DNA of 64,000 nucleotides from Endomicrobiia bacterium (GTDB lineage: Bacteria > Elusimicrobiota > Endomicrobiia > DTEH01): positions 18,157 to 82,156 of the forward strand of contig JANXDG010000050.1 of the NCBI GenBank assembly GCA_025059805.1, given 5' to 3'. How positions within the stretch are numbered: position 1 is the first letter of the stretch; each line of letters begins with the position of its first letter. Both the position numbers and the translations under genes were made by a program. Shown here piece after piece: positions 1-64,000 of this stretch. The notes under the pieces were generated by a model. The model did no database searches, was not told the DNA's origin, and was given only the letters and a program-made list of their open reading frames with translations.

Positions 1-358
1 CTTCAGATTCGTCATTAATCGCTTCAACTAATACAGGCACTGCTTTTTTATCACCAATCTGTCCCAACGCTATTGCAGCTTTCTCACGAACATATTTTGA
101 CGGATCTTTCATTAAAAGCATAATTTGTTTCAACGCTTTTTTTTCTCTCATTTTACCTAAAACTTCACAACTTATAGCACGAACAAAAGGATCTTTATCA
201 GATAGTGATTTTATAAGCGCATCTACACTTTTTATCTGTAACGCTGTAATTGTCTGTTGAGATATCTCAGGCTTTGGTACAGATGGTGTTTCAGCTGTCC
301 CAAACCTTATTTTACCTATTTTTCTTATCAGGTTAAAAGGTAATTTAACTCGTATCAT
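1..358 (-). CDS. HEAT/PBS-lyase-like repeat protein, N-terminal part (gene continues beyond window start)
   Basis: Manual translation of the minus strand from the ATG at 358: MIRVKLPFNLIRKIGK...DPFVRAISCEVLGKMREKKALKQIMLLMKDPSKYVREKAAIALGQIGDKKAVPVLVEAINDESE. Repeated DPxVRxxAxxALG units are typical of HEAT-like repeats. Confidence 0.5.
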   Translation of the reverse strand, partial: MIRVKLPFNLIRKIGKIRFGTAETPSVPKPEISQQTITALQIKSVDALIKSLSDKDPFVRAISCEVLGKMREKKALKQIMLLMKDPSKYVREKAAIALGQIGDKKAVPVLVEAINDESE

Positions 359-388
359 ATCCTCCACACCTCCGAATTTGATTTTTCA

Positions 389-1042
389 CTATATTTTTCT
401 AACAAATTTAATGAACGGATTATGCAACTTTTCGTTTTTTAAACTGCAATGTTGCTGATGGCCAGGGAAAAAAATTGTATTATCAGGTAGAGAAAAAATT
501 TTTTTTAATGATTCATCTAGCTGGCTTATATCGCCAGTGGGGAAATCTGTCCTGCCAACAGAACCACAAAATAATGTATCTCCTGTGAACAAATATTTGT
601 CTTCTACATACAGACAGATACTTCCTTTCGTATGGCCTGGAGTATGAATAACTTTAATTTTTTGTTCACCACAAAAAATAATATCATTATCTTTCACTTT
701 TAACCAGTTTATCTTTTCAGCATCACGAATACAGGATTGTCCTAAAAATAAGGATAGATTTTTACTATCATCTAAAATCAAATCAAGTTCGTCCTCGTGT
801 ATCACAACATCCACAGGATAGAAATCTAAAATTTCTTCAAGTGATTTAATATGGTCATAATGCCCGTGAGTTAATACTACATATTGTGGTATAAAATTAT
901 TTTTTTGCAAAAAATTAATTATTGACTTTTCTTCACCACCAGGATCAATTATAATAACCTTCTGCGAAAATTCATCTCTGTAGATATAACAGTTGGTAGC
1001 GAACTCGTTCACCACAAATGTATAAACATTGTCTTGTCTCAT
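389..1042 (-). CDS. MBL-fold metallo-hydrolase (glyoxalase II-like)
   Basis: THGHYDH zinc-binding motif and additional His/Asp ligands (HTPGHT, GDTLF) in a 217 aa protein. Confidence 0.75.
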   Translation of the reverse strand: MRQDNVYTFVVNEFATNCYIYRDEFSQKVIIIDPGGEEKSIINFLQKNNFIPQYVVLTHGHYDHIKSLEEILDFYPVDVVIHEDELDLILDDSKNLSLFLGQSCIRDAEKINWLKVKDNDIIFCGEQKIKVIHTPGHTKGSICLYVEDKYLFTGDTLFCGSVGRTDFPTGDISQLDESLKKIFSLPDNTIFFPGHQQHCSLKNEKLHNPFIKFVRKI

Positions 1043-2211
1043 TTTTTACACTTAGAAAAAACTTTAACTAATATCTTAATTGCAGTATCAACATCATTTT
1101 TTGTTATAATTAATGGTGGTAAAAATCGTAACACTTTTTCTTGTGTAACATTTATCACCAACCCGTGCTTCAAACATTCCTCAACAATATTTCTTGCAGG
1201 AAATGTTAGTTCAACACCTAACATAAGACCAATACCTCTCACATCTTTTATAAAATCATATTCATCTTTTAGTTTACACAAACATTGATAAAAATACTGT
1301 CCTACATCCTGCACTTTCTCTAAAAAAGTTTTGTTATCAATCATTTTTATTACTTCAGCTGCAACCACGCATGCAAGAAGATTCCCTCCAAAAGTTGAAC
1401 CATGGTCACCGTAATTAAATACATCTTCATATTTTTTATCAACAACTGTAACACCTAACGGTATTCCATTAGCTACACTTTTCGCTAAGGTGATAACATC
1501 TGGTTTCACATCATAGTGTTGAAATGCAAAAAGTTTACCAGTTCTACCGAAACCTGTCTGTATTTCGTCAAAGATTAGAAGTATATCATGTTTATCACAT
1601 AGTTTATGCAATTCACAAAGAAAATTTTTATCTGCTGGTATTACACCACCTTCGCCCTGGATCGGTTCTAACATCACTGCAACAGTATTTTTGTTAATTA
1701 ACCTTTTAACAGAGCTAATATTGTTAAACTTAGCATATTTGAAACCTTTAGGTAACGGTCCGAAACCCTTATGGAACTTATCCTGTGCAGTAGCGGTAAG
1801 TGTAGCAAGTGTCCTTCCATGAAAAGAATTTTCAAATGTGATAATTTCATATCTTCCAGTTTTACTGCCATATTTTCTTGCTAACTTTATCGCACATTCG
1901 TTAGCTTCAGCGCCTGAATTTGAAAAAAACACTTTTGACGGAAAAGTACGTTTTATTATTTCCTTAGCAAGAACAACTTGTGGCTGTGAGTAATAAAGGT
2001 TTGAACAATGCCAAAGTGTATCTATTTGTTTTTTTAATACTTTTATTAAATTCTTATCACAATGACCAAGATTCGTTACACTTAAACCTGAAAAAAAATC
2101 TAAATATTTCTTACCGTTTACATCATATAGATACTTACCTTTCCCTGAAACAAATGTTATATTGTACTTTTTGTATGTTTTTAGAAAATATTGTTCAAAC
2201 TTTGATACCAT
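1039..2211 (-). CDS. argD: Class III PLP aminotransferase, acetylornithine aminotransferase-like
   Basis: 390 aa. N-terminal YLDFFSGLSVTNLGH, a Schiff-base lysine region (DEIQTGFGRTGKLFA), and overall ArgD-like layout. Confidence 0.7.
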   Translation of the reverse strand: MVSKFEQYFLKTYKKYNITFVSGKGKYLYDVNGKKYLDFFSGLSVTNLGHCDKNLIKVLKKQIDTLWHCSNLYYSQPQVVLAKEIIKRTFPSKVFFSNSGAEANECAIKLARKYGSKTGRYEIITFENSFHGRTLATLTATAQDKFHKGFGPLPKGFKYAKFNNISSVKRLINKNTVAVMLEPIQGEGGVIPADKNFLCELHKLCDKHDILLIFDEIQTGFGRTGKLFAFQHYDVKPDVITLAKSVANGIPLGVTVVDKKYEDVFNYGDHGSTFGGNLLACVVAAEVIKMIDNKTFLEKVQDVGQYFYQCLCKLKDEYDFIKDVRGIGLMLGVELTFPARNIVEECLKHGLVINVTQEKVLRFLPPLIITKNDVDTAIKILVKVFSKCKK

Positions 2212-2226
2212 AAAATTTTCAAGATG

Positions 2227-2300
2227 TGGAGACGAGGGGATTCGAACCCCCGACCTTCCGCGTGCGAGGCGGACGTTCTCCCAAACTGAACTACGTCCCC
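2227..2300 (-). tRNA. tRNA-Ala (anticodon CGC)
   Basis: Minus-strand cloverleaf GGGGACG...CGUCUCC with a G3:U70 pair (the Ala identity element). Anticodon loop CUCGCAC, T-loop TTCGAAT. 74 nt, no encoded CCA. Confidence 0.85.
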
Positions 2301-2336
2301 ACTTTGTATTAGGCTAAGTTATTAGGTTCAATACAG

Positions 2337-3422
2337 TTATGTTTCTGGTAAAGAAGTTAGAATTTCAACCGCTATCTTTACAACATCAGGGTCAAACCAT
2401 AATCCACTATATTTTTTCAAAAGTTCAACGACATTTTGCTGAGATGTTCCGTTAATTTTTAATTCTTCAATATAGTCAACCACTGATATTATCCGAGCAG
2501 GTAACGGAATCTGAGCACCATTTAAACCCTCCGGATACCCTGTACCATCATAGTGTTCATGGTGATGTTTAATAACAGGAGCTATATTTTTAAGTAAACT
2601 TATTTTACTTACAATCTCTGCACCAATAATAACATGCATTTTTTCTATTCTTGCACGTTCTACTATATCAATTGCATTTTCCATTTCAAAACGTAGTTTT
2701 GACGATAAATATCCAATATCGTGTAATAAAGTACCGAAATAAACTTCCTTGTATTGTTCACTTTTAGGTTCTATGTTTAACTCTTTTGCAATCCTTGTTG
2801 CTAACTGTGTCATTTTCCAGTAACGACCGATATATTTAGGCCGTACGGTTTCTATCGCTGAAACAATAAGTTCTGTAACATTAGCAAAAAAGTTTCGTTG
2901 GTTTTCTGAAAATTTCGCATTAATTATTGTTACCGAAGCAAGCCCTGCTAAACTCTCTAATAATTTTTTATCTTCTTCAGTATAACCTTGTAAATCACGT
3001 TTGTTTAATACTTCAACTACACCTATAACTTCACTGTTACCCTCAGATGTTGTCATTAACATCGGTACTGCAAGTATTGACCTTGTCTTAAACCCACTTT
3101 GTTTATCCACAGAACCTGTAAACCTCGCATCTAGCGAAACATCATTTACAATCTCAGATTTTTTCGTCAAAGCAACATTACCAGCTATACCTTCGCCAAG
3201 TTTTACTTTTATTTTTTTTACTATAGCACCGTGTTCACCACCTGCAGTTTTGAAATATAAATGTTGTTTATCATCATCAACCAACATTATAGAACTTGCT
3301 TCAGAATTTGTTAACCGTTCAGCTGCTTCACCGATACGTTTAAGTAAAACATCTAAGTCTAAAGTTGAAGATAAACTTTTTACAATCTCAAAAATTTCTT
3401 CAAGTTTCTCTATTTCTGTCAT
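2337..3422 (-). CDS. GAF domain plus HD-GYP phosphodiesterase (c-di-GMP hydrolysis)
   Basis: HDIGY and HHHEHYDGTGYPEGL motifs define an HD-GYP domain. The N-terminal ~170 aa resemble a GAF sensor. Confidence 0.75.
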   Translation of the reverse strand: MTEIEKLEEIFEIVKSLSSTLDLDVLLKRIGEAAERLTNSEASSIMLVDDDKQHLYFKTAGGEHGAIVKKIKVKLGEGIAGNVALTKKSEIVNDVSLDARFTGSVDKQSGFKTRSILAVPMLMTTSEGNSEVIGVVEVLNKRDLQGYTEEDKKLLESLAGLASVTIINAKFSENQRNFFANVTELIVSAIETVRPKYIGRYWKMTQLATRIAKELNIEPKSEQYKEVYFGTLLHDIGYLSSKLRFEMENAIDIVERARIEKMHVIIGAEIVSKISLLKNIAPVIKHHHEHYDGTGYPEGLNGAQIPLPARIISVVDYIEELKINGTSQQNVVELLKKYSGLWFDPDVVKIAVEILTSLPET

Positions 3423-3449
3423 TGTGTACTCTCCTACTATCTCTAAAAA

Positions 3450-5252
3450 TTACCGTTGACATACAGATAGTACTTCAGAATAAGTTGTTATGCCTTTTGT
3501 AACTTTTATTAACCCGTCAACTAACAATGTCCTCATACCTGTCTTTAACGCAACTTCTCTTATCCTATTTGCTGAAAGTTCTTTCAAACAAAGTTCACGT
3601 AGTTCATCGTTCATAACAAGTAATTCATGCAATGCTGTCCTACCTTTCATTCCTGTATTACCACATTTCCTACAACCAACAGGTTTCATAAATGTTGCAT
3701 TTGAATAGTCTATGTTATACTCTTTAAGTACAGATATTAATTCTTCCGATGGTGAATTATCAGGTTGTTTACAATCATTACATAATGTCCTTACTAACCT
3801 CTGTGCTAAAACACCTTCTAAAGTGTTTGCAATAAGATATGTAGGTACACCCATCTCATACAACCGTGCAACTGCAGAAGGTGCATCGTTAGTATGTAAA
3901 GTTGACAAAACTAGATGTCCTGTCAATGCTGCCTCCATTGCAACCTGTGCAGTTTCCTGATCACGTATCTCGCCTACCATAATTATGTCAGGATCTTGAC
4001 GAAGGAACGCTCTCAACGCCATCGCAAAATCAAATTTTCTATCACCCATTTTTAAATCTGGATTTATCGGCACTTGTACTACGCCGTCAAGTTCGTACTC
4101 CACAGGATTTTCAGCAGTTATTACTTTTTCTTGTGGATCTTTAACTTTTTGCAATGCTGCGGTTAAAGTGAACGATTTACCAGAACCCGTCGGTCCACAA
4201 ACAAGAATTAAACCATATGGACGATTTAATAAATAAACAAATTTTTCCAACGTGTCAGGTAAAAACCCTAATGCTTCCAATGGTAACATCGCTCCAGACC
4301 TATCTAACATACGCATAACTACACTCTCACCATATATTGTCGGAACAACGCTTACTCTAAACTCAAGTGGAACACCTTTTGCTTTCACCTGTAGCCTACC
4401 ATCCTGTGGTATTCTCCGTTCAACAATGTTCATATTACACATAATTTTTATCTTTGATATCAACGCGTTTTTATACATTATAGGAATTTTAAACGAAGCT
4501 TTCCTGAGTAAACCATCAACTCTGTATCTTACAAGAATTTTTTTCTCAAAAGGTTCTATATGAATATCAGACGCTTTCAATCTTACCGCTTCAAGGATCA
4601 AAGCGTTAACAAGTTTCTCAACTTCTGGCGCATCAGGACTTACCTGCATAATATCTGTAATTTCTTCCTTAATCTGCTGTTCCACTGAAACTTCGCTTGA
4701 AACATCTAAACTTGCAAGTAACTCCTGAGTTAGCTCTTTAGCATCTTCAGTAAGTTCTTCATGTGAAACAGCAACTTTAACTGTATCTTTTTCTTCAAAA
4801 CTAACACTTTCTTCATAAGTAGTAGGTGTACCGTATAACTGTTCAATCCTGTCCTTTATATCATCAGGAAGTGCTAAATATGGTACTACTTTAAGTCCTG
4901 TTCTCAACTCTATGTCTTCTATGACAAACAAATCTCTTGGATCTACCATTGCTATAAACAAAAAATCTTCCTCTTTACTGAACGGTACAAGTTTATGCCT
5001 CTTACAAGTTTCTACGGGAACAAATTTTGATACATCAGGATCTATATCTAAATCTTGGAGGTCCACCACTTTTACTTTCCATTCAGACGATATTGTTTTA
5101 AGCAACTTGTGTTTCTCAACAATTTTTTTGTTAACCACATACTGTTGTAATGCTATACCACTGACAGATGCTTCGCTAGAAATCCTATCAATATCAGATT
5201 TTGACAAACCAAACTGTTCAGTTAATATTTCCGCAATAGTTTTCCTTTTCAT
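3450..5252 (-). CDS. pilB: Type IV pilus assembly / type II secretion ATPase (PilB/GspE family) with long N-terminal T2SSE_N (MshEN-like) region
   Basis: Walker A GPTGSGKS, tetracysteine CNDC...CRKCG, 600 aa. Confidence 0.8.
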   Translation of the reverse strand: MKRKTIAEILTEQFGLSKSDIDRISSEASVSGIALQQYVVNKKIVEKHKLLKTISSEWKVKVVDLQDLDIDPDVSKFVPVETCKRHKLVPFSKEEDFLFIAMVDPRDLFVIEDIELRTGLKVVPYLALPDDIKDRIEQLYGTPTTYEESVSFEEKDTVKVAVSHEELTEDAKELTQELLASLDVSSEVSVEQQIKEEITDIMQVSPDAPEVEKLVNALILEAVRLKASDIHIEPFEKKILVRYRVDGLLRKASFKIPIMYKNALISKIKIMCNMNIVERRIPQDGRLQVKAKGVPLEFRVSVVPTIYGESVVMRMLDRSGAMLPLEALGFLPDTLEKFVYLLNRPYGLILVCGPTGSGKSFTLTAALQKVKDPQEKVITAENPVEYELDGVVQVPINPDLKMGDRKFDFAMALRAFLRQDPDIIMVGEIRDQETAQVAMEAALTGHLVLSTLHTNDAPSAVARLYEMGVPTYLIANTLEGVLAQRLVRTLCNDCKQPDNSPSEELISVLKEYNIDYSNATFMKPVGCRKCGNTGMKGRTALHELLVMNDELRELCLKELSANRIREVALKTGMRTLLVDGLIKVTKGITTYSEVLSVCQR

Positions 5253-5258
5253 AAGATC

Positions 5259-6482
5259 CTAATTTTTTGAAATTGCACTTATATCTTTCAACCCATGACC
5301 TGTTATCAAAACTACAACTTTTTTGTTCTCTAAAACTCTCCTATGAGTAATACTATATTTTAAAAAACCTGCGAACGATGCTGCAGCTGCAGGTTCCGCA
5401 AATATACCTTCTTTTGACGCTAACAACTTTATTGCTGAAACTATTTCTTTATCTGTCACTTCTACGACATCGCCACAAGATTCAAAAACCGCTTTTATTG
5501 CAGCGTAACCATCACGTGGTAGATCAACACTAATTGAATCCGCTAAAGTCTTTGATTTTACTTTTTTTAGTTTGATTACAGACAACAATTCTGAGAGTTT
5601 ATGTCCACCTTTAAGTTTCTGTTTTATCTCAGAAAAAGTTAAAGATATAGAATTGCTACCGGTTGACTGCACAGCAATAAGTCTCGGCATAACTTTAATT
5701 AAACCACAAAAGTATAGATCTTTAAATCCTTTCCATACACCACTTATAATATTTCCATCACCTACAGGAACAAATATGAAATCTGGAACTTTATTTCCAA
5801 GTTGTTCCCATATTTCTAACGAAACAGTTTTTTTACCTTCCCTTGTGAAAGGATTCACACCTGTGGATCTGTTAAAATAACTCTTATGTTTCTCACAAAG
5901 TTTAAGTACATATTCAAAACATTCATCATAACTACCATTATATTTTATTATCTCAGCACCATAGACTGTAATTTGAACAAGTTTTGCTTCAGGTGCACTA
6001 CGTGGGACAACTATCAACGGTTTTACTCCAACCATTGCTGAAATACATGCTAATGCACAACCTGCGTTACCAGTTGACGCTGTTATAATTTTTTCTTTTT
6101 TATTCTGTAATGCATAAGCTGCAACTACAGCTGAAGCTCTGTCTTTAAGAGAACCTGACGGCAATTTCGTATCATCTTTAAAGAATAACTTCAATCCTTT
6201 TATCCCTAAATTGGGCTGAATATTTATTGATTTAACTAACGGCGTATGGTAAATACAGATTTTGTTTATTACCTCATCTTCCTTCAGTGGTAAAAAAGGA
6301 AGATATTTCCAAATTAAGCCTGCATATTTCCCTGTCGTAGAAAAAAATAAAAATTGTTTAAGAACTTTTATGTAGTCATATAGGACTTCCAGATTGTTCC
6401 CACAGGCAGGACAAGTATATGAAACTTCTGACCTGTCAAACTCTTTTTCGCAAACAATACATTTGAAGAAAAAATTGTTCAT
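5259..6482 (-). CDS. Threonine synthase-family PLP enzyme with N-terminal 4-Cys zinc ribbon
   Basis: SLKDRAS lysine motif and ASTGNAGCALA glycine-rich loop as in ThrC. N-terminal CIVCEKEF...CPACG. The neighbouring genes suggest it may not be the anabolic ThrC. Confidence 0.6.
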   Translation of the reverse strand: MNNFFFKCIVCEKEFDRSEVSYTCPACGNNLEVLYDYIKVLKQFLFFSTTGKYAGLIWKYLPFLPLKEDEVINKICIYHTPLVKSINIQPNLGIKGLKLFFKDDTKLPSGSLKDRASAVVAAYALQNKKEKIITASTGNAGCALACISAMVGVKPLIVVPRSAPEAKLVQITVYGAEIIKYNGSYDECFEYVLKLCEKHKSYFNRSTGVNPFTREGKKTVSLEIWEQLGNKVPDFIFVPVGDGNIISGVWKGFKDLYFCGLIKVMPRLIAVQSTGSNSISLTFSEIKQKLKGGHKLSELLSVIKLKKVKSKTLADSISVDLPRDGYAAIKAVFESCGDVVEVTDKEIVSAIKLLASKEGIFAEPAAAASFAGFLKYSITHRRVLENKKVVVLITGHGLKDISAISKN

Positions 6483-7433
6483 TTAGTTCTTTACGACTAT
6501 AGTGCCTGATTCACCCAGTACAGCTTGTGGAAGTTTTTCAGGACAGGTTATAACTCCTCTCTTGCCAGTAGAACTAACAAAATCTATCATAGCATCAATC
6601 TTTGGTAACATACTGCCAGGCTTGAAATGTCCCTCAGCACGGTATTTTATTAATTCTTCAATACTAACCTTATCAAGAGCTTTTTGTTGTGGAGTGTTAA
6701 AGTTAAGATATACCTTTTCCACTGCAGTAGAAATTATAAACATATCAGCATTTAAATTTTTTGCAAGCAAACTTGAAGCAAGGTCTTTATCAATTACAGC
6801 TTCTACACCTTTAAGTCCCTGTGGTGTTTCTATCACAGGTATTCCGCCACCACCTACTGCTATTGTTACTATATCATTATTTACCAGTGTTTTTATCACC
6901 TCAAGTTCAACAATACGTAATGGTTTCGGTGAAGGAACAACACGACGCCAACCTCTACCTGCATCTTCTTTCATAATCCAGCCGTCTTTTGACTGTCGTT
7001 CCTTTGCTTGTTCTTCTGTATAAAATGGTCCAATAGGTTTGCTTGGATTCTTAAACGCAGGGTCATCTCTGTCCACTACAACCTGTGTCACTATTGACGC
7101 AACTTCTTTTTTTATACCACGACGGGTAAACTCGTTCCTTAACGCCATTTGAAAATTATAACCTATCGCACCTTGTGTATCAGCATCTATTGAATCAAGG
7201 GGTACTTCATGTAGTATCCCTCGTGAATATTCAGAACGCATAAGTATAAACCCTACCTGTGGACCGTTCCCGTGAGTTATTATAACTCTGTAGCCCTGTT
7301 CTATTATATCAGCAATATATTTCATTGTTTCACAGGCAGCTGCGTACTGGTCAGGTACTGTCATATGTTTCTCATCTTTTATAAGTGAATTACCACCTAC
7401 TGCTATTACTATCAAAGAACCTTTTTGCATCAT
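6483..7433 (-). CDS. arcC: Carbamate kinase
   Basis: N-terminal IVIAVGGNSL...ITHGNGPQVG and C-terminal TIAVGGGGIPV motifs, 316 aa. Confidence 0.85.
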   Translation of the reverse strand: MMQKGSLIVIAVGGNSLIKDEKHMTVPDQYAAACETMKYIADIIEQGYRVIITHGNGPQVGFILMRSEYSRGILHEVPLDSIDADTQGAIGYNFQMALRNEFTRRGIKKEVASIVTQVVVDRDDPAFKNPSKPIGPFYTEEQAKERQSKDGWIMKEDAGRGWRRVVPSPKPLRIVELEVIKTLVNNDIVTIAVGGGGIPVIETPQGLKGVEAVIDKDLASSLLAKNLNADMFIISTAVEKVYLNFNTPQQKALDKVSIEELIKYRAEGHFKPGSMLPKIDAMIDFVSSTGKRGVITCPEKLPQAVLGESGTIVVKN

Positions 7434-7621
7434 TGTAGTTATACCTCATTTCAAAAAGTTTATAAAATCAAAAAGATTTAATAAATAATTGTTAACAACT
7501 TCTTACTCTAGCAATCTGTAATCAATCTATAAAACCAATAAAACTTTGGTAGAACAAAAACTTTCAGAATTTTATCATTACAAGGAATAAATTGTTAACC
7601 TTATTGTAATTATCACCATAA

Positions 7622-8635
7622 TTACGGTCTGCCGCCCATAGTAAGTGCTAAGATTGCTTTCACAGTATGCAACCTATTTTCTGCTTGGTCAAAGACCACT
7701 GACTGCGGACCATCAATTACCGCATCTTCAACTTCGTATCCGCGATCTGCAGGTAACGGATGCATATATATTGCATGTTTTTTTGCAAGTTTCATTCGTC
7801 TCTCAGTACAAACCCAGTCTTTATATTTATTAAGTAAGTCCATGCCAAGTTTTTTCTTTTCTTCTTCAGGCACACCCTGGTCAAACAGGTATTGATGACA
7901 TCCCCAAGATTTAGGATATAAAACATCAGCATCACGGAATGCTTCGTCCATATCATGAACGATTTCAAACTTAACTTTATTTTCTTCAGCAAACCTTTTC
8001 GCCCATTCTACAGTATGTGGCATTAAATAAAATTCTTTAGGATATGCTAAAACCACATCCATACCAAACCTTGGCATAAGCCAGATAAGTCCCTGTGGTA
8101 CTGAAAGTGGCCTTGCGTATGCAGGTGCGTATGTCCAGGAAATAACAAATTTTAACCCTCGTGTATTTTCTCCGAACTTCTCTCTAATTGTCATAAGGTC
8201 AGCAATTGACTGACAAGGATGGTCAACATCGCATTGTAGGTTTATCACGGGTATTGAAGCATACTCAGCTACTTCTTTAATATATTTGTTCCCTATACCA
8301 TAAAAACAGTTTCTTATAGCAATACCATGGCCATAGCGGGATAACACCTGACCTGTATCCTTTGGTGTTTCTCCATGTGAAATCTGCATTTTGTCAGGGG
8401 TGAGGTCGTGAGCGTGGCCACCTAGTTGTGTCATTGCAGCTTCAGTAGAATTTCTTGTTCTTGTTGACTGTTCAAAAAACATCATAAACAATGTCTTATC
8501 TTGCAACAACCTGTGTTCTTCACCTAAAGCAAATTTTATCTTTAGGTACTTTGATACTTCAAGTACTGTCTCAAGTTCTTCTTTTGACCAATCTTTGGTC
8601 TCTATCCAATCTTTCCCCCTTAGCATGGTTTTCAT
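7622..8635 (-). CDS. Aspartate/ornithine carbamoyltransferase superfamily protein with a non-canonical second-substrate site (YgeW-like catabolic transcarbamylase candidate)
   Basis: STRTR carbamoyl-phosphate motif, HPCQ, C-terminal HPLP and VVFDQAENRLHT. The canonical ornithine-binding DxxxSMG loop is replaced by YPKSWG. Confidence 0.6.
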   Translation of the reverse strand: MKTMLRGKDWIETKDWSKEELETVLEVSKYLKIKFALGEEHRLLQDKTLFMMFFEQSTRTRNSTEAAMTQLGGHAHDLTPDKMQISHGETPKDTGQVLSRYGHGIAIRNCFYGIGNKYIKEVAEYASIPVINLQCDVDHPCQSIADLMTIREKFGENTRGLKFVISWTYAPAYARPLSVPQGLIWLMPRFGMDVVLAYPKEFYLMPHTVEWAKRFAEENKVKFEIVHDMDEAFRDADVLYPKSWGCHQYLFDQGVPEEEKKKLGMDLLNKYKDWVCTERRMKLAKKHAIYMHPLPADRGYEVEDAVIDGPQSVVFDQAENRLHTVKAILALTMGGRP

Positions 8636-8719
8636 ACTTCATCTACCTCCTCTCAGTCTTTTATTTGTAATATACAAATTATGAATGTGGTATTCAATAA
8701 GCGGGCTATAAACCTATCT

Positions 8720-10054
8720 CTATTTTACTGGATATTCAGATGTGAAACATGCTAAACAAAAATCTTCTTTTTTTAACCCAGTCGCAGATACCATACCGTC
8801 AACAGAAAGATAATATAAAGATGTTACACCTAAAAATTTTCTAATCTCATCTACTGAATAGTTAGCAGCGATAAGTTCTTTCTTTGTCGGTGTGTCTATC
8901 CCATAGATGCAAGATGAAACTATAGGCGAACTGGTAATCCTTAAATGTACTTCTTTTGCACCGGCAAGTTTCAACATTGTGACTAATTTTTTTGAAGTTG
9001 TCCCACGTACAATAGAATCGTCAACAACTATAACTCTTCTATCATTAAGTACTGTCTTAACAGTATTATACTTAATTCTTGCAGAAAAATCTCTTATCTT
9101 CTGTCTTGGTTGGATAAACGTACGTCCTATATAATGATTTCTTATAAACCCAAACTCAAACGGTGTCCCGCTCTCATAAGCATAACCCAACGCTGCAGAA
9201 TTTGCAGAATCTGGCACTGAAATAACAATATCTGCATCTGTAGGGTTTTCTCTAAACAAATTTCTGCCTAACTGTAATCTTACATCATGGACACAACGTC
9301 CCTCTATAAAACTGTCAGGCCTTGAAAAATAAATGTATTCAAAGATACAGAAACTTTTATTATTTTTTTCTGCAAAAAGAAAACTACGCATTCTGCCATC
9401 TTTAAACTCAACTATTTCACCAGGTTCCACTTCGCGAACAAAACTTGCTGAGATTATATCCAGTGCACAAGTTTCAGAAGCAATAATAAAACTTCTTCCA
9501 AGTTTACCAATTACTAACGGACGGAAACCATACGGGTCCCTTATTGCATAAAGTACATTCGGTGTCATTAGTATTAACGAATACGCACCTTTTAGTCGTG
9601 GTAAGGTTTTTTTCAAAACATCAATAAGATTTTTTTCTTTACTATGAGATATTAAATGAAGGATCACCTCAGAATCTGTGGTAGTTTGAAATATAGCACC
9701 AACCTCTTCCAATTTTTTCCTTAGGTATTTTGCATTGACGAGGTTACCATTATGAACCAAAGCTAACAAACCTTTAGAACATTTAACAACAATAGGTTGT
9801 GCATTTTTTATATCAGAAGCACCAAACGTAGAATACCTCGTATGACCTATCGCAATCTTACCTTTTAGTTTTACAAGATCATCTTGTGAAAAAATTTCTT
9901 GTACTTCACCTTCACCGATTTTCGTATAAAACCTGTCACCATCGGAAGAAACTATCCCTGCGGATTCCTGACCACGATGTTGTAACGAATACAAACCAAG
10001 ATATGTAAGTTCAGCTGCATCAGAACAATTGTATACTCCAAATATACCACACAT
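8720..10054 (-). CDS. purF: Amidophosphoribosyltransferase
   Basis: MCGIFG N-terminal nucleophile, PRTase motif VIVVDDSIVRGTT, C-terminal Cys cluster CLACFTSEYP. Confidence 0.9.
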   Translation of the reverse strand: MCGIFGVYNCSDAAELTYLGLYSLQHRGQESAGIVSSDGDRFYTKIGEGEVQEIFSQDDLVKLKGKIAIGHTRYSTFGASDIKNAQPIVVKCSKGLLALVHNGNLVNAKYLRKKLEEVGAIFQTTTDSEVILHLISHSKEKNLIDVLKKTLPRLKGAYSLILMTPNVLYAIRDPYGFRPLVIGKLGRSFIIASETCALDIISASFVREVEPGEIVEFKDGRMRSFLFAEKNNKSFCIFEYIYFSRPDSFIEGRCVHDVRLQLGRNLFRENPTDADIVISVPDSANSAALGYAYESGTPFEFGFIRNHYIGRTFIQPRQKIRDFSARIKYNTVKTVLNDRRVIVVDDSIVRGTTSKKLVTMLKLAGAKEVHLRITSSPIVSSCIYGIDTPTKKELIAANYSVDEIRKFLGVTSLYYLSVDGMVSATGLKKEDFCLACFTSEYPVK

Positions 10055-10108
10055 AACTGCTCCTTTTAAGGGTAATATTTATAAACTAGCTTTATAAAAC
10101 ATACTTTT

Positions 10109-11275
10109 CTATTTCAATATTTTTAACAACTCGTGATAAACTCTAACAGGAGTTATTGTTTCCATACAATCAGGTTTTTTATCACAATTACGTCTATAAC
10201 ATACAACACAACTTTTATTAGAAACAATTTTTGTACCTAACCCATAAAGTTCTATCTCGTTTGCAGAAGTAGGACCAAAAAGTACAACCACTTTTTTCTT
10301 TAATGCCAATGCTATATGTAATGCTAAACTGTCAGAAGTGATAACTACGTCACAAAGGTTCACCAGAGAAAAAAATTGTCTTAATGTGTTATTACATCCT
10401 GTATCTATAATTTTAGTAGAGAGTAGCGGGTAGCGAGCAGTGAATAATGTAATAATTTTTTTATTTCTTTGTTCTTCTTTTACTCCGCCGAATAATAAAA
10501 TTTTAATTTCTTTACCCACATAATTCTTACTGCTCGCTATAAGTTTCATAAGTTCTACTGTTTGGGGAACAGGATATTCTTTTTTCTCCCATTTGTCACC
10601 GCCGCCAAGATTTATACCAACAAAAACAAATTTTTTAGATTTTTCATTATTAGAAACATACGGTTCTATAAAATTTTTTGCGAACAATTTTTCTTCATCG
10701 GTTAGTTTAATTATAATAGGATATTCTGAAGAAGATAAATCTTTAAACTCTAAAATTTCCATCAAATATTGTTGATAAGTTTTTTGATTTTTTTTCTTCA
10801 ACAAGTCATTGTGACTTAGGTCAAACCATTGTTTTGCAGCATCGTTTGAACATAAAATTCTATTATCGCCATCTAAATAAAAACCATAAATTTGTTTAGC
10901 AAAAATATTCCTTGTTAACCGCAACGCGTCAAGATCAAGGTCAAGGTTTATCATAATGTCAAATTTTTCACTAAATAAAAGAAAAGATTGACTTAATGGT
11001 ATAACTTCATTAATATAAGAGTTATTATACAAAACTTCAACTGCGTTGTCCTCCGTTATCCAGGTAAGTTTTGAGTTTTTCCATCGTGTATGAATAGGTT
11101 TAAGAATACAAGTTGTACGGACAACATCGCCTATCGCTGCAAGTTTTATCACCAAGATTTTTTTATTTACAGGTTTATAAAATTTACAATTTGCACATAC
11201 TACACTTGCATTATCCTTATGAAACTTACAAGGTCTGTCAGAAAGAAAATAAATACAATCTTGTTTATAATTCAT
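10109..11275 (-). CDS. Glycosyltransferase family 9 (heptosyltransferase-like) with N- and C-terminal Cys clusters
   Basis: KLAAIGDVVRTTCILKPI resembles the RLSxLGD motif of ADP-heptose:LPS heptosyltransferases. The extra Cys-rich segments (CKFHKDNASVVCANCKFY and CVVCYRRNCDKKPDC) are atypical. Confidence 0.6.
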   Translation of the reverse strand: MNYKQDCIYFLSDRPCKFHKDNASVVCANCKFYKPVNKKILVIKLAAIGDVVRTTCILKPIHTRWKNSKLTWITEDNAVEVLYNNSYINEVIPLSQSFLLFSEKFDIMINLDLDLDALRLTRNIFAKQIYGFYLDGDNRILCSNDAAKQWFDLSHNDLLKKKNQKTYQQYLMEILEFKDLSSSEYPIIIKLTDEEKLFAKNFIEPYVSNNEKSKKFVFVGINLGGGDKWEKKEYPVPQTVELMKLIASSKNYVGKEIKILLFGGVKEEQRNKKIITLFTARYPLLSTKIIDTGCNNTLRQFFSLVNLCDVVITSDSLALHIALALKKKVVVLFGPTSANEIELYGLGTKIVSNKSCVVCYRRNCDKKPDCMETITPVRVYHELLKILK

Positions 11276-11279
11276 TTTA

Positions 11280-12101
11280 TTAAACTCTTACTTGAATACC
11301 AGCAGAGTTCATTGCAGTTTTCACTTTTTTTATAGAATACTTTTTATAATGAAACACTGAAGCTGCAAGCACTGCGGAAACTTTTGCCTTCTTTACAACC
11401 TCTATAAAATGTTCTATTTTGCCAGCACCGCCTGAAGCTATGACAGGTATATTTACTGCATCAACTACTGCTTTTGTAAGTTCAACATCGTATCCTTGAT
11501 TAGTACCATCAGCATCTATACTTGTAAGCAAAATCTCGCCAGCACCAAGTTTCTCAACTTTCCTTGCCCAAAATACTGCATCTAACCCTGTTGGTGTTGA
11601 CCCTGCATTTATATATACTTCCCACTTCTTGCTTTCAACTTTTGATCGTGAACTGTGAACTGTGAACCGTGAACTATGAACTGTGAACTGTGAACCGTGA
11701 ACTAACTTAGCATCTATCGCCACAACTATACATTGTGAACCAAACATTTTCGCAGCTTGTTTCACAAAATCAGGATTTTTAACAGCAGCAGTGTTTATTG
11801 CAACTTTATCCGCACCTGAGTTCAACAAATCACGAATATCATCTAAACTTTTAACACCACCACCTACTGTTAACGGTACAAAAACATTTTGTGCTGTACG
11901 TTTTACCACATCTAACAATATTTGTCTTTTCTCAATTGTCGCTGTAATGTCTAAAAAAACAATTTCGTCTGCTCCTTCGTCAGAATACCATTTCGCAAGT
12001 TCCACAGGGTCACCCGCATAACGTAAATTCTTAAAATGAATACCTTTTACAACTTTACCTTCTTTTACATCAAGACATGGAATTATTCGTATTGTGTACA
12101 T
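11280..12101 (-). CDS. hisF: Imidazole glycerol phosphate synthase cyclase subunit HisF (carries an in-frame repeat-encoded insertion)
   Basis: [38 protein letters not shown] motifs. An extra ~20 aa segment [17 protein letters not shown] is encoded by a heptamer tandem repeat. Confidence 0.85.
11648..11703. repeat. Tandem heptamer repeat (GTGAACT on plus strand, AGTTCAC on the coding strand), 8 units, inside hisF
   Basis: Direct reading: gtgaact gtgaact gtgaacc gtgaact atgaact gtgaact gtgaacc gtgaact. Confidence 0.9.
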
Positions 12102-12115
12102 AAAAATTTATTTAG

Positions 12116-12976
12116 TCATTTATGCAATAATAAAATTATTATGTCCACTATTAACAAAACTACAAAACCTGACAAACCTAACATACCAACTATAAATTCA
12201 TTACCGCCTTTCAAAAACAATATTGAAATTCCATATGTTGCATTTAAAGTACCATGAAGGATAGAAGTTGCAATCACAGAACCTGATTTAAATCGTATAT
12301 AGTTAAAAATTGGTGAATATAAAACACAAAAAATTATCATCCATAAAACACCTAAAGTAGGATTACTTGGATAATTATGTCCCTGTAGAATCAACGGTAT
12401 ATGCCACACTCCCCAAATAAATCCTGTCATTGTTGAAACTTTCCAGAAGTTAAGTTTCTGAGATAACTCATTAAATAAAAACCCGCGCCAACCTATCTCT
12501 TCACCAAACGCTACTAATGCGTTTATAGTAGCACCTGCGACTAACGATTGTAAACTCCATACCACTACAGGACTAACCTGTGCTGAATCAAACTGTGTTC
12601 TTATTTGCCTTAATTGTTCTTGTGACATTGTTTTACCTAATCTTTCAAAAAACGCTTCCATATCTACTGAAACTTCTATCCCTGGAAACAAACTTGCTAT
12701 ACCAATAGATGCATAAGACAAAACTAATGGCAACAACCATGCAACTAAAAACCAAAAATTAACTTTGAACTTAATCCCACAAGTATCATTAACATCATTA
12801 TGATAAAAAATCCTTTCAATAACTATTACAGAAATTAACGGACAAAACATATACAAAACTGCCACAAGGATACCTGTACTACTATTCCACTTACCTCCAA
12901 TAAGAGGAAATCCTATACCTATCAGCCAACTTAGTATGAATGTAAATACTAAAAATCTTATGGCACGCTCAGTCAT
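12116..12976 (-). CDS. CPBP family intramembrane glutamic endopeptidase (CAAX protease-like)
   Basis: EEIGWRGFLF (EExxxR motif), later conserved His motifs, and a multi-TM profile. Confidence 0.7.
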   Translation of the reverse strand: MTERAIRFLVFTFILSWLIGIGFPLIGGKWNSSTGILVAVLYMFCPLISVIVIERIFYHNDVNDTCGIKFKVNFWFLVAWLLPLVLSYASIGIASLFPGIEVSVDMEAFFERLGKTMSQEQLRQIRTQFDSAQVSPVVVWSLQSLVAGATINALVAFGEEIGWRGFLFNELSQKLNFWKVSTMTGFIWGVWHIPLILQGHNYPSNPTLGVLWMIIFCVLYSPIFNYIRFKSGSVIATSILHGTLNATYGISILFLKGGNEFIVGMLGLSGFVVLLIVDIIILLLHK

Positions 12977-12995
12977 AATTAGTTTATATCAAAAA

Positions 12996-13619
12996 TTACA
13001 ACAACTCAAAATATTTCATTATGTTACTAAGCAGTTTCAAACCTTTATCACCACTTTTTTCAAGATGAAACTGTGTCGCAACAAGATTGTTTTTAACTAT
13101 CATTGAACAAAATTTCACACCATAACACGTAGTAGCAAAAACAATATTTTTCTCAGACACCAAAGGATAATATGAATGAACAAAATAAAAATATTCTTCA
13201 TCTCGTAATCCAGCAAGTAGTGCTGTATTTTTATTTTTAAACCTTACAATGTTCCAACAAATATGTGGAACAGGTAGTCCTCGTGTAGAAAACTTTACTA
13301 CCTTTCCACTAACTAAACTAAGACCTTTAACATCTTTTGCTTCCTCACTTGAATTAAACACAAGCTGAATACCAAGACAAATACCTAATATTGGTTTACC
13401 AAGAGAAAAAAATTTTTTTATTTCTTCATCCAACCCAGTACTATTTAACATCTTCATTGCAGAACCAAAATTGCCAACACCTGGTAAAATTAAAACATCA
13501 CAGTTTTTTATCGGCGAAGAATTAATAATCAGAGGTTGGTAACCTAAAACATCTATCGCTTTGCTTATACTCATCAAATTGCCAGCACCATAGTTTATAA
13601 TACCAACTTTTCTAATCAC
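12996..13619 (-). CDS. hisH: Imidazole glycerol phosphate synthase glutamine amidotransferase subunit HisH
   Basis: GAGNLMS, GVGNFG, catalytic GICLGIQL cysteine and FHLEKS histidine motifs. Confidence 0.85.
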   Translation of the reverse strand: MIRKVGIINYGAGNLMSISKAIDVLGYQPLIINSSPIKNCDVLILPGVGNFGSAMKMLNSTGLDEEIKKFFSLGKPILGICLGIQLVFNSSEEAKDVKGLSLVSGKVVKFSTRGLPVPHICWNIVRFKNKNTALLAGLRDEEYFYFVHSYYPLVSEKNIVFATTCYGVKFCSMIVKNNLVATQFHLEKSGDKGLKLLSNIMKYFELL

Positions 13620-14506
13620 TTCAATGCTCCAACTATTTGATCTAAAGTTAACTTTTCTTTCTTAAGATAATTTGTTAAAAATTTTATACATTCAACTGGA
13701 AGTTGAGGATTACGAAAATAACCACTACCAATTTGTACTGCTTTCGCTCCTAATAACAAATACTCAATAACATCTCTTGGAAATAATACACCGCCACACG
13801 CAATTATGTCTATATTAAAATTTTTACCAATATCATATACCCATCTTTGTACTAACGGTTTTATACCAGGACCAGAGTAACCACCGTATTTGTTAGCAAG
13901 TCTAAACTTTCTTTTCTCATAATCAACAGCAATACCAGTATAAGTATTAAAAAGCGTCACAGCATCTATCCCGCAATCTACAACTATCTTAACCCACACC
14001 TCAATATCAATTTCAGGAGTAAGTTTCGCAATAAGCGGTTTTTTAGTAGCCTCTCGTAAATTTCTCAACATAATAGCCAGAATTTTTTTATCATAAAACC
14101 ATCTACCTTTCTCAACATTTGGACAAGAAAGATTTAACTCGTACGCATCAAAAATTTTATACTCTTCTAATTTCTTAAGTATAACAACAAACTCTTCATC
14201 AGTATAACCTAACAAACTTGCAATCTTTATAGTCTTTACCCTCTTGATATACTTAATTTTTTCAATTAGATTCTCCACACCAGGATTTTCTAAACCAATA
14301 GAATTAAGCATACCATAAGAAAAATCAACCACGCGCGGTGTAGGGTTACCACTGCGAGGTTCAAACGTAACTGTCTTAAACACCACAGCACCACATTTGT
14401 TAAGAACACCTACATTTTCTTCACCAAAACCGCACACACCTGAAGCTACAATTACAGGATTCTCAAGGTTTAACTTTGCAACGGAAGTTTTAAGGCAGGT
14501 AACCAT
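13616..14506 (-). CDS. pyrD: Dihydroorotate dehydrogenase catalytic subunit (class 1-like)
   Basis: NLSCPN active-site region, FMN-binding GGVLF/GSG motifs, 296 aa TIM-barrel pattern. Confidence 0.75.
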   Translation of the reverse strand: MVTCLKTSVAKLNLENPVIVASGVCGFGEENVGVLNKCGAVVFKTVTFEPRSGNPTPRVVDFSYGMLNSIGLENPGVENLIEKIKYIKRVKTIKIASLLGYTDEEFVVILKKLEEYKIFDAYELNLSCPNVEKGRWFYDKKILAIMLRNLREATKKPLIAKLTPEIDIEVWVKIVVDCGIDAVTLFNTYTGIAVDYEKRKFRLANKYGGYSGPGIKPLVQRWVYDIGKNFNIDIIACGGVLFPRDVIEYLLLGAKAVQIGSGYFRNPQLPVECIKFLTNYLKKEKLTLDQIVGALK

Positions 14507-14541
14507 TTTTGTTTAGCACTTATTCTTTTGAGATAAAAAAG

Positions 14542-14614
14542 GAAGGTGCGGGTGGGATTTGCACCCACGAATCGCGGTTTTGCAGACCGCTCCCTTATCT
14601 ACTTGGGTACCGCA
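14542..14614 (-). tRNA. tRNA-Cys (anticodon GCA)
   Basis: Minus-strand cloverleaf GGTGCGG...CCGCACC, anticodon loop CUGCAAA, U73 discriminator (Cys identity), 73 nt. Confidence 0.8.
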
Positions 14615-15503
14615 CCGTTTTTCCTCAAAAAATCAAGGTTAACATTTAAAATTTAAAATAGTATATTTTATTCGGAATAAAATGTCAATATTTCTCACTT
14701 TTTCACTAATTAGGCAGTTTAATAAAGGATTTGACTATTACATGTATATTATACATATATATTAACCAAGGAAATCTATTGTAAAACTTCATGTGAAAAA
14801 GAAGGTAAGTTTGAAGATGCATTACAAAATTACTTGAAGTTCTTCAAATTAAGAAAGGATTTGTTATCCTTAATGCCTAAAGAATTACAACTAACTTATC
14901 TTAAATCACAAAATAGGAAACAACTAAACAAAGAAATAATAAATCTCTGTAACAAACTGCAAAAGTCAGTCCCTACAGATGTGCAATAAGAATACTTTTC
15001 TATACAAAACAGTCGAACTTAAAAAATCAAAAAACTTCTCATCATAAAATTCTGAGGTGGTTCTTAAATTAAAACAGGACAAAAATATTGCCCTGTATAG
15101 CAAAATAAAACAGGTAATGTTGAGGATATTTAATTGTTCAGCAATTAGCAGATAGTAGTTATAGATAAATCAGGTTTCTTTTGTTTTACTTTTCCCCTGC
15201 AAGGGAAGAAGTAGGTTTAGACACTTTACTTTATTGTAGAAAAAAATAATGAAACCTAAAGGTTGCAGCTACTATTAAGTAAATCGGTGGAAAATATAAA
15301 AATAGAAAAAAGTAACAGAGGTCATCGGTTAGCGAGTAACGGTAAGGATAAAATACGAACTTGAAGGCTATCACTGTAAATAGTTTTTTTAGGTGGATAG
15401 GTTTTAAAAAAATTTTAGTCAGAAATGTTCACTCGTTCAAACACCGACATATTAAAACAACATACCAGACTAGGTATACCACTAATTGAAAAGCAAAAGA
15501 TAA

Positions 15504-15577
15504 TTGCGGGGGGTGGATTTGAACCACCGACCTCAAGGTTATGGGCCTTGCGAGCTACCGGGCTGCTCCACCCCGCG
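15504..15577 (-). tRNA. tRNA-Met (anticodon CAT), initiator-like
   Basis: CGCGGGG...CCCCGCA acceptor with a C1:A72 mismatch and A11:U24, both initiator-like. Only two G:C pairs close the anticodon stem, which is not initiator-like. Loop CCCATAA. Confidence 0.8.
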
Positions 15578-15609
15578 GTTAAGTTATGATAAGATTACAA
15601 AATTTTTGT

Positions 15610-15963
15610 TTATACTTCAATATATTCTTCTTTGATAAATCTTTTATACCAACATTCAAACTCTTCCGGTCGTACAAGATGTAACTGAAACGGAGAAAAA
15701 GAACCTATTCTTTTTTTAATCTCCGTGCGGATATGTCTATTCTCTTGCCAGTTTGTTGAAAGGTTCTCTGAGATTATCAAAATATCAATATCGCTTAACG
15801 GTGTATAATTCTTTTTCACTACAGAACCAAACACTAAAACACGTGCTGTACCTAAAAGTTCAACTGCTATCTGTTTTATTTTATTTGCATAAAATTCTAT
15901 GTTCTCAAAATACTTTTTTTTCTCTTCCAAAACTTTCTTACTGATTAACATCAAATCTTTCAT
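15610..15963 (-). CDS. Minimal nucleotidyltransferase (MNT/MntA-type antitoxin)
   Basis: LVFGSVVKKNYTPLSDIDILII, i.e. the GS...DxD Pol-beta-type nucleotidyltransferase motif. 117 aa. Confidence 0.75.
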   Translation of the reverse strand: MKDLMLISKKVLEEKKKYFENIEFYANKIKQIAVELLGTARVLVFGSVVKKNYTPLSDIDILIISENLSTNWQENRHIRTEIKKRIGSFSPFQLHLVRPEEFECWYKRFIKEEYIEV

Positions 15964-16390
15964 TTAGTTTTTCTTCTATAAACTTAAAAAATTTTTTACA
16001 GTTTTCAAGCAATGCTGAAACTAAACTCCTATTAAACTCTTTTGGTAAATATCTTGAAGTAAAATAAGCATCGGACAAATCATCAAAAAATATTTCGTTG
16101 TTTTCGTAAAATTCATAGAATTCTTTGTCCTCTTCTATTTCAGCTAGTTTTTTAAAAAGGTCAGGTAGGTAGTGAATTTTAGGCCACTCACCTACTTTTT
16201 TCGCAATTAAGTATTTTATATATAACTGAACTGCCTGTTCTAAACTAAATGCTGCCAGATTGTATTTCCCTTCGTTGAAGAGTCGGTTAGCTTCATCCCA
16301 GAACTCTTTCGCTCGTTGTTTCAGAAAATCAATTTTTTCCATAAAAAGATATTCATTCAGTATATTCAAACTTATACCCAATGTTCTCAA
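15938..16390 (-). CDS. HEPN domain protein (toxin partner of MNT). The true start may be the internal Met near 16342.
   Basis: About 135-150 aa, alpha-helical, immediately upstream of and overlapping the MNT gene. This is the standard HEPN-MNT arrangement. Confidence 0.6.
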   Translation of the reverse strand: MRTLGISLNILNEYLFMEKIDFLKQRAKEFWDEANRLFNEGKYNLAAFSLEQAVQLYIKYLIAKKVGEWPKIHYLPDLFKKLAEIEEDKEFYEFYENNEIFFDDLSDAYFTSRYLPKEFNRSLVSALLENCKKFFKFIEEKLNERFDVNQ

Positions 16391-17054
16391 CTGTTTTTAT
16401 ATACTTACCAATCTCTTCACCTAGTTTCTTCCTCAGGTTCATCACATGGACATCAAGAGTACGGGTTTTCTCCATTTCCTGTTCGTCAGAATATCCCCAA
16501 AGTGTTTTCAGCAAAAATTTGCGGTCAAGAACACGATTCTGATTTTTCATTAACAAATATAGAAGTTGAAACTCTTTAGGCGTAAGTTCTATTCTTTGTG
16601 GTTGTAACACTGTAACTGTGTAACTATCAACATCTATTGTCAAAGGTCCTATAGTAATAACTTCGTGAGGTTTACCACCAAAAATTTCAACTCGTCGCAG
16701 TAAAGCTTTAATTCTAACTAAAAGTTCCCTTGGTTCAAAAGGTTTCACAATATAATCATCAGCGCCACATTCAAAACCTATTAGCTTATCCTCTGTACTA
16801 CTACGTGCTGTCAACATTATTACAGGTATTGTTTGAAACCTAAAGTCTGCTTTTATTTCTCTACAAAGATCTATACCATCACAGTCAGGTAAAGTTAAAT
16901 CCAGTAGTATAAGATCAGGCGAATAAAGTAAAATTTTTTTTACAACATCTTTACCTACGTAAGAGTGTATCACATCAAACTCTGCCGATTTTAATACTTG
17001 ACTAATAAATTCAGCTGTTTCTTGATCATCCTCAATTATTAAAATTTTTGTCAT
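16353..17054 (-). CDS. OmpR/PhoB-family response regulator (receiver plus winged-helix), orphan
   Basis: Receiver with LDLTLPDCDG and KPF. C-terminal winged helix with LTPKEFQLL. No adjacent histidine kinase. Confidence 0.8.
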   Translation of the reverse strand: MTKILIIEDDQETAEFISQVLKSAEFDVIHSYVGKDVVKKILLYSPDLILLDLTLPDCDGIDLCREIKADFRFQTIPVIMLTARSSTEDKLIGFECGADDYIVKPFEPRELLVRIKALLRRVEIFGGKPHEVITIGPLTIDVDSYTVTVLQPQRIELTPKEFQLLYLLMKNQNRVLDRKFLLKTLWGYSDEQEMEKTRTLDVHVMNLRKKLGEEIGKYIKTVENIGYKFEYTE

Positions 17055-17094
17055 AACAAGTGATTTTTACAAATTTTTAATCATAAATTCAATA

Positions 17095-17123
17095 TTGACT
17101 CAAAAATAATTTTTTTATATCTT
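17095..17123 (+). promoter_or_regulatory. Candidate sigma70-like promoter for moaA (TTGACT ... TATATC/TATCTT)
   Basis: TTGACT at 17095-17100 and an AT-rich -10-like hexamer 15-17 nt downstream, about 10 nt before the moaA ATG at 17131. Confidence 0.3.
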
Positions 17124-17130
17124 TTCAAAT

Positions 17131-18078
17131 ATGCTTATTGATAAGTATGGTAGAAAAATTACATATCTTCGTGTGTCAGTCACTGAACGATGTAATTTCA
17201 ACTGTACTTACTGTAGTTCAACTGACCCTACTGAAAGTGTTAATGAAGTTTCTTTAGAAGACTATCTTAGAATAATAAAAGTTTTATCTCATCTTGGTAT
17301 TAACAGAATACGTCTTACAGGTGGTGAACCTTTTCTTCGCACTGATTTTGTTGAGTTTATATCAGAAATTAAAAAATTAAATATAGATGTTGCAATAACT
17401 ACAAACGCCTCCTTACTTTCGGAAAGCATAATTACTAAATTAGACAAACTTAATATAAAAAGATTTAATGTCTCACTTGATACACTCAATAAGAATAGGT
17501 TTTACGAAATTACCAAGACTCGCCTGTTAAACCGTGTGATTGAGAATATAAAAATTTTATCTTCGTACGATATAAATCTAAAATTAAATTGTGTAATTAT
17601 GAAAAGTATAAATTCTGATGAAGTTGAAGAATTTATAGAGTTTGCCAGTAAACATAACGCAATTATAAGATTTATAGAACTGATGCCAATTGGTCCTCAC
17701 TATAATAAACAATTATTTCTTCCTTTAACAGAAATTATAGACAAACTAATTAAGAAAAAAAAATTGAAAGAAATAACACCTGATTATGGTTATTTTGACA
17801 ATCTTGGTCCTGGAAGATATTTTATATATAACTTAAACAAAATTATAGGATTTATCACTCCACTGTCAAATCCGTTTTGTAACAATTGCAATAGACTACG
17901 TATCACTTCAAAACTTACTCTTAGGTCTTGTTTAGGATACAATTATGAAATAGACTTAAAAAATGTATCATCAGATGATGAAATAAAATTAAAAATCTTT
18001 GAAGCATTGCAAACAAAACCACAAAAATATTCGTTTGATACAACTATTAAAGATTGTATGCGTTCAATAGGTGGATAG
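17131..18078 (+). CDS. moaA: GTP 3',8-cyclase (radical SAM)
   Basis: CNFNCTYC radical-SAM cluster motif and C-terminal CNNCNRLRITS second-cluster cysteines. Confidence 0.85.
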   Translation: MLIDKYGRKITYLRVSVTERCNFNCTYCSSTDPTESVNEVSLEDYLRIIKVLSHLGINRIRLTGGEPFLRTDFVEFISEIKKLNIDVAITTNASLLSESIITKLDKLNIKRFNVSLDTLNKNRFYEITKTRLLNRVIENIKILSSYDINLKLNCVIMKSINSDEVEEFIEFASKHNAIIRFIELMPIGPHYNKQLFLPLTEIIDKLIKKKKLKEITPDYGYFDNLGPGRYFIYNLNKIIGFITPLSNPFCNNCNRLRITSKLTLRSCLGYNYEIDLKNVSSDDEIKLKIFEALQTKPQKYSFDTTIKDCMRSIGG

Positions 18079-18535
18079 TATGAAAAAAAATATTTCAATG
18101 GTTGATATAACAAACAAACAACAGACATTACGTAAAGCAGTAGCTAAAGGAAGAATTTATTTTTCAAAAAAAGTTTATGAGTTAATAAAAAATAACGAGA
18201 TTCCAAAAGGTGATGTTTTATCAGTCGCACAGGTTGCTGGTGTGCTTGCTGCAAAAAATGTTTCTCACATCATACCTTTGACACATCCTATTAATATAAC
18301 TTACTGCAGGGTTACACCAAGCTTAGGAGTCGCTAATAAAAAATATTACTGTGATGTAATAACTGAAGTACAAGTTGAAGGTAAAACCGGTCCTGACATT
18401 GAAGCATTATTTGCCTGTGTGGTAAGTTTAGTTACAATTTATGATATGATAAAACAATTTTGTCCTGAAGCAAAAATTGACGATGTAAAACTTATATCAA
18501 AATCTGGCGGAAAAACAAATTTTTTAAGAAAATAA
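18071..18535 (+). CDS. moaC: Cyclic pyranopterin monophosphate synthase
   Basis: 154 aa. MVDITNK...PLTHPI pattern typical of MoaC. Overlaps moaA by 8 bp. Confidence 0.8.
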   Translation: MDSMKKNISMVDITNKQQTLRKAVAKGRIYFSKKVYELIKNNEIPKGDVLSVAQVAGVLAAKNVSHIIPLTHPINITYCRVTPSLGVANKKYYCDVITEVQVEGKTGPDIEALFACVVSLVTIYDMIKQFCPEAKIDDVKLISKSGGKTNFLRK

Positions 18536-18544
18536 AACTGCTAA

Positions 18545-19210
18545 CTATAACTTAGAAACATCTATTCTTGGATAACCAATATCAGCAACAACAACTTTAC
18601 CTAAAAATAGCTTTGTGGTTTTCTTCACAAAACCTTTTTTTAATGCTCCCATCGTAATAGTATAATCAGCCTTTACAGCTAATCCTAACACATCACCTGT
18701 GTCAGCATTAATCCCTGAAGGAATATCAATAGCAAAAACAACCTTTTTTGAATTATTAATTAACCCTATAGCGTCACGAAATACACCTTCAACATCACGT
18801 GATAATCCAATACCGAAAATCGCATCTATTATAACATCGCTTGTACTAAGTAATTTTTTAATTTTTGCCTGTTCAAAATTCTGTATCGTAATACCTAACC
18901 GTTTTAAAATTTTATAATTTATCAGAGTATCACCTTTATATTTCTTTTCTGGTATAAACTTAACTACTACAACTTTGAATCCAAAAATAGATAAATATCT
19001 TGCACAAACAAAACCGTCCCCACCGTTCTTTCCAGGACCACAAAAAACTATAACATTATGAAGATCGTTTTTTATCATATACTTTCTAATGAACTCGGCG
19101 GATAACCGTCCCGCGTTCTCCATCAAAATTATTGATGGTATCAAAAATTTTTCCGTAGCAAGTTTGTCAAGTTTATAAATTTCTTCCGAAGTAAGATAAT
19201 ATTTTTTCAT
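18545..19210 (-). CDS. NAD(P)H-hydrate epimerase (YjeF N-terminal domain)
   Basis: VIVFCGPGKNGGDGFVCARYL motif of YjeF_N. Confidence 0.75.
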   Translation of the reverse strand: MKKYYLTSEEIYKLDKLATEKFLIPSIILMENAGRLSAEFIRKYMIKNDLHNVIVFCGPGKNGGDGFVCARYLSIFGFKVVVVKFIPEKKYKGDTLINYKILKRLGITIQNFEQAKIKKLLSTSDVIIDAIFGIGLSRDVEGVFRDAIGLINNSKKVVFAIDIPSGINADTGDVLGLAVKADYTITMGALKKGFVKKTTKLFLGKVVVADIGYPRIDVSKL

Positions 19211-19233
19211 AATTAGAGAGTTTTAGGATTTTC

Positions 19234-20964
19234 CTATCTACGCTTCTTTAAAAATTTACAAAGTTGAGAATACGACATTGTATTAACCACATCTTTTTTC
19301 TCAAGCCAGCCACGACGTGCTACATATACACCTAAAATAAGATATTCCATTTGTGAGATATGATGTGCATCAGTTCCAATTGAAAGCATTACACCATGTT
19401 CCTTCGCATATTTTGAATTTACATCATCTAAGTCAAGCCGTTCCGGGAAAGCGTTTATTTCAAGCATAACATCATTTTTGCCAGCGTATTCTATTATTTT
19501 GGAGATATTAACTCTGTAAGGAGAACGTTTATTTAATAATCTTCCGGTAGGATGTGAAATAGAGTGAACATATTTATTATCAATAGCGCGCATAATACGT
19601 TCAGTAATTTGTTCTTCTGACTGTTTAAACCCTGTATGTATTGCTGCTATTACAAAATCTAACTCTTTCAAAACATCGTCGGGATAATCAAGTTTACCAT
19701 CAGAGGTTATATCAACTTCTTGTCCACAAAGGATTTTTACTTTACTTGTCTTATTTATATTTCTTATTTCATCAATTTTCTTATACAAATCCTTAATTGA
19801 AACACCACCTGCTACTTTCAAACTTTGTGAATGGTCACATATTATAATCCATTCATAACCTAATTTTTCTGCATACTCTACAATTTCTTTTATTGTATTT
19901 GTTCCATCTGAGTATTTTGAATGAATATGAGTATCACCTTTGATATCTTTCATCTCTAACAATTTAGGTAGTTCACCTTTTAATGCATATTCAATTTCTC
20001 CCCTATCTTCTCTTAACTCCGGCTCTATATATTGTAAGTCTAAAATTTTATAAATTTCTTCTTCAGTTCTGCCACAGATAGGTTTATCTTTTCTACCAAT
20101 CTTAAACACTCCATATTCGCTAAGAGTTAATCCTTTCTTATTTGCAATTTCTCTTAAATGAATGTTATGTTGCTTTGAACCTGTAAAATACTGCAATGCA
20201 GCACCGTATACTTCTTTTGGTACAACTCTAAGGTCTACCTGAATGTTGGAATCTGTCAATATACTTCCTTTAGTGTCACCGCTTGCCATCACTTTTTTTA
20301 CCATAGGCAATTTTGTAAATTTTTCAATTATATATTTTTCCTTCCCTGGTACAACACAACATAGAATATCTATATCACCTATGGTTTCCTTTCTTCTACG
20401 GAGAGAACCACAAGGATCTATGTTTACTACCTCTTTGTTTTTCTTTATCTCTTTTAATATCTCTTCAACAGTTTTCAACGCGTCAAACAACAGTAATCTT
20501 TGTTCCGAAACTGACAAAAGTTGTATCCCTTCAACAATATTTTGTTCAACCTTTTCCCCAAAACCGGGTAAATTCCTCAACATACCTTTCTGTGCATATT
20601 CTTTAAGAGTTTGTATATCTTTCACCCCGAGTTTTTCATAAATAAGACGAACACGTTTTGGTCCTAACCCAGGTATTCGTAACATATCAAATATTCCTTC
20701 GGGGAACTTTGATTTAAGTTCTTCTAAACGTTTAATTTTGCCTGTTTCAAAATACTCTACAATTTTTTCTGCTATACTTTTCCCAACACCAGGAATTGAT
20801 GAAAGCTTATCAAAATTTTTTGCTAAATCCTCAATAGCTTCAGGTAACGATTCTATCACCTGTGCTGCTTTTTCATAAGCACGAACTTTGAATGGATTTT
20901 CATCAGTTAAACTCAAAAGTTGTGCTATAAGATAAAACTGTTCTGCAACTTCTTTATTTCTCAT
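19234..20964 (-). CDS. polX: DNA polymerase X family protein with C-terminal PHP domain
   Basis: N-terminal HhH/Pol-beta-like region (GIGKSIAEKI, GLGPKR), nucleotidyltransferase GSLRRRKETIGDIDIL, C-terminal PHP (HIHSKYSDG). Confidence 0.8.
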   Translation of the reverse strand: MRNKEVAEQFYLIAQLLSLTDENPFKVRAYEKAAQVIESLPEAIEDLAKNFDKLSSIPGVGKSIAEKIVEYFETGKIKRLEELKSKFPEGIFDMLRIPGLGPKRVRLIYEKLGVKDIQTLKEYAQKGMLRNLPGFGEKVEQNIVEGIQLLSVSEQRLLLFDALKTVEEILKEIKKNKEVVNIDPCGSLRRRKETIGDIDILCCVVPGKEKYIIEKFTKLPMVKKVMASGDTKGSILTDSNIQVDLRVVPKEVYGAALQYFTGSKQHNIHLREIANKKGLTLSEYGVFKIGRKDKPICGRTEEEIYKILDLQYIEPELREDRGEIEYALKGELPKLLEMKDIKGDTHIHSKYSDGTNTIKEIVEYAEKLGYEWIIICDHSQSLKVAGGVSIKDLYKKIDEIRNINKTSKVKILCGQEVDITSDGKLDYPDDVLKELDFVIAAIHTGFKQSEEQITERIMRAIDNKYVHSISHPTGRLLNKRSPYRVNISKIIEYAGKNDVMLEINAFPERLDLDDVNSKYAKEHGVMLSIGTDAHHISQMEYLILGVYVARRGWLEKKDVVNTMSYSQLCKFLKKRR

Positions 20965-20966
20965 AA

Positions 20967-21038
20967 AGTTAGTTGTTTAGGCGTTTAGTTGTTTAGGCGT
21001 TTAGGCATTTAGGCGTTTAGTTGCTTGAATGTTTAGGA
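20967..21038. repeat. Tandem octamer repeat (GTTTAGGC / GTTTAGTT), about 9 units, in the spacer upstream of polX
   Basis: Direct reading: gtttaggc gtttagtt gtttaggc gtttaggc atttaggc gtttagtt gcttgaat gtttagga. Confidence 0.9.
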
Positions 21039-21779
21039 TATTATTTGAGTAAACCTTATTGCATCATCGTACATTGTAGAGTTGTTAAACATTACATAAT
21101 TAAGATTTTTATCACATAACTTATAAACTTTTTTAAGTTCTTCATCAGTAAATTGATAGTTATAATCAAGCCGATTACCTATGTGTAAACCATGTAAGCG
21201 ATAGTATCTATATTCTCCGTAATAAGATCTACCATATAATGGATCAACACAATGAATCAGATTTAATTCACTTGCAATTTTTCTTATAACCTTTTCATTC
21301 CATTCTTCGCCACGAAGTTCTATTATAAAATCAAAATTATACTTTTGTCTATCCTTTTGTACTTTTTTAAAGAAATTATAAAGATTTTTTAAATTCATAT
21401 CTCCAGGTGTAAAACTTGACGGACATTGAAATAAAATTTTTCTACATCCAAGTGCTACTGCAAAATCTTTTGTTCGTTGCCAAGCAGTTAAAACTTCATC
21501 TGTCAGCATAAAAAATCCATAGTTTTTTGGTTCACCAAGTTTTTCTTTCATCCTGCGGTAAGTAAACGATGTTGCTTTATGTGTGATAACTTGCCATGCT
21601 TTAATAATAAACTCAAAATTAGGATTTCGTTCCTCTGCTTCCTTTCTCCATCGTAATGCTGATTTTACTGGCGGCAGTTGATAAAATGTTGAATTAATCT
21701 CAATACAAGGAAATTCTTCATAATATTTTTTTTGTGCGATAGGGAAACCACAACATCCTATCATTATTGTTTTCTTCAT
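21033..21779 (-). CDS. DUF72 (UPF0759) family protein
   Basis: MIGCCGF...FYQLP N-terminal signature of DUF72/YecE-like proteins. Confidence 0.65.
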   Translation of the reverse strand: MKKTIMIGCCGFPIAQKKYYEEFPCIEINSTFYQLPPVKSALRWRKEAEERNPNFEFIIKAWQVITHKATSFTYRRMKEKLGEPKNYGFFMLTDEVLTAWQRTKDFAVALGCRKILFQCPSSFTPGDMNLKNLYNFFKKVQKDRQKYNFDFIIELRGEEWNEKVIRKIASELNLIHCVDPLYGRSYYGEYRYYRLHGLHIGNRLDYNYQFTDEELKKVYKLCDKNLNYVMFNNSTMYDDAIRFTQIIS

Positions 21780-22645
21780 GTATTGAATTTTTTATACAAA
21801 ATTTCTACAAAACTTACAACCAGAAACTCATGAAAGTGAGTCGATTAATTGTTTCCATTTTTGTTTCTCTTATAATATTTAACATACATTTATCTGCATT
21901 CAACTTTTTAATTAATATCATCTACGGCATACTTCCGCAACCAATACGTAGCGCATTTAAAGGTGAAGGATTACAAATTGACCAGTTTGAATACGGATTC
22001 GGCAATTGTAACTTCTCATCATTAGGTTATCTCCAATCTGAAATAGACCACAGAGAGGGCACTCTTATTACTGAAGAAGAAGGTAAGTTCAAATTTAGTG
22101 TTCCAACTTATTATCTCTACGGAGGGTACATCGCACATGTATCAACACCAATACTAACAGTTATCTATCCTGGCTGGCAGTTAGAGACTGAACTTGGTTA
22201 TGGCGGTGTCGCATATAGTGTTAGGCTAAGAGAAAAAAATCAACAGTTTTTTGTAACAGGTACTTCTGGTTTCAACTGGCGCGTGTTTAAATCAAACAAA
22301 ATTACTGCTAACTTACTTACAGGATATAAACTGCATTATTTACTCAAAGAACTTCTTTATTATGGTATACAAATAGGCAATAGCATAACAAAAAAATTCT
22401 CTCTCTCCTTTGAATATTACACCACTTATAGAGGTGGTAACTTTTTTATATTTTTTGGAGAGCCAACTCGCACTGTCTCTAAAGAAACTCATTATTTACT
22501 AAGTTCAAACTTTATCCTGTCAAAGAAATACCTTCTTAAAGCCAGTGTTATGTACAAACAATGGTATAAAAAAGAATTTAGACAACCTGAAGTTGAAGAA
22601 AAACTCAACTTATACGGTATTGTTCTTGCGCTAATCAGTAAATAA
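21767..22645 (+). CDS. Hypothetical secreted or outer-membrane protein (likely start at MKVSRL, about 21830)
   Basis: Signal-peptide-like hydrophobic stretch, then Tyr/Gly-rich segments with alternating polarity suggesting beta-strands. No recognisable motif. Confidence 0.4.
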   Translation: MFSSCIEFFIQNFYKTYNQKLMKVSRLIVSIFVSLIIFNIHLSAFNFLINIIYGILPQPIRSAFKGEGLQIDQFEYGFGNCNFSSLGYLQSEIDHREGTLITEEEGKFKFSVPTYYLYGGYIAHVSTPILTVIYPGWQLETELGYGGVAYSVRLREKNQQFFVTGTSGFNWRVFKSNKITANLLTGYKLHYLLKELLYYGIQIGNSITKKFSLSFEYYTTYRGGNFFIFFGEPTRTVSKETHYLLSSNFILSKKYLLKASVMYKQWYKKEFRQPEVEEKLNLYGIVLALISK

Positions 22646-22646
22646 C

Positions 22647-23234
22647 CTAATTAACTGTTAGATTTTCAGTTTCTTTTTTCCCTTCTAAATGGAATAGTTT
22701 ACACACAATTTTGAAAATTAGATAACCTAATATAATACCTAATATCGCTCCAAAAATTACATCCGAAGGATAATGAACTCCTACATATATACGAGAAAAT
22801 GCCGACATAAACGCAACAACATATGCTATTATGGTATAGAAAGGATTTCTAAAGAATAACATAATTAATGTAGCTGCAGTAAAAGAATTGACAGCGTGTG
22901 AAGACGGGAACGATGGCCCTCCAGAAGATACCAATTTGTAAACATCAGGTAAGACCTCATATGGTCTTTGACGAAGGAATATATGTTTAAGTATTTTACT
23001 ACTTAGTATATCCGATAATGTAACAGCAACAATAATTGTCCACCCAGCAACACGAACTTTATATTTAGACGAGAAAACCATTAATAACCATAAAATCAGA
23101 AAAACGATGTAAAAATTTCTAACATCTGTAACGAATGGCATTAAAAAGTCAAAGAAATCATTTTTTATGTCATGATTTATAAAATAGAAAAGATTTATAT
23201 CAAGCAATTTTAAAAATTCTAACACCAATCTCAC
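22647..23234 (-). CDS. PAP2 family phosphatase (undecaprenyl-diphosphatase / PgpB-like)
   Basis: KxxxxxxRP (LRQRP), PSSH and SRIYVGVHYPSD motifs. Confidence 0.8.
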   Translation of the reverse strand: MRLVLEFLKLLDINLFYFINHDIKNDFFDFLMPFVTDVRNFYIVFLILWLLMVFSSKYKVRVAGWTIIVAVTLSDILSSKILKHIFLRQRPYEVLPDVYKLVSSGGPSFPSSHAVNSFTAATLIMLFFRNPFYTIIAYVVAFMSAFSRIYVGVHYPSDVIFGAILGIILGYLIFKIVCKLFHLEGKKETENLTVN

Positions 23235-23251
23235 CCCTACTAAAATGCAAT

Positions 23252-24244
23252 TTATTGTTTTGACGAAAAATGTTCGGTAAGTTTCTGGATGATATCGTCT
23301 GATTTTAACCCTTCAGCCATCGCTTGAAAATTAAGTATTATACGATGACGAAGTGCTGGAAACATCACTTCGTTAACATCTTCTACGCTGACCGTGGTAT
23401 GTCCTTTAAGTAACGCAGTAGTTTTCGCAGCTAATGTAAGTGTTTGTTGAGCTCTCGGGCCACAACCCCATTGGACATATTTCTTCACAAAGTCAGGTGA
23501 GGATTGTTCCTTTGGTCTTGTTGCTCTCACAATGTCTATTATATAATCCATCACATATTCTGTAATTGGGACCTTACGTACAAAACTTTGTATGTTTAAT
23601 ATTTCATCTTGAGTCGTAACTTTTTTAACTTCTGTTTCAACAGTACCTGTTGTTCTATATAAAATTTCTTTTTCTTCGTCTTTTGATGGATAATCAATGT
23701 TGATTTGGAAGAAAAACCTGTCAAGCTGAGCTTCAGGTAAAGGATAAGTACCTTCCTGTTCTATAGGATTTTGTGTAGCAAGTACAAAAAATGGTCGTGG
23801 CAGTTCATATGTTATACCGTTAACCGTTACTTTATATTCCTGCATTGCTTGTAATAATGCAGACTGTGTTTTTGGCGGTGTCCTGTTAATTTCGTCAGCT
23901 AAAACAATATTAGCAAACACTGGTCCAGCAAGAAATCTATAATGTCTTTTCTTAGTAATAGGGTCTTCTTCAATAACTTCAGTACCTGTAATATCTGATG
24001 GCATTAAATCAGGTGTAAACTGTATCCTGCTAAATTTCAAATCTAAAACATCAGCAAGGGTGTGAACTATCATAGTTTTTGCAAGACCAGGTACGCCAAC
24101 TATCAAACAGTGCCCTTTAGAGAGCAAAGCAATCACTAACTCTTTTATGACCTGTTTCTGACCAACAATTCTTTTACCAATTTCATTAATAATTAGATTA
24201 AACTTTTCAACAACCTCTCGTTGGAATTCTAAATCTGTTACCAT
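23252..24244 (-). CDS. MoxR-family AAA+ ATPase
   Basis: GHCLIVGVPGLAKT Walker A, 330 aa, typical MoxR layout. Confidence 0.8.
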   Translation of the reverse strand: MVTDLEFQREVVEKFNLIINEIGKRIVGQKQVIKELVIALLSKGHCLIVGVPGLAKTMIVHTLADVLDLKFSRIQFTPDLMPSDITGTEVIEEDPITKKRHYRFLAGPVFANIVLADEINRTPPKTQSALLQAMQEYKVTVNGITYELPRPFFVLATQNPIEQEGTYPLPEAQLDRFFFQINIDYPSKDEEKEILYRTTGTVETEVKKVTTQDEILNIQSFVRKVPITEYVMDYIIDIVRATRPKEQSSPDFVKKYVQWGCGPRAQQTLTLAAKTTALLKGHTTVSVEDVNEVMFPALRHRIILNFQAMAEGLKSDDIIQKLTEHFSSKQ

Positions 24245-24268
24245 TGTTCTGCCCTTTAGAAATCTTTT

Positions 24269-25957
24269 TTACATTCGTTCAGGCGCTGAAATACCTAAAA
24301 TATTTAATGAGTTATTAAATATAATTTTTGTAGCCATAACCAATAACAGTCTTGGATAAATTACCACATTACTTTTTTCTATTACACGACATCTTTCGTA
24401 AAACTTATGAAAAATTCGTGCTAAGTCAATAAGGTAATTACAAAGGTGATGTAAAGAAAGTGCCCCAGCACATAATTCTAATGTATCTTTATAAAAACAT
24501 AATTTTCTTATCAATACAATTTCTTCATCAGTAAAGTTATCATAATTTTCTAATAAATCAAAATATATCTCAGGATGTGATTCAATATCGCTTACATTTA
24601 TAATGTCTCCAACTTCTCTAATAATACCACAACAACGAGTATGTGCATACTGAATATAGTACACAGGATTTTTTAATGAATGTTCTTTTGCTAAGTCAAG
24701 GTCAAAATCAAGATGTGCATTTGGAGATTTTGTTAATAGAAAAAACCGTGTTACATCTGTTCCAACTTCGGCTATGACTTCATCTAAGGTGACAAACTTA
24801 CCCTCACGAGTTGACATTGCTACTCTCTGCCCACCTTTAATTAAAGATACCAATTGATATAGTAAAATGTCTAATTTTACATTTTTACCAATACTATCAA
24901 AGATTACCTTGCATGCACTCTTTAACCGTTCAACATATCCATGGTGATCTGTCCCCCAGATGTTTATAAGCCAGTTGAAGTTACGCTGTACTTTGTTATA
25001 ATGATATATTATATCGCTAAAAAAATATGTTGGTTCACCAGTTGACTTTATTATTACTCTATCTTTATCATCTGTCAATTCAGCTGATTTAAACCAGACC
25101 GCACCATCTTTTGTTTCTACTAACTTATTTTGGTACATCAGTTGATTAATTTCGTCAACTAGTTTTGTCTCATATAGTGAAGTTTCATAAATATAATTAT
25201 CAAAATTTACATTAAACTTTTTTAAAGACAATTCAATCTCGCCCATAATTGTGTCCACTATAAACTTTTTTACATCGTTGATGTTACTTTCACTTATTTT
25301 ACCAAATTTATCTTGTAATTTCGCAGCAAGTCCTTTAATATACTCTCCTTTATATTTCGTCTCCTTCACAACATCTTCTGACCATAGACGAATTTTTTCA
25401 TCCACAATTTCGTACTTTTGTTCTATTAACGTGTACACAACAGATGCTGTTAATACATCTATTTGCCTACCTCTATCATTTACATAGTACTCTTTTTGCA
25501 CATTATAACCTAATTTTCTTAACAAATTTCCTAAAACATCACCCAAAACTGCACATCTTCCGTGACCTATATGTAAAGGTCCTGTAGGATTTGCAGATAC
25601 AAATTCTATTAGTACTTTTTCATCTTTTGTGTCAACTTTCGGATATTTCTTCTGCTGAATTAAAATCTGTTTAAGTTCTTCATAAAAAATTACTTTTGAC
25701 AATACTATATTTATAAACCCAGGTGAAGAAAAAGTTAATTCTTTAAACATATAATCCCTAAAGTTATAAAAACAGTAATCCTTAACTTTCCCAAAAACTT
25801 CTTCTGGTGAAACACCGTATTTTTTGGAAACAACAATAGGTAAGTTACTTGCAAGATCAGCTTTTATTTCTGAAGGAGGTTCGTTAACATCAAATTGTAC
25901 ATTCCATCCAAAATTAGTAATAGCTTCATTTAGAACCTTTAACACTTTTTCTTTCAT
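24269..25957 (-). CDS. argS: Arginine--tRNA ligase
   Basis: HIGH-class motif PTGPLHIGHGR and C-terminal anticodon-binding QYAHTR. Confidence 0.85.
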   Translation of the reverse strand: MKEKVLKVLNEAITNFGWNVQFDVNEPPSEIKADLASNLPIVVSKKYGVSPEEVFGKVKDYCFYNFRDYMFKELTFSSPGFINIVLSKVIFYEELKQILIQQKKYPKVDTKDEKVLIEFVSANPTGPLHIGHGRCAVLGDVLGNLLRKLGYNVQKEYYVNDRGRQIDVLTASVVYTLIEQKYEIVDEKIRLWSEDVVKETKYKGEYIKGLAAKLQDKFGKISESNINDVKKFIVDTIMGEIELSLKKFNVNFDNYIYETSLYETKLVDEINQLMYQNKLVETKDGAVWFKSAELTDDKDRVIIKSTGEPTYFFSDIIYHYNKVQRNFNWLINIWGTDHHGYVERLKSACKVIFDSIGKNVKLDILLYQLVSLIKGGQRVAMSTREGKFVTLDEVIAEVGTDVTRFFLLTKSPNAHLDFDLDLAKEHSLKNPVYYIQYAHTRCCGIIREVGDIINVSDIESHPEIYFDLLENYDNFTDEEIVLIRKLCFYKDTLELCAGALSLHHLCNYLIDLARIFHKFYERCRVIEKSNVVIYPRLLLVMATKIIFNNSLNILGISAPERM

Positions 25958-26207
25958 AACTCACTCTTTTACCTTTACTCCAGACCTTTTCAAGCGCATA
26001 GAAATCACGTACCTCTGGCAACATTATGTGTACTACAACACTAATGTAATCTATTATTACCCATCGTTTGTATTCTATACCTTCAGTGTGATGAGGTAGT
26101 ATTTTAAACTTAGTCTTAATATTAGCAAGAATGTGTTGTAACAGAGCTTCAGTATGTGTTTCTGCTTGTGCTGACATTATAACAAAATAATCACAAAAAC
26201 TACTCAC
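25926..26207 (-). CDS. rsfS: Ribosome silencing factor RsfS (Iojap)
   Basis: DYFVIMSAQ...DYISVVVHIM...FYALE pattern. 93 aa. Its 3' end overlaps the argS start by 32 nt. Confidence 0.7.
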   Translation of the reverse strand: MSSFCDYFVIMSAQAETHTEALLQHILANIKTKFKILPHHTEGIEYKRWVIIDYISVVVHIMLPEVRDFYALEKVWSKGKRVSYERKSVKGSK

Positions 26208-26342
26208 TTTTTTAAGATCAAGGATGATAACATCTTGCGCTTTTTTATTAATGGCAAGTTTTGCTATATTTTTTGCTAAGGTAAGAGAAGTTATCCTTTT
26301 TACATTTTTGGTTTTAGTTTTTATCCCTTTTCCTCCTCTCTA

Positions 26343-27569
26343 CTATCCAGAAATTTTTGATGTAATTTCAAACATAGGTAAATACATAGCTACTACCATA
26401 CCACCTACAACAACAGCAAGAAAAACTATGATTAAAGGTTCAATCATACCGGTTAAACCTTCAATAGCAGCAGAAACTTCACTGTCGTAAAAATCAGCAA
26501 TTTTGGTCAGCATAGTATCTAACGCACCTGTTTCTTCACCAACAGCAATCATTTGTACAACCATTGGCGGAAATACACCGCTTTTCTTTAACGGTTCAGC
26601 AATACGTTCACCTTCACGAATTGACTCTCGTGCTTCTAAAATCGTCTTTTCTATAAGTTTATTGCCTGCAGTTTTAGCTACAGTTTCCATAGCCTGAAGA
26701 ATTGGTACTCCTGAACGAACCAAGGTAGCTAATGTCCTTGTAAACTTTGCAATCGCGGTTTTCTTTATAACATCGCCAAAAATTGGTGCGTTAAGTAAAA
26801 AAGTATCTACCTTTAATGCAAATTTCACATTTGTTTTATATAATCTTCTAAACACAATAACTATTGCTGCTCCTATCAAAACAAATAACAATATCCATTT
26901 CTTAATAAAAGCCGATAGGTTAACTAACATTTGTGTTGGAGCAGGTAGTTTAGCACCCATCTCTGCAAACAATGCTGCAAATCTCGGCACTACAACCGTC
27001 AACATTACAATTGCAGCACCTACAGCTACAACAGATACTATAATTGGATACATCATTGCACTTTTAATTTTTGATTTCAACTCCTGCGTAGCTTCCAAAT
27101 ATAAAGATAACCTATCAAGTACTTGGTCAAGTATACCACCAACTTCTCCAGCATGTACCATACCTATATATAGGTCAGAAAATGCATATGGATGTTTCTT
27201 CATAGCATCAGAAATAGATACACCACTTTCAATATCTGTTCTTATAGATTTTATTACATCTTTAAAAGACGGAGATTCAAATTGGTCTTCAAGGATTGAT
27301 AAACCTTGGACCAAAGGTACACCTGAAGAAACTAAAGTTGCTAACTGTCTTGAAAATATTACAAGATCTGAAAATTTAACTTTTTTCTTAAATATAGGTA
27401 GCTTATTAAGAAATGATTTTATTGTACTCTCTTTAAATTCTTTAACTTCAATTACTGCATATTTAAGATTCCGTAATTTGTCAACAACTTCTCTTGGTGA
27501 TACAGCTTCCACAGTTTCCGTTACAATTTTACCAGTAGGTGTCCTTGCTCTATAAGTATACTTTGGCAT
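26343..27569 (-). CDS. pilC: Type II secretion system F family platform protein (PilC/GspF)
   Basis: 408 aa with two repeated GspF-type domains (LATLVSSGVPL and LATLVRSGVPI). Confidence 0.8.
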   Translation of the reverse strand: MPKYTYRARTPTGKIVTETVEAVSPREVVDKLRNLKYAVIEVKEFKESTIKSFLNKLPIFKKKVKFSDLVIFSRQLATLVSSGVPLVQGLSILEDQFESPSFKDVIKSIRTDIESGVSISDAMKKHPYAFSDLYIGMVHAGEVGGILDQVLDRLSLYLEATQELKSKIKSAMMYPIIVSVVAVGAAIVMLTVVVPRFAALFAEMGAKLPAPTQMLVNLSAFIKKWILLFVLIGAAIVIVFRRLYKTNVKFALKVDTFLLNAPIFGDVIKKTAIAKFTRTLATLVRSGVPILQAMETVAKTAGNKLIEKTILEARESIREGERIAEPLKKSGVFPPMVVQMIAVGEETGALDTMLTKIADFYDSEVSAAIEGLTGMIEPLIIVFLAVVVGGMVVAMYLPMFEITSKISG

Positions 27570-27592
27570 AGCAGTTTTTAAAAAATAAAAAT

Positions 27593-28240
27593 TTACAACT
27601 TTTCTACAATATAAATGTATTCACCATTATCCACATTGGCAGCATTCGCTTCGTCAATATCAAGATGACACTCAGTCGCATATTCTTTTGATACACGGCA
27701 AATTACATCACTGAATATCGTTTCTCGTCCTTTCCCCTTACCAGCTAAAATTCTTACGTAATCTTTGTCTTTTATACCTAACTTTTCTGCATCTTGAGGT
27801 GTAAAATGTATATGCCTTAAAGCAATGATACATCCTTCGTTTAATTCAATCTTACCTTTAGGACCAATGATTATTAATCCTGGAGAACCTGTAAGATTAC
27901 CTGAATCACGTATTGGCGGTTTCACACCTAAGACAAAACTGTCCGTACGAGAAATTTCTATCTGTGTATATTTCCTTAACGGTCCTATAATACGCACATT
28001 CTCAAACTTGCCTTTAGGTCCAACTATCGTCACGGTTTCATTTGCAGCAAACTGTCCCGGCTGCATAAGGTCACGAAGTTTCGTCAGTTCAACATTTGTC
28101 CCAAACAAAATTTCAAAATGTTCTTTTGTTAAATGAACATGCCGATTTGAAACGTTTATTATTATTGGAAATTTTTCAAATTTTTCCATCTGTTGGATTC
28201 TTTGTGTTATTCTTTCTACTAAATCTTTCATATCATTCAT
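27593..28240 (-). CDS. PduL-family phosphate acyltransferase (phosphotransacetylase-like)
   Basis: Two repeats carrying SNRHVHL / LRHIHF motifs characteristic of PduL. Confidence 0.6.
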   Translation of the reverse strand: MNDMKDLVERITQRIQQMEKFEKFPIIINVSNRHVHLTKEHFEILFGTNVELTKLRDLMQPGQFAANETVTIVGPKGKFENVRIIGPLRKYTQIEISRTDSFVLGVKPPIRDSGNLTGSPGLIIIGPKGKIELNEGCIIALRHIHFTPQDAEKLGIKDKDYVRILAGKGKGRETIFSDVICRVSKEYATECHLDIDEANAANVDNGEYIYIVEKL

Positions 28241-28254
28241 TATTTATAACAAAC

Positions 28255-29010
28255 TTATTTATCAAACATTACTATTTTGTAAAAACTTTCTGGGTCTAAC
28301 GATGCTCCTCCGACAAGACCACCATCAACATCTTTCTGTGACATTATTCCTTTAAAATTTTCAGGTGTAATAGAACCACCGTATAAAATCCTTACTTTTT
28401 CAGCAACTATGGAACCATAAAGTTCAGCGTATTTCTGTCTTATAAACTGTTGTGCTTCTTGTGCCTGTTGCGGTGTTGCATTTTTACCCGTCCCTATTGC
28501 CCAGACAGGTTCATAAGCTATAACTATCTTTTCTGCATCAAGAGTATTAAGGTTTGCTAACGAACCTCTCACCTGTCTTTCTAAAACTTCAAAAGTTTTA
28601 TTTTGTTCACGTTCTTGTAATGTCTCACCGATACATACTATAGGAATCAAACCAAACTTGATTGCAGTCAATACTTTTTTGTTAACAAATTCATCAGTTT
28701 CATTAAAATATTTACGTCGTTCAGAGTGCCCAAGGATTACATAGTTACATCCTACATCTTTCAACATTACGGGACTTATTTCTCCAGTGTATGCTCCTTT
28801 CTCTTCTATGTACATATTTTGTGCACCAAGTTTAATATTACTACCAAAAAGAAGTTTACCTGCGATGTATAAACCAGTAAACGGTACACAAAGAACAATC
28901 TCTCTGTCAAAATTTTTATCTACTAAAGAAATAAATTTTCTTATATAATCTTCTATTTCAGAGATTATTTTGTGCATTTTCCAGTTTGCTGCTATCAATG
29001 GTTTTCTCAT
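28255..29010 (-). CDS. tpiA: Triose-phosphate isomerase
   Basis: AANWKMHK, catalytic region AYEPVWAIGTG, GGSIT. Confidence 0.9.
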   Translation of the reverse strand: MRKPLIAANWKMHKIISEIEDYIRKFISLVDKNFDREIVLCVPFTGLYIAGKLLFGSNIKLGAQNMYIEEKGAYTGEISPVMLKDVGCNYVILGHSERRKYFNETDEFVNKKVLTAIKFGLIPIVCIGETLQEREQNKTFEVLERQVRGSLANLNTLDAEKIVIAYEPVWAIGTGKNATPQQAQEAQQFIRQKYAELYGSIVAEKVRILYGGSITPENFKGIMSQKDVDGGLVGGASLDPESFYKIVMFDK

Positions 29011-29080
29011 AACTCAACTCCTTCCCTCTATATGAATAATTATTACAAAAGTTTCTACTTTTTTTCAACAAAAATTTTAA

Positions 29081-30148
29081 TCAGTAACATACTCTATTTC
29101 TTCCTAAAGATTTGGCTCTGTACAACAATTCATCTGTTTTTGATATTAATTCATCAAAGGTTTCACCAGAAAATTCCTTCACACCAAATGAACAAGTTAC
29201 AGTTATCTCTCCATTTGACGTAAAAAACTTTCTTGAACAAACTTCTTGCCTAAGCCGTTCCGCAACTATAACAGCTTGCCGCAAAGAAGTATGAGGTAAA
29301 ATTAAACAGAATTCTTCGCCACCATATCTCCCTGCAATATCCGTAATCCTAACATTATCTCGTATTACTTCACTTATAGTAGTTATAACTAAATCTCCCA
29401 CCTGGTGTCCATACTTATCATTTATTTGTTTGAAATGGTCTATATCAAACATAACCAAAGAAAGTTTTGTATTAAACTTATTAGCAAGAACAATTTCTTC
29501 CTGTAAACGCTTTATTATATAATCGTGATTATACAATTTTGTCATACTATCACTCACAACAGCATAAAACGTATAACATCTGTGTATTGCAGCTGAAGTT
29601 TGTTCAGCAATAATACTTAAAATAAGTCCCTCAAAACGTGAACGTGGAAACTTTTTGATTATTTTAAAATGTAGATTTAAGACGCCATAATTTTTATCCT
29701 GAAACTTTAGTGGTACTGCTATGAGCGCTTCTTTTCTGAGTGGTTTTACTTCAGGTGAGAAAAGTTTATAATAATATTCTGATGTTGAAACATCTCTAAC
29801 CATTACAGGAAGGCCTGTTTCAAGTGCTCGCCCAGCAACACCTTCACCAGGTTTAAGCCTTAACCCACGTACAACAGTTACACAAATATTTTTTCCAGCT
29901 TTGATTCTTAGTTCACCATTATCATAAATTAGCATTAGTGAACACCTTATTGGTCTCAACACTTCTGATACAACATCAACAATCTGTGGCAGAATTTTGT
30001 CCATTTCTACTGAAGAAGATATTTTAGAAAATTTCTTTAGAAGTTCTGCCAGCTTCGACCTATAATACGAGCTGAGTAACAAATATGAAATAATAAAAGA
30101 CAACAAACTAATAACTAATAAAAACAAAAAACAGGTTAAAAAATTCAT
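29081..30148 (-). CDS. Membrane-anchored GAF-GGDEF diguanylate cyclase
   Basis: N-terminal TM helix, GAF-like region, RYGGEEF active-site motif. Confidence 0.8.
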   Translation of the reverse strand: MNFLTCFLFLLVISLLSFIISYLLLSSYYRSKLAELLKKFSKISSSVEMDKILPQIVDVVSEVLRPIRCSLMLIYDNGELRIKAGKNICVTVVRGLRLKPGEGVAGRALETGLPVMVRDVSTSEYYYKLFSPEVKPLRKEALIAVPLKFQDKNYGVLNLHFKIIKKFPRSRFEGLILSIIAEQTSAAIHRCYTFYAVVSDSMTKLYNHDYIIKRLQEEIVLANKFNTKLSLVMFDIDHFKQINDKYGHQVGDLVITTISEVIRDNVRITDIAGRYGGEEFCLILPHTSLRQAVIVAERLRQEVCSRKFFTSNGEITVTCSFGVKEFSGETFDELISKTDELLYRAKSLGRNRVCY

Positions 30149-30179
30149 TGATAATTGTTGTTTGCAGAAAATATTATCA

Positions 30180-30389
30180 CTATCTGTTCAATAAAATCCA
30201 CAGTAGCAAAAGCAGAATTAAAACAAAAAATATACCAAGCACACTTCTGTGCTTTATAACTTTAGGATAAAAATTTGTTTTCAACGGTAAGCCATGCGAA
30301 GTGGAAATTAACCGCGAGAAACATACTCTACAATATTTTAAAGTTGTTCTATTTTCTGTGCCACAAATTGGACATTTTATAGTTTTCAT
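30180..30389 (-). CDS. Small zinc-ribbon membrane protein
   Basis: CPICG...CRVC followed by a C-terminal hydrophobic helix. 69 aa. 4 bp downstream of nupC. Confidence 0.45.
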   Translation of the reverse strand: MKTIKCPICGTENRTTLKYCRVCFSRLISTSHGLPLKTNFYPKVIKHRSVLGIFFVLILLLLLWILLNR

Positions 30390-30393
30390 ACTA

Positions 30394-31653
30394 TTACTTT
30401 GTTAGTAGTATACCAGCAACTGTAGCTGTCTGCAGACAAGCTAAAGTTCCTGCAATAAGAGATTTAATGCCTAACCGTGCAAGGTCATGTTTGCGTTCAG
30501 GTGCAATTGCTCCTATACCACCTATTTGTATACCTATTGATAAAAAATTAGAAAATCCACATAAAGCATAAGATAGTATCACCGCAGTCCTATGTGTTAC
30601 AATCTGTGGATTATTAGCGTACATATGTGCCCAGTTTGCATACGCTACAAATTCGTTAAAAAATGTTTTTTGACCAATTAAATTCCCTGCTATAAAAATG
30701 TCTTTACTATCAACACCGAGTAACCAAGATATCGGAGCGAAAATTAAACCAAAAAGTTTATCAAATGAAAGGTTTTTGGTAACTTCAAAAGGTAATAAAT
30801 TGCCCAAAGTCGAAAGAAGATAATTTGCAAAATATAATAGTGCCATAAAACTTATAAGCATCGCGCCAACATTCACTGCAAGACGTAATCCAACAGTTGT
30901 ACCGTTAGCGACTGCGTCTATAACATTTACATCTGTCTTTTCATATTTAACTTTAACATGACCTAAAGTTTTAGGTTCTTCTGTCTCAGGAACAAGAAGT
31001 TTTGAAAATACCAATGCTGCTGGTGCAGACATTACGGAAGCTGTCATTAAATGTCCTGCAATGTCTGGAATATAGTTTTTTAACAAACTTACATACGCTG
31101 CCATAACACCACCTGCTATAGTTGCCATACCACCAGTCATCACAGCAAGCAATTCCGAGCGTGTCATATCTCTTACATATGGTCTAACCAACAACGGCGC
31201 TTCTGTCTGCCCTACGAAAACATTTGCTGAACAACATAAACTTTCAGCACCTGAAGTTCCCATTGTTCTTACCATAATCCTTGCGAATAATTCTACTATG
31301 AATTGCATCACTCCAAAATAGTAAAGTATAGATATAAACGCTGAAAAAAATATTATCGTTGGCAAAACTTTGAATGCAAAAATATATCCAAATTTGTCAG
31401 TATTTGTTACAAGTTCACCAAAAATAAATTCTGCACCTCGTTCTGAAAAACTAACAAGTACAATAAAAGCCTTGTTAAAAACTTCAAAGAACCACCTACC
31501 AGGTGGTGTCTTTAAAACTATCAAACCCAAAATTATCTGCAACAAAGTACCCCACAAAATTGTCCTCCATAAAATACGTTTCTTATCTTCAGAAAGTAAC
31601 CAACCAATAGCTATAAGAACTAACATTCCAAAAAGACTTACTAAATTTTTCAT
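30394..31653 (-). CDS. nupC: Concentrative nucleoside transporter (NupC family)
   Basis: 419 aa polytopic protein. The N-terminal region and overall pattern match the CNT family. Confidence 0.75.
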   Translation of the reverse strand: MKNLVSLFGMLVLIAIGWLLSEDKKRILWRTILWGTLLQIILGLIVLKTPPGRWFFEVFNKAFIVLVSFSERGAEFIFGELVTNTDKFGYIFAFKVLPTIIFFSAFISILYYFGVMQFIVELFARIMVRTMGTSGAESLCCSANVFVGQTEAPLLVRPYVRDMTRSELLAVMTGGMATIAGGVMAAYVSLLKNYIPDIAGHLMTASVMSAPAALVFSKLLVPETEEPKTLGHVKVKYEKTDVNVIDAVANGTTVGLRLAVNVGAMLISFMALLYFANYLLSTLGNLLPFEVTKNLSFDKLFGLIFAPISWLLGVDSKDIFIAGNLIGQKTFFNEFVAYANWAHMYANNPQIVTHRTAVILSYALCGFSNFLSIGIQIGGIGAIAPERKHDLARLGIKSLIAGTLACLQTATVAGILLTK

Positions 31654-31684
31654 AAGTTAAAATGATTTAAATAAGGCAAGTAAC

Positions 31685-31757
31685 AGCGGGAGACGGGACT
31701 CGAACCCGCGACATTCTGCTTGGAAGGCAGATGTTCTACCAACTGAACTACTCCCGC
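31685..31757 (-). tRNA. tRNA-Gly (anticodon TCC)
   Basis: GCGGGAG...CTCCCGC acceptor, anticodon loop CUUCCAA, U73 discriminator, 73 nt. Confidence 0.8.
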
Positions 31758-31763
31758 AAAACC

Positions 31764-31848
31764 TGGGCAGGGTAGGATTCGAACCTACGTAGTCCCAACG
31801 GACGGCAGATTTACAGTCTGCTGCGATTGTCCACTCCGCCACCTGCCC
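31764..31848 (-). tRNA. tRNA-Tyr (anticodon GTA), type II with long variable arm
   Basis: GGGCAGG...CCTGCCC acceptor, anticodon loop CUGUAAA, long variable arm, T-loop TTCGAAT, 85 nt. Confidence 0.8.
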
Positions 31849-31890
31849 TTTGTAAAGATTTATTAACATATCAAAATTTATCAATAAAAT

Positions 31891-32718
31891 TCAATAATTG
31901 TGTAATATTACATCTGACAATAATGATAAAGTTGAAAGTGCTGCAAGATAACTTGTTTTTGGATTATTTTCTGAAGGCACGTTTTCTGTACGAACATATA
32001 TTTCACCTGCTAATGAATTAATACTTATTTCATGGACATTACTTGTGATCTCTCTGTCAGCAATTATCTTAACCCTCACTTTTTCTGGACAACCAGAAAC
32101 TATTGCTAAAGTTGCTGCTACGTTAATGTTCTGTGGGAAATACTTTACTGCAGTATAAACATCGCCGTTAAAAATTTCTGTACGTGTTGACTTTACCACT
32201 TTTTTGTATAAACTTGGTTTTAGATTAAAAATTTGTGAATTAAGTAAACTTTTTACTGGTTTTGTAGTCGTAAGCTGTATACTTCTAATCCCGGCAATAC
32301 TTGCTGCAGATAAAGCATCACAACCTGCAATAGCACCTGAAGGAATTTTTATTCTATATCCTTTGTCTAAAAGCAACTTATATTCATCAAAGTTTTCTAA
32401 AAGTCCACCTACAGAAAGTATTATAACAGTCTTAGATTTGTATGGTTTAATACTTCTTAAAATTTCACTAACTGCACCTACTGAAGCTGATTCCATTATT
32501 ACATCAGATTTTTTTATCAACTGCTTAATATTACTACATCTAAGAAGTTTGTCAGTGTAATATTTTATTCTACTGAATTTTTTCAGGAATAATAATAACT
32601 TGTCTTCATCAATATCATAGACATAAATTTTTCTTAGTTTATCAGCGAGAGTTGTTAATTTACTTAGAACAATCGTAGCGATGTTACCTGTGCCAATTAT
32701 ACCAAGAGTTTTATTCAT
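31891..32718 (-). CDS. nadX: L-aspartate dehydrogenase
   Basis: GIIGTGNI Rossmann motif, PSGAIAGCDAL, NINVAATL and PENNPKTS segments as in NadX/DUF108 proteins. Confidence 0.7.
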   Translation of the reverse strand: MNKTLGIIGTGNIATIVLSKLTTLADKLRKIYVYDIDEDKLLLFLKKFSRIKYYTDKLLRCSNIKQLIKKSDVIMESASVGAVSEILRSIKPYKSKTVIILSVGGLLENFDEYKLLLDKGYRIKIPSGAIAGCDALSAASIAGIRSIQLTTTKPVKSLLNSQIFNLKPSLYKKVVKSTRTEIFNGDVYTAVKYFPQNINVAATLAIVSGCPEKVRVKIIADREITSNVHEISINSLAGEIYVRTENVPSENNPKTSYLAALSTLSLLSDVILHNY

Positions 32719-33311
32719 ACATCTGTTTTAAAATTTTTGTATAGCTCGGACAACATATCTCTGATTTTGTTCAATTTTTCTAACAGTTCTTGTTGTGAAA
32801 GTTTGTTATAATTATTTACCAATTGTTGAAGTTCAAATTTTATCTTTTCAACTTTTTCTTTATCAGACTTAACATACATACGTAGTTTATCTACCATATT
32901 TTGGAAACTCGCTGCTAATTCTTGTAATTCATCACCTTTCCTCAACTTAAGATAAATCGTTAAATCACCATCAGAAAGTAGATTAAACATCTTATCAAAG
33001 ACGTACAAAGGTCCTGCAATACGATGTAAAACAAATATTCCTAATGTTACTATCAGGACAACAAATATAATACAAACATATACCACTGTTCTAAAAACAA
33101 GTTTTGTTACTGCTTCAACTTCTAATCCAGAAAGATTCTCAAGTAATGTTGTAGTCCTCAATGTGAGATTTACATAATAAGCTGTAGATAATAATATAAC
33201 TATGACTAGTACTAATACAATGATTAGGTACTTAATTTGAAACTTGGGATTGATTAAATAACGTCTTCTGCGTAGTATTACAGAACTACTCCCTAAAAGT
33301 TTTCTTAACAT
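32715..33311 (-). CDS. Hypothetical membrane protein with C-terminal coiled coil
   Basis: Two hydrophobic helices followed by a charged helical region. No recognised motif. Confidence 0.4.
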   Translation of the reverse strand: MLRKLLGSSSVILRRRRYLINPKFQIKYLIIVLVLVIVILLSTAYYVNLTLRTTTLLENLSGLEVEAVTKLVFRTVVYVCIIFVVLIVTLGIFVLHRIAGPLYVFDKMFNLLSDGDLTIYLKLRKGDELQELAASFQNMVDKLRMYVKSDKEKVEKIKFELQQLVNNYNKLSQQELLEKLNKIRDMLSELYKNFKTDV

Positions 33312-33313
33312 CC

Positions 33314-34012
33314 CTATTTTTTTGTAAATTCTTGTGGGTTTATTCGTATAGAAGGACCCATTGTGGAAGATAAGTATATATTCTTAAGATATACACCTTT
33401 TGCCTGTGCCGGTTTTAGTTTTATTATTGTATCAACTACTGTCATAATATTTTCTATTAATTTGTCTGTATCAAACGAAATTTTTCCTACAGGACAATGA
33501 ATAATACCATAATTATCATTTCTAAACTCCACTCTTCCTTTTTTAACTTCTTCAACAGCCTTCACGATTTCAGTTGTAACAGTACCTGTTTTAGGGTTTG
33601 GCATAAGTCCTTTCGGACCTAAAATTTTACCAAGTTTTGCTATATCTTTCATCATATCAGGTGTTGCAATCAGTGCATCAAAATCTGTCCACCCTTTTGC
33701 TATTTTCTCAATTAACTCTTCCGCTCCATAAAATTCTGCGCCACTTTTCTCAGCTTCTTTAAGTTTCTCACCCTTTGCTAAAACACAAACACGAGCAGTT
33801 TTCCCTGTACCATGAGGTAACACAACTGCACCACGGACTGTCTGCGATGATTGTTTTGGATCTATACCAAGATTTATATGAATTTCAACTGTTTCATCAA
33901 ACTTTGTTCTCTTTAACTCTTTTAACAACTCTATCGCTTCTTTTAAAGAATACAATTTTTGTTTGTCAACCTTTTTTCTTACTTCTAACATACGTTTACT
34001 CATAAGTTTCAA
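33314..34012 (-). CDS. rplA: 50S ribosomal protein L1
   Basis: [13 protein letters not shown]...[13 protein letters not shown] typical of L1. Confidence 0.9.
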
Positions 34013-34046
34013 TCCTCCCTAAATGTCTAATCTGTCGGTTAAAACT

Positions 34047-34478
34047 TCAATCTTCAACAACTTCTATCCCCATACTACGTGCTGTCCCTTCAACAATTTT
34101 TATCGCTGCTTCTAAACTGGTAGTATTAAGATCAGGAAGTTTAAGTTTTGCTATCTCTTTTACTTGACTCTTGGTAACAGTAGCTATAGTTTGTGAACCT
34201 GGTTTACCAGAAGCTTTCGCTAAACCAGCAATTTTTTTTAACAACGCTGAGACAGGCGGTGTTTTTAAAACAAAACTAAAAGTTCTATCTTCATATACTG
34301 TAATAATAACAGGTATTAACATTCCCTGTTCCATATTTTTGGTTTTTGCATTAAACTCATTACAAAATTGCATTATGTTAACCCCATGCTGACCTAACGC
34401 AGGGCCAACTGGTGGTGCAGGGTTTGCCTGTCCCGCTGGGATCTGAAGTTTGATTTGTGTTTTTATTTTCTTTGCCAT
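34047..34478 (-). CDS. rplK: 50S ribosomal protein L11
   Basis: [26 protein letters not shown] signature. Confidence 0.9.
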
Positions 34479-34513
34479 AACTTGTCACCTCTAATAGTTA
34501 TTAAAAATATAAT

Positions 34514-35095
34514 CTAAACTTTTTCAACCTGTGTAAACTCAAGTTCTACAGATGTAGGCCTGCCAAAGAGTGTTACTACAACTTTTAACTTCCCTTTTTC
34601 TTCATTTATTTCTTCAACAACACCAGTGAAATGTCTAAAAGGACCATCAATAATACGTATAGTATCTCCTAAATCAAACTTGCGCACAACTTTAGGTGCA
34701 GAACCTTTTAGTTTTTCAGCTAACGCTTTGATTTCATTAACTTCTTTCTCAGACATTTTCTGAGGATTAGCACCACCTAAGAAACCTTTAACACCACTAA
34801 CACTGCGAACAAAATTGTAAGTTTCAGGTGTCAAAACCATATTTATATAAACATAACCTTTAAATACAGCTTTTCTTAATTTTGTTTTTTCACCTTTCTT
34901 TATTCTTATTTCTTCTTCCTCAGGAACCAGTACTTCAAAAATTTTTTGTTCCATACCATCTGTTGTTTTTATTTTTTCCTCTAAACGATACTTCACATCT
35001 AACTCTTTGCCTACCATACAATATACAATGTACCAACCGCTTTCTGTTGAGGTAAGACTATGCTGCATTTTTTCCGTAGTTTCCTGTTGCGACAT
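34514..35095 (-). CDS. nusG: Transcription termination/antitermination factor NusG
   Basis: N-terminal NGN region (WYIVYCMVGKE) and C-terminal KOW (GDTIRIIDGPFRHFTGVVEEIN). Confidence 0.85.
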   Translation of the reverse strand: MSQQETTEKMQHSLTSTESGWYIVYCMVGKELDVKYRLEEKIKTTDGMEQKIFEVLVPEEEEIRIKKGEKTKLRKAVFKGYVYINMVLTPETYNFVRSVSGVKGFLGGANPQKMSEKEVNEIKALAEKLKGSAPKVVRKFDLGDTIRIIDGPFRHFTGVVEEINEEKGKLKVVVTLFGRPTSVELEFTQVEKV

Positions 35096-35096
35096 A

Positions 35097-35321
35097 TTAT
35101 ACTCTTCCTCCTAAAAACAAAGAAACAATTTTTGCTAAGATAAAGTCTATTATACCTATATATATAGACATTATTATAATAAGTATAACTACAACAAGTG
35201 TAGAAGCTACGGCTTCTTTCTTACTTAACCAAGTGACTTTCTTAAGCTCAACATAAGATTCTTTTATAAATCTCACTAGGGAATCAATTCCTTGTTTTAT
35301 ACTTAGCATTGTAGAAAACAA
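35097..35321 (-). CDS. secE: Preprotein translocase subunit SecE
   Basis: 74 aa. KVTWLSKKE followed by a single TM helix. Canonical position upstream of nusG. Confidence 0.8.
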   Translation of the reverse strand: MFSTMLSIKQGIDSLVRFIKESYVELKKVTWLSKKEAVASTLVVVILIIIMSIYIGIIDFILAKIVSLFLGGRV

Positions 35322-35401
35322 ACCTCTTTTTTTTCGTAAATAAATTCTAAATTGAGTTTAACTTATACTAAAATAAAGAATATTTTTCAATACTTGAGTA
35401 A

Positions 35402-36160
35402 TTATTTTATCCAATCGTTCAAATGTCCAAACTTATACTTTTTTTCTAAACAATAGTTTATAAATCTTTCTAGTACTTTAACAGTTCTATCCCTGTGTTT
35501 ACCACCATCATGAAATAAGTAAATACCTCCTGGCTGTAAAGCATTTATATATTTCTTAAACATTTCATCTTCAGTATAATTATGCCAGTCACAGCCAAAT
35601 GTCCAGTTAATAACTTTGTAACCAAACTTGTGCATTATAACCTCGTCCATCCATTGGCGATAATATCCATTAGGCATACGAAGAAATTGTATTTTAAAAT
35701 TATGAGTTAAAATTTTTTTAAGCTCTGCCTCTGTCTTCTCCAGCTCATCAACTAATATTTTTTTTAATTGTGGTATTGTATTGTTCTTTTGTAACTGATA
35801 AAAATTTTTATGGCTATAAGTATGACTACCTATAATATGACCATCACGTACTATTTCTCTAATAATATCTTGTCTAAATTTAGCTAACTCACCTAATACA
35901 AAAAATATGGCTTTAATATCATATTTTTTAAGAATTACAAGGATTTCTTTTGTATACTCACCTGGACCATCATCAAATGATAAAAAGATAACTTTTTCAT
36001 TATTAGTGTTTATTTTCCAGAAAAAAATATTATCCTTTTGGCTAAAACAATCAGAAGTAAATGTAAAAAGTATAAAAAATGTAATACTCAACTTTAATGT
36101 TTTCATCTTAATACTCTTTAATAAACTTTTTTGCTGCATAATAGCCAGGTGTGAATCCAT
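35402..36160 (-). CDS. Polysaccharide deacetylase (NodB/CE4 domain), secreted
   Basis: Signal peptide, FLSFDDGPG, HTYSH and FHDG motifs of the NodB homology domain. Confidence 0.8.
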   Translation of the reverse strand: MDSHLAIMQQKSLLKSIKMKTLKLSITFFILFTFTSDCFSQKDNIFFWKINTNNEKVIFLSFDDGPGEYTKEILVILKKYDIKAIFFVLGELAKFRQDIIREIVRDGHIIGSHTYSHKNFYQLQKNNTIPQLKKILVDELEKTEAELKKILTHNFKIQFLRMPNGYYRQWMDEVIMHKFGYKVINWTFGCDWHNYTEDEMFKKYINALQPGGIYLFHDGGKHRDRTVKVLERFINYCLEKKYKFGHLNDWIK

Positions 36161-37739
36161 ATATAAAATTTATCATCACAAAAAGTATAATATAAAATAT
36201 TATTTCAAAAAAACTTAATTTAAGTCCTAACAAATATCGTTTCACAGGTTCAGCAATTGAGGAAAGAAGTATTACTATATAACACAATGATGTCAAGATA
36301 AAAATTAACCCACCAAAAGAAGTTTCAATTTGTGCTATGTCTTTATATTCCTTTTTTGGAAATAATATACCGAAAGAATATCCCGCAAGTGTCAACACTG
36401 CTGACGAAACTAAAATAATAACTAGCGACGATGACATTAAAATAGAGTCAACTTTTAATACTAAATTTGATAGCGTAACTATGATCAATCCTGGGATTAA
36501 AATCATCGGTATATATACAATAAATTTTATAATGAAAAAATGTGTTATATTTACTGGTGCCGATTTTAACAACCAAAAAATTTTATATTCCATACTTGGC
36601 TGTACGAAAACGAATCTTAATACTAATGCTGTTATTATAAACATTATTCCGCCTAAGTTAAAAAATGAAACTGTTACCCTTATATATTTAAATTCTAAAG
36701 GCAATCTGCTGATATTAAAAATATATATAGTAGTAAGAGCAATTACAACAACAAACTGTATCATTTGTATTGGTTCTCTTAGGAACAGTCTTATTTCTTT
36801 TGTTAGAATGGTCCTAAACAGTGAAGATATGTTTAGATCTTTCTCTTTTAGACAGGATTTTCTCAAATTTGTATTTGAACGAGTTAAACTTTTATAAAAT
36901 AATTTTACGCCCAAAATATATAGAACTATAACTGTAAAACAAAATACAAAAAATAATTTCAAAATATTAACACCGACTATCCAGTAGTCGGTTATCATCA
37001 ATCCGCGAAATACTTCTGTTACCCACCATGAGGGTAACCACTTAGCAACTGGTCTTGAAAGAAAATCCAAATATTCTACGAGCTCAGGGAAATTTTGTGG
37101 TGATAAAAACTTTTCTGGCTGAGAGATACGTAATAAAGAATAGAATAAAGACGACAACACTACAATTAGAATAAGTACTATATTTTTTATTTTTCTTGAA
37201 GGAAATAAATAAGACAATATTATTGTAACTAGACAACCTATAACTGTCCCAATAAACACTTTAAACAACACTGAAGTAGTTAGAACAAAATAGCCAAGTA
37301 TTGAAAAATTTTTGACACTAGCAAAACCTACCACAAAAGGTATCACAACCAAGAGTATCATCCAACAAGAATAGAAAGATGTCAATATTACTCTAAAAAA
37401 GAAAATACTATTTACATTAATTGGTAATGAAAATAAAAGATGTAATTCGTTTTCATCATAGAGAGTAGAAAATGATACAATTAATGATGAAAAAATTAAC
37501 ATCACAAAACTTGTAAGAAATGCTAAAGCTAATATTCTTATTATGAAAATATTTCCGATCACAGGAAAAGTTGAAATATATATTATCACCTGATATGAAA
37601 TTATGTAACTACATATGAACAGTCCTGTGACAAACAGTAATAATAAAACACTACGTATTTTTTCGAACTTTTGCGCAAATACTATTGTGTTTTTAAAAAG
37701 TTTCAACTGTAGAAATAACAGTCTGATTAAGTTATACAT
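36108..37739 (-). CDS. Polytopic membrane protein, putative ABC exporter permease
   Basis: 543 aa with more than 10 predicted hydrophobic helices, directly downstream of an ABC ATPase gene. Confidence 0.5.
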   Translation of the reverse strand: MYNLIRLLFLQLKLFKNTIVFAQKFEKIRSVLLLLFVTGLFICSYIISYQVIIYISTFPVIGNIFIIRILALAFLTSFVMLIFSSLIVSFSTLYDENELHLLFSLPINVNSIFFFRVILTSFYSCWMILLVVIPFVVGFASVKNFSILGYFVLTTSVLFKVFIGTVIGCLVTIILSYLFPSRKIKNIVLILIVVLSSLFYSLLRISQPEKFLSPQNFPELVEYLDFLSRPVAKWLPSWWVTEVFRGLMITDYWIVGVNILKLFFVFCFTVIVLYILGVKLFYKSLTRSNTNLRKSCLKEKDLNISSLFRTILTKEIRLFLREPIQMIQFVVVIALTTIYIFNISRLPLEFKYIRVTVSFFNLGGIMFIITALVLRFVFVQPSMEYKIFWLLKSAPVNITHFFIIKFIVYIPMILIPGLIIVTLSNLVLKVDSILMSSSLVIILVSSAVLTLAGYSFGILFPKKEYKDIAQIETSFGGLIFILTSLCYIVILLSSIAEPVKRYLLGLKLSFFEIIFYIILFVMINFIYGFTPGYYAAKKFIKEY

Positions 37740-37795
37740 AAATTTTTAAAAATTCTTAAGATATGCCATTACTGTATTGATGGAAAGATTAGATA

Positions 37796-38548
37796 CTATT
37801 CGTGTTGAAATCCCGTAGTTACTCTAAGGTATATTTCTTCTAAACTTTCTGTATTTAGATTCAACTGTGATGCAATTTCTTTCCTTAGGCCACTAATTAA
37901 AATCTTTCCATTATTAATTATACAGACTCTTGTTGCTAACTGTTCAGCTAACTCTAACAGGTGCGTACATAATAATACCGTCTTACCCAATGATGATATT
38001 TGTTTAATATACTGTTTGAAAAAACTTATACATTTTGGATCAAGACCAACAAGTGGTTCATCAAGAATATAAAGTTCAGGATCACGCAAAAGTATACTCA
38101 TCAATAACAATTTTTGTTTCATACCTTTTGAATAAATTTCTATAGGCTGAGAAATAACATCTTGCAGTTCAAATTGAGAAATTAAATATTTATACTTACC
38201 CTGGTCAAATTCTTTCTTGTAAAGTGACAATATAAATTCAATGAATTCTATACCTCTAAGTTTACTATAAACATATGGCTCATCAGGTAAATATCCTATG
38301 TCGCGCTTTAACTCGGTATTATTAAGAAACATTTTTTTATTGAAAATATAAACTTCGCCACTGTCTGGTTCCAACACTCCAGATAAAATTCTTACAGTAG
38401 TGGTTTTACCTGCACCATTTGGTCCAAGTAAAACAAATATTTCACCTTTCTTTACAACAAAGCTTATATTAGATAAAACCTGTTTACCATCAAAATATTT
38501 TGATACATTTCTTACTACGACAATCTCGTTGTTATTCATACAATTCAC
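37796..38548 (-). CDS. ABC transporter ATP-binding protein
   Basis: Walker A GPNGAGKTT, ABC signature YSKGMKQKL, Walker B ILDEP. Confidence 0.85.
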   Translation of the reverse strand: MNCMNNNEIVVVRNVSKYFDGKQVLSNISFVVKKGEIFVLLGPNGAGKTTTVRILSGVLEPDSGEVYIFNKKMFLNNTELKRDIGYLPDEPYVYSKLRGIEFIEFILSLYKKEFDQGKYKYLISQFELQDVISQPIEIYSKGMKQKLLLMSILLRDPELYILDEPLVGLDPKCISFFKQYIKQISSLGKTVLLCTHLLELAEQLATRVCIINNGKILISGLRKEIASQLNLNTESLEEIYLRVTTGFQHE

Positions 38549-39135
38549 ACTACTATTGTTAACACGCCAGCAACAAAAATTGGTAACACAAAATTATCAT
38601 CCAAAGGTAATGGCAAAAATTCAATAGCCGCAGCTATAAAGGCTGCTAATAAAGCATACTCTGGTTTTACATAAAACAATCCGCACAGGAAAGCAATTAA
38701 AAAAAATGCTAAAGATCCTTCCAAACTTTTCCCTCGCGAGCCCAATTTAATCTTACCAAATGCTACTCCCACTACTGCTGCTATACTATCACCTAATGCG
38801 AGATATAACAAACTTAGCGTAACTATGTTTTTATTGTCAGAAAAAAGTAAAATTGTTAAAAACGCACCTGATAAAGTCCATATCAATGTAGATATATTAT
38901 CTTTTTCCTTTTCACGATAAGTTCCTTCAAAAAGTCTCAATAATAACTTATTAACTGAAGGATATAATAGTCTTATTGTTTCAAAAATTAAATCAATAAT
39001 TACCACAGTTGCTGATATTATAACAGAAGCAGCATATGGTAGAACATTATAAAGCACTGGATACAGTATTGTCAGTAGATGTAAACTTTTCCTTTTAAGT
39101 TCTTTTTTTAAATTTTCATTTACAAACATTCTCAT
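38545..39135 (-). CDS. CdsA / dolichol-kinase superfamily membrane protein (CTP-dependent transferase-like)
   Basis: GDSIAAVVGVAFGKIKLGSRGKSLEGS resembles the CdsA signature GDxxAxxxGxxxGKxKLxPxxSPxKTxEG. 196 aa multi-TM. Confidence 0.5.
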   Translation of the reverse strand: MRMFVNENLKKELKRKSLHLLTILYPVLYNVLPYAASVIISATVVIIDLIFETIRLLYPSVNKLLLRLFEGTYREKEKDNISTLIWTLSGAFLTILLFSDNKNIVTLSLLYLALGDSIAAVVGVAFGKIKLGSRGKSLEGSLAFFLIAFLCGLFYVKPEYALLAAFIAAAIEFLPLPLDDNFVLPIFVAGVLTIVV

Positions 39136-39857
39136 TTTTGTCTAAGCAAATTAAAGATGATTTTAAAAAGTTCAACAGTTATCTTATAACATTCTTTATA
39201 TGTAAGTATAATACTGCGAAGGAAAAAATCTTTTGTCAAATTTATATCGTTACGATTTAGAAACATCACATTAAATAACGCTATAAGGATTATACAGTTT
39301 AATATAAATATCAAAACAGTTGAAAACAGCCATCCTGAAATTTTCAAATCCTGCTGGCCTAAATATATAGCATGAATTGTCAAAATAATATGAAATGCTA
39401 TTGTGAACCCTAAAAAAAATGAAAGTAATCCAACTGAAAGTTCTAATTTGAATAAAAACCTCACTACGAACCATACTAATGTTCCTAAAATGGAATATAG
39501 TGGTACAAAATATGGGGATAGTGCGATAAACGTGTTAACTTTATCCACATTGACAGAACCTTGATTTGTACTTATCTTAACTTTCTTGATTTTACTACCA
39601 CAAAGATATGCACTTATCACATGCACCAACTCATGACTAAAAACATAAATACTTATAGGTTTATAAAAGAAGAAATGAATCAATACATATGTTATTATAC
39701 CAAAAAGAAAATATTGTACTAAATAATTACTCAACTCTATTTTGCTAAGTACAAAAATCAATGTTGATATAAGCACATAACACATTGGTAATAACAAAAC
39801 TCCATACAAAAATTTTACAACTTTATTATACAGAAGAAATTTTATCATAAACAACAA
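39132..39857 (-). CDS. Membrane protein with HExxH motif (putative zincin-like, DUF3267-like)
   Basis: FSHELVHVISAYLCG within a 241 aa polytopic protein. Confidence 0.45.
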   Translation of the reverse strand: MLFMIKFLLYNKVVKFLYGVLLLPMCYVLISTLIFVLSKIELSNYLVQYFLFGIITYVLIHFFFYKPISIYVFSHELVHVISAYLCGSKIKKVKISTNQGSVNVDKVNTFIALSPYFVPLYSILGTLVWFVVRFLFKLELSVGLLSFFLGFTIAFHIILTIHAIYLGQQDLKISGWLFSTVLIFILNCIILIALFNVMFLNRNDINLTKDFFLRSIILTYKECYKITVELFKIIFNLLRQK

Positions 39858-41619
39858 CTTTATTTCGTCCTGACGATTTCGCTACATAAAGTGCTTTATC
39901 TGCTTGTTCAATAATATCTCTGGATTTCATACCTCTAAAATAAGTTTTTACACCAATACTTATTGTGAGTTTAAGTTCTAAGGTATTTATTTTAAAAATT
40001 GTATTTTCAATCTTCTCCTTTATACGGTAAGCAATTTTTTCAGCCCAGTTTGAACCACATTCTATAAGCAATATTGCAAACTCTTCCCCACCATACCGAC
40101 ATACAATATCTGTTGTCCTTACAGATGATAGAAAAACTTGTGCTACTTGTTTTAACACAGCGTCTCCAACAAGGTGTCCATATGTATCATTTATTCGCTT
40201 GAAAAAATCTATATCTATCATAAGTAATGAAAATATGGTATTATATCGTTCACAACGCAAAATCTCATATTCTAATCGTGACATAAAATATCTTTGGATA
40301 AAAACTTTCGTAAGACTATCAGTTATAGCAAGCTCATATAATTGCGCATTATTCAATGCAACTGATATGTGCCTTACTAAGTTTTGTATTAGAGTGATAT
40401 CATAATTAGTAAATTTTGTATAATCTTCTTTGTCAGCAACAAGTATAAAACCTAAAACTTTATCACGAGATAGCATTGGTATAAACAATATTTCATCTCT
40501 AGTTATAATCTTAAAGTCTTCAATGTCACTACCTTGACAAACTAGTGTTTCCGTTAAATTTTCTAAAGTGGTATTAAACATTCTCAGAAGGTCAATAAAT
40601 GAAATGTTTTGTAAAAGATTGATATTTTCAACTGATTTTGACCAGCTTGCAAGATAAAAACTTTGTTTCTCTTCATCATAAATATAAACTACCACTTTTT
40701 TTACTTTTGCTAAACCTTTAATAAACTCAGGAGTTGAAGCTATAAGTTTTTCACTTTCAAGTATTTCAGAAATGTCTAAACTTATTCTATTCAACATATG
40801 TAAATCGTTTATACTACGTTCAAGATGTTTAGTTATTTCTCTAAAATCTTTTTCTAACTCTTTCTGTTTTACTACTTTGACTCCCATACCCACTTCAGGA
40901 CATATTGTAAGGAAATCACAATAAGGACAAAGATTATTTCTTACTGGTAAAAATTCTTTGTTTTCATATATTTCTCTCACTATATCTATAATTTTCTTTT
41001 TTGTTTCTTTTAAATTATCAGGAGTTTTACTCACAGAAATTTTTTGATTATATTGCAAGAAAATCTGTGATACAATCTTAGGAAAAAGTTTATATTTCTC
41101 CCAACAACATAATGCGTATATATCCATCTGCAAATCAGTGGCAAATTCATTCTCGGTTGGGATATACCCTCCAGTTTTATAATCAATTATTTCAACTCCG
41201 TCACCTACATCGTCAATACGGTCTATCTTACCTGTCAGGTAAAAATCTTCCAGGCCAACTCTAAAAAATTCTTCAACATATAATGGTGTAACCTTCATAT
41301 CATTATTTGCATAAAAATTTCTTAACCAAAAAGCAGCGTTGTGTTTAAACTCTGCTTCTTGTTCTTTGGATGTATAACCTTCGGAAATCCAAAAATAATC
41401 TAACATATACAACAGTTTGTCAACAGTACGTTCTTCTAAGTTCCTGATCTTAAAGAATTCTGCTAAAACTTTATGAATAGTATCTCCAACTGCTTGGTAT
41501 GGTTTTGTTTTTTTGTATAATGCGCCCACTCTGTCAATATACAAGAGTTTAAATTTGTACGGACATTGTAGGTATGACAATAACGCAGCTGCACTAAAAT
41601 ATTTAGGAAGGTTTTGCAT
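39826..41619 (-). CDS. Cas4/AddB-like Fe-S PD-(D/E)XK nuclease domain fused to GAF-GGDEF diguanylate cyclase
   Basis: N-terminal LQCPYKF, GKIDRIDD, EIIDYKTGG, then CPYCDFLTIC (C-x2-C-x5-C). Central GAF-like region. C-terminal RYGGEEF with DxLT/RxxD context. Confidence 0.65.
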   Translation of the reverse strand: MQNLPKYFSAAALLSYLQCPYKFKLLYIDRVGALYKKTKPYQAVGDTIHKVLAEFFKIRNLEERTVDKLLYMLDYFWISEGYTSKEQEAEFKHNAAFWLRNFYANNDMKVTPLYVEEFFRVGLEDFYLTGKIDRIDDVGDGVEIIDYKTGGYIPTENEFATDLQMDIYALCCWEKYKLFPKIVSQIFLQYNQKISVSKTPDNLKETKKKIIDIVREIYENKEFLPVRNNLCPYCDFLTICPEVGMGVKVVKQKELEKDFREITKHLERSINDLHMLNRISLDISEILESEKLIASTPEFIKGLAKVKKVVVYIYDEEKQSFYLASWSKSVENINLLQNISFIDLLRMFNTTLENLTETLVCQGSDIEDFKIITRDEILFIPMLSRDKVLGFILVADKEDYTKFTNYDITLIQNLVRHISVALNNAQLYELAITDSLTKVFIQRYFMSRLEYEILRCERYNTIFSLLMIDIDFFKRINDTYGHLVGDAVLKQVAQVFLSSVRTTDIVCRYGGEEFAILLIECGSNWAEKIAYRIKEKIENTIFKINTLELKLTISIGVKTYFRGMKSRDIIEQADKALYVAKSSGRNKVVVYDKISSV

Positions 41620-41628
41620 AATAATTAA

Positions 41629-42993
41629 TTATCTTGGGATATATGCACCTTGTGGTTGTGATATCAAAAGTTTACCGTTATCTACCACAAGATTACCTTT
41701 AAATATTACTTTTAGAATTTTACCGTAAACTTCGTAACCTTCGTAAACAGTATAATCAGCAACGGTATTTAATCTTTTAACATTCACACGCCATTTTTCT
41801 TTAGGATAGTAAATTATTATATCAGCGTCACTTTTAAGAGCTAAAAAATCTCCTTTCTTAGGATATAAAGAAAAGATTTTTGCAGGTGTAGATGTTACCA
41901 TTTTTATTATATTCCTTAAATTTAACCTACGTTTTATACTTTCGGTAATGACAAAGTGAAATAACATACTTGTTCCTGGCAGACCCATTGGAATTTTGGT
42001 AAAGTTATCTCTAAACCTGAACTTCATTTTTTTACTAAATACACAATTATCAGTCGCAATAACATCTACTATACTATTCCTTACACATTTCCATAGGAAT
42101 ATTTTATCACTTAGTGATTTCACAGGTGGGCAACAAGTATAGAGGTAATTTTTCTTTATCTTAAAAACATTTCTTGTTAGATATAAATACTGTGGACAGG
42201 TCTCCGCATATATATTAAAATTTTTATTTTTTTGTTTCTTCCAGTAAATTATTTCTTCTAATGCGTCTTTGGTAGAAAGGTGAACAAAGTATATGTTACA
42301 CCCTACTTTATTATTAATACTAATCACTCTACGAACAGCTTCATATTCTACCACATTAGGTCGTGATAAAGGAAAGTATTTTACACTCAGTTTATCTTCG
42401 TTTTTTAATTTTTCAGTTAAAACATTAATCATATCACTATTCTCAGCATGTATCTCCAAAACTACATTCTTGTATTTTTTAAGTTCGTTTAAGATTATAT
42501 ATAATTTCCCATCGTCAATATACCAATTTTCTGTCTTAGGTAGAAATATCTTAAAACTTTTTATCCCATAAGAAATTAATTTTCTTATCAGTGTACTAAA
42601 GTCTTCATTAACATCAACAATTTGGGCATGGAAAGTGTAATCTACAAAACTTCCAGTTGCCTCTTTGAGGCGCCTATGGTAAGCTGCTAACAATGTTTCA
42701 CTTTTTTGTGGTATTATGTAGTCAATAACTGTGGTAACACCGTTGAGTAGTGCTGTTCTGGTACCTTTAGGAAAGTCTTCTAAAGTTTTTGCTCCGTAAG
42801 CTTCAAGGTTGAAATGCGTATGTGCATCTATCAAACCAGGGAATACGTAGCAACCATCTGCATCAATAAGCTTATGATCGTTTATAGCTATATGCTTTGC
42901 AACTTTTGTAATTTTCTGATTATTAATCTCTATGTCATATTTACCATAGTAACTTTTCGATATCAAAAAACCATTTTTTATTAACAATTTCAT
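41629..42993 (-). CDS. Cyclic amidohydrolase (D-hydantoinase/dihydropyrimidinase family)
   Basis: FPGLIDAHTHF metal-binding start, SFKIFL (carbamylated-Lys region), later His/Asp ligands. 454 aa. Confidence 0.7.
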   Translation of the reverse strand: MKLLIKNGFLISKSYYGKYDIEINNQKITKVAKHIAINDHKLIDADGCYVFPGLIDAHTHFNLEAYGAKTLEDFPKGTRTALLNGVTTVIDYIIPQKSETLLAAYHRRLKEATGSFVDYTFHAQIVDVNEDFSTLIRKLISYGIKSFKIFLPKTENWYIDDGKLYIILNELKKYKNVVLEIHAENSDMINVLTEKLKNEDKLSVKYFPLSRPNVVEYEAVRRVISINNKVGCNIYFVHLSTKDALEEIIYWKKQKNKNFNIYAETCPQYLYLTRNVFKIKKNYLYTCCPPVKSLSDKIFLWKCVRNSIVDVIATDNCVFSKKMKFRFRDNFTKIPMGLPGTSMLFHFVITESIKRRLNLRNIIKMVTSTPAKIFSLYPKKGDFLALKSDADIIIYYPKEKWRVNVKRLNTVADYTVYEGYEVYGKILKVIFKGNLVVDNGKLLISQPQGAYIPR

Positions 42994-43367
42994 TCTATTA
43001 TTTTTTGAATCACATTATGCTCACCAAATAGTACTTTGACAGGTTTGACTTTTTCTTTAGTTTCATCAATATAACAAAAAGACATTATAATGAGTTTATC
43101 ACCAACTTCACCTAATCTTGCAGCCCCACCTTGTAGTGATACCATCTTTGAACCTTTTCTAGCAGGTATTACATATGTTTCAAACCTTTCGCCATTATTT
43201 AAGTTTATCACGAGAACAACTTCATAGGGTCTTATTTTTGCAGCTGACATAAAATTTATATCAATTTTTATACTCCCGGTATAGTACAAATTCTTATCAG
43301 TAACAGTAAGTCCTTGTAGTTTTGACTTAAGATATTTGAACATCATAACGGAAGTATTTCCTTCCAC
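42990..43367 (-). CDS. panD: Aspartate 1-decarboxylase (pyruvoyl-dependent)
   Basis: KLQGLTVTD...YTGSIKID (Gly-Ser self-cleavage site), 125 aa. Confidence 0.8.
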   Translation of the reverse strand: MEGNTSVMMFKYLKSKLQGLTVTDKNLYYTGSIKIDINFMSAAKIRPYEVVLVINLNNGERFETYVIPARKGSKMVSLQGGAARLGEVGDKLIIMSFCYIDETKEKVKPVKVLFGEHNVIQKIIE

Positions 43368-43837
43368 TATTCAAGCATATAATCTTCAATTTTAAAACCT
43401 TTTTTTATGAGTTCTTCCTTCCACATCTGTTTTACAACAGGAATCTTTTGACGGGCAAGTTTCACCCACTTTGATTCAGGTGGCGAAAATAAATCTACAA
43501 CGGTTTTATACCAAATATACGCGTATTTAAGAGAACTTTCTTCAAGTTTTCTTTGTTTATTAAACTCAATAAGTTCCAATTTTATCTTATATTCCTCTTC
43601 TGAAATTTTATTTTTTGCAAATAATTTATCTAACTTAGATTTTTCAATCTGTGCTTCTTTTTCTAACGAATTCAACTTTTTCTCTGGATTATAATACCAG
43701 TCCATATATTTTTCAGCTTCATAGTAAGCTGATCTGGCTCGCAATAGCACATCTAAATATACAAATAGATATATTAAAACTATCCACATCATAATAAATA
43801 AAACTGTTTTATAGTGTTTTTTTAACAAATTTTTCAT
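43367..43837 (-). CDS. Hypothetical membrane-anchored protein
   Basis: N-terminal TM helix then charged coiled-coil-like region. No recognised motif. Confidence 0.35.
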   Translation of the reverse strand: MKNLLKKHYKTVLFIMMWIVLIYLFVYLDVLLRARSAYYEAEKYMDWYYNPEKKLNSLEKEAQIEKSKLDKLFAKNKISEEEYKIKLELIEFNKQRKLEESSLKYAYIWYKTVVDLFSPPESKWVKLARQKIPVVKQMWKEELIKKGFKIEDYMLE

Positions 43838-44295
43838 TCTTCAAACTTTTTTTTATATTCCTCAAATCTTTGTTCTGCAATTTTTGCTTCTTTAGACTTT
43901 GTACCTAACAAACTATGAATTTTTGATAAAAGAAGGTCTGGCTGTACAGGTTTTGTCAAAAAGTCTTTTACATTGGGTTCCATCTTAAACATCATTTGCA
44001 TGCTTAAATCTTTAAGTTGGCCTGAAACTACGATAATAGGTATCTTCTTATGACTTTGTTGTAAAGTTTTCACTACTTCATACCCAGATTTTTTTGGTAA
44101 TAGTGCATCAAGTATTATTAAATCAGGAATACTTTGTGCTATCTTTTCTAAAGCTTGTTGTCCATCTTTTGCTGTAATAACATTAAATCCTTGTTTAGTG
44201 AGATAATATTCAAAAAATGTTAGAACCGTATCATCATCTTCAACTATCAAAATAGTTTTTTCCTGTGGTTCTGCTAAAGACTCTACTTTATTCAT
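43834..44295 (-). CDS. Stand-alone response-regulator receiver protein (CheY-like)
   Basis: ILIVEDDD...DLIILDALLP...KIPIIVVSG receiver motifs. No output domain. Confidence 0.75.
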   Translation of the reverse strand: MNKVESLAEPQEKTILIVEDDDTVLTFFEYYLTKQGFNVITAKDGQQALEKIAQSIPDLIILDALLPKKSGYEVVKTLQQSHKKIPIIVVSGQLKDLSMQMMFKMEPNVKDFLTKPVQPDLLLSKIHSLLGTKSKEAKIAEQRFEEYKKKFEE

Positions 44296-44360
44296 AATTT
44301 GAAATTACTACGAAAAAATAGTATAAATTTCAATAAATATATGTATCTTTCTTACAGTTT

Positions 44361-47300
44361 CTACTTCTGTTGCTCTTTTTCTTCCTCAGACCAACTTTTT
44401 AATCTGAACCTTGGTTCCAATTGAATTTTTATATCTCCACTGTATTTACCAACATTATAGTCTCTTATTGCATAGTCATAAATTCCTTTTATAAAAATAT
44501 TGTTCTTAAGACGATAACTTAATTCTATTTCGTGTTTAAGATTTAATCTATTTTGTATTTCAGCGAGTGTTACACTGTAACCAATAGCCATGTCAGGAGT
44601 TAAATATTTTTCTATTCCATATTTAGTATCTTTAACTATATCAACTGCAGAAAATGCCCTATCTGTTGTAGTATTGTTTTGATTTTCAATTCTCTTAGAT
44701 GTTGAATCTACCGACGCTTGTGAGATTACAAACTTGTCTGCGATACCCCATTTTTGTAAAATATTGCGTGAAATAGGTTCTGCTAAGGTTATATCAATTA
44801 GTTTGAGAAATTGAGTTCTTAGGATAGGTAAATAATCAATTCTTTCAGAAGCATAAACTTCAACCTTGTCTCCACGTTTTTGCAACTTACCAGCACCAAG
44901 CATCAACGCTGTAATCTCTTCTGTTGTCAGTTGTGAATACACAGGTGTATAAAGTTTAGGTTGTATATTTTCAATTTTAGCTCGTGATATAGTTAATCGC
45001 ACTGGTATTTTTTCGTATTCGGATGTAAGTATTTCAGTTTCAGCTTCAAGTGTAATATAAACATCTCTATTTATAATTTCAACTTCGCCACTGCGTAAGT
45101 CCAATTGAGTATTGAGGAAGTTAACTTTACCACGAGATGATTGTATCTCACCATTAACATCACTTTTTTTCATACCTTGTCCGTATTTGAAGTTGACCTG
45201 CCCTAATATACTTGCTGATAACGACTCATTTTCAAACCACACATTATTACCCGCTGTTAAGGTTATATCATAATAAAACTCATCAACATTACTAATTTTT
45301 TTCCCTTCAGTACCGGGATAAGTAAACCTAGTATTATTCATTATAACTTTACCGGTAACTGTTGGAATCTCATCTTTTTTATTTCTCTTTACAATAAGGT
45401 CAAAGTGCAAATCTCCACTTGACACAAAACTTTTTCTGCTAATAATCTTTAACATCTCACTTGGAGAATAACTTAGCTGTGGGATGCTTATAAAAATTCC
45501 GTTACCATCTGTGGTTTTTATCTTAAAAATATATCTTCCGTTGTTTATATTATATTCACCAGCAAGATCTAGTCTTGTTTGTTCGTAATCTCCAGTAAAT
45601 TTTTCAATTTTTATTTCATCTTCTAAAAAATTTATACGAACGGAAACATTATTTAAATATTTACCATATTTACCAAATATAACCTTACCCTTCGGTATGT
45701 GAATATAACCATACACCTTAGGTTCTCTGGTCTTACCTTTGAATTTTAAGTTGACAAGTAATGGCCCTTTTGCAGATTTTATAATATCCATAAATCCATC
45801 AAATATTGATAAATCACAGTTTTGTGTGTTCAACATAAAATTCATATCTTGATTTTTTATATTATAGTAGCCTTTTAACAACATACTGTTTTCTGGCTTG
45901 AACACAAATTTTAATTCCTCAATGTTCAAGTAATCTTTATAGCTTGATGTCTTGCCATATACTTGTTGGATTCTTAATGACGCAAAATCTAAATCGTTAA
46001 CATTGAATTGACCATTATAGTGATACTGACGTTTCTCAGGATCTACCGTTATAACAACATAATCTGCGCTTATATCGCCTGACATAACAGGTAATGTAAT
46101 TTTAAAAATAGCAGATAATACTTCCATAGGGAACTTATTTAACTTGATATGTAAAAGTTCACCTTTTTTACCAATTTCACCGTCACAGTAAAATTGTCTA
46201 TTTTCATACAAACGAACCTCAAAATCATTAAATTTTAAACCCTCACTTTCAATAACAATATCTCCAACTATTGAAGCTGTTCGATTGATACGATCCTTAT
46301 CCAAAGGTACAAAAGAAACTAAATTTCTGTCTAAATAAATAAGACATCTTGTTACCAATTCATCTATTGAGTAATTATTAATCCATAGGTTTTTAAAGAT
46401 CATTTTTATTTCTACAAGTCTATCTGTCTGAAAGTTAAATATACTTTCTAAATTTCCAATTATGTTACTTTTTCTAATTGCAAAATTTTTGATTTTCGCT
46501 GACAAGAATAACATCTTGTCACTTATAAGAAACGTGCCTGATGAAATTAAAATCTCACTTGCTTCGTCTTGTATTTTACCTTTTACAAAGATATTATTGT
46601 TGTCAGTAATATCTAACTCTAAACCAATGATAGGAGAAAATTGTATACTAGTTAAATACAAGTTATACAATTTCAAATATATTTTCTTCTCTTTTGGTAT
46701 AAAATCTAAATTGTAACTGCCTCTACTATCAGGACTGAGACTTATGTTGCCATTTAATGTTAATCTTTTGTTGTTCCAGTCATACGAAAATTTACCAGTT
46801 GTTTTAGTTAATATACTAGTTCTTTTATAAGCGATGTCATTTAGTGAATATTCACCATAAATATTTACAATCCTTTGTTTTTCTATAAAAATTTTTGCTA
46901 CAATATTTTTTGTGGTTAAATGATCCAGTTTCGCATCTTTTTTAGATACAACTGTTACAAATTTTGAAATGTTGGTTCTTATATTCCAGTAACCATTAAC
47001 AGAAATAACACCATCTACACTTTCACCAAATATTTTTAAAATATCGTTTTTAAAACTACCAGAAAATGTCATACTATCAACAATTTTATGCTTTCCAATA
47101 TTAAAGTTAGTTAGTCTGAGCGTACAAAGATATTGTCGTTCTGTATCTTTCTCTAACATCCCAGCTATACTAAAACTTAACCTACTGTTAAGATAATACA
47201 AATTCTCACAACTTATTTCAAAATTAGTTTTGTTATCTTCCTCATTTATGAGTTCTGAAATTACTCTAGTATCAGTACGACGATTTTCATAACTTAAAAA

Positions 47301-48590
47301 TATCGTAGTTGAACTAGCTGCAGACAAAAATTTTAATTTTATATCTTCAACATCAGCTTTCGTAAGAGAAATATTTACAAACCTACCATCTCTCTGCAAT
47401 TTAAAAGAAGACAATAGTGTATATCCAAAAAAAATCCCGTCAGAAATAATTTCTCTATTTTCAGAAAAAGCTAACTTCAAATTTATGATTTTACCACCAC
47501 GATTATCTTTCACCAGGAACAATTTTTGTCCAGGGTCATAAAAAAGATCACCTGATATTTTCTTCTTATTTATATTAAATCTGAAGTTGCCAGTATCGTT
47601 AACTATCGTAAACCCTCCAGTTAAATGCTGACCTTTTACATAAGCAACAGTTGAATAACCGCTTGTATCTTTTGTATAGGTTACTCTAATTTTCAAATCA
47701 CCAAGTTTTTTCACATCTAATTTCTCAACAATACTTTTCTTTATATTTAAAAACCCATCGTATGTAAAACTTAATTTACTTTCTTTACTTACAATATCAA
47801 ATGTAGATCGTACAATTTCGCTCTCTGTTACACCTTTAACTTCAAATGGTCTTATCCTGAACTTACCATAAGAAGTAACAACTTTGTCTCTCCCTTTTAC
47901 AAGAGAAACCTTATAATCTTTAAATTCTTGTAATAAACAGTTACCTAACACTTCAAAACTAACATAATAACTAGTTAACAATTTTAAAACAGATGGGAAT
48001 GTAACTTCACCCTTAGCTAAAAATTTTAGCGTGTTACAATCAACGGCGATATTGCTTATAAAGTTATATCCGCTCGTTTCTCCTTCAACAGTAGAATATA
48101 TCTTGTTTGGTAAGATTCTTTGTGCTGATAGTTTACTCAAATTAAAACTTGTATTGTTAAAAATTATTTTAATATTCTTAATTTTTATACTATTAGGGAA
48201 ATTATGTAATAACCTACGTAAAGTTTTTTCTATCATATCCTCATCTAGCTCAGTAGCTGCTGTATTAACAGCTTTTATTTTTACAAACCCATTTTTGATG
48301 TACAATTTATCAATTAAAAATTTTTTCTCTAATATCTTACTAATATTAAACTCAACAATAACCGTGCTAAGTTTTCCTTCTGCATTTTCTGAGATATAAT
48401 TTAACTTCACAAAAACTAACCTCTGTGGTGGCAGATATAAGGCAATACCAGATTTTACACCTGAAAGGAAAGATCTCAACAAATTTTTCTTAACAAAATA
48501 TATATAAGCATTTAATAATATCTGTATAGAAATCACAAACAATATTAACAACATAATGTATAATTTTATTTTTTTCATTATTTTAGACAT
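44361..48590 (-). CDS. Giant TamB/AsmA-family envelope protein (translocation and assembly module-like)
   Basis: 1409 aa, single N-terminal TM anchor, long beta-rich repetitive body, conserved-looking C-terminal ~100 aa. The size and layout match TamB. Confidence 0.55.
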   Translation of the reverse strand: MSKIMKKIKLYIMLLILFVISIQILLNAYIYFVKKNLLRSFLSGVKSGIALYLPPQRLVFVKLNYISENAEGKLSTVIVEFNISKILEKKFLIDKLYIKNGFVKIKAVNTAATELDEDMIEKTLRRLLHNFPNSIKIKNIKIIFNNTSFNLSKLSAQRILPNKIYSTVEGETSGYNFISNIAVDCNTLKFLAKGEVTFPSVLKLLTSYYVSFEVLGNCLLQEFKDYKVSLVKGRDKVVTSYGKFRIRPFEVKGVTESEIVRSTFDIVSKESKLSFTYDGFLNIKKSIVEKLDVKKLGDLKIRVTYTKDTSGYSTVAYVKGQHLTGGFTIVNDTGNFRFNINKKKISGDLFYDPGQKLFLVKDNRGGKIINLKLAFSENREIISDGIFFGYTLLSSFKLQRDGRFVNISLTKADVEDIKLKFLSAASSTTIFLSYENRRTDTRVISELINEEDNKTNFEISCENLYYLNSRLSFSIAGMLEKDTERQYLCTLRLTNFNIGKHKIVDSMTFSGSFKNDILKIFGESVDGVISVNGYWNIRTNISKFVTVVSKKDAKLDHLTTKNIVAKIFIEKQRIVNIYGEYSLNDIAYKRTSILTKTTGKFSYDWNNKRLTLNGNISLSPDSRGSYNLDFIPKEKKIYLKLYNLYLTSIQFSPIIGLELDITDNNNIFVKGKIQDEASEILISSGTFLISDKMLFLSAKIKNFAIRKSNIIGNLESIFNFQTDRLVEIKMIFKNLWINNYSIDELVTRCLIYLDRNLVSFVPLDKDRINRTASIVGDIVIESEGLKFNDFEVRLYENRQFYCDGEIGKKGELLHIKLNKFPMEVLSAIFKITLPVMSGDISADYVVITVDPEKRQYHYNGQFNVNDLDFASLRIQQVYGKTSSYKDYLNIEELKFVFKPENSMLLKGYYNIKNQDMNFMLNTQNCDLSIFDGFMDIIKSAKGPLLVNLKFKGKTREPKVYGYIHIPKGKVIFGKYGKYLNNVSVRINFLEDEIKIEKFTGDYEQTRLDLAGEYNINNGRYIFKIKTTDGNGIFISIPQLSYSPSEMLKIISRKSFVSSGDLHFDLIVKRNKKDEIPTVTGKVIMNNTRFTYPGTEGKKISNVDEFYYDITLTAGNNVWFENESLSASILGQVNFKYGQGMKKSDVNGEIQSSRGKVNFLNTQLDLRSGEVEIINRDVYITLEAETEILTSEYEKIPVRLTISRAKIENIQPKLYTPVYSQLTTEEITALMLGAGKLQKRGDKVEVYASERIDYLPILRTQFLKLIDITLAEPISRNILQKWGIADKFVISQASVDSTSKRIENQNNTTTDRAFSAVDIVKDTKYGIEKYLTPDMAIGYSVTLAEIQNRLNLKHEIELSYRLKNNIFIKGIYDYAIRDYNVGKYSGDIKIQLEPRFRLKSWSEEEKEQQK

Positions 48591-48645
48591 ACTGATGAGT
48601 TTTCAAAAAAGACATATAAACTTTCAATTTCTGGAAAGAATAATT

Positions 48646-51141
48646 CTAAGTTAACTCAGGTTCTATGCCAGTAAGTGTGTCTAATAACTCGAAAGATAAT
48701 TTTTCTTCTCCGGAACTAAGAGAAGCGTATACTTTATAAACCTTATCAGTACCGGCAAGATTGCGTTTAAGCAAAATTTCTTCAGCAACCGCATCTTCAA
48801 CATATCTCTGTAATACACGTTGTAACGGTCGTGCTCCATAATGTTCATCAAAACCTTTCTCTAATAAGAAATTTTTAACATCTTCTGATAGTATAAGTTC
48901 TATGTTTTTCTTAATCAATCTTTCTGCTAATCTTTTTAACATCAGTTCAAGTATCTGTCTCATTTCTTCCTTTGTTAAAGGTTTGAAAACAACAATTTCA
49001 TCAATACGATTCAAAAATTCTGGATTAAAAACCTTTCTTAGTTCTTCCGTCAATAATGACTTCATATTTTTATATTCATTTTCTTTATCATCACTTTGAA
49101 CAAAACCTATAGATTTACCTTTAGATATAAGTTTTGCCCCAATATTAGAAGTCATAATTATTACTGCATTCTTAAAACTAACTTTATGTCCTAAACTGTC
49201 CGTCAAAACACCGTTATCCATAATTTGTAGTAAAATATTAAACACTTCAGGATGTGCCTTCTCAATCTCGTCAAGTAACACTACACAATAAGGCCGTCTT
49301 CTTACACGTTCAGTAAGTATACCACCCTCTTCATATCCAACATATCCTGGTGGAGCGCCTACTAATCGTGAGACATTAAATTTCTCCATATATTCTGACA
49401 TATCAATTCTTACTAACGCATCTTCGTTGCCAAATAAAAATTCAGCTAACGCTTTTGCGAGTTCAGTCTTACCAACACCAGTTGGACCTAAAAATAAAAA
49501 ACTACCTATTGGCTTTCTTGGATCTTTGATTCCAGTCCTTGACCGACGTATAGCGTTCGCTACAGCTTTAACAGCTTCATCTTGACCAACGATTCTTTTA
49601 TGCAACTCTTGCTCCAAGTTTAATAACTTTTTTCCTTCTTGCTCAGTTATTTTATTAACAGGTATACCCGTCCATTTTGAAACAATGTATGCAATATCTT
49701 CCTCTGTAACTTCAGGGATAACTTCGTCACGTTTTTGTCTCCATTGTTTTTTCAATTCTTCTATTTGTTTTTTAAGAGCCATCTCTTTAGCTCTATACTT
49801 AGCAGCTTGTTCAAAATCTTGTGCTTGTGACGCTTCATCTTTAAGACGAGTAATCTCTTGTAGTTCTTCCATTTTAAGTTTAATTTCTTCCGGTAACTGT
49901 GTTACTTTTAACCGTAATCTACTGCCAGCTTCGTCAATCAAATCTATGGCTTTATCTGGTAAAAATCTATCAGTAATATACCTGTCAGAAAGTTCAGCTG
50001 CTGCTATTAAGGCAGCGTCTGTATATTTTACCTTATGATGATTTTCATATTTTTGTTTGATACCTCTAAGAATCTCAATGGTTTGTTCTACTGTTGGTGG
50101 TTCAACTAATACTGGCTGAAACCTACGTTCTAACGCAGGATCGCGCTCAATATATTTTCTATACTCATCCATTGTAGTTGCACCTATACATTGCAGTTCA
50201 CCTCGTGCCAATGCTGGTTTTAACATGTTAGACGCATCAACTGCACCTTCTGCAGCACCTGCACCTATCACTGTGTGTAATTCATCTATGAATAAAATGA
50301 TATTATTTTTACTACGACGTATTTCTTCCATTATATTTTTTAATCTTTGTTCAAATTCACCTCTGTATTTAGTACCTGCAATAACCGCGCCTAAATCTAA
50401 AGTTACAACACGTTTGTTAAACAAAACTTCTGGTACATCACCCGATGCTATTTTCTGTGCTAACCCTTCCACAATGGCAGTTTTTCCTACACCTGGATCA
50501 CCAATAAGGACAGGATTATTTTTAGTCCTTCGTGAAAGTATTTGTATAACTCTTTCTATTTCAGTTTCTCTACCAATAACAGGATCGAGTTGATTCTCTT
50601 TTGCAAGTTGTGTTAGATCACGACTAAATTCATCAAGAGTTGGTGTCTTAGGTTTTTTTAAATGTTTTACTGTTTTCTGTGGCTTAAAAAATGGTATCGG
50701 AGACTCTATATCACCTAAAAGCGATAAAACTTCCTCTTGTACATCTTCGTAAGTTACCCCCAAATATTCTAAAACACGTGCTGCAACACCTTCTTTCTCA
50801 CGTAATAGACCTAACAAAATATGTTCAGTACCAACATATATATGTCCCATCATATTAGCTTCTTCAACGGCATATTCTAATACTTTCTTAGCTCGTGGCG
50901 AAAACGGTATTTCACCTAAAACCATCACATTATCCCCAGGAGGAACTATCCTTTCAACCTCATGTTTTATCTTGCGGAGATCCACACCAAGATTAATCAA
51001 TATTTGAACTGCTAAACCTTCACCAATAGAAACTAATCCTAGTAACAAATGTTCAGTACCAACATAATCATGATTAAGCCGTTTTGCTTCTTCCTGTGCT
51101 ATTAATATAACTTTTTGTGCACGATCTGAAAATTTGTTCAT
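48646..51141 (-). CDS. clpC: ATP-dependent Clp protease ATP-binding subunit ClpC-type (Clp_N x2, two AAA+ modules, UVR-like linker)
   Basis: Double Clp_N repeats, GDPGVGKTAIVEGLA and GPTGVGKTELAKALA Walker A motifs, 831 aa. Confidence 0.85.
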   Translation of the reverse strand: MNKFSDRAQKVILIAQEEAKRLNHDYVGTEHLLLGLVSIGEGLAVQILINLGVDLRKIKHEVERIVPPGDNVMVLGEIPFSPRAKKVLEYAVEEANMMGHIYVGTEHILLGLLREKEGVAARVLEYLGVTYEDVQEEVLSLLGDIESPIPFFKPQKTVKHLKKPKTPTLDEFSRDLTQLAKENQLDPVIGRETEIERVIQILSRRTKNNPVLIGDPGVGKTAIVEGLAQKIASGDVPEVLFNKRVVTLDLGAVIAGTKYRGEFEQRLKNIMEEIRRSKNNIILFIDELHTVIGAGAAEGAVDASNMLKPALARGELQCIGATTMDEYRKYIERDPALERRFQPVLVEPPTVEQTIEILRGIKQKYENHHKVKYTDAALIAAAELSDRYITDRFLPDKAIDLIDEAGSRLRLKVTQLPEEIKLKMEELQEITRLKDEASQAQDFEQAAKYRAKEMALKKQIEELKKQWRQKRDEVIPEVTEEDIAYIVSKWTGIPVNKITEQEGKKLLNLEQELHKRIVGQDEAVKAVANAIRRSRTGIKDPRKPIGSFLFLGPTGVGKTELAKALAEFLFGNEDALVRIDMSEYMEKFNVSRLVGAPPGYVGYEEGGILTERVRRRPYCVVLLDEIEKAHPEVFNILLQIMDNGVLTDSLGHKVSFKNAVIIMTSNIGAKLISKGKSIGFVQSDDKENEYKNMKSLLTEELRKVFNPEFLNRIDEIVVFKPLTKEEMRQILELMLKRLAERLIKKNIELILSEDVKNFLLEKGFDEHYGARPLQRVLQRYVEDAVAEEILLKRNLAGTDKVYKVYASLSSGEEKLSFELLDTLTGIEPELT

Positions 51142-51186
51142 AATTTTTTTATATCAATTTAAATATAAAAATTCAACGATTCATAC

Positions 51187-52080
51187 TTAAACCAAGATTT
51201 GACATTTGAAATCCTCTAATTGCTGTTTGTACTTCTTAAGGCTTTCTAGCAGAATATATGGTATTTTTAAACTCCCTAATAGAGGTTCACTACCATCTAC
51301 CGCGCCATGACAATCACTACCTCCAGTAATTAACAACCCATATTTGTCTGCAATATTATTTAATTCTTCTGTTACATTCTTATGGTGTTTAGAATGATAA
51401 ACTTCAATACCTTTTATACCTTGGTTTACAAGTTTTTTAATAGATTTTGTATCCACACAAATACCGAAATATGGATGCGCTAATATGGGTATACCACCAG
51501 TCTGTAAAATTAAAGAAATTGCCTCCTGAGATTGTAATCTAAATTTTGGCACATATGCTGGCATACCGTATCCTAAATATAAATCAAATGCCTCTTTAAC
51601 AGAACTAACTATGCCTTTCTCAAAAAGAATTCTTGCAAAATGTAATCTTCCAATACTCTGAGTAGAACTAAACTCTTTGATAACTTCGTCCTCTTCAAGC
51701 TTTATCCCTAAAGAGTTAAGTTTTGCTAAAATCTTATACGCACGCTCTTGTCTTACCTGCCTAAATATCTTCAATTTTTGTTGTAAAGTTTTATCATGCC
51801 AGTCAATATAATACCCGAGAATATGTATTTCTGACTCTGTTGAATCCTTAAATTCCACCGAAAGTTCAACACCAGGCACAACTTCTATACCTTGTTTTTT
51901 ACCTTCTTCAATTGCTTCTTCAATACCATCTGTCGTGTCGTGATCAGTTATTCCTACAGCTACAATACCTTTGTTTTTACAATACTGAACAACTTCTTTA
52001 GGAGAAAAACTACCATCAGAATAAGTAGTATGTACATGAAGGTCAATATAATTCTCAGCTAACATTTTTGTTAACTCCAT
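51187..52080 (-). CDS. PHP-domain metal-dependent phosphoesterase
   Basis: IDLHVHTTYSDGS N-terminal motif, further His-rich motifs, 297 aa. Confidence 0.7.
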   Translation of the reverse strand: MELTKMLAENYIDLHVHTTYSDGSFSPKEVVQYCKNKGIVAVGITDHDTTDGIEEAIEEGKKQGIEVVPGVELSVEFKDSTESEIHILGYYIDWHDKTLQQKLKIFRQVRQERAYKILAKLNSLGIKLEEDEVIKEFSSTQSIGRLHFARILFEKGIVSSVKEAFDLYLGYGMPAYVPKFRLQSQEAISLILQTGGIPILAHPYFGICVDTKSIKKLVNQGIKGIEVYHSKHHKNVTEELNNIADKYGLLITGGSDCHGAVDGSEPLLGSLKIPYILLESLKKYKQQLEDFKCQILV

Positions 52081-52088
52081 CTTTTATT

Positions 52089-53432
52089 TCATAGCAGCTC
52101 AGCTGCTAAAGCAGCAAGTTCACTTCTTTCCGACTTTGTAAAGTTAATATGTCCAAAAATTTCTTGCCCTTTGAATCTATCAACTAAATATACCAAACCG
52201 TTTGAAGAATCGTCTAAGTACGGATTGTCAATTTGGTACGGATCACCAGTTAATACTATCTTGCTACCCTCACCTGCACGTGAAACTATCGTTTTTATTT
52301 CATGTGGAGTAAGATTTTGTGCATCATCAATTATAAAAAACTGACTTGGTAAACTTCTACCACGAAGATATGTCAAGGCTTCTACCTCAATTAATCCAGA
52401 TTCAAAATAATAATCTATTGTTGATTGCAACTTTTCCGTATCAAATTTGTACATCTTACCAACTAAATAATCTAAGTTGTCATATATTGCACCCATCCAA
52501 CTTGATAGTTTCTCCTCTTTAGTTCCGGGAAGATATCCTATATCTCGTCCCATTGGTATTACTGGCCTGCTTACCAACATTCTTCTATACACTTTTTCTT
52601 CAAGAACTTTGTGCAACCCACAAGCTAAAGATAACAATGTCTTACCAGCACCAGCTACTCCAATAAGTGTTACTAAAGATATCTTATCATCTAACAATAA
52701 CTCCATTGCAAAACGTTGTTGTACATTTAATGGCTTCACACCCATAGCTATAATATCTTTTGGTGATACTAAAACAAGTTCTTTCTGAGCATTTTGACCT
52801 TTCTTAACACGTGCAAGAACGCTATGTGACTTTTCAGACCTAAATATAAAAAATTCATTATAATATATCTCTTCAGTATCCATCTTCAACTTTTCAGCAA
52901 TATCTTTTACATTTATTTTTTTCTGCGAATAAATTTTATCAATTATTTCTGAACTAACATCGTACTCTCTAAAACCAGAATATACTGTTTCAAGTTTAAC
53001 CTTTGCTTTTTCATAATCTTGCGTTGTAATACCTAAAGCTTCTGCTTTTATTCTTAAATTAATATCTTTTGTTATAAATATAACACGTTCTCCATCTTTC
53101 TTTAGTTTTAAAGCCACAGCCAAAATTCTATGGTCAGCTTTGTTTTCTACAAACTGGTGCGGCAAATCTTTATCCCAGTCAAGCTCTATTTTTATCATTC
53201 CGCCTTCTTCAAGTTTTACTCCTTCAATAATATTACCCTGTCTGCGTAACAAATCTAACTTGCGAGATACAAGCCTTGAATTTCTACCAAGTTCGTCATT
53301 ACGACGTTTCATTATATCAAGTTCTTCTATTACAGTCATAGGAATAACAACTTTATTATCTCCGAAAACGAACATTGATTCCGGGTCATGAAGTAAAACA
53401 TTAGTATCTAACACAAAAGTTTTTTGAACCAT
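52089..53432 (-). CDS. PhoH2: N-terminal PIN domain fused to PhoH-like ATPase
   Basis: FVLDTNVLLHDP...IPMTVIEELD (PIN acidic residues) and GVAGAGKTLLSLA Walker A in the C-terminal PhoH part. Confidence 0.75.
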   Translation of the reverse strand: MVQKTFVLDTNVLLHDPESMFVFGDNKVVIPMTVIEELDIMKRRNDELGRNSRLVSRKLDLLRRQGNIIEGVKLEEGGMIKIELDWDKDLPHQFVENKADHRILAVALKLKKDGERVIFITKDINLRIKAEALGITTQDYEKAKVKLETVYSGFREYDVSSEIIDKIYSQKKINVKDIAEKLKMDTEEIYYNEFFIFRSEKSHSVLARVKKGQNAQKELVLVSPKDIIAMGVKPLNVQQRFAMELLLDDKISLVTLIGVAGAGKTLLSLACGLHKVLEEKVYRRMLVSRPVIPMGRDIGYLPGTKEEKLSSWMGAIYDNLDYLVGKMYKFDTEKLQSTIDYYFESGLIEVEALTYLRGRSLPSQFFIIDDAQNLTPHEIKTIVSRAGEGSKIVLTGDPYQIDNPYLDDSSNGLVYLVDRFKGQEIFGHINFTKSERSELAALAAELL

Positions 53433-53453
53433 ATTTCCCCCAAAATCCTCACA

Positions 53454-54266
53454 CTAATACATCATTCCTATATTAAAAACTAAATTTTTAGCATCTTTAG
53501 TGATACCAAAAGATAATCCTGTAAAAAATCTACGATATTCATCAATATCATAACTTATACCAGAAGAAATATAAGATTCAAATTTTTCCGTATTAAGTAT
53601 CTTGCTACTATTCTCTTCGTCATTCTTTTTATTTTCACCTTTCAAACCAAACGAAACTTTAAGTTCATCGGTAAGTTGAAAATTACTACCAAAGGTGTAA
53701 AAAAAACTGTCCCCAACTTTGTATTTGTCAGGATTTCTAGTATAATATCTATACCCGAGGTTGATTGTTAAATTAAACCAATGCTGTGTTTTTAGTATAA
53801 CTTCTTTATCTATCATCCAAAGAACTATAATTCCTATTCCTCCGGTACCAAATTTTTCTTTATAATTCCCCGTAGGCAAACTAAATCCTAATTCAGCACT
53901 TATTGTAGGTATGTTTACACTACCATTTTGTTCCTTAGTAATCAAATGTTTTATACCAATTAACATATCAGAAATACCTTTATCCACATCATCTCTTTCA
54001 CTCCTGCTAACACCTGCGATTTCAAATCCAACCTCTAAACTGTCTGTTGCACCCCAGTATAAACCTACTGGAATTTTAAGTTCGGCTTTGTTAGAACCAA
54101 TAAGATAGTAGTTCATCTCTAACATCAATCCATAAACGTTAACTGGACAACATAACGTTGATTGAAATGGTCTATAAATATTAAAAAAATTTATCTGTGC
54201 TTGTATAACGTTTAACAAGATGAGGTTAAAAATTAAACTATATACAGTTTTTATTCCCAACTTCAT
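53454..54266 (-). CDS. Putative outer-membrane beta-barrel protein
   Basis: Signal peptide, alternating-polarity strands, C-terminal ...VFNIGMMY ending in an aromatic residue. Confidence 0.45.
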   Translation of the reverse strand: MKLGIKTVYSLIFNLILLNVIQAQINFFNIYRPFQSTLCCPVNVYGLMLEMNYYLIGSNKAELKIPVGLYWGATDSLEVGFEIAGVSRSERDDVDKGISDMLIGIKHLITKEQNGSVNIPTISAELGFSLPTGNYKEKFGTGGIGIIVLWMIDKEVILKTQHWFNLTINLGYRYYTRNPDKYKVGDSFFYTFGSNFQLTDELKVSFGLKGENKKNDEENSSKILNTEKFESYISSGISYDIDEYRRFFTGLSFGITKDAKNLVFNIGMMY

Positions 54267-54327
54267 TCTAAATGATATATAAAATAATATTTATTGAATT
54301 CAATATAATATAATTTTTTGTGTATAA

Positions 54328-55413
54328 TTAACCGCATATTTCACCAGACAAAAGAATCCTACCTACTAAATCATAGATTGCAGCATACTGACCTCTTGTA
54401 ACTGCCCTTTGCGGAGTTTCAAACATAACTTTTATTAAGTTTCCATCTGATAAACTTAAATTACACTTAACCGGCGGTGTCTTATATCTTATTTTTACAT
54501 AAACTTTTCTCTTTTTTAACAAATTGTATTTGCTTTCGTAAAATATGGGATTAGTAATTAATAATTCTGAAGAGTACAAATCTTTTTCTTCACCAACATA
54601 AACAATGTTTGTCTCAGGATCTGTTTTAACTACATACATACGTGTCGTTAAATTTTTTAGTCCTAAACCTTCCCTTTGACCAATAGTATAACACATATAA
54701 CCATTATGATATCCAAGAAATTTATTTGTATGTATGTTTAAAATTTTTCCTTTTCTGAAAACTTCAATACCTTTCGTTCTTAGAAAATTTTTATAATCAC
54801 GGTCAGCAATAAAACATATATCAAAACTTTCCTTCTTATGTGCTACTTTAAGCCCGGCTGACGCTGCAATTTCACGTACATCTTTTTTTGTCAGGTTGCC
54901 AAGTGGAAACATTATATGTGGCAGTACATTATTTGGTACTGTACATAGAAAATATGATTGGTCTTTATATTCATCTTTCGCTTTAGCTATATAAAACTTT
55001 TGTCTTGTTTTCACAACACGAGCATAATGACCTGTTGCAAGAAATTCTATTCCTGTAAGTTCTTTCAATTTTTCGAACGCTATGCCGAATTTAATTTTCT
55101 CGTTACAAATAATGCATGGGTTAGGAGTATAACCCATTTTGTATTTTAAACAGAAATATTTTATAACAATCTCTTCAAATTCTTTAGATAGATCTAAAAC
55201 ATAATGCTTTATCCCTAACTGCGAACATACATTTTTTGCATCATATATATCATGCGGAGAACAACAAATTTGTCTTTGTAAGTTATCAGTTTTACCACAC
55301 TGCCATAGTTTTAATGTTACACCTATAACATCATATCCATTCTTCACCAAAATATACGCTGCAGTTGAAGAATCTACACCGCCTGACATCAATATAGCAA
55401 CTTTATTTTTCAT
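54328..55413 (-). CDS. mnmA: tRNA-specific 2-thiouridylase
   Basis: PP-loop VAILMSGGVDSS, catalytic Cys region, 361 aa. Confidence 0.85.
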   Translation of the reverse strand: MKNKVAILMSGGVDSSTAAYILVKNGYDVIGVTLKLWQCGKTDNLQRQICCSPHDIYDAKNVCSQLGIKHYVLDLSKEFEEIVIKYFCLKYKMGYTPNPCIICNEKIKFGIAFEKLKELTGIEFLATGHYARVVKTRQKFYIAKAKDEYKDQSYFLCTVPNNVLPHIMFPLGNLTKKDVREIAASAGLKVAHKKESFDICFIADRDYKNFLRTKGIEVFRKGKILNIHTNKFLGYHNGYMCYTIGQREGLGLKNLTTRMYVVKTDPETNIVYVGEEKDLYSSELLITNPIFYESKYNLLKKRKVYVKIRYKTPPVKCNLSLSDGNLIKVMFETPQRAVTRGQYAAIYDLVGRILLSGEICG

Positions 55414-56312
55414 CTTGAGAATATCACATCTTTATCCTTTGGTAAAAATTTTCTTATCTTATAATCTTCGCCATCTATAATAACTTCAATTGTACCGTCT
55501 CTGTCAGTTCTATAAATTTCAACTCCATAATTTTTAAGCCGTTTAATAACACTGGGATGAGGATGACCAAAACGATTGTTTAAACCGCAGGATATAACCG
55601 CAACTTCAGGCATTACTGTATCTAAAAATATCTCTGTTGTTGAAGTAGCAGAGCCATGATGTGCAACTTTTAAAATGTTTGCTTCTAACAATTCCTTCCT
55701 ACGTTTGTATATATTAAGAATCTCATATTCAGCATCTTTTTCAATATCACCGGTAAGCATCACTGCAATTTTGTTATACTTTATTCTAATAACAACACTG
55801 TTATTGTTAGGATCTTCAAATACCAAATTTTTTGGCGGATAAAGAATTAAAATTTCTATTCTTGGATCAAGTTCTATTTTAGTTCCTTCTCGTGCTAAAA
55901 TATATTTTATCCCGTTATTATAAATATTTTGAAGAAGCTCCATATATATAGATGAAGGGTATGGAAAACCGGGGTCATAAAATTTACCCACAGTAAAATT
56001 AGCTAAAACAGTATTGAGTCCACCAATGTGGTCCTTATGTGGATGAGAAATTACAACAATATCTATTTTTCTTATATTTATTTGCCAAAGAAATTTACAT
56101 ATTTTTTCTCCGTAGTCAAAAAATTCATCTTTATCACCAGCATCATACAACATTGTTTTTCCGTTCGGTGTAATTATAAAAACAGAATCGCTTTGTCCCA
56201 CATCTAAAAAATAAATTTTTAAAACTGAACAGAACAGTGAAGCAACAAAAATTGAAAATGTTAAGAAGAAAAGAAGAGAAGTAAAATTTTTCCTGTGGCG
56301 GGATATTATCAT
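55410..56312 (-). CDS. Membrane-anchored MBL-fold hydrolase (ComEC-type metallo-beta-lactamase domain)
   Basis: FLDVGQSDSVFI resembles the DVGQGDA motif of ComEC lactamase domains. HPHKDHIGG zinc ligands. Confidence 0.65.
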   Translation of the reverse strand: MIISRHRKNFTSLLFFLTFSIFVASLFCSVLKIYFLDVGQSDSVFIITPNGKTMLYDAGDKDEFFDYGEKICKFLWQINIRKIDIVVISHPHKDHIGGLNTVLANFTVGKFYDPGFPYPSSIYMELLQNIYNNGIKYILAREGTKIELDPRIEILILYPPKNLVFEDPNNNSVVIRIKYNKIAVMLTGDIEKDAEYEILNIYKRRKELLEANILKVAHHGSATSTTEIFLDTVMPEVAVISCGLNNRFGHPHPSVIKRLKNYGVEIYRTDRDGTIEVIIDGEDYKIRKFLPKDKDVIFSR

Positions 56313-56313
56313 C

Positions 56314-56559
56314 TTACTTTTTTTTGGAACGTTTCAGAAGTTTCTCTTGTAGTTCTTGTATACGCAATTTCGCCTGTTTAGTTTTTTCTTCATCTGGTAG
56401 AATTTCAATATTTAACCATAGTCCTTCATAAATTTTAAAGTCGAAAATTTCTACTGGTAAGTATATACTTCCTTTTCTGTCTACTATATTTATAACAACT
56501 ATTTTTCCATCTTCAATCCTGTCTATAACACCATATATTTTCATTAGTATATACAACAA
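56314..56559 (-). CDS. DUF3006-like small protein
   Basis: 81 aa, GVIDRIEDGKIVV N-terminal pattern common to DUF3006. Confidence 0.45.
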   Translation of the reverse strand: MLYILMKIYGVIDRIEDGKIVVINIVDRKGSIYLPVEIFDFKIYEGLWLNIEILPDEEKTKQAKLRIQELQEKLLKRSKKK

Positions 56560-56560
56560 C

Positions 56561-57169
56561 TTAGGTAATCTTTACCAGAATATCACTCATAATATTAGCA
56601 GCTTCATCAACTCTATCAGCAGCGTTTGATAGGTGCCTATAAACTTCTCTGGTCTTTAATATCTTTTTTATATCATCAGATTCAAAAAGTTTTACTAACG
56701 CTTCTCTGTACCTATGTTCTACAAAGTTTTCAGTTTTCTTTGCTCGTACTATGTGTTCGCTGCATACGCCTGGGTGCGATTTTAAACATTTCAAACCCAA
56801 CATAATTTCTTTAGCAGCGTTATGTATAGCTTCAACCATTTTTTTCATATATTCATCTGCTTCCAACTTGAATAACATAATTTCTTCAACAGTACTTTTT
56901 GCATAATCTAATACATCATCAATCGCCCGAGATAATGCAAAAATATCTTCTCTATCGATAGGTGTAACAAAACTACGATTTAACTCATCTATAAGTACTC
57001 TACGTAACTCATCAGCCTCTTCTTCTGTTTGTTCCACCTTGCGTTTGTTTTCATCACAGATATTGTTTATAAAATCTACAAGATATCCCGTACCTTCTGC
57101 AACTTTCACTGCTTGGTTATATAACATACCTAAAAAATCTTTTTCTTTAGGAAACAATCTTATACCCAT
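56561..57169 (-). CDS. DUF47 (PhoU-like, TIGR00153) family protein
   Basis: MGIRLFPKEKDFLGML...EEEADELRR pattern and ~200 aa helical protein typical of DUF47. No adjacent PitA. Confidence 0.6.
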   Translation of the reverse strand: MGIRLFPKEKDFLGMLYNQAVKVAEGTGYLVDFINNICDENKRKVEQTEEEADELRRVLIDELNRSFVTPIDREDIFALSRAIDDVLDYAKSTVEEIMLFKLEADEYMKKMVEAIHNAAKEIMLGLKCLKSHPGVCSEHIVRAKKTENFVEHRYREALVKLFESDDIKKILKTREVYRHLSNAADRVDEAANIMSDILVKIT

Positions 57170-57183
57170 TTCTTCTTACCTCC

Positions 57184-58446
57184 TTATAAAATTCCAGGTT
57201 CAACAAAACCATTTTCTTTAGCCTCCGGTGTTAGTTTTAATGAACCAAATTGTATTATTTTCACATCTCTTACATCATATCTTTTAGGATAAGTTAAGTA
57301 AATTTTACTATTGACAAAATCTATATCTTTTATAATTGCTAAGCATATAAATTCGTGATTGCCATCAAGTAATGCAACAATTACATTTTTAAAATCTTCT
57401 ACAACAGGATTTCTAATTTTTTTCACGTTATAAACTTTTTGTAATATTTGTTTCTCTCCATCAGTAATTTGTTTACTACTAACAACATATAAACCCTCAA
57501 AACCAGGTAGTCGTTCTAACCATTTTATACTTTTTATTTTAGTTTTGTTTTCTATCTTTTCTCCGGTAAGAAAATATGAACGGTCTGTAAAAATTTCTTG
57601 AAAAGAAAATTCAACATCTTCTAATTCTGAAAAATATTTCTTATAAACAAATTCGCGCAACTTCTTCCTTTCATCAGTTGAAGTTGGCGATGCTTTCTTT
57701 GAAACTGTTAATCTCATAATACGTTCTTGTGGAATTGATCTCACAAGATGTTCAATCTCTTTATTTCTTTCTAATAATATTACAAGATAATTTGTCCCCA
57801 GTGCACTTAGAATCTCAATTTCGCTATTTCTTAACATTCTACCACCATCACCTAAAACCCAACCTGGTGTGTCAATAATCACAACATTGGAATTCTTAAG
57901 ACCAAAATTCAAAAGTTTTGTAAACCCACAAAGATAATGTAAAAAATGTTCTGCTGGAGAATGTGAACCTACAAAGTATAATTTAGTAGGTTCTATTTCT
58001 GTCATAAAAAGTATTGGTTTGTCAAACACTGCTATACCAAGTGTTGATGGCGGTCCTATATCCGATTGTCCAGTGTCACAATCCAAAACTGATGGTTTTA
58101 CATTAAAAGAAAGCAGTTTGTTTGTAAGATAAGTTGAAAAAAACGTTTTCCCTGTATCCACTTCGCCAAAAATAATCACACTGTTGATACGTTTTGAAAT
58201 TATATACTCAACAACTCTGTCCCAATCGTCAGGTATAGTCCGCGAAGGTAATTCTGTGATTTTGCCAGTATCGTCAGTCTCAATCACAGCTTCCTGCGAG
58301 TTTACTTCTAAAGGAATACGTTTACCTTCGGGAACAAAAACTTCTTCGTTTGGTATAAACTTTCTACCAATACTTTCAACCTCGCCACTTATAAACTTTA
58401 TATTCAAAGGTCCAGAAATAAAATATACACCTTTTTTGATCAACAT
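57184..58446 (-). CDS. Clp1/Grc3-family polynucleotide 5'-kinase-like P-loop protein
   Basis: P-loop IFGEVDTGKTFFSTYL followed by LDCDTGQSD (the DxDxGQ motif typical of Clp1). 420 aa. Confidence 0.55.
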   Translation of the reverse strand: MLIKKGVYFISGPLNIKFISGEVESIGRKFIPNEEVFVPEGKRIPLEVNSQEAVIETDDTGKITELPSRTIPDDWDRVVEYIISKRINSVIIFGEVDTGKTFFSTYLTNKLLSFNVKPSVLDCDTGQSDIGPPSTLGIAVFDKPILFMTEIEPTKLYFVGSHSPAEHFLHYLCGFTKLLNFGLKNSNVVIIDTPGWVLGDGGRMLRNSEIEILSALGTNYLVILLERNKEIEHLVRSIPQERIMRLTVSKKASPTSTDERKKLREFVYKKYFSELEDVEFSFQEIFTDRSYFLTGEKIENKTKIKSIKWLERLPGFEGLYVVSSKQITDGEKQILQKVYNVKKIRNPVVEDFKNVIVALLDGNHEFICLAIIKDIDFVNSKIYLTYPKRYDVRDVKIIQFGSLKLTPEAKENGFVEPGIL

Positions 58447-58448
58447 AG

Positions 58449-58853
58449 TTATTTCCCCTTATGTTTAAAACTTAATGAAGGCCAAAGTTTTTCTAAAACT
58501 TCGTAATTGAATTTATAAATTTTCTTATTCTTTATGTTAACATCTTGCGTCGTTTTTTTCTGGATAACCATTAGATTCTTAAGTTTGATTTTACCATTTT
58601 TTTTAAGTTGTACCTTGCCTTTGTATACAACATTTTTGTCCATAATAACTATTGTATCACCATTTTTGATTTCATTCGGTGTAATTTCATTAACAAAATG
58701 TTCCATACACATTCCTACAATTCCAATATATATAGGTACGCGTTTATAAAGCTCGTATGTCTGTTTAACTATTTCGTCAAGTGGTAAACCTTTCGTTCTA
58801 TATCCATTCAATATCTCCAGTAACTGCGGGAAATCTGATTCTTTATATGTCAT
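58449..58853 (-). CDS. Hypothetical protein, 2 bp upstream of the Clp1-like gene
   Basis: 134 aa. No motif recognised. Confidence 0.4.
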   Translation of the reverse strand: MTYKESDFPQLLEILNGYRTKGLPLDEIVKQTYELYKRVPIYIGIVGMCMEHFVNEITPNEIKNGDTIVIMDKNVVYKGKVQLKKNGKIKLKNLMVIQKKTTQDVNIKNKKIYKFNYEVLEKLWPSLSFKHKGK

Positions 58854-58871
58854 ATTTTTGTTCTCCCATTT

Positions 58872-59930
58872 TTAGGATGATATAATAGAATTATTAAAAT
58901 ATTTACTTATTAACTCTGATTTTTCTTCTTCTGCTAAAAACGCTGCTTTAATACTATTATAAACAATTTTTCTTAAATCATTTAAATCAAAGTTAAAAAC
59001 TTTTACGGCCAATTGAAACTCGTAGTTCAAATCTATACCAGAGACTGAAGGATCGTCTGTATTAAGAGTGATTTTTATTCCGTAATCATAATATTTGCGT
59101 GCAGGATGAAGATTAATATTATCTACCACTTGTGTCTGAATGTTAGAAGTTAAACATATTTCTAATGCAATATCATTATCTCTTACAAGTTTCATAATAT
59201 TTTCATCTTCATAGATATGTGTTCCATGACCTATACGCTTAGCACCTAACTCTATCGCGTGTTTTACTTCAACTGCACTTGCAGCTTCTCCTGCGTGACA
59301 GGTTATGGGTATACCAGCTGACCTTGCATACTCAAAAAATTTTTTATAGTTCAAAACTGAAAATTTTGACTCGTCACCAGCAAGGTCTATCCCTACCACA
59401 CCATTACCAAGATATTTTTCTGCCAGTTTTAATGTTTTCCAATTTTGTTCTTCAGTAATAGTGTGGTATCTATACAAACACAAAATAATACCTACACGAA
59501 TTCCAAATTTTTTTTGCCCATATTTTATTCCGTGAAGGACACTTTTAACAACTTCTTCTTCAGTGAAATCATCTCTTGTTTGCAACGGTGGTGCAAAACG
59601 TAATTCTAAGTATTTTATGTTTTCTTTTATTGCAGCATCTTCACAATTCTCGTACGCAATTCTCTCTAGAACATCTGGGAATTTTAAAAATTCATAAAAA
59701 AAATCAAAGGTCTTAAGAAAGTCAGTTAATGATTTACAGTCAGGAGATACCTGCGAATACTTTCTTAATTCTTCAATATCTTGTGTTGGTAGGTTAAAGC
59801 CATGTTCTAATGCTGCATCACGTATTGTCTCAACACGTACGGAACCATCAAGATGTCTATGAAGGTCCACTTTTGGAAGTTTGTAAATAAATTCTTCAAA
59901 GTTCATAAACGGTGGGATATTGTTATACAA
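58872..59930 (-). CDS. add: Adenosine deaminase
   Basis: LPKVDLHRHLDGS zinc-binding start, HAGE, SLNTDDP-like late motifs. Confidence 0.8.
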   Translation of the reverse strand: MYNNIPPFMNFEEFIYKLPKVDLHRHLDGSVRVETIRDAALEHGFNLPTQDIEELRKYSQVSPDCKSLTDFLKTFDFFYEFLKFPDVLERIAYENCEDAAIKENIKYLELRFAPPLQTRDDFTEEEVVKSVLHGIKYGQKKFGIRVGIILCLYRYHTITEEQNWKTLKLAEKYLGNGVVGIDLAGDESKFSVLNYKKFFEYARSAGIPITCHAGEAASAVEVKHAIELGAKRIGHGTHIYEDENIMKLVRDNDIALEICLTSNIQTQVVDNINLHPARKYYDYGIKITLNTDDPSVSGIDLNYEFQLAVKVFNFDLNDLRKIVYNSIKAAFLAEEEKSELISKYFNNSIISS

Positions 59931-59958
59931 AAAAAAGAAATGAAAATCAACCTATAGG

Positions 59959-62900
59959 CTAACTTTTAGAATTATGCCAGAATTGTAAAGAACCTACATT
60001 AAAATTAACTTTCTTAGTGAGAATATTATAATTCTTCTTTAATTCTTTTATTGATTCTATTACACACTGTGCTGCTTCCAATGTTGTTATTATGGGTATA
60101 TTGTTAACCAGAGCGTTTCTACGAATCATAAATCCATCTGAGAAAGATCTTCCTTTACCAGTCGGTGTGTTTATCACTAAGTTAACATCACGATTTAAAA
60201 TTACATCAACTACGTTTGGTCTTCCTTCGGAAAGTTTGTTAACCTTTTCACAATTGATACCATATTTAGATAAATATTCCGCTGTACCAGAAGTCGCTAT
60301 TATCTTAAAACCTAATTCTGCTAATTGTTTTGCTATTTTAACTCCTTTCTGTTTATCTTTGTTATTCAAACTTAGCAAAACTTTACCTTCTATCGGTATT
60401 TCACTGTTAGCAGCAAATTGTGATTTTGCATATGCTAACGCAAATGTTCTATCAATACCCATAACTTCACCAGTTGACCTCATTTCTGGTGATAAAACTA
60501 CATCTACATCTGCAAATTTTTGAAATGGCAAAACTACTTCTTTTACTGTATAATACTTTAAGTTAAAAATTTTGTCTTGTGAAAAATTATAATGTTTTAA
60601 TAAATCCGATAATTTATAACCTAACATAACTTTAGTAGCAACTTTTGCTATGGGTAAACCAATTGTTTTTGAAACATAAGGTACTGTACGTGACGCACGC
60701 GGGTTAACTTCAAGGACATAAATTATACCGTCTTTTATTGCAAGCTGTAAATTCATTAATCCCTTTACTTTTAATTCCCTTGCCAATAAATTTGTATACT
60801 TAAAAATCGTTTTATATTGTTGTTCTGAGATTGAAATCGGAGGTATTACACATGCGCTATCACCTGAATGTACACCAGCAGCTTCAATATGTTCCATAAT
60901 TCCAGCAATAAAAACTTCTTCACCGTCACATATAACATCAACATCAAGTTCAGTCGCATTTTCTAAAAAACGGTCAATTATTACCGCAGCAGAAGGTGCA
61001 GCAAAACGTTCCGCTTCTTCAAACAACTTTGATAAGTATGAGCTTAACGTAGTTTCATCATAAATAACTTCCATTGCACGGCCACCAAGAACATAAGATG
61101 GCCGCACAATAACAGGAAAACCAATTTTACAAGCAATTCTAATTGCTTCTTTGTAATCCCGTGCATATCCATGTTCAGGATATGGTAGTTTAAGTCTCTT
61201 TAAAACTTTTGCAAAAAGTTCTCTATCTTCTGCAAGAGATATATTCTCAGGTTGCGTCCCTAATACTTTAACATTAAAAGATTTTAACTTTAAGGCAATG
61301 TTAAGTGGTGTCTGACCACCAAACTGTAGTATTACTCCAAGAAGTTTAGTATTTGTAACTTGTGATATAATCTGTTCTGTTTTATATAAATTAAGAACAT
61401 CCTCAAATGTTATAGGCTCAAAGTAAAGTTTATCTGAAGTATCATAATCTGTGGAGACAGTTTCAGGATTACAGTTTACCATTATTGCTTCTATGTTTTC
61501 CTCTTTAAGTGCCATTACAGCATGGACACAACAATAATCAAACTCTATCCCTTGGCCAATACGGTTAGGTCCCGCACCTAATACAATAACTTTGTCTTTA
61601 TTTTTCTTTGTAAATGTTAAACTTTCGTTAAAATACGATAATTCTTCTACTGTATATTTCTGTGAACTATGAACTGTAAACTGTGAACGACTATCAACAC
61701 CGTCATAAGTAGAATAAAAATATGGCGTATATGCTTCAAATTCTGCAGCACAGGTGTCTACCACTTTATAGTTTGGCAGTAAATTTTGTTTTAAACGAAA
61801 GTTCGTAATTTCTTCTGTTTTTTTATCCAACATATACGCAATCTGATGGTCAGAAAAGCCATAGCGTTTAGCTTCCAAAAGTAATTTTTTAAATTCATCA
61901 CTTCCAAATTTTTTCTTAGATTTAGCGAATAACCTAATTCCCTGTTCTAAATCAACGATTTCTTTTATCTGATATATAAACCACTTATCAATACGCGAAA
62001 TTTTAGAAATTTCTTCAACTGACATACCAAGCTGTAACGCATATTTTATGTTAAAAACACGATCACAGTTCGGATGACGTAATTTGTATTCAACAAGTTT
62101 TAAATATTGTTGTCTTTCTTTGTTATCTTCTGGTAAACTCATCAATCTTTCAACTATTTTCACTTGACCTAACCCGTCCGCACCTAAACCATATCTACCT
62201 ATTTCTAACCCACGTAATGCTTTCTGTAGTGCTTCTTTAAAAGTTCGTCCAATAGCCATTACTTCACCTATGGACTTCATCTGTGAACCTAATATTTGAT
62301 AACTATCATTTACAACTTCGCCATTTTTTGTCACTGGTTGAAATTTTTCAAATGCAAATTTTGGTATTTTAACAACTACGTAATCTATTGTTGGTTCAAA
62401 ACATGCTGGTGTCTTCTTAGTTATGTCATTAGGTATCTCATCTAAAGTATAGCCAACAGCTAACAACGCTGCTATTTTCGCAATTGGGAAACCTGTTGCT
62501 TTTGACGCTAACGCTGAAGAACGTGACACTCTGGGATTCATTTCTATTATGACAATCCTGCCAGTTTGAGGGTTAATAGCAAATTGTATGTTAGAACCGC
62601 CAGTTTCCACACCTACAGCTCGTATACACTTAAATGCCATATCACGCATACGTTGATATTCTCTATCAGTGAGCGTCTGTGCAGGCGCAACAGTAATAGA
62701 ATCTCCAGTATGTACACCCATAGGGTCAAAATTTTCTATACTACAAACAATTACACAATTGTTTTTACAATCACGCATCACCTCTAGTTCGTATTCTTTC
62801 CAGCCATCTAAATATTCTTCAATAAGTATCTCAGATATCATTGATGACTGCAGGGCATTTTTTGCAGCTTCTACAAATTCATCTTCGTTGAAAACAATTT

Positions 62901-63438
62901 TAGAACCTGTCCCACCTAAAGTAAACGATGGACGAATAATTAACGGGAAACCAATCTTTTTTGCAATATCTACAGCTTCGGTGAGATTATAAGCAAAACC
63001 ACTTTTTGGTAAATCAAGGCCAACAGCTAACATTGTTTCTTTAAACAATTTTCTGTCCTCACCACGACGTATCGCTTCAACCTTAGCACCAATAAGTTCC
63101 ACATTGTATTTTGAAAGTATACCCAATTCGTCAAGTTTAACCGCAAGATTTAAACCTGTTTGTCCACCAAGTGTCGGAAGTAACGCATCAGGACGTTCTT
63201 TCTCTATAATTTTTTCTAACACTTCGGGAATTAGGGGTTCTATGTAAGTACTATCTGCAAATTCTGGGTCTGTCATTATAGTTGCAGGATTAGAATTAAC
63301 CAGTACAACTTTATAACCCTCTTTTTTTAACACCTTAACAGCTTGAGTACCAGAGTAATCAAATTCACAGGCCTGTCCTATAACTATAGGTCCTGAACCT
63401 ATAACAAGTATTTTTTTAATATCTTTTCTTTTTGGCAT
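59959..63438 (-). CDS. carB: Carbamoyl-phosphate synthase large subunit (carries an in-frame repeat-encoded insertion)
   Basis: Two ATP-grasp halves, [21 protein letters not shown]-like C-terminus. 1159 aa. An extra ~25 aa including SQFTVHSS lies between the oligomerisation region and the second synthetase half. Confidence 0.9.
61663..61690. repeat. Tandem heptamer repeat (GTGAACT family), 4 units, inside carB
   Basis: Direct reading: gtgaact atgaact gtaaact gtgaacg. Same unit as the hisF repeat. Confidence 0.85.
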
Positions 63439-63448
63439 AAATTTACTC

Positions 63449-64000
63449 TCAACAAATTGAATACTTTTTTTCTAACAGATTAATAAATTTTTCAAATAAA
63501 TATTTTGAATCATTAGGTCCTGGAGCAGATTCCGGATGATATTGAACTGCAAAAATTGGTAATTTAATATGTTCTATCCCTTCACATGAATAGTCATTTA
63601 AATTTATGTGTGTTACTTTTAATTCTCTATTGCCTTTGACATAATATATATTATCAGCTTGTTCCATCTCTACTGCAAAATTGTGATTTTGTGAAGTAAT
63701 TTCTATCTGTCCATTGACAAAATTTTTAACTGGATGGTTAATACCGTGATGACCAAATTTAAGTTTGTAAGTTTTACCACCAAGTGCTAACGCTATCATT
63801 TGATGTCCTAAACATATACCAAAAATAGGTAAATATGTGTTAGTAGATATAGAATAAGAAATAATCTTTTCTACAGTTTTAAAAACATAAGGTACACCTT
63901 CAGGATCACCAGGACCGTTTGATAAAAATATTCCATCTGGAGAAAAACTTAGTATTTTATCTATACTAGTATCTGCTGGCACAACAATTAAATCACATCC
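63449..64000 (-). CDS. carA: Carbamoyl-phosphate synthase small subunit, C-terminal glutamine amidotransferase domain (gene continues beyond window end)
   Basis: GICLGHQ catalytic Cys motif and HPE histidine motif. Directly upstream of carB. Confidence 0.8.

Follow-up and report, generated by a model that had tools for sequence, protein, structure and literature searches.

An in-frame array of RGTTCAC-type heptanucleotide repeats within hisF of an Endomicrobia genome

Introduction

How does a tandem repeat with a seven-nucleotide unit, which is not a multiple of three, come to be translated in the middle of a core biosynthetic gene, and does it switch that gene on and off? The question is raised by an array inside hisF on a 64-kb stretch of DNA from an Endomicrobia metagenome-assembled genome (the whole of this stretch is called the window below). 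A first-pass annotation had singled out the array as a potential contingency locus, that is, a phase-variable one. Heptanucleotide repeats are known to be the commonest long SSRs of bacteria (Mrazek 2007, as quoted in PMC4679880 and PMC4692102), and both the preference for period 7 and the spread of individual units lack an explanation.

Results

An eight-unit heptamer array inside an intact hisF

The host gene, the gene for its partner subunit and the repeat features all lie on the minus strand of the window:

11280-12101, minus strand: hisF, imidazole glycerol phosphate synthase cyclase subunit, 273 aa, intact (ORF, Pfam and NCBIfam)
12996-13619, minus strand: hisH, glutaminase partner of HisF (NCBIfam TIGR01855, 208 bits against a cutoff of 105.4)
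11648-11703, minus strand (hisF sense): heptamer array of 8 units (TRF period 7, 8.0 copies, 87% matches, score 91)
11649-11704, minus strand: exact 28-bp (4-unit) direct duplication (TRF period 28, 2.0 copies, 100% matches)
11625-11647, minus strand: degenerate units GATCAAA AGTTGAA AGCAAGA AG, 3′ of the clean array (DNA comparison with the relatives L122-L125)

The hisF product matches Pfam His_biosynth (PF00977; E = 7.9e-85) and NCBIfam TIGR00735 (370 bits against a cutoff of 294.55, with residues 1-272 covered); the model for the paralogue WbuZ, at 292.4, stays under its cutoff of 299.7. The catalytic residues D11 and D130 (T. maritima numbering) are invariant in our HisF alignment, A1. 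The protein is 100% identical to a HisF-named protein of an Endomicrobia MAG, and its 90% protein cluster consists of a single sequence, found on 2 contigs. Apart from hisH, no further his genes were seen in the examined parts of the window.

The array had been described as (AGTTCAC)8. Eight units and period 7 are borne out by TRF, but the units are not all identical: in hisF sense they run AGTTCAC GGTTCAC AGTTCAC AGTTCAT AGTTCAC GGTTCAC AGTTCAC AGTTCAC, that is, five AGTTCAC, two GGTTCAC and one AGTTCAT, and the plus strand carries the corresponding GTGAACT-type units. Three unit variants interrupt the tract, period 7 is perfect over 20 bp at the longest, and the 64-kb window contains no perfect array of at least three units. 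The periodicity is nonetheless unmistakable, with an identity of 0.72 at lag 7 compared to 0.08-0.26 for the remaining lags in the range 1-13. Allowing one mismatch, the 14-mer (AGTTCAC)2 matched 8 times across the window, where shuffled sequences predict 0.03 matches. What is found here is thus a head-to-tail 7-nt unit in at least three copies and above chance, as in other heptanucleotide SSRs.

Neither structure nor signs of insertion were apparent at the window copy. Folding of the insert RNA was no better than that of shuffled sequences (z = +1.36), and the insert consists of a single arm, hairpin-forming inverted-repeat arms being absent. Between 11000 and 12500 no Rfam family scored above threshold, the lone hit being a chance snoRNA match (E = 0.13). 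Neither a target-site duplication (searched for by eye) nor a terminal inverted repeat was seen.

The insert maps to the tip of a hairpin that is predicted to be disordered

Alignment with solved HisF structures covers residues 3-136 and 159-272 and leaves one loop, residues 137-158, unmatched:

11628-11693, minus strand: codons 137-158, loop without counterpart in solved HisF (PDB alignment break at 136/159)

The array adds ~21 residues (the shortest orthologues measure 252 aa, compared to 273 aa here) and keeps the reading frame, in good agreement with the in-frame loop insertion of ~20 aa that had been proposed. Placed on the structure, as had also been suggested, the insert falls between residues 136 and 137 of the solved proteins. 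AlphaFold2, run on alignment A1, gave an overall pTM of 0.85 with pLDDT < 50 at residues 138-156; the low-confidence segment is flanked by confident strands at residues 125-134 (beta5, bearing the catalytic D130) and 159-164. In this model the insert forms the tip of the beta5/beta5′ hairpin and is predicted to be disordered. In the HisF fold, this hairpin protrudes at the catalytic face of the barrel. An intein, an intron and translational bypass were dismissed as accounts of the insert, which is 21 aa long, in frame and stop-free.

Strand and frame determine what the array can encode

Read in triplets, a 7-nt array runs through all seven cyclic triplets every 21 nt. For AGTTCAC this yields an S-S-Q-F-T-V-H cycle that is identical in all three frames, and a direct reading of the cyclic triplets finds the strand stop-free in every frame. 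Its complement GTGAACT holds TGA, such that the opposite orientation terminates every frame within three units. AGTTCAC-sense is therefore the sole orientation able to survive inside a gene.

Simulated changes of -7, +7, -14, -28 and +28 bp all truncate HisF, at 137-161 aa. For a loss of 7 bp the product ends at 161 aa and for a gain at 144 aa, so the expectation that gain or loss of a single unit would frameshift hisF proved right. A change of -21 bp leaves HisF intact. Removing one copy of the 28-bp duplication truncates the protein at 154 aa; since 28 mod 3 = 1 and the single-copy form with the present flanks is out of frame, a frame break appears to have been compensated recently. Judging from the sequence, no single step could have produced the duplication from an ancestor that was in frame and had the present flanks, and the lineage would have either passed through a hisF frame break or compensated it simultaneously. 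Block conversion from another array may be an alternative source of the duplication.

A second, degenerate array in carB

The same unit and peptide had been noted in carB, 50 kb from hisF, and we confirm them on the minus strand there:

59959-63438, minus strand: carB, carbamoyl-phosphate synthase large subunit, 1159 aa (ORF, Pfam CPSase domains)
61660-61689, minus strand: second array, 4 degenerate units CGTTCAC AGTTTAC AGTTCAT AGTTCAC AG (motif match and translation)

Because unit and strand are shared and all frames encode the same heptapeptide, recurrence of the peptide in carB is no independent coincidence. The array maps to an interdomain linker, between residues 548 and 557 of E. coli CarB. 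This linker measures 38 aa here compared to 13-15 aa in most CarB proteins (a norm taken from a search of representative proteins) and is thus ~24 aa longer than usual. The host sites in HisF and CarB are both permissive and non-core. A protein search with the CarB fragment returned fragments at ~50-56% identity only and no close relatives.

The first-pass annotation had further recommended a whole-genome search for AGTTCAC arrays. Our coverage of the genome is the 64 kb of the window, and the search run on it recovered two RGTTCAC arrays, those in hisF and carB, both of them in frame; a lag-7 scan of the window likewise found no heptamer arrays beyond these.

Close relatives carry degenerate arrays in the same register

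At 75-85% identity, HisF proteins range from 259 to 271 aa and differ in sequence at the insert site; some at 73-75% identity measure 251-252 aa and have no insert (P0011-P0015, 252 aa). At the DNA level, the site in five relatives (L122-L126) reads RGTTCAY AGTNNAA AGTTWAN AGTTNAT AGTAAAA, in the same 7-nt register as the window, with a lag-7 identity of 0.53-0.62 against a median of ~0.28 at other lags. In L122 and L123, AACTCNG-type units follow that resemble the reverse complement of the first arm minus its TGA, and the L123 insert folds with z = -1.95. Degenerate arrays in a shared register suggest that the hisF array is old and was recently re-expanded in the window lineage.

Frame shifts within the insert seem to have accompanied this history. 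The 3′ flank of the window array, TCAAAAGTTGAAAG, matches units 2-3 of the relatives and is read in a different codon frame (SKVE vs QKLK; comparison with L122-L125 by inspection), which suggests that changes in unit number put part of the insert into another frame and were offset at a later position. Within one population-level cluster of hisF variants of at least 93% identity, the sole internal indel (6 bp) and most substitutions fall within the insert, marking its peptide as the least constrained part of HisF. No hisF allele frameshifted at the insert was seen. The split hisF of a related population (P0516 and P0519) was considered as such an allele and ruled out, the break lying near residue 180.

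The HisF site is occupied by different heptamers in distant lineages

How far does occupancy of this site extend? Of the 120 best HisF homologues, 116 could be scored (Elusimicrobiota, Omnitrophota, Nitrospirota and others), and about three quarters of these have extra residues at exactly the insert site, many with a 7-aa periodicity (e.g., VHSPQSIVHRK...LSTIDYRL, QRTEDRGQRTEDRG and QLASWPVGQLASWP). Typical bacterial HisF proteins, at 52-59% identity, are mostly without an insert. The DNA of the distant inserts again consists of heptamer arrays, in many cases arranged as a pair of complementary arms:

L130: GGTTCAC AGTTCAC AGTTCAC - loop - GTGAACC GTTAACC GTGAACA GTGAACT; RGTTCAC and GTGAACN arms (z = -3.28)
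L127: (CAGTGGC)4 ... (CCACCGA)3 (z = -2.17)
L276: (AGTCCAY)4 (ACCGRCT)4
L274: AGTCAAT... (CTATCGA)4
L129: (TCAACAG)3 (TCGCAAT)3; two direct arrays, arms not complementary

The TCAACAG unit of L129 is one that we take to be a rotation of the STRR3 unit. By eye, no target-site duplication was recognised at L130. The insert-bearing hisF genes of Omnitrophota sit in canonical hisD-B-H-A-F-I operons. In a quick neighbour-joining tree of HisF with the insert masked, insert-bearing and insert-less proteins interleave, and the nearest relatives of L130 have different inserts or none. Together, this suggests a site that has been occupied persistently or repeatedly and at which the unit turns over.

RGTTCAC arrays and period-7 repeats at large

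In a scan of one genome per species, RGTTCAC arrays are present at more than 120 loci across many phyla among the matches listed. Most of these listed arrays are intergenic or at gene ends, often with several per locus; some inverted pairs fold into perfect hairpins directly after stop codons (z = -13.8 at L074), and some arrays are intermixed with other heptamer families. About one in ten of those listed lies within a long ORF, in sense orientation. Here, ORF context was assessed from stop-free spans, complemented by Pfam for six cases: the Pfam-confirmed hosts of in-frame arrays comprise a pseudouridine synthase, a GH3 hydrolase, chorismate synthase, the editing domain of LeuRS, a Mur ligase, and a protein that combines class V aminotransferase and AIR-synthase-related domains. 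Two Nitrospirota chorismate synthases (70% identity) differ at three array sites, and at two of the three the lengths are equal or one residue apart.

Is RGTTCAC special in this respect? Loci from many phyla, 842 kb in total, contain 175 perfect period-7 arrays of at least three units, compared to 17, 4, 6 and 9 at periods 4, 5, 6 and 8, respectively, which reproduces the known heptanucleotide excess. Thirty of the 175 have units unrelated to the search pattern. In viral contigs, the RGTTCAC unit accounts for 32 stretches vs 15 and 20 for two scrambled controls and is ~2-3 times commoner than these. This modest excess weakens the idea of RGTTCAC as a uniquely special cross-phylum unit, and the breadth of the unit alone is no proof of a special element. 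A shared CAGT core, considered as a link between these heptamers and those of STRR and TAACTGA, was rejected, being present in 0 of the 30 unrelated arrays compared to 5.5% expected.

Searches with the heptad peptides SSQFTVH and GSRFTVH retrieved mostly 'hypothetical proteins' of 32-98 aa, which are ORFs miscalled across intergenic arrays. A literature search on the unit strings gave unrelated eukaryotic matches only, and in a limited literature search we found no description of in-frame heptamer arrays recurring in one loop of a conserved enzyme across phyla.

Discussion

What, then, is the array in hisF? We consider it probably an RGTTCAC-type heptanucleotide SSR that persists as a translated passenger at the solvent-exposed beta5/beta5′ tip. 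An old array would date back at least to the common ancestor of this Endomicrobia group and would have been re-expanded and homogenised recently in the window lineage, likely by replication slippage or unequal exchange, with the 4-unit (28-bp) duplication as the putative last step. Selection would act only on total length (a multiple of three) and on the absence of stops, not on the peptide. The array would have no dedicated function, and its side effect may be a raised risk of frameshifts and of in-frame length mutations in hisF. That it is tolerated can be understood from the stop-free strand, the length in multiples of three and the predicted disorder of the loop.

Local slippage alone does not account for one unit at two loci 50 kb apart, and it leaves different units with matched complementary arms at distant HisF sites equally unaccounted for. 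Some dispersal or conversion would be needed on top of it; such a process, whether in place of local slippage or alongside it, is a serious option, albeit an improbable one. We also put forward, tentatively and as something we would not expect outright, that the HisF beta5/beta5′ tip and the loops in AroC, LeuRS, Mur ligase and CarB form a cross-phylum hotspot, at which lineage-specific heptamer arrays with matched complementary arms are repeatedly installed or converted in frame. If true, an unrecognised process working in a 7-nt register, be it dispersal or ectopic conversion, would write repeat DNA into coding regions, and new disordered loops would arise in this way in the proteins of many bacterial phyla.

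The best surviving of the other explanations treats the array as a dispersed, possibly mobile heptamer-array element (compare RPE and MITEs) that was installed by insertion or ectopic conversion, with the HisF loop as a permissive or preferred target. We find it unlikely for the window copy, which is single-armed with no predicted structure (z = +1.36) and shows neither a target-site duplication nor a terminal inverted repeat; nor is an associated enzyme known. Such an element would explain the one unit found in both hisF and carB and the more than 120 RGTTCAC loci among the matches listed, some of which hold intergenic hairpin pairs, but with a unit only ~2-3 times commoner than its controls in viral contigs, the spread may reflect the general abundance of heptamers. 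Evidence at the HisF site itself speaks more directly for dispersal: the distant inserts are palindromic, with arms matched within but different between lineages (L130, L127, L276 and L274), L130 has nearest relatives with other inserts or none, and insert-bearing and insert-less proteins interleave in the insert-masked tree. This neighbour-joining tree, however, is not robust.

Phase variation, the role originally proposed, would have slippage by one or two units toggle hisF, and hence histidine prototrophy, in a subpopulation. Part of that proposal stands. Unit length is not a multiple of three, and all simulated changes except that of -21 bp cut HisF short; a recent, compensated frame break is implied by the exact 28-bp duplication (28 mod 3 = 1); and the flank that relatives read in another frame points to repeated frame-shifting changes in unit number. 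Yet the tract is interrupted, with 87% matches and a longest perfect run of 20 bp (the 28-bp repeat is perfect but present in 2 copies), and it lies mid-gene in a core enzyme rather than at the 5′ end of a gene with a surface or restriction-modification role. Both HisF and CarB fall outside the gene classes with adaptive ON/OFF switching (surface, restriction-modification, uptake). Relatives at 75-85% identity have degenerate, clearly non-slipping in-frame arrays at the same site, which suggests that the insert has long been kept in frame, and analogous in-frame arrays reside in many housekeeping genes of other phyla. Moreover, no allele frameshifted at the insert was seen, the split hisF breaking near residue 180 instead, and the 90% cluster contains one protein sequence. 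We thus regard a contingency locus as quite unlikely; if real, unit switching here would be a rare case of phase-variable amino-acid prototrophy.

Could the insertion instead be functional? A loop, or a repeat acting at the RNA or DNA level, might have been recruited to modulate HisF via loop dynamics at the catalytic face, partner binding, translation pausing or mRNA stability. Occupancy of the site in about three quarters of the 116 scored closest homologues, the canonical his operons around insert-bearing Omnitrophota hisF, and arm-to-arm complementarity that is kept across lineages with different units would all be in keeping with a function. Peptide sequence, length and even reading frame, however, are not conserved, many close relatives do without an insert (such as the 252-aa P0011-P0015), and for the window copy no RNA structure is predicted, the encoded loop is predicted disordered and no Rfam family scores above threshold. 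We hold this explanation to be highly improbable.

Least credible is an assembly or sequencing artefact: the source is metagenome-assembled and tandem repeats are prone to mis-assembly, but a 56 bp array is spanned by ordinary reads, the reading frame of hisF is kept, orthologous degenerate arrays occur in independent samples, and a second assembly (Logan, SRR15826899) carries the array unchanged, with 1 mismatch over 4822 bases around hisF, contrary to the suspicion that the repeat might be a product of assembly. That sole mismatch between the Logan assembly and the window is at 12500, outside the array.

If the hisF array is indeed a translated passenger, the locus represents a clean and datable case of an SSR that is degenerate in relatives, freshly re-expanded here and whose site is occupied by different heptamers in distant phyla. 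It would illustrate that units whose length is not a multiple of three can persist in essential genes, given a stop-free sense strand, a total that is a multiple of three and a disordered loop, and that such arrays generate new protein loops and render a core biosynthetic gene unusually frameshift-prone.

Comparison with known repeat systems

Several families of short repeats invite comparison. Cyanobacteria harbour the STRR heptamers, reportedly described by Mazel in 1990. Mosaics of several heptamer families, as seen at L115, are a likeness to STRR; unlike these, the present array has RGTTCAC as its unit and belongs to an Endomicrobia MAG. No cyanobacterial link of the window array was found.

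TAACTGA direct repeats, in the account of MacGregor 2015 (PMC4679880), occur in Beggiatoaceae, Cyanobacteria and Bacteroidetes, mainly just upstream of start codons. As portrayed there, they resemble our array in that a single heptamer recurs at many loci in several phyla, by a route of spread that is not known, and, together with STRR, in an orientation relative to genes that is dictated by stop codons on one strand. The unit is different, however, and an in-frame site inside conserved enzymes is not what that paper reports.

Rickettsia palindromic elements (RPE), as reviewed in PMC10969869, are ~150-bp non-tandem elements with a conserved peptide and are confined to Rickettsia. Like the hisF array, they bring short repeat DNA in frame into unrelated metabolic genes at fold-compatible positions, and the HisF inserts of distant relatives resemble them in being palindromic. 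In contrast, the array in hisF is built of 7-nt tandem units, its peptide is not conserved, and the window copy is non-palindromic.

The contingency loci of Haemophilus and Neisseria owe their phase variation to SSRs, including the heptanucleotide repeats in the promoters of hmw1A and hmw2A (as outlined in PMC8262952). Common to these loci and hisF is a unit length that is not a multiple of three, such that unit changes shift the frame. Contingency tracts, however, consist of long perfect runs in promoters or close to the 5′ end of surface or restriction-modification genes, and their copy-number variation has been measured, whereas the hisF tract is interrupted and sits mid-gene in a core biosynthetic gene.

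This leaves the long SSRs of prokaryotes. Those with heptanucleotide units are mostly intergenic, and intragenic ones favour units that are multiples of three (Mrazek, Guo and Shah 2007, as quoted in PMC4679880 and PMC4692102). Going by these quotations, the hisF and carB arrays differ in being translated in frame, mid-gene, in core enzymes of a small AT-rich (32% GC) genome; they are alike in their head-to-tail 7-nt units, in their dispersal over the genome and in a period 7 that far outnumbers neighbouring periods. Tested for the features of contingency loci, RPE/MITE elements and STRR, the hisF array lacks defining ones of each, and we place it in the heptanucleotide SSR class.

Gene context of the arrays

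The heptamer arrays of the window, in hisF and carB, are alike in strand and gene orientation because the minus strand carries nearly all of its long ORFs, 51 of the 57 of at least 150 aa; of the six on the plus strand, three overlap minus-strand ORFs. Next to hisF lies an additional gene:

12116-12976, CPBP/Rce1-like intramembrane protease gene, between hisH and hisF

This order of hisH, protease and hisF is unusual and is kept in three loci from close Endomicrobia relatives (L121, L122 and L123). A split hisF was found in a related population, its two pieces of 193 and 83 aa (proteins P0516 and P0519) both located on one 3875-bp JGI contig. The break falls close to residue 180, away from the heptamer insert, and may represent either a true frameshift or a sequencing error.

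Heptamer peptides in other proteins

Two Nitrospirota chorismate synthase (aroC) genes, at loci L016 and L062, are 70% identical and differ at three loop sites, where SQFTVH-type heptamer peptides are present in one gene or the other. At two of the three sites, the genes are of equal length or differ by a single residue; judged from these two sequences, it looks as if the loops had been overwritten rather than lengthened.

The heptad peptide search also retrieved many short 'hypothetical proteins' (among P0241-P0360) made almost wholly of SSQFTVH/GSRFTVH heptads, from sources including Acidobacteria, Burkholderia pseudomallei and the cryptophyte Rhodomonas salina. Most of them are probably miscalled ORFs that span non-coding heptamer arrays.

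Arrays at gene ends and between genes

On an Omnitrophota contig that carries a heptamer-insert hisF (L274), an AGTAAGT/AGATAGT heptamer array (13199-13249) sits at the 3′ end of rpsP and extends into the spacer before yajC. In three further loci, intergenic inverted pairs of RGTTCAC arrays would form long hairpins (L074, 2475-2555; L085, 5093-5166; L098, 6760-6945). That of L074, the one of the three for which folding was computed, is perfect, begins immediately 3′ of a TGA stop codon and folds better than shuffled sequences (z = -13.8). The layout of these pairs is terminator-like or REP-like. Locus L115 (3900-4130) holds tandem blocks of three heptamer families, GTTCACG, GTTGTTG and ACTCCTG, in a mosaic that occurs three times in 230 bp and recalls the STRR regions of cyanobacteria.

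The window itself contains an octamer array, the sole strong lag-8 signal within its 64 kb:

20969-21037, octamer tandem array, in the spacer from the stop codon of ORF 21033..21779 (minus strand) to the PolX-type polymerase start codon
19234..20964, minus strand, PolX-type DNA polymerase gene, start codon at 20964

It comprises about six copies of the unit GTTTAGGC on the plus strand, or GCCTAAAC on the gene strand (TRF scores 71-89), and takes up the short spacer ahead of the polymerase gene entirely, a placement like that of repeats lying immediately 5′ of start codons.

Follow-up and report, generated by a model that had tools for sequence, protein, structure and literature searches.

Does a diguanylate cyclase that carries a nuclease fold at its N-terminus take nucleic acid as its signal, or are the two domains joined in a single chain for some other reason? 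The question is raised by one gene of an uncultivated Endomicrobiia bacterium (phylum Elusimicrobiota), found in a stretch of 64,000 nucleotides (the window, by which we mean the whole stretch that was analysed), whose product unites in one reading frame, from the N- to the C-terminus, an Fe-S PD-(D/E)XK nuclease domain, a GAF domain and a GGDEF domain (Table 1). A preliminary description had located the open reading frame, and checking returned exactly the same coordinates, with an ATG start and 597 aa followed by a stop codon. The protein, which is cytoplasmic and soluble, is real and conserved: firstly, because stop codons are frequent at the GC content of the window (about 30%), which rules out a chance origin for an ORF of 597 aa, and secondly, because some 30 independent homologous clusters have the same architecture, which excludes an assembly chimera. 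A protein 100% identical to it is held by NCBI (P0001), under the title “MAG: diguanylate cyclase [Endomicrobia bacterium]”.

Table 1. Features of the fusion gene and of its neighbours (positions in the window; aa, residues of the encoded protein).
Feature	Position	Strand	Basis
Complete CDS, PDDEXK_1 - GAF - GGDEF fusion	39826..41619	-	ORF; Pfam; identical NCBI protein P0001
Fe-S PD-(D/E)XK nuclease domain (Cas4/AddB/AdnA/ACE1 type), aa 8-241	40897..41598	-	PDDEXK_1, AF2, Foldseek
C19, predicted N-terminal Fe-S ligand (“iron staple” cysteine)	41563..41565	-	alignment
H49, motif-I histidine of the nuclease domain	41473..41475	-	alignment
Nuclease motif II, GKIDRIDD (aa 130-137), holding catalytic D133	41209..41232	-	D133 invariant
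D146-Y-K148, nuclease motif III (D/E)xK	41176..41184	-	alignment
Q164-x3-Y168, QxxxY motif of RecB-family nucleases	41116..41130	-	nearly invariant
C231-x2-C234-x5-C240 (CPYCDFLTIC, aa 231-240), three predicted C-terminal Fe-S ligands	40900..40929	-	alignment
Hinge EVGMGVKVVK, aa 242-251	40867..40896	-	sole low-confidence segment
Long helix into GAF, aa 252-288	40756..40866	-	DSSP helix 252-285, full-length model
GAF domain, aa 289-424	40348..40755	-	GAF_3; model secondary structure
GGDEF diguanylate cyclase domain, aa 431-587	39859..40329	-	PF00990, TIGR00254
R501-T-T-D504, RxxD allosteric inhibitory site (I-site)	40108..40119	-	five residues N-terminal to GGEEF
G510-G-E-E-F514, catalytic A-site	40078..40092	-	27/27 GGDEF-bearing members; coordinates verified
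Downstream partner 1, 241-aa multi-pass membrane protein, weakly M50-like	39132..39857	-	start overlaps 3′ end of fusion gene
Downstream partner 2, 196-aa SEC59/DGK1/VTE5-family (polyprenol/dolichol kinase-like) membrane protein	38545..39135	-	database names
Upstream 156-aa protein without family match, beside the response regulator	43367..43837	-	homologs in four loci
Upstream receiver protein of 153 aa, a stand-alone response regulator	43834..44295	-	Response_reg E 1.5e-24

The N-terminal part matches the Pfam model PDDEXK_1 (PF12705) from aa 8 to 241, over model positions 2–247 of 247 (E 1.6e-31), with 110.6 bits against a curated cut-off of 22 bits. The motifs quoted in the preliminary description were all located and their coordinates verified, that is, LQCPYKF, which holds C19, GKIDRIDD, EIIDYKTGG (aa 143–151), CPYCDFLTIC and, in the cyclase, RYGGEEF (aa 508–514). 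Residues were counted in the 29 family members of alignment A4, 27 of them GGDEF-bearing. C231, C234 and C240 are invariant in the 29, as is C19, which is equally so in a 57-sequence alignment taking in stand-alone nucleases; H49 is invariant in alignments A1 and A2 and present in 28/29 sequences in A4 (P0218 has Q); K148 is invariant, and D146 is found in 27/29 (Y in P0224, L in P0284). The AF2 model of the domain reaches a pLDDT of 94.2 and a pTM of 0.88, and its best Foldseek matches are ACE1 (9iac, E 5e-10, TMq 0.70) and AdnA (7sjr, TMq 0.74), followed by Dna2, Cas4 and AddB, the best 50 PDB matches being RecB/Cas4-type nucleases throughout. Pfam and the predicted structure agree on a PD-(D/E)XK nuclease and on no other fold, and show a complete domain of the Cas4/AddB/AdnA/ACE1 type, with four cysteines and the series H...D...DxK...QxxxY, for which an Fe-S cluster and nuclease activity are predicted.

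The designation “Cas4/AddB-type” holds as to the type of nuclease, and is refined in that the nearest solved relatives are ACE1 and the AdnA module, not CRISPR Cas4. Cas4 proper (TIGR00372) is rejected at 36.5 bits against an equivalog cut-off of 65, in a match that covers the C-terminal half only, and so are the AddAB/AdnAB/RecBCD helicase-nucleases, as Pfam and NCBIfam give no helicase domain and the AddB model yields 23 bits against a cut-off of 486.

ACE1, an ssDNA endonuclease, has a threading channel and an Fe4S4 cluster, present in the crystals (PMC12094033). It is the best structural match and the sole PDB-sequence match of the profile of the fused-family N-domain, with which it shares the D...DxK triad residue by residue, the 1+3 cysteine ligands of an Fe4S4 cluster (CxxCx5C) and a size of ~270 aa. 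D133 aligns with the Asp at chain position 149 of CtACE1 (D148 in the paper) and D146 with D162, these two being the Asp pair of the catalytically dead double mutant (PMC12094033). However, identity with the N-domain is only 16–17%, and ACE1 is a stand-alone protein without signalling domains, the partner of long-A Argonaute in cyanobacteria, whereas there is no Argonaute at the locus studied here. The modules of AdnA/AdnB and AddB (6PPR, 7SJR, 3U4Q) give the highest TM-score, that of AdnA (0.71–0.74), as well as profile matches at 1e-11 over the whole domain, and have the Fe-S “iron staple” and the RecB-type active site, but they are C-terminal in proteins of at least ~1000 aa with UvrD-like motors, engaged in double-strand-break resection, whereas in the fusion protein the nuclease is at the N-terminus and no helicase domain accompanies it. 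The closest sequence relatives outside the fusion family are stand-alone “RecB family exonuclease” or PD-(D/E)XK proteins of ~240–290 aa from Patescibacteria, Chloroflexota, Omnitrophota and others, with 33–38% identity over the full domain and the same invariant residues, although without GAF or GGDEF; we found no characterised member among them.

At the other end of the protein, PF00990 is matched over positions 1–161 of 161 (E 2.6e-45, 154.5 bits against a cut-off of 23.8) and TIGR00254 with 175.8 bits against 37.4, and the domain aligns end to end with DosC, PleD and WspR. The active site, which the preliminary description had considered intact, is so in every GGDEF-bearing member, and the RxxD I-site is kept in 26/27, the R501-T-T-D504 of the target aligning with the RKSD of 6zxm (where the related 6zxb and 6zxc have AKSA). 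D469/D471, K474, N477, D486, R508, K581 and R585 are present and conserved, and we take them, from PleD, to be metal and GTP contacts; the residues for GTP, Mg and the I-site are all there. At the level of sequence this shows a diguanylate cyclase domain in which active site and I-site are both intact, and whose activity is predicted. Together with the GAF, the C-terminal 330 aa align to positions 6–338 of 340 of DgcA (NF041606, E 4e-62), a GAF-GGDEF cyclase like 6zxm, 6d9m and 8c05; GGEEF, I-site and GAF-to-GGDEF helix are common to them, and the GGDEF domain lies near several solved cyclase domains, although the known proteins have no nuclease domain and the GAF of the target is weakly conserved. 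A DgcA ortholog in the strict sense is rejected, at 210.1 bits against the NF041606 equivalog cut-off of 370.

The GAF_3 match is marginal (28.4 bits against a cut-off of 27), with GAF_2 and GAF below their Pfam cut-offs; several homologs give clear GAF scores (in P0224, GAF_2 reaches 61.9 bits), and the region is modelled as an alpha/beta, helix-sheet-helix arrangement with a pLDDT of 80–92. HMM scans, family-wide motif conservation, and structure prediction with fold search agree, in short, on the fusion of a Cas4/AddB-type Fe-S nuclease domain to GAF-GGDEF that had been proposed. Between nuclease and GAF, aa 245–250 of the hinge fall below a pLDDT of 50 in both AF2 models, and the pTM of the full-length model is 0.49; the hinge sequence is kept among closer relatives (consensus ICPxMGMGxKxVK). 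The linker that follows, with a mean pairwise identity of 42%, forms a helix that may act in dimerisation or signalling, and a second continuous helix (aa 405–432, full-length model) joins GAF to GGDEF. The flexibility and low confidence of the hinge, and a model in which no allosteric path is evident, count against a DNA input.

The nuclease-GAF-GGDEF architecture is found in ~30 protein clusters, at identities down to 31%; the named members are nearly all from Elusimicrobiota and are annotated solely as “diguanylate cyclase”. The family is rare, patchy and uncharacterised, a full-text literature search found no description of a nuclease-GGDEF fusion, and the earlier remark that this was not a described architecture agrees with that search; the best reading is an undescribed variant of the sensor-linked diguanylate cyclases. 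Among the fused N-domains, 27/32 fall in one clade and the remaining ones have fused nearest neighbours. Mean pairwise identity is 51% in the nuclease domain, 55% in GGDEF and 29% in GAF, the least conserved part of the protein, so that the nuclease domain is about as conserved as GGDEF and far above GAF, which is evidence of selection.

The catalytic triad is intact in the target and in 25/27 GGDEF-bearing members, and because of this the idea, also raised in the preliminary description, that a degenerate nuclease fold had been taken over for sensing is unsupported for the target. It may apply to two divergent members (P0224, P0284), which have lost the Asp of motif III and keep the four cysteines, D133, K148 and the GGDEF domain. 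It is very unlikely, in our estimation, that the fold is a structural relic, a ligand-free domain for dimerisation or scaffolding in what would be an ordinary GAF-regulated diguanylate cyclase: the substitution of the catalytic Asp in those two members would suit such a relic, and GAF-GGDEF cyclases without a nuclease are common (there is another in the window itself, at 29081–30148), but purifying selection on the active-site and Fe-S residues is strong across the family, and the N-domain is more conserved than the GAF.

The inputs known for diguanylate cyclases are light, oxygen, small molecules, phosphorylation and membrane signals, and we know of none that reads DNA directly. The reading that we prefer, drawn from sequence, models and analogy and held with a confidence somewhat short of even, is that the fusion protein could be a diguanylate cyclase with nucleic acid (ssDNA, DNA ends) as its input. 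A more specific and more doubtful proposal is that it would be the first such cyclase to read nucleic acid directly, with an Fe-S, RecB/Cas4-type nuclease module that threads ssDNA or DNA ends and gates c-di-GMP synthesis, and with cleavage as the reset. In AdnA and ACE1, ssDNA threads a narrow channel to a buried active site, and the Fe-S “staple” aids the handling of DNA ends. The steps could be the following: (i) free ssDNA or unwound DNA ends would arise when DNA is damaged or taken up, when replication stalls, or when foreign DNA invades; (ii) the DNA filling the nuclease domain would alter the arrangement of a GAF-mediated dimer; (iii) with this shift the GGDEF domains of the dimer would gain or lose their catalytic pairing, changing the level of c-di-GMP; (iv) once the bound strand is cut, the sensor would return to its starting state; (v) and finally, the RxxD I-site would provide product feedback. 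The likely output would be the usual c-di-GMP repertoire of changes in envelope, polysaccharide and motility.

A sensor role is favoured by the N-terminal position of the nuclease domain, the usual site of the sensor domains of diguanylate cyclases, and by its modularity, as it is also found directly on GGDEF without GAF (P0226) and on GAF-GAF followed by another tail, without GGDEF (P0231, P0239). The retention of the four cysteines and GGDEF in the two members that lack the motif-III Asp suggests that binding may matter more than cleavage, and the helices 252–285 and 405–432, linkers of the signalling type, are likewise counted for a DNA input.

Near-universal retention of the triad could equally mean a working nuclease, not a sensor. 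The protein would then be a bifunctional enzyme, whose nuclease is regulated by GAF-GGDEF (for instance by c-di-GMP bound to the I-site, by the level of GTP or by a ligand of the GAF) or merely tethered to it for co-expression or co-localisation. Besides the triad, this would fit the flexible hinge, suggestive of a loose coupling of the modules, the conserved I-site, through which c-di-GMP binding is possible, and the nature of the nearest unfused relatives, genuine enzymes that either stand alone as nucleases or form the nuclease module of a UvrD/PcrA-type helicase. However, the invariant GGEEF and GTP/Mg residues mark the C-terminus as a synthase, more than a mere receptor, the two members with a substituted catalytic Asp retain the fusion, the joining of the nuclease module to other C-terminal tails is a pattern typical of input domains, and a variable N-terminal domain followed by a C-terminal GGDEF is the order of sensor-output proteins. 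We regard the bifunctional enzyme as rather unlikely.

The signal might also come from the [4Fe-4S] cluster, whose state would follow oxygen, nitric oxide, redox potential or iron supply, and not from DNA, an explanation that we judge unlikely. Endomicrobia are anaerobes, and in such an organism a lost or oxidised cluster would let the “iron staple” region by the hinge unfold and so change the cyclase; no residues of the N-domain are kept more strictly than the four cysteines, which do not vary even in members without D146 or in variants without GGDEF, and the last of them, C240, immediately precedes the hinge to the GAF module. But the stand-alone nucleases keep the four cysteines equally, so their conservation does not separate DNA sensing from cluster sensing; a cluster sensor gives no reason for the near-invariance of H49, D133, D146, K148, Q164 and Y168 down to 31% identity, and, to our knowledge, no Fe-S nuclease fold acts as a redox sensor.

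The nearest concept to a cyclase gated by DNA is that of DisA, where a DNA-binding domain is coupled to c-di-AMP synthesis, and of cGAS, where DNA binding is coupled to the synthesis of cGAMP. The likeness is of concept only, a nucleic-acid-binding module and a cyclic-dinucleotide synthase in one polypeptide, as the folds (DAC and helix-hairpin-helix in DisA, Mab21 nucleotidyltransferase in cGAS) are unrelated to that of the fusion protein, in which Pfam and NCBIfam scans find neither DAC (DisA_N) nor helix-hairpin-helix domains, and as both make other messengers and have neither a nuclease active site nor an Fe-S cluster. If the nuclease is the input, the sensing of DNA state by cyclic-dinucleotide synthases would extend to c-di-GMP, this would be the first Cas4/AddB-type Fe-S nuclease fold in signal transduction, and Elusimicrobiota would possess their own c-di-GMP counterpart of DisA and cGAS, tying DNA damage, uptake or invasion to decisions on envelope and lifestyle. 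Were either main rival true, a cluster-state sensor or a c-di-GMP-regulated nuclease, the finding would likewise be new to the biology of both domain families. At 597 aa in a single soluble chain, the protein is, moreover, compact enough to serve as a test case, and it would give functional access to c-di-GMP signalling in a phylum of which very few members have been cultured.

The surroundings of the gene bear on a further possibility, that of an anti-phage or anti-plasmid defence in which the nuclease would detect or process foreign DNA and c-di-GMP would switch on an effector, on the model of CBASS, type III CRISPR or Argonaute-ACE1. The role of ACE1, the best solved relative, as an accessory nuclease of Argonaute in defence, and the rare and patchy occurrence of the family, would agree with it; in PADLOC-DB v2 the target obtains domain-level matches to Cas4 and DruK models, which are generic nuclease-domain matches, and its neighbours nothing or generic REC/ABC. 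Against it, there are no CRISPR-like repeats at 30–52 kb of the window, and the neighbours of the gene, both here and at nine homolog loci, include no cas, Argonaute, CBASS or other defence partners; composition does not change along the region, and, unlike mobile defence islands, the gene has a conserved place on the chromosome among housekeeping genes (PanD, dihydropyrimidinase-like, ABC transporter, SEC59-like kinase, at 50–71% identity). We consider defence highly improbable.

Near the fusion gene there is no conserved gene for DNA repair, competence or defence; the neighbours that are conserved belong to the membrane and the envelope, an observation that counts against a DNA input. The first downstream partner, with weak Peptidase_M50/M50B matches and an invariant H75-E76-x2-H79 (HExxH), adjoins the fusion gene in six loci (L001, L003, L004, L005, L008, L009), and the second is adjacent in the same six, its identical protein being named “SEC59/DGK1/VTE5 family protein” in NCBI and its homologs “dolichol kinase” in JGI. 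Within Elusimicrobiota this SEC59-like neighbour is much commoner than the fusion itself, and the synteny may therefore reflect a gene order handed down without a functional link. On the upstream side, the response regulator is also found in L001, L003 and L004, and the 156-aa protein beside it has homologs of 54–70% identity in these three loci and in L008.

The open reading frame in which the preliminary description had noticed a Cas4/AddB-type Fe-S nuclease domain fused to a GAF-GGDEF diguanylate cyclase begins 9 nt downstream of the stop codon that ends an amidohydrolase gene, in AT-rich DNA (about 28–36% GC, uniform over the region) whose minus strand carries nearly all the genes of the window. 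The peptides quoted there (LQCPYKF, GKIDRIDD, EIIDYKTGG, CPYCDFLTIC, and RYGGEEF) are all present in the protein, the nucleotide coordinates having been checked by translation, and the Pfam scan proposed at the same time assigns PDDEXK_1, GAF_3, and GGDEF to it (see table). In NCBIfam, the protein is above the cut-off of the generic GGDEF domain model, and the last 330 aa match the equivalog for DgcA, a GAF-GGDEF cyclase, over its full length but with 210 bits against a cut-off of 370, so that the protein is not a DgcA ortholog; the matches to the Cas4 and AddB equivalogs are weak and below cut-off, and the protein is neither a CRISPR Cas4 nor one of the AddB/AdnA helicase-nucleases. Reading frame, motifs, Pfam, and NCBIfam together confirm the fusion, whose architecture is certain and unusual. 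An assembly chimera as its source was rejected, because many independent assemblies carry the same architecture; the NCBI protein 100% identical to it (P0001) is named "MAG: diguanylate cyclase [Endomicrobia bacterium]", which places the window in an Endomicrobia/Elusimicrobiota genome.

Coordinates of the fusion gene, its domains and its neighbours (nucleotide positions in the window; aa, residues of the fusion protein)
Feature	Position	Strand	Model span	Remarks
Receiver-domain protein, stand-alone, 153 aa	43834-44295	-		overlaps 156-aa gene
156-aa conserved protein	43367-43837	-		no family match (Pfam, NCBIfam)
PanD (aspartate 1-decarboxylase) and dihydropyrimidinase/hydantoinase-like amidohydrolase	41629-43367	-		between response regulator and fusion gene
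Fusion ORF	39826-41619	-		597 aa, ATG start
PDDEXK_1 (Pfam)	aa 8-241		2-247 of 247	E 1.6e-31, 110.6 bits, cut-off 22
GAF_3 (Pfam)	aa 289-424		2-129 of 129	28.4 bits, cut-off 27
GGDEF (Pfam)	aa 431-587		1-161 of 161	E 2.6e-45
241-aa membrane protein	39132-39857	-		invariant HExxH, weakly M50-like
196-aa membrane protein	38545-39135	-		SEC59/DGK1/VTE5-type polyprenol/dolichol kinase-like

The N-terminal domain is, as far as sequence and predicted structure indicate, a genuine and apparently intact Fe-S nuclease domain of the RecB/Cas4 type. The model of aa 1–250, predicted from a 57-sequence alignment, has a mean pLDDT of 94.2 and a pTM of 0.88, and its Foldseek matches in the PDB were solely RecB/Cas4-class nucleases, namely ACE1 (9iac, E 5e-10, TMq 0.70), a Cas4-family enzyme associated with Argonaute, and the nuclease module of AdnA (7sjr, TMq 0.74), followed by Dna2, type I-C Cas4, AddB, SSO0001 Cas4, RecE, Exo5, and RecB; no different fold emerged for the modelled N-terminus. 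Sequence profiles lead to the same proteins in the PDB (AdnAB nuclease domain, 1e-11; ACE1, 1e-10), profiles alone having succeeded, as the domain used as a single sequence found no match among PDB sequences. The profile alignment with CtACE1 pairs D133 with chain residue D149 and D146 with D163, which a constant one-residue offset converts into D148 and D162, the two positions changed in the catalytically dead mutant that has been published (PMC12094033). ACE1 is an ssDNA endonuclease that acts through a narrow channel and binds an Fe4S4 cluster by 1+3 cysteines (PMC12094033). Ten residues (C19, H49, D133, D136, D146, Y147, K148, C231, C234, and C240) do not vary among 20 full-length homologs as distant as 31% identity, and Q164 and Y168 hardly do; in the stand-alone nuclease relatives, too, this core set is invariant or almost invariant. 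By each testable criterion the domain belongs to the Fe-S PD-(D/E)XK (PDDEXK_1) family, and the degenerate nuclease fold that had been offered as one option is not borne out for this protein, because its catalytic triad is intact. That the fold would serve as an inert scaffold is very improbable, in view of the strong purifying selection on active-site and Fe-S residues.

The cyclase half, judged from its alignments, is canonical, a member of the GGDEF family by each testable criterion. The GGEEF motif (aa 510–514) is found in 27 of the 27 GGDEF-bearing family members and the RxxD I-site (R501–D504) in 26, and the positions DxD, K, N, D, K, and R, which we take to be Mg/GTP contacts as in PleD-type cyclases, are conserved with single-member conservative changes only (N at D486 in P0005; K at R585 in four members); the intact active site reported at the outset is borne out. 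The domain aligns end to end with those of DosC, PleD, and WspR and with the GGDEF/receiver-domain protein 6zxm, to whose RKSD the RxxD corresponds (AKSA there in the related entries 6zxb and 6zxc). A second diguanylate cyclase, of 355 aa, is encoded in the window (29081–30148, minus strand), with GAF and GGDEF and without a nuclease domain; its recent duplication was rejected, as it is 34% identical to aa 368–588 of the fusion (GAF end and GGDEF).

The full-length model (pLDDT 87.1, pTM 0.49), in which the relative orientation of the domains is unreliable, predicts three well-folded domains and a single low-confidence hinge, at aa 245–250, directly past the last cysteine. From there a predicted 34-residue helix (aa 252–285) runs into the GAF domain, and a continuous helix (aa 405–432) joins GAF to GGDEF, presumably the layout associated with dimeric GAF-GGDEF cyclases. 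The invariant cysteines and their place next to the hinge would suit a protein in which the state of the Fe-S cluster (O2, NO, redox, iron) is the signal to the cyclase, which we consider rather unlikely, as it leaves the conserved nuclease active site unexplained. The intact triad would equally suit, together with the hinge, a working nuclease regulated by the cyclase or merely tethered to it; this too seems doubtful, given that GGEEF is intact and that the domain order and the swapping of partners resemble a sensor-output arrangement.

The reading which we propose, tentatively and with somewhat less than even confidence, is by analogy that of a diguanylate cyclase with a nucleic-acid input, for which the steps would be: (i) the Fe-S nuclease domain would take up an ssDNA or unwound DNA end by threading, as in AdnA and ACE1; (ii) its occupancy would alter the GAF-mediated dimer, and with it the pairing of the two GGDEF domains; (iii) cleavage of the bound DNA would reset the sensor; (iv) and finally, the I-site would provide product inhibition. 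The main weaknesses of this nucleic-acid input are the predicted flexible hinge, which offers no obvious allosteric path, and the lack of DNA-metabolism neighbours. The nearest functional concepts are DisA and cGAS, in which the state of DNA sets cyclic-dinucleotide synthesis, although their folds and messengers differ. The protein would be a sensor-linked diguanylate cyclase whose input domain is without precedent, and the proposed function is directly approachable with a single soluble protein and point mutants that suggest themselves.

The conservation and the modularity of the family bear on this input role. The mean pairwise identity is 51% in the nuclease domain, 42% in the linker, 29% in GAF, and 55% in GGDEF, and the N-terminal domain, on these alignments, is constrained as strongly as the catalytic output domain. 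An Elusimicrobiota protein of 435 aa (P0226) joins the nuclease domain to GGDEF without GAF, and two longer proteins (P0231, 716 aa; P0239, 704 aa) consist of nuclease, GAF, a second GAF-like region, and a tail of ~130 aa with no GGDEF match, which might be a degenerate cyclase-like domain; for P0231, homology is confirmed as far as the first GAF only. That the nuclease domain occurs with varying partners is what one would expect of an input module. The motif-III Asp is replaced in P0224 (IIYYK) and P0284 (IVLYK), and P0218 carries H49Q. In each of the three, D133, K148, all four Cys, and the GGDEF domain are intact, which suggests that some lineages can do without cleavage but not without the fold and the cluster ligands.

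The nuclease domain's closest relatives also include tandem PDDEXK_1 proteins with 2–5 full-length Fe-S copies, encoded outside the window (P0210, P0211, P0212, P0215, P0216, P0217, P0222, and P0261); P0210 has five copies in 1297 aa and no further Pfam domain. To our knowledge, no function has been described for such arrays of Cas4-type nuclease domains.

The database search that had been suggested, run as a word-indexed search of 5.8 billion proteins, returned the same Pfam architecture in 21 full-length clusters, at 75% to 31% identity, the named ones being Endomicrobia or Elusimicrobiota plus one "Candidatus Dependentiae". An exhaustive phmmer search with the nuclease domain alone against 1.84 billion 50%-identity representatives gave 4693 matches (E <= 1e-3), and Pfam scans of the longer N-terminal ones confirmed at least 12 fused representatives, of which P0007, P0019, and P0020 were already among the word-search clusters and P0213, P0214, P0218, P0219, P0220, P0224, P0227, P0237, and P0284 came from the scans; the named extra ones (two Elusimicrobia/Elusimicrobiota, one merely "bacterium") are all annotated just "diguanylate cyclase". 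In a contig set with one genome per species (185,579 species), an in-frame GAF-GGDEF follows the nuclease match in 3 of the best 80 loci, in an Elusimicrobia MAG (L008), an Ignavibacteria-labelled MAG (L009), and an unclassified bacterium (L010); the other 77, from Patescibacteria, Chloroflexota, Omnitrophota, and others, have none downstream, and the protein searches show that such non-fused relatives either stand alone as nucleases or form the C-terminal module of a UvrD/PcrA-type helicase. The L009 contig (JBGFRZ010000019.1, 6001–9055) carries the fusion gene with the HExxH/SEC59-like cassette of the Elusimicrobiota loci, and may be a mis-binned Elusimicrobiota contig or a transferred three-gene block.

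In a crude neighbour-joining tree of 251 nuclease domains, 27 of the 32 fused domains form one clade, and the remaining five, of unresolved placement, have fused nearest neighbours; strict monophyly is not supported, and the tree fits a single fusion event or very few. From the counts, the taxonomy, and the divergence, the family appears rare, lineage-restricted, and old enough to reach about 30% identity, rather than common and characterised. The preliminary description did not recognise the architecture as a described one, and the searchable literature, in which few subscription journals are covered, was likewise silent on any fusion of a PD-(D/E)XK or Cas4-type domain with GGDEF; the one paper in which "PDDEXK" and "GGDEF" occur together in connection with defence (PMC10910872) treats unrelated loci. 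The combination is probably listed without comment in InterPro architecture tables.

In Endomicrobiia, the gene lies within a conserved, tightly packed string: upstream, in order, the response regulator, the 156-aa protein, PanD, and the amidohydrolase; downstream, immediately behind it, the HExxH membrane protein and the SEC59-like kinase, and further on an ABC ATPase, an ABC_tran_2 permease, and a polysaccharide deacetylase. Nothing in this neighbourhood suggests defence or repair, and the idea that the protein is a defence module, for which no defence context appears, is extremely improbable. PADLOC returned generic nuclease-domain hits and no system, and no CRISPR-like repeats were found between 30 and 52 kb of the window. 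A CRISPR Cas4 or defence island was therefore rejected on the sub-threshold Cas4 score, the lack of repeats and partner genes, and the location in conserved housekeeping synteny. Also rejected was a nearby output by way of a c-di-GMP riboswitch or another structured RNA, there being no riboswitches in the window and five tRNAs as its sole structured RNAs. Elsewhere in the window, on the minus strand, are a PolX-type polymerase (pol beta domains and PHP; 19234–20964), a PIN-PhoH fusion (52089–53432), and a Clp1-type P-loop protein (57184–58446), with no link to the nuclease-GGDEF fusion seen for any of them.

The receiver protein and the 156-aa protein recur as a pair upstream of the fusion gene in three homolog loci (L001, L003, L004) and could form one signalling unit with it. 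Since L004 lacks PanD and the amidohydrolase at that position, these two probably make up an unrelated beta-alanine/pyrimidine pair; the amidohydrolase scores 368.8 bits with TIGR02033, slightly short of the cut-off (393). The boundaries of both membrane-protein genes directly 3′ of the fusion overlap, the 241-aa ORF, with its annotated TTG start, by 32 nt with the fusion gene (14–20 nt in homologs). The HExxH and SEC59-like genes follow the fusion in 6 of 9 homolog loci, the trio being kept down to 34% identity (L004, L005, L009) and missing from the three most divergent loci. Profile searches of both membrane proteins against the PDB gave noise only, and neither they nor the 156-aa protein had anything significant in Pfam or NCBIfam. 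The SEC59-like gene is far commoner than the fusion in Elusimicrobiota (413 hits), so the adjacency may be inherited gene order; a functional link with this cassette is not claimed, and an envelope-related output is only a hint.

Three homologs have motility or chemotaxis genes nearby: in L004 a sigma factor, FlbD, and MotAB; in L006 CheC/CheX; and in L007 FapA with SpoIIE phosphatases. In this last locus (1039–9072 on the contig of P0020), whose homolog is the most divergent and looks GAF-less, the context is unlike that of Endomicrobiia, and the fusion gene, overlapped by FapA, stands at the end of a partner-switching-like cluster with PocR-GAF-HATPase_c_2 and two SpoIIE phosphatases.

Follow-up and report, generated by a model that had tools for sequence, protein, structure and literature searches.

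An AGTTCAC heptanucleotide repeat encodes the same peptide in HisF and CarB of an Endomicrobiia bacterium

Introduction

Among the long simple-sequence repeats (SSRs) of prokaryotes, those with heptanucleotide units are the commonest, and a slippage mechanism was put forward for them (Mrazek 2007, as cited in PMC4679880 and PMC4692102). As far as these two papers summarise the survey of Mrazek, Guo and Shah (2007), which includes the short tandemly repeated repetitive sequences (STRRs) of heterocystous cyanobacteria, such families consist of tandem 7-nt units at several loci and in related genomes. The repeat described here likewise consists of tandem 7-nt units, which occur at two loci in the 78 kb scanned and, as AGTTCAN-type arrays, in relatives. 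Copy numbers in the described families differ between strains, for which polymerase slippage was proposed; here the hisF array appears to differ by four units between two near-identical genomes. According to the same summaries, however, SSR and STRR families are mostly intergenic, occur tens to hundreds of times per genome and reside in large GC-rich or cyanobacterial genomes, whereas we found two arrays in 78 kb of an AT-rich Endomicrobia metagenome-assembled genome (MAG), both in frame within essential enzymes.

Two further heptamer families are close in kind. The TAACTGA repeats of marine Beggiatoaceae, cyanobacteria and Bacteroidetes, patchily distributed across phyla, can be translated on one strand only (LSVISYQ) while the other strand always contains stops, and it was argued that the places in which such arrays are tolerated depend on their orientation and coding potential (PMC4679880); both points apply here as well. 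In contrast to the present mid-gene arrays in loops, which are built from another unit, most TAACTGA sets directly precede start codons, and a regulatory role was proposed for them (PMC4679880). The GGGNATC repeats of Xanthomonas and Nostoc are likewise a dispersed heptamer SSR of variable number with a preference for about four units, but they form quadruplexes (PMC4692102), whereas AGTTCAC has no G-tracts and no folding propensity. An intergenic location is typical of the STRR, GGGNATC and TAACTGA families rather than strictly defining; both copies in our window are coding, and some copies in relatives are intergenic.

Heptanucleotide cases are also known among coding-region SSRs of phase-variable loci (PMC2651432). 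As in the contingency loci of Haemophilus, Neisseria and Campylobacter, the unit found here is not divisible by three and lies within an open reading frame (ORF), and a difference in unit number between near-identical genomes shifts the frame of hisF. Classical contingency loci, however, are surface or restriction-modification genes of host-adapted pathogens with the repeat near the 5' end, while here a core enzyme is affected in mid-gene. The palindromic elements of Rickettsia also place a repeat-derived peptide in surface loops of essential proteins encoded by unrelated genes, but these are mobile palindromes of fixed length, whereas the present arrays consist of heptamers in direct tandem, vary in unit number and have no hairpin potential. 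A literature search for the exact repeat strings gave no relevant match.

Results

The window analysed is a stretch of 64,000 nt (contig JANXDG010000050.1, positions 18,157 to 82,156, assembly GCA_025059805.1). On its minus strand lies hisF (11280–12101), the cyclase subunit of imidazole glycerol phosphate synthase (273 aa), assigned from its ORF and matches to HisF structures in the PDB and 100% identical to a protein database entry named 'MAG Endomicrobia bacterium HisF' (P0001). It hosts the first array, eight units at 11648–11703 on the minus strand (sense AGTTCAC, GGTTCAC, AGTTCAC, AGTTCAT, AGTTCAC, GGTTCAC, AGTTCAC, AGTTCAC; TRF 8.0 copies, score 91; lag-7 autocorrelation 0.72). An exact 28-nt tandem duplication of four units is contained in it (11649–11704, minus strand; TRF period 28, 2.0 copies, 100%), and three decayed units, recognised by their phase-7 layout, adjoin it at 11627–11647 on the same strand (sense GATCAAA, AGTTGAA, AGCAAGA). 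Together, decayed units and array make up a HisF loop insert of +21 aa (63 nt, nine units), measured against baseline relatives of 251–252 aa. In an AlphaFold2 model (mean pLDDT 87), insert residues 137–156 score below 50 and the insert lies between strands 125–134 and 159–164; on the solved HisF structure 4evz it maps between residues 136 and 137. In the modelled fold, the array thus forms the tip of a beta-hairpin, a permissive site directly after the catalytic Asp130, and the insert is predicted to be disordered.

The second host is carB (59959–63438, minus strand), an ORF for the large subunit of carbamoyl-phosphate synthase (1159 aa). E. coli CarB structures align with its product, Pfam CPSase domains are found on the gene of identical length in L461, and the window CarB differs from deposited assemblies by a few residues. 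TRF and the sequence itself place four degenerate units at 61662–61689 on the minus strand, with a partial AG at 61660–61661. They read CGTTCAC, AGTTTAC, AGTTCAT, AGTTCAC on the coding strand and GTGAACT, ATGAACT, GTAAACT, GTGAACG on the plus strand; the TRF entry (period 7, 61660–61688, 4.1 copies, 81% matches, score 44) has the unit CTGTGAA, a rotation of GTGAACT. With the hisF array masked, this site is the best 30-nt match to (AGTTCAC)n in the window, with 27 of 30 positions identical, compared with a mean of 19.9 and a maximum of 22 in 300 first-order shuffles. The original prediction that an in-frame repeat in carB belongs to the same family as that in hisF is borne out by both the TRF call and this match, which exceeds all shuffles by 5 positions.

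The two arrays share an identical 16-nt string, ACAGTTCATAGTTCAC, but differ in unit number (8 versus 4) and have no flanking sequence in common. Both recur identically in independent assemblies, that of carB across four. They lie 50 kb apart within coding sequences and are the only arrays of this unit in the 78 kb scanned, that is, the window plus 14 kb of extra flank. A near-match at 3592–3614 was rejected as a third array, being antisense to a conserved GspE/PilB-type motif and attributable to chance.

The carB array sits in an extension of the linker that joins the oligomerisation domain to the second synthetase half (the second ATP-grasp half), at residues ~580–616 (61591–61701, minus strand), delimited by motif spacing and by alignment to the E. 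coli structure 1bxr, on which the insert maps between residues 548 and 557. Of 108 partial CarB sequences, 97 have 30 aa between DTCAxEF and GPNRIGQG; the window has 55 aa, which makes the insert +25 aa and agrees with the ~25 aa originally predicted. Since the protein search returned only CarB fragments of less than 690 aa and no close relatives, relatives were taken from a metagenome locus search with the less conserved oligomerisation domain as query. Among these, L427–L436 have linkers of 50–53 aa flanked by conserved DGVL.R...YFNE[ST]L motifs, and in seven distinct relatives with long linkers there was no period-7 signal. The array fills just the variable core of the linker, ~10 aa, and adds about 2–5 aa. 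We also considered whether the rest of the insert consists of decayed units and rejected this, as the whole window linker has a lag-7 autocorrelation of only 0.39 and the relatives are without the signal; the array is therefore confined to the linker core. The claim that the core of the insert is repeat-encoded accordingly holds for these ~10 aa, while the ~25-aa insertion itself predates the array. Judged by these alignments, a linker extension of roughly 20–25 aa is common to the clade and its period-7 core is species-specific, so that the carB array is a young addition within an older extension. The interdomain linker is a permissive site, where extra residues are probably disordered and harmless.

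Translation of the AGTTCAC repeat gives the cyclic heptapeptide SSQFTVH in all three sense frames, because 7 and 3 are coprime; the same peptide in HisF and CarB follows from this property, and the identity of SQFTVHS(S) is a matter of frame arithmetic, not of selection. The complementary strand, GTGAACT, contains TGA in all three frames, so an array of at least three units can persist within a gene only in the AGTTCAC-sense orientation, which acts as a filter. The antisense direction was open in 0 of 130 arrays of this unit (120 other genome loci, among the matches listed). A unit length of 7 also means that any net change other than three units shifts the frame, making the array a mutational liability, or a switch, for hisF.

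Such a change was observed. In GCA_026416555.1, which is 99.7% identical, the hisF array is shorter by exactly 28 nt, or four units (alignment of L466 and L467); the comparison, against GCA_033581535.1, involves one alternative short-read MAG assembly, in which assembler collapse of the perfect tandem duplication is a possible source of the difference. Across the approximately 50 kb that were compared there are just two other internal indels, and the two genomes otherwise differ in hisF by only two synonymous substitutions. The gap shifts the frame, truncating HisF after residue ~141, and no hisF gene call is present in L466. In this single alternative assembly, hisF thus appears polymorphic in unit number between near-identical genomes. 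As 28 is not divisible by 3, the exact duplication cannot have arisen neutrally in one step while the gene remained functional, and the history of the hisF array needs a non-functional intermediate or compensating events.

Comparison with relatives separates the two loci. Four relatives with HisF proteins 76–82% identical also have an insert here, significantly periodic at lag 7 and sharing the AGTNNNN phase (for example AGTTCAG, AGTCAAG, AGTTCAG, AGTGAAG), while others, with HisF of 251–252 aa, have no insert. The orthologous arrays vary continuously, and what is kept is period and phase in the DNA, not the peptide. On the evidence of sequence, the hisF array is of ancient origin, with orthologous arrays in these relatives. 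The presence-or-absence comparison originally proposed came out differently for each gene: at hisF some relatives carry same-site inserts and others none, and at carB the linkers of relatives are of similar length and non-repetitive.

Period-7 sites of the AGTTCAN type occur in relatives 11 times against 1.25 expected, at the orthologous hisF site, a site in a GT9 gene, and other coding and intergenic positions, in agreement with the predicted coding-tolerant simple-sequence repeat. With only two arrays in 78 kb of the present genome, the notion of a dispersed family rests largely on these relatives. In GTDB species genomes, (RTGAACY)3 matched at least 120 loci in many phyla, mostly in MAGs among the matches listed; there the unit is also intergenic and, in other phyla, often forms adjacent inverted array pairs among the matches listed (L020, L031, L038). 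In viral contigs, three permuted composition-matched heptamers were present at 29, 67 and at least 120 loci, compared with 84 for the real unit. As the controls are about as frequent, the unit is not exceptional, and the idea of (GTGAACT)n as a universal element was dropped.

Hairpin or REP-like structure was rejected for the window hisF array, whose RNA fold (-10.6 kcal/mol) is worse than that of shuffled sequences (mean -18.2 kcal/mol; z = +2.55). The fold of a sense-plus-antisense insert in the relative L422 was not significant (z = -1.6), and no terminal repeats, target duplications or fixed-length consensus were found at the window arrays. A near-identical HisF from another metagenome (P0025/L469) carries a strong palindrome of 165 nt (-61.7 kcal/mol), in frame and precisely at this hairpin tip, so mobile insertions do land there.

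Discussion

The most probable reading, in which we place good though not full confidence, is a heptanucleotide SSR family of the clade, AGTTCAC, which resembles the STRRs of cyanobacteria and evolves by slippage, with reading frame and the tolerance of the protein as filters. The arrays in hisF and carB would then be copies of one SSR, common to the Endomicrobia clade and carrying AGTTCAC on the coding strand. They would grow, shrink and decay via replication slippage or unequal exchange between units, of which the 28-nt event is the observed instance, and would stay where extra, probably disordered residues are harmless. Independent slippage leaves the common unit and the 16-nt ACAGTTCATAGTTCAC unexplained, from which we infer a copying step between the loci; ectopic copying or template switching from an existing array, or else a clade-specific sequence bias in the birth of arrays, are candidates for bringing one unit to both.

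Could the peptide itself have been the target? One 8-aa string in two essential enzymes, with both copies in frame in several assemblies, might suggest that SQFTVHS is itself selected, as the original prediction offered as an alternative, for instance as a motif for binding or regulation that each enzyme acquired on its own. We regard this as very improbable: the 7-nt unit forces the identity in any sense frame, the segment is predicted to be disordered, inserts of HisF orthologues are diverged or absent, and CarB orthologues have unrelated sequence at that position. Conservation in the relatives concerns period and phase of the DNA, the unit is intergenic in other genomes too, and no Pfam family beyond those of the host enzymes was reported for the two genes. 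Equally improbable is that the arrays are unrelated low-complexity stretches or metagenome assembly errors. Arbitrary tandem heptamers are indeed common, as the viral controls illustrate, and the genome matches listed are mostly MAGs, but the margin of carB over the shuffles, two long essential ORFs that stay open through the arrays, their identity in independent assemblies, and the same-phase arrays at this hisF position in relatives from other samples all argue against incidental similarity or artefact. A small mobile or copy-and-paste element inserting in frame, akin to Rickettsia palindromic elements or to REP/MITE-like sequences, is unlikely but has more in its favour, namely one unit and a common string at loci 50 kb apart, a species-specific carB array, the palindrome at the HisF hairpin tip and the frequent inverted array pairs in other phyla. 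The arrays in our window, however, have no hairpin potential and none of the hallmarks of an element (fixed-length consensus, terminal repeats, target duplications), copy number changes by whole units, and relatives have orthologous hisF arrays that decay in place.

The hisF array might also be an adaptive contingency locus, in which reversible slippage switches histidine biosynthesis, for example to save costs when neighbours supply histidine. Most slips of a 7-nt unit shift the frame, and the hisF arrays of two 99.7%-identical genomes are four units apart, which leaves only one of the genes in frame, with so few other differences in hisF that the out-of-frame state would be recent or reversible; the AGTTCAT junction unit suggests that an in-frame 8-unit allele was duplicated from a 4-unit state. 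Nevertheless, we consider this unlikely. The alternative allele is a single one from one assembly, where assembler collapse is possible, the carB array is interrupted and invariant, and in-frame length variants (5 or 11 units) were seen in none of the best 120 HisF database matches. Most of the contingency loci known so far concern surface or restriction-modification genes, whereas hisF and carB belong to core biosynthesis and not to the genes of interaction with environment or host. A bolder extension, which we put forward as speculation with little expectation that it holds, would have the arrays of this uncultivated Endomicrobia lineage switch the frame of core biosynthetic genes reversibly, with a 4-unit 'off' and an 8-unit 'on' state of hisF: metabolic phase variation with rapid loss and regain of histidine prototrophy under cross-feeding, and clade-specific, sequence-biased seeding of AGTTCAN at new sites such as carB.

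In this species the units of the hisF array are homogeneous, and in relatives the array has decayed into an ordinary-looking variable loop, which suggests that some of the loop extensions peculiar to single lineages began as microsatellites. Annotators should not read function into a peptide that two proteins have in common if a 7-nt repeat encodes it. Metabolic inference from MAGs calls for caution, as the difference between an intact and a frameshifted hisF comes down here to four repeat units. If toggling were frequent and reversible, contingency behaviour would extend from the surface genes of pathogens to the core metabolism of environmental bacteria.

Heptanucleotide arrays in hisF and carB

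Two genes of this AT-rich stretch (~32% GC), carB (59959–63438, minus strand, a 1159-aa ORF) and hisF (11280–12101, minus strand), carry in frame a tandem array of the same heptamer, AGTTCAC on the coding strand. The carB array is located at 61662–61689, where the plus strand reads GTGAACT ATGAACT GTAAACT GTGAACG, and TRF assigned it a period of 7 with 4.1 copies (61660–61688). The hisF array (11648–11703) consists of eight units and includes an exact twofold duplication of 28 nt. Once the hisF array was masked, no site of the whole window matched (AGTTCAC)n better than that in carB (27/30 positions, maximum of 22/30 in 300 shuffles), by which chance was rejected as the source of the arrays; an artefact was rejected as well. 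Since arrays, shuffle test and window scan agree, the original prediction described both arrays correctly. Neither the window nor 14 kb of additional flanking sequence contained a third array above threshold, and a near-match at 3592–3614, antisense to a conserved ATPase motif, was dismissed as chance. A palindromic mobile element was likewise rejected for the window copies (fold z = +2.55). A 16-nt identical string, ACAGTTCATAGTTCAC, which contains the variant unit AGTTCAT, is common to both arrays, a hint that one locus may have been the source of the other.

The two repeats indeed translate alike, and it had been proposed that the peptide module might itself be selected. However, all three sense frames of (AGTTCAC)n encode the cyclic peptide SSQFTVH: because 7 and 3 are coprime, three units (21 nt) yield seven residues whose cyclic order does not depend on the frame. 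As frame arithmetic forces this identity, the peptide common to both genes does not speak for selection, and this explanation was rejected. All three frames of the complement read VNCEL-stop-T, so arrays of three or more units survive in genes in one orientation only. Among the matches listed, none of 130 arrays with this unit, in 120 loci of other genomes, was an open antisense array. An orientation and stop-codon argument is likewise applied to TAACTGA repeats in MacGregor's account (PMC4679880).

Contrasting histories of the two inserts

Between the AIDAK and WEVY motifs, the window HisF has 27 residues compared with six in relatives of 251–252 aa, and this gain of 21 aa (63 nt) equals nine units. 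In an alignment to solved HisF structures, the insert falls between 4evz residues 136 and 137, four residues past the catalytic Asp of the IDAK motif (Asp130 in T. maritima HisF). In an AlphaFold2 model (mean pLDDT 87), residues 137–156 (pLDDT <50) loop out between strands 125–134 and 159–164. The hisF and carB sites are both classic permissive positions.

Four relatives (HisF 76–82% identical) have heptamer-built inserts at the same codon position and in the same phase; inserts of relatives read, for example, AGTTCAG AGTGGAA AGTTTAT AGTTCAT AGTAAAA, AGTTCAG AGTCAAG AGTTCAG AGTGAAG or GGTTCAT AGTCAAA AGTTAAA AGTTGAT AGTAAAA AACTCCG AACTAAC. Their lag-7 autocorrelation was 0.47–0.62 (shuffle p ≤0.006), and HisF proteins of 62–65% identity have inserts starting with LVHS, LVHG or LVNS. 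The shared phase and these starts mark the hisF array as old and orthologous. Substitutions erode it in most lineages, and in the window's species it has been re-homogenised, which gives a clear evolutionary series from a fresh array to an ordinary loop. In one relative (L422), antisense copies of the heptamer, their stop codons mutated, make up the second half of the insert; the hairpin potential of this insert was not significant. The tip of the HisF hairpin is a hot spot for insertions in general. Two almost identical HisF genes, found in different runs (L469 740–1672 and L470 169–1035), have wholly unlike in-frame inserts there, that of L469 being a strong, REP/MITE-like palindrome of 165 nt (−61.7 kcal/mol).

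In CarB, the spacing from DTCAxEF to GPNRIGQG is 30 aa in 97/108 sequences and 55 aa in the window. The extra residues map between E. coli CarB positions 548 and 557, where the oligomerisation domain joins the carbamoyl-phosphate synthetic half. A metagenome search for the oligomerisation domain, which is less conserved, recovered relatives' loci. The ten closest (L427–L436, seven distinct sequences) have linkers of 50–53 aa that open with a conserved DGVL.R and close with a conserved YFNE[ST]L.[YF].K, and no period-7 signal was found in their variable core; more distant relatives have the 30-aa baseline linker. Because the relatives share a long, non-periodic linker, most of the insertion is a clade-level linker extension, and the array in its variable core is young and species-specific, adding ~2–5 aa. 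The size of ~25 aa originally given for the insertion is confirmed; the repeat did not make the insertion as a whole. The carB array is identical in four assemblies, which fits an interrupted, less slippage-prone sequence.

Besides that, an independent assembly contig of run SRR15826899 (Logan SRR15826899_17365) starts within carB, 33 nt upstream of the array; this break may be coincidental or repeat-related. The neighbouring CarA (carA, 63449–64000) has an extra loop of ~6 aa, shared with the relative L427, exactly where locus L434 has a CTACTCC array, and may represent another decayed array. Beside an adenosine deaminase gene, 57184–58446 encodes a protein of 420 aa with a CLP1_P domain (Clp1/Grc3-type polynucleotide kinase); this family is known mainly from eukaryotes and archaea, whereas the genome here is bacterial.

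A frame-breaking length difference in hisF

A protein annotated 'MAG: Endomicrobia bacterium' matches the window HisF with 100% identity. Contig JAVQTB010000005.1 of GCA_033581535.1 is 99.96% identical to the window, and the contigs of a second MAG, GCA_026416555.1, are 99.7% identical. According to the alignment, hisF of the latter (JAOAEX010000003.1, 5519–6312) is without exactly one 28-nt block, i.e. four units. HisF is out of frame past residue ~141, its C-terminal half lies in another frame with no start codon, gene calling left the interval from the Rce1-like gene to GT9 without hisF, and the start of GT9 lies 28 nt earlier. The remainder of hisF differs by two synonymous substitutions only. 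Over ~50 kb, the two genomes show only three internal indels; besides the 28-nt block, there are a 3-nt duplication and a T-run altered by 1 nt.

Where the two 28-nt blocks meet, the AGTTCAT unit equals the base preceding the array, as tandem duplication of a 28-nt segment would yield. This suggests that the eight-unit allele derives from a four-unit state, although a deletion in the opposite direction gives identical sequences. Frame toggling may be frequent and reversible, in the manner of a contingency locus, or the difference may be a one-off pseudogenisation. It may also be an assembly error, as the four-unit allele comes from one short-read MAG and an assembler may collapse a perfect duplication.

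Heptamer arrays in the clade and beyond

A dispersed repeat family had been suggested for this genome. The genome itself showed two arrays only in 78 kb; support came from the window and relatives' loci combined, with 11 AGTTCAN-type sites compared with 1.25 expected. Among them are a site in intergenic DNA 3 kb from hisF (L423), one at the 3' end of a DUF72 gene (L424), one downstream of carB (L433) and, in two relatives, one at an orthologous position of the GT9 gene. This heptosyltransferase-like gene (window 10109–11275) adjoins hisF, and the relatives' period-7 segments (L423 2423–2452, L424 11518–11547) encode LIVRSSKYK and LIVQSPKLKV at a length-variable position; the window copy (LIASSKNY) was below threshold. 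An 8-nt tandem array, GTTTAGGC/GTTTAGTT (20969–21037, ~6–8 units, TRF score 71–89), fills the spacer from a PolX-like gene (19234–20964) to a DUF72 gene (21033–21779), where L424 has a 7-nt AGTTMAT array (4213–4241).

Other units occupy matching places in other Elusimicrobia-like genomes. In the more distant metagenome contig L434, the in-frame heptamers comprise CTACTCC (4.3 copies) in carA, CAAATTG (5 copies) in the CarB oligomerisation domain and ACGAGGG (3.6 copies) in the CarB linker, and the HisF hairpin tip of L470 has arrays of GGAGAAG and of ATTTRCC. Therefore, a tendency towards 7-nt arrays is general, and which unit is preferred depends on the lineage. Also, carB of L434 holds 9-nt and 19-nt tandem repeats, and with repeats at 1379–1408, 3213–3247, 3456–3480, 4214–4245 and 4399–4441 its essential operon is unusually repeat-laden.

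A (RTGAACY)3 scan of one genome per GTDB species returned at least 120 loci, with Bacteroidota, Nitrospirota, Acidobacteriota, Cyanobacteria, Planctomycetota and archaea among the matches listed; among these, a second array lies well apart from the first at six loci, and three loci (L020, L031, L038) have adjacent inverted pairs. In viral contigs, the real unit was present at 84 loci, and three permuted control heptamers at 29, 67 and at least 120. Heptamer arrays are thus common, and the AGTTCAC unit is not exceptional. Among the matches listed, genes of Nitrospirota, Bacteroidota and other hosts (e.g. L024, L064, L060, L049, L003, L019, L066) also contain AGTTCAC/GGTTCAC in frame; they encode chorismate synthase (in two genomes, at different positions), LeuRS (in its editing domain), HypF, a pseudouridine synthase, a GH3 enzyme and ferrochelatase.

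Altogether, tandem 7-nt arrays, their orientation and frame logic, permissive sites, orthologous persistence with decay and a unit-step, frame-breaking difference were shown. Slippage would be the process behind array change, and copying or sequence bias could account for the unit common to hisF and carB. Among long SSRs, heptanucleotide units are described as the most abundant kind in the majority of prokaryotic genomes, with polymerase slippage with a ~7-nt footprint as proposed cause (Mrazek and colleagues 2007, as cited in PMC4679880 and PMC4692102). Dispersed single-unit families are reported as STRR heptamers of heterocystous cyanobacteria, GGGNATC repeats of Xanthomonas and Nostoc (PMC4692102) and TAACTGA repeats of Beggiatoaceae (PMC4679880). 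The window arrays belong to this known kind of heptanucleotide SSR family; unusual are mainly their in-frame position in two essential enzymes and the series from fresh array to loop. The hisF frameshift in GCA_026416555.1 matters for metabolic inference from MAGs.
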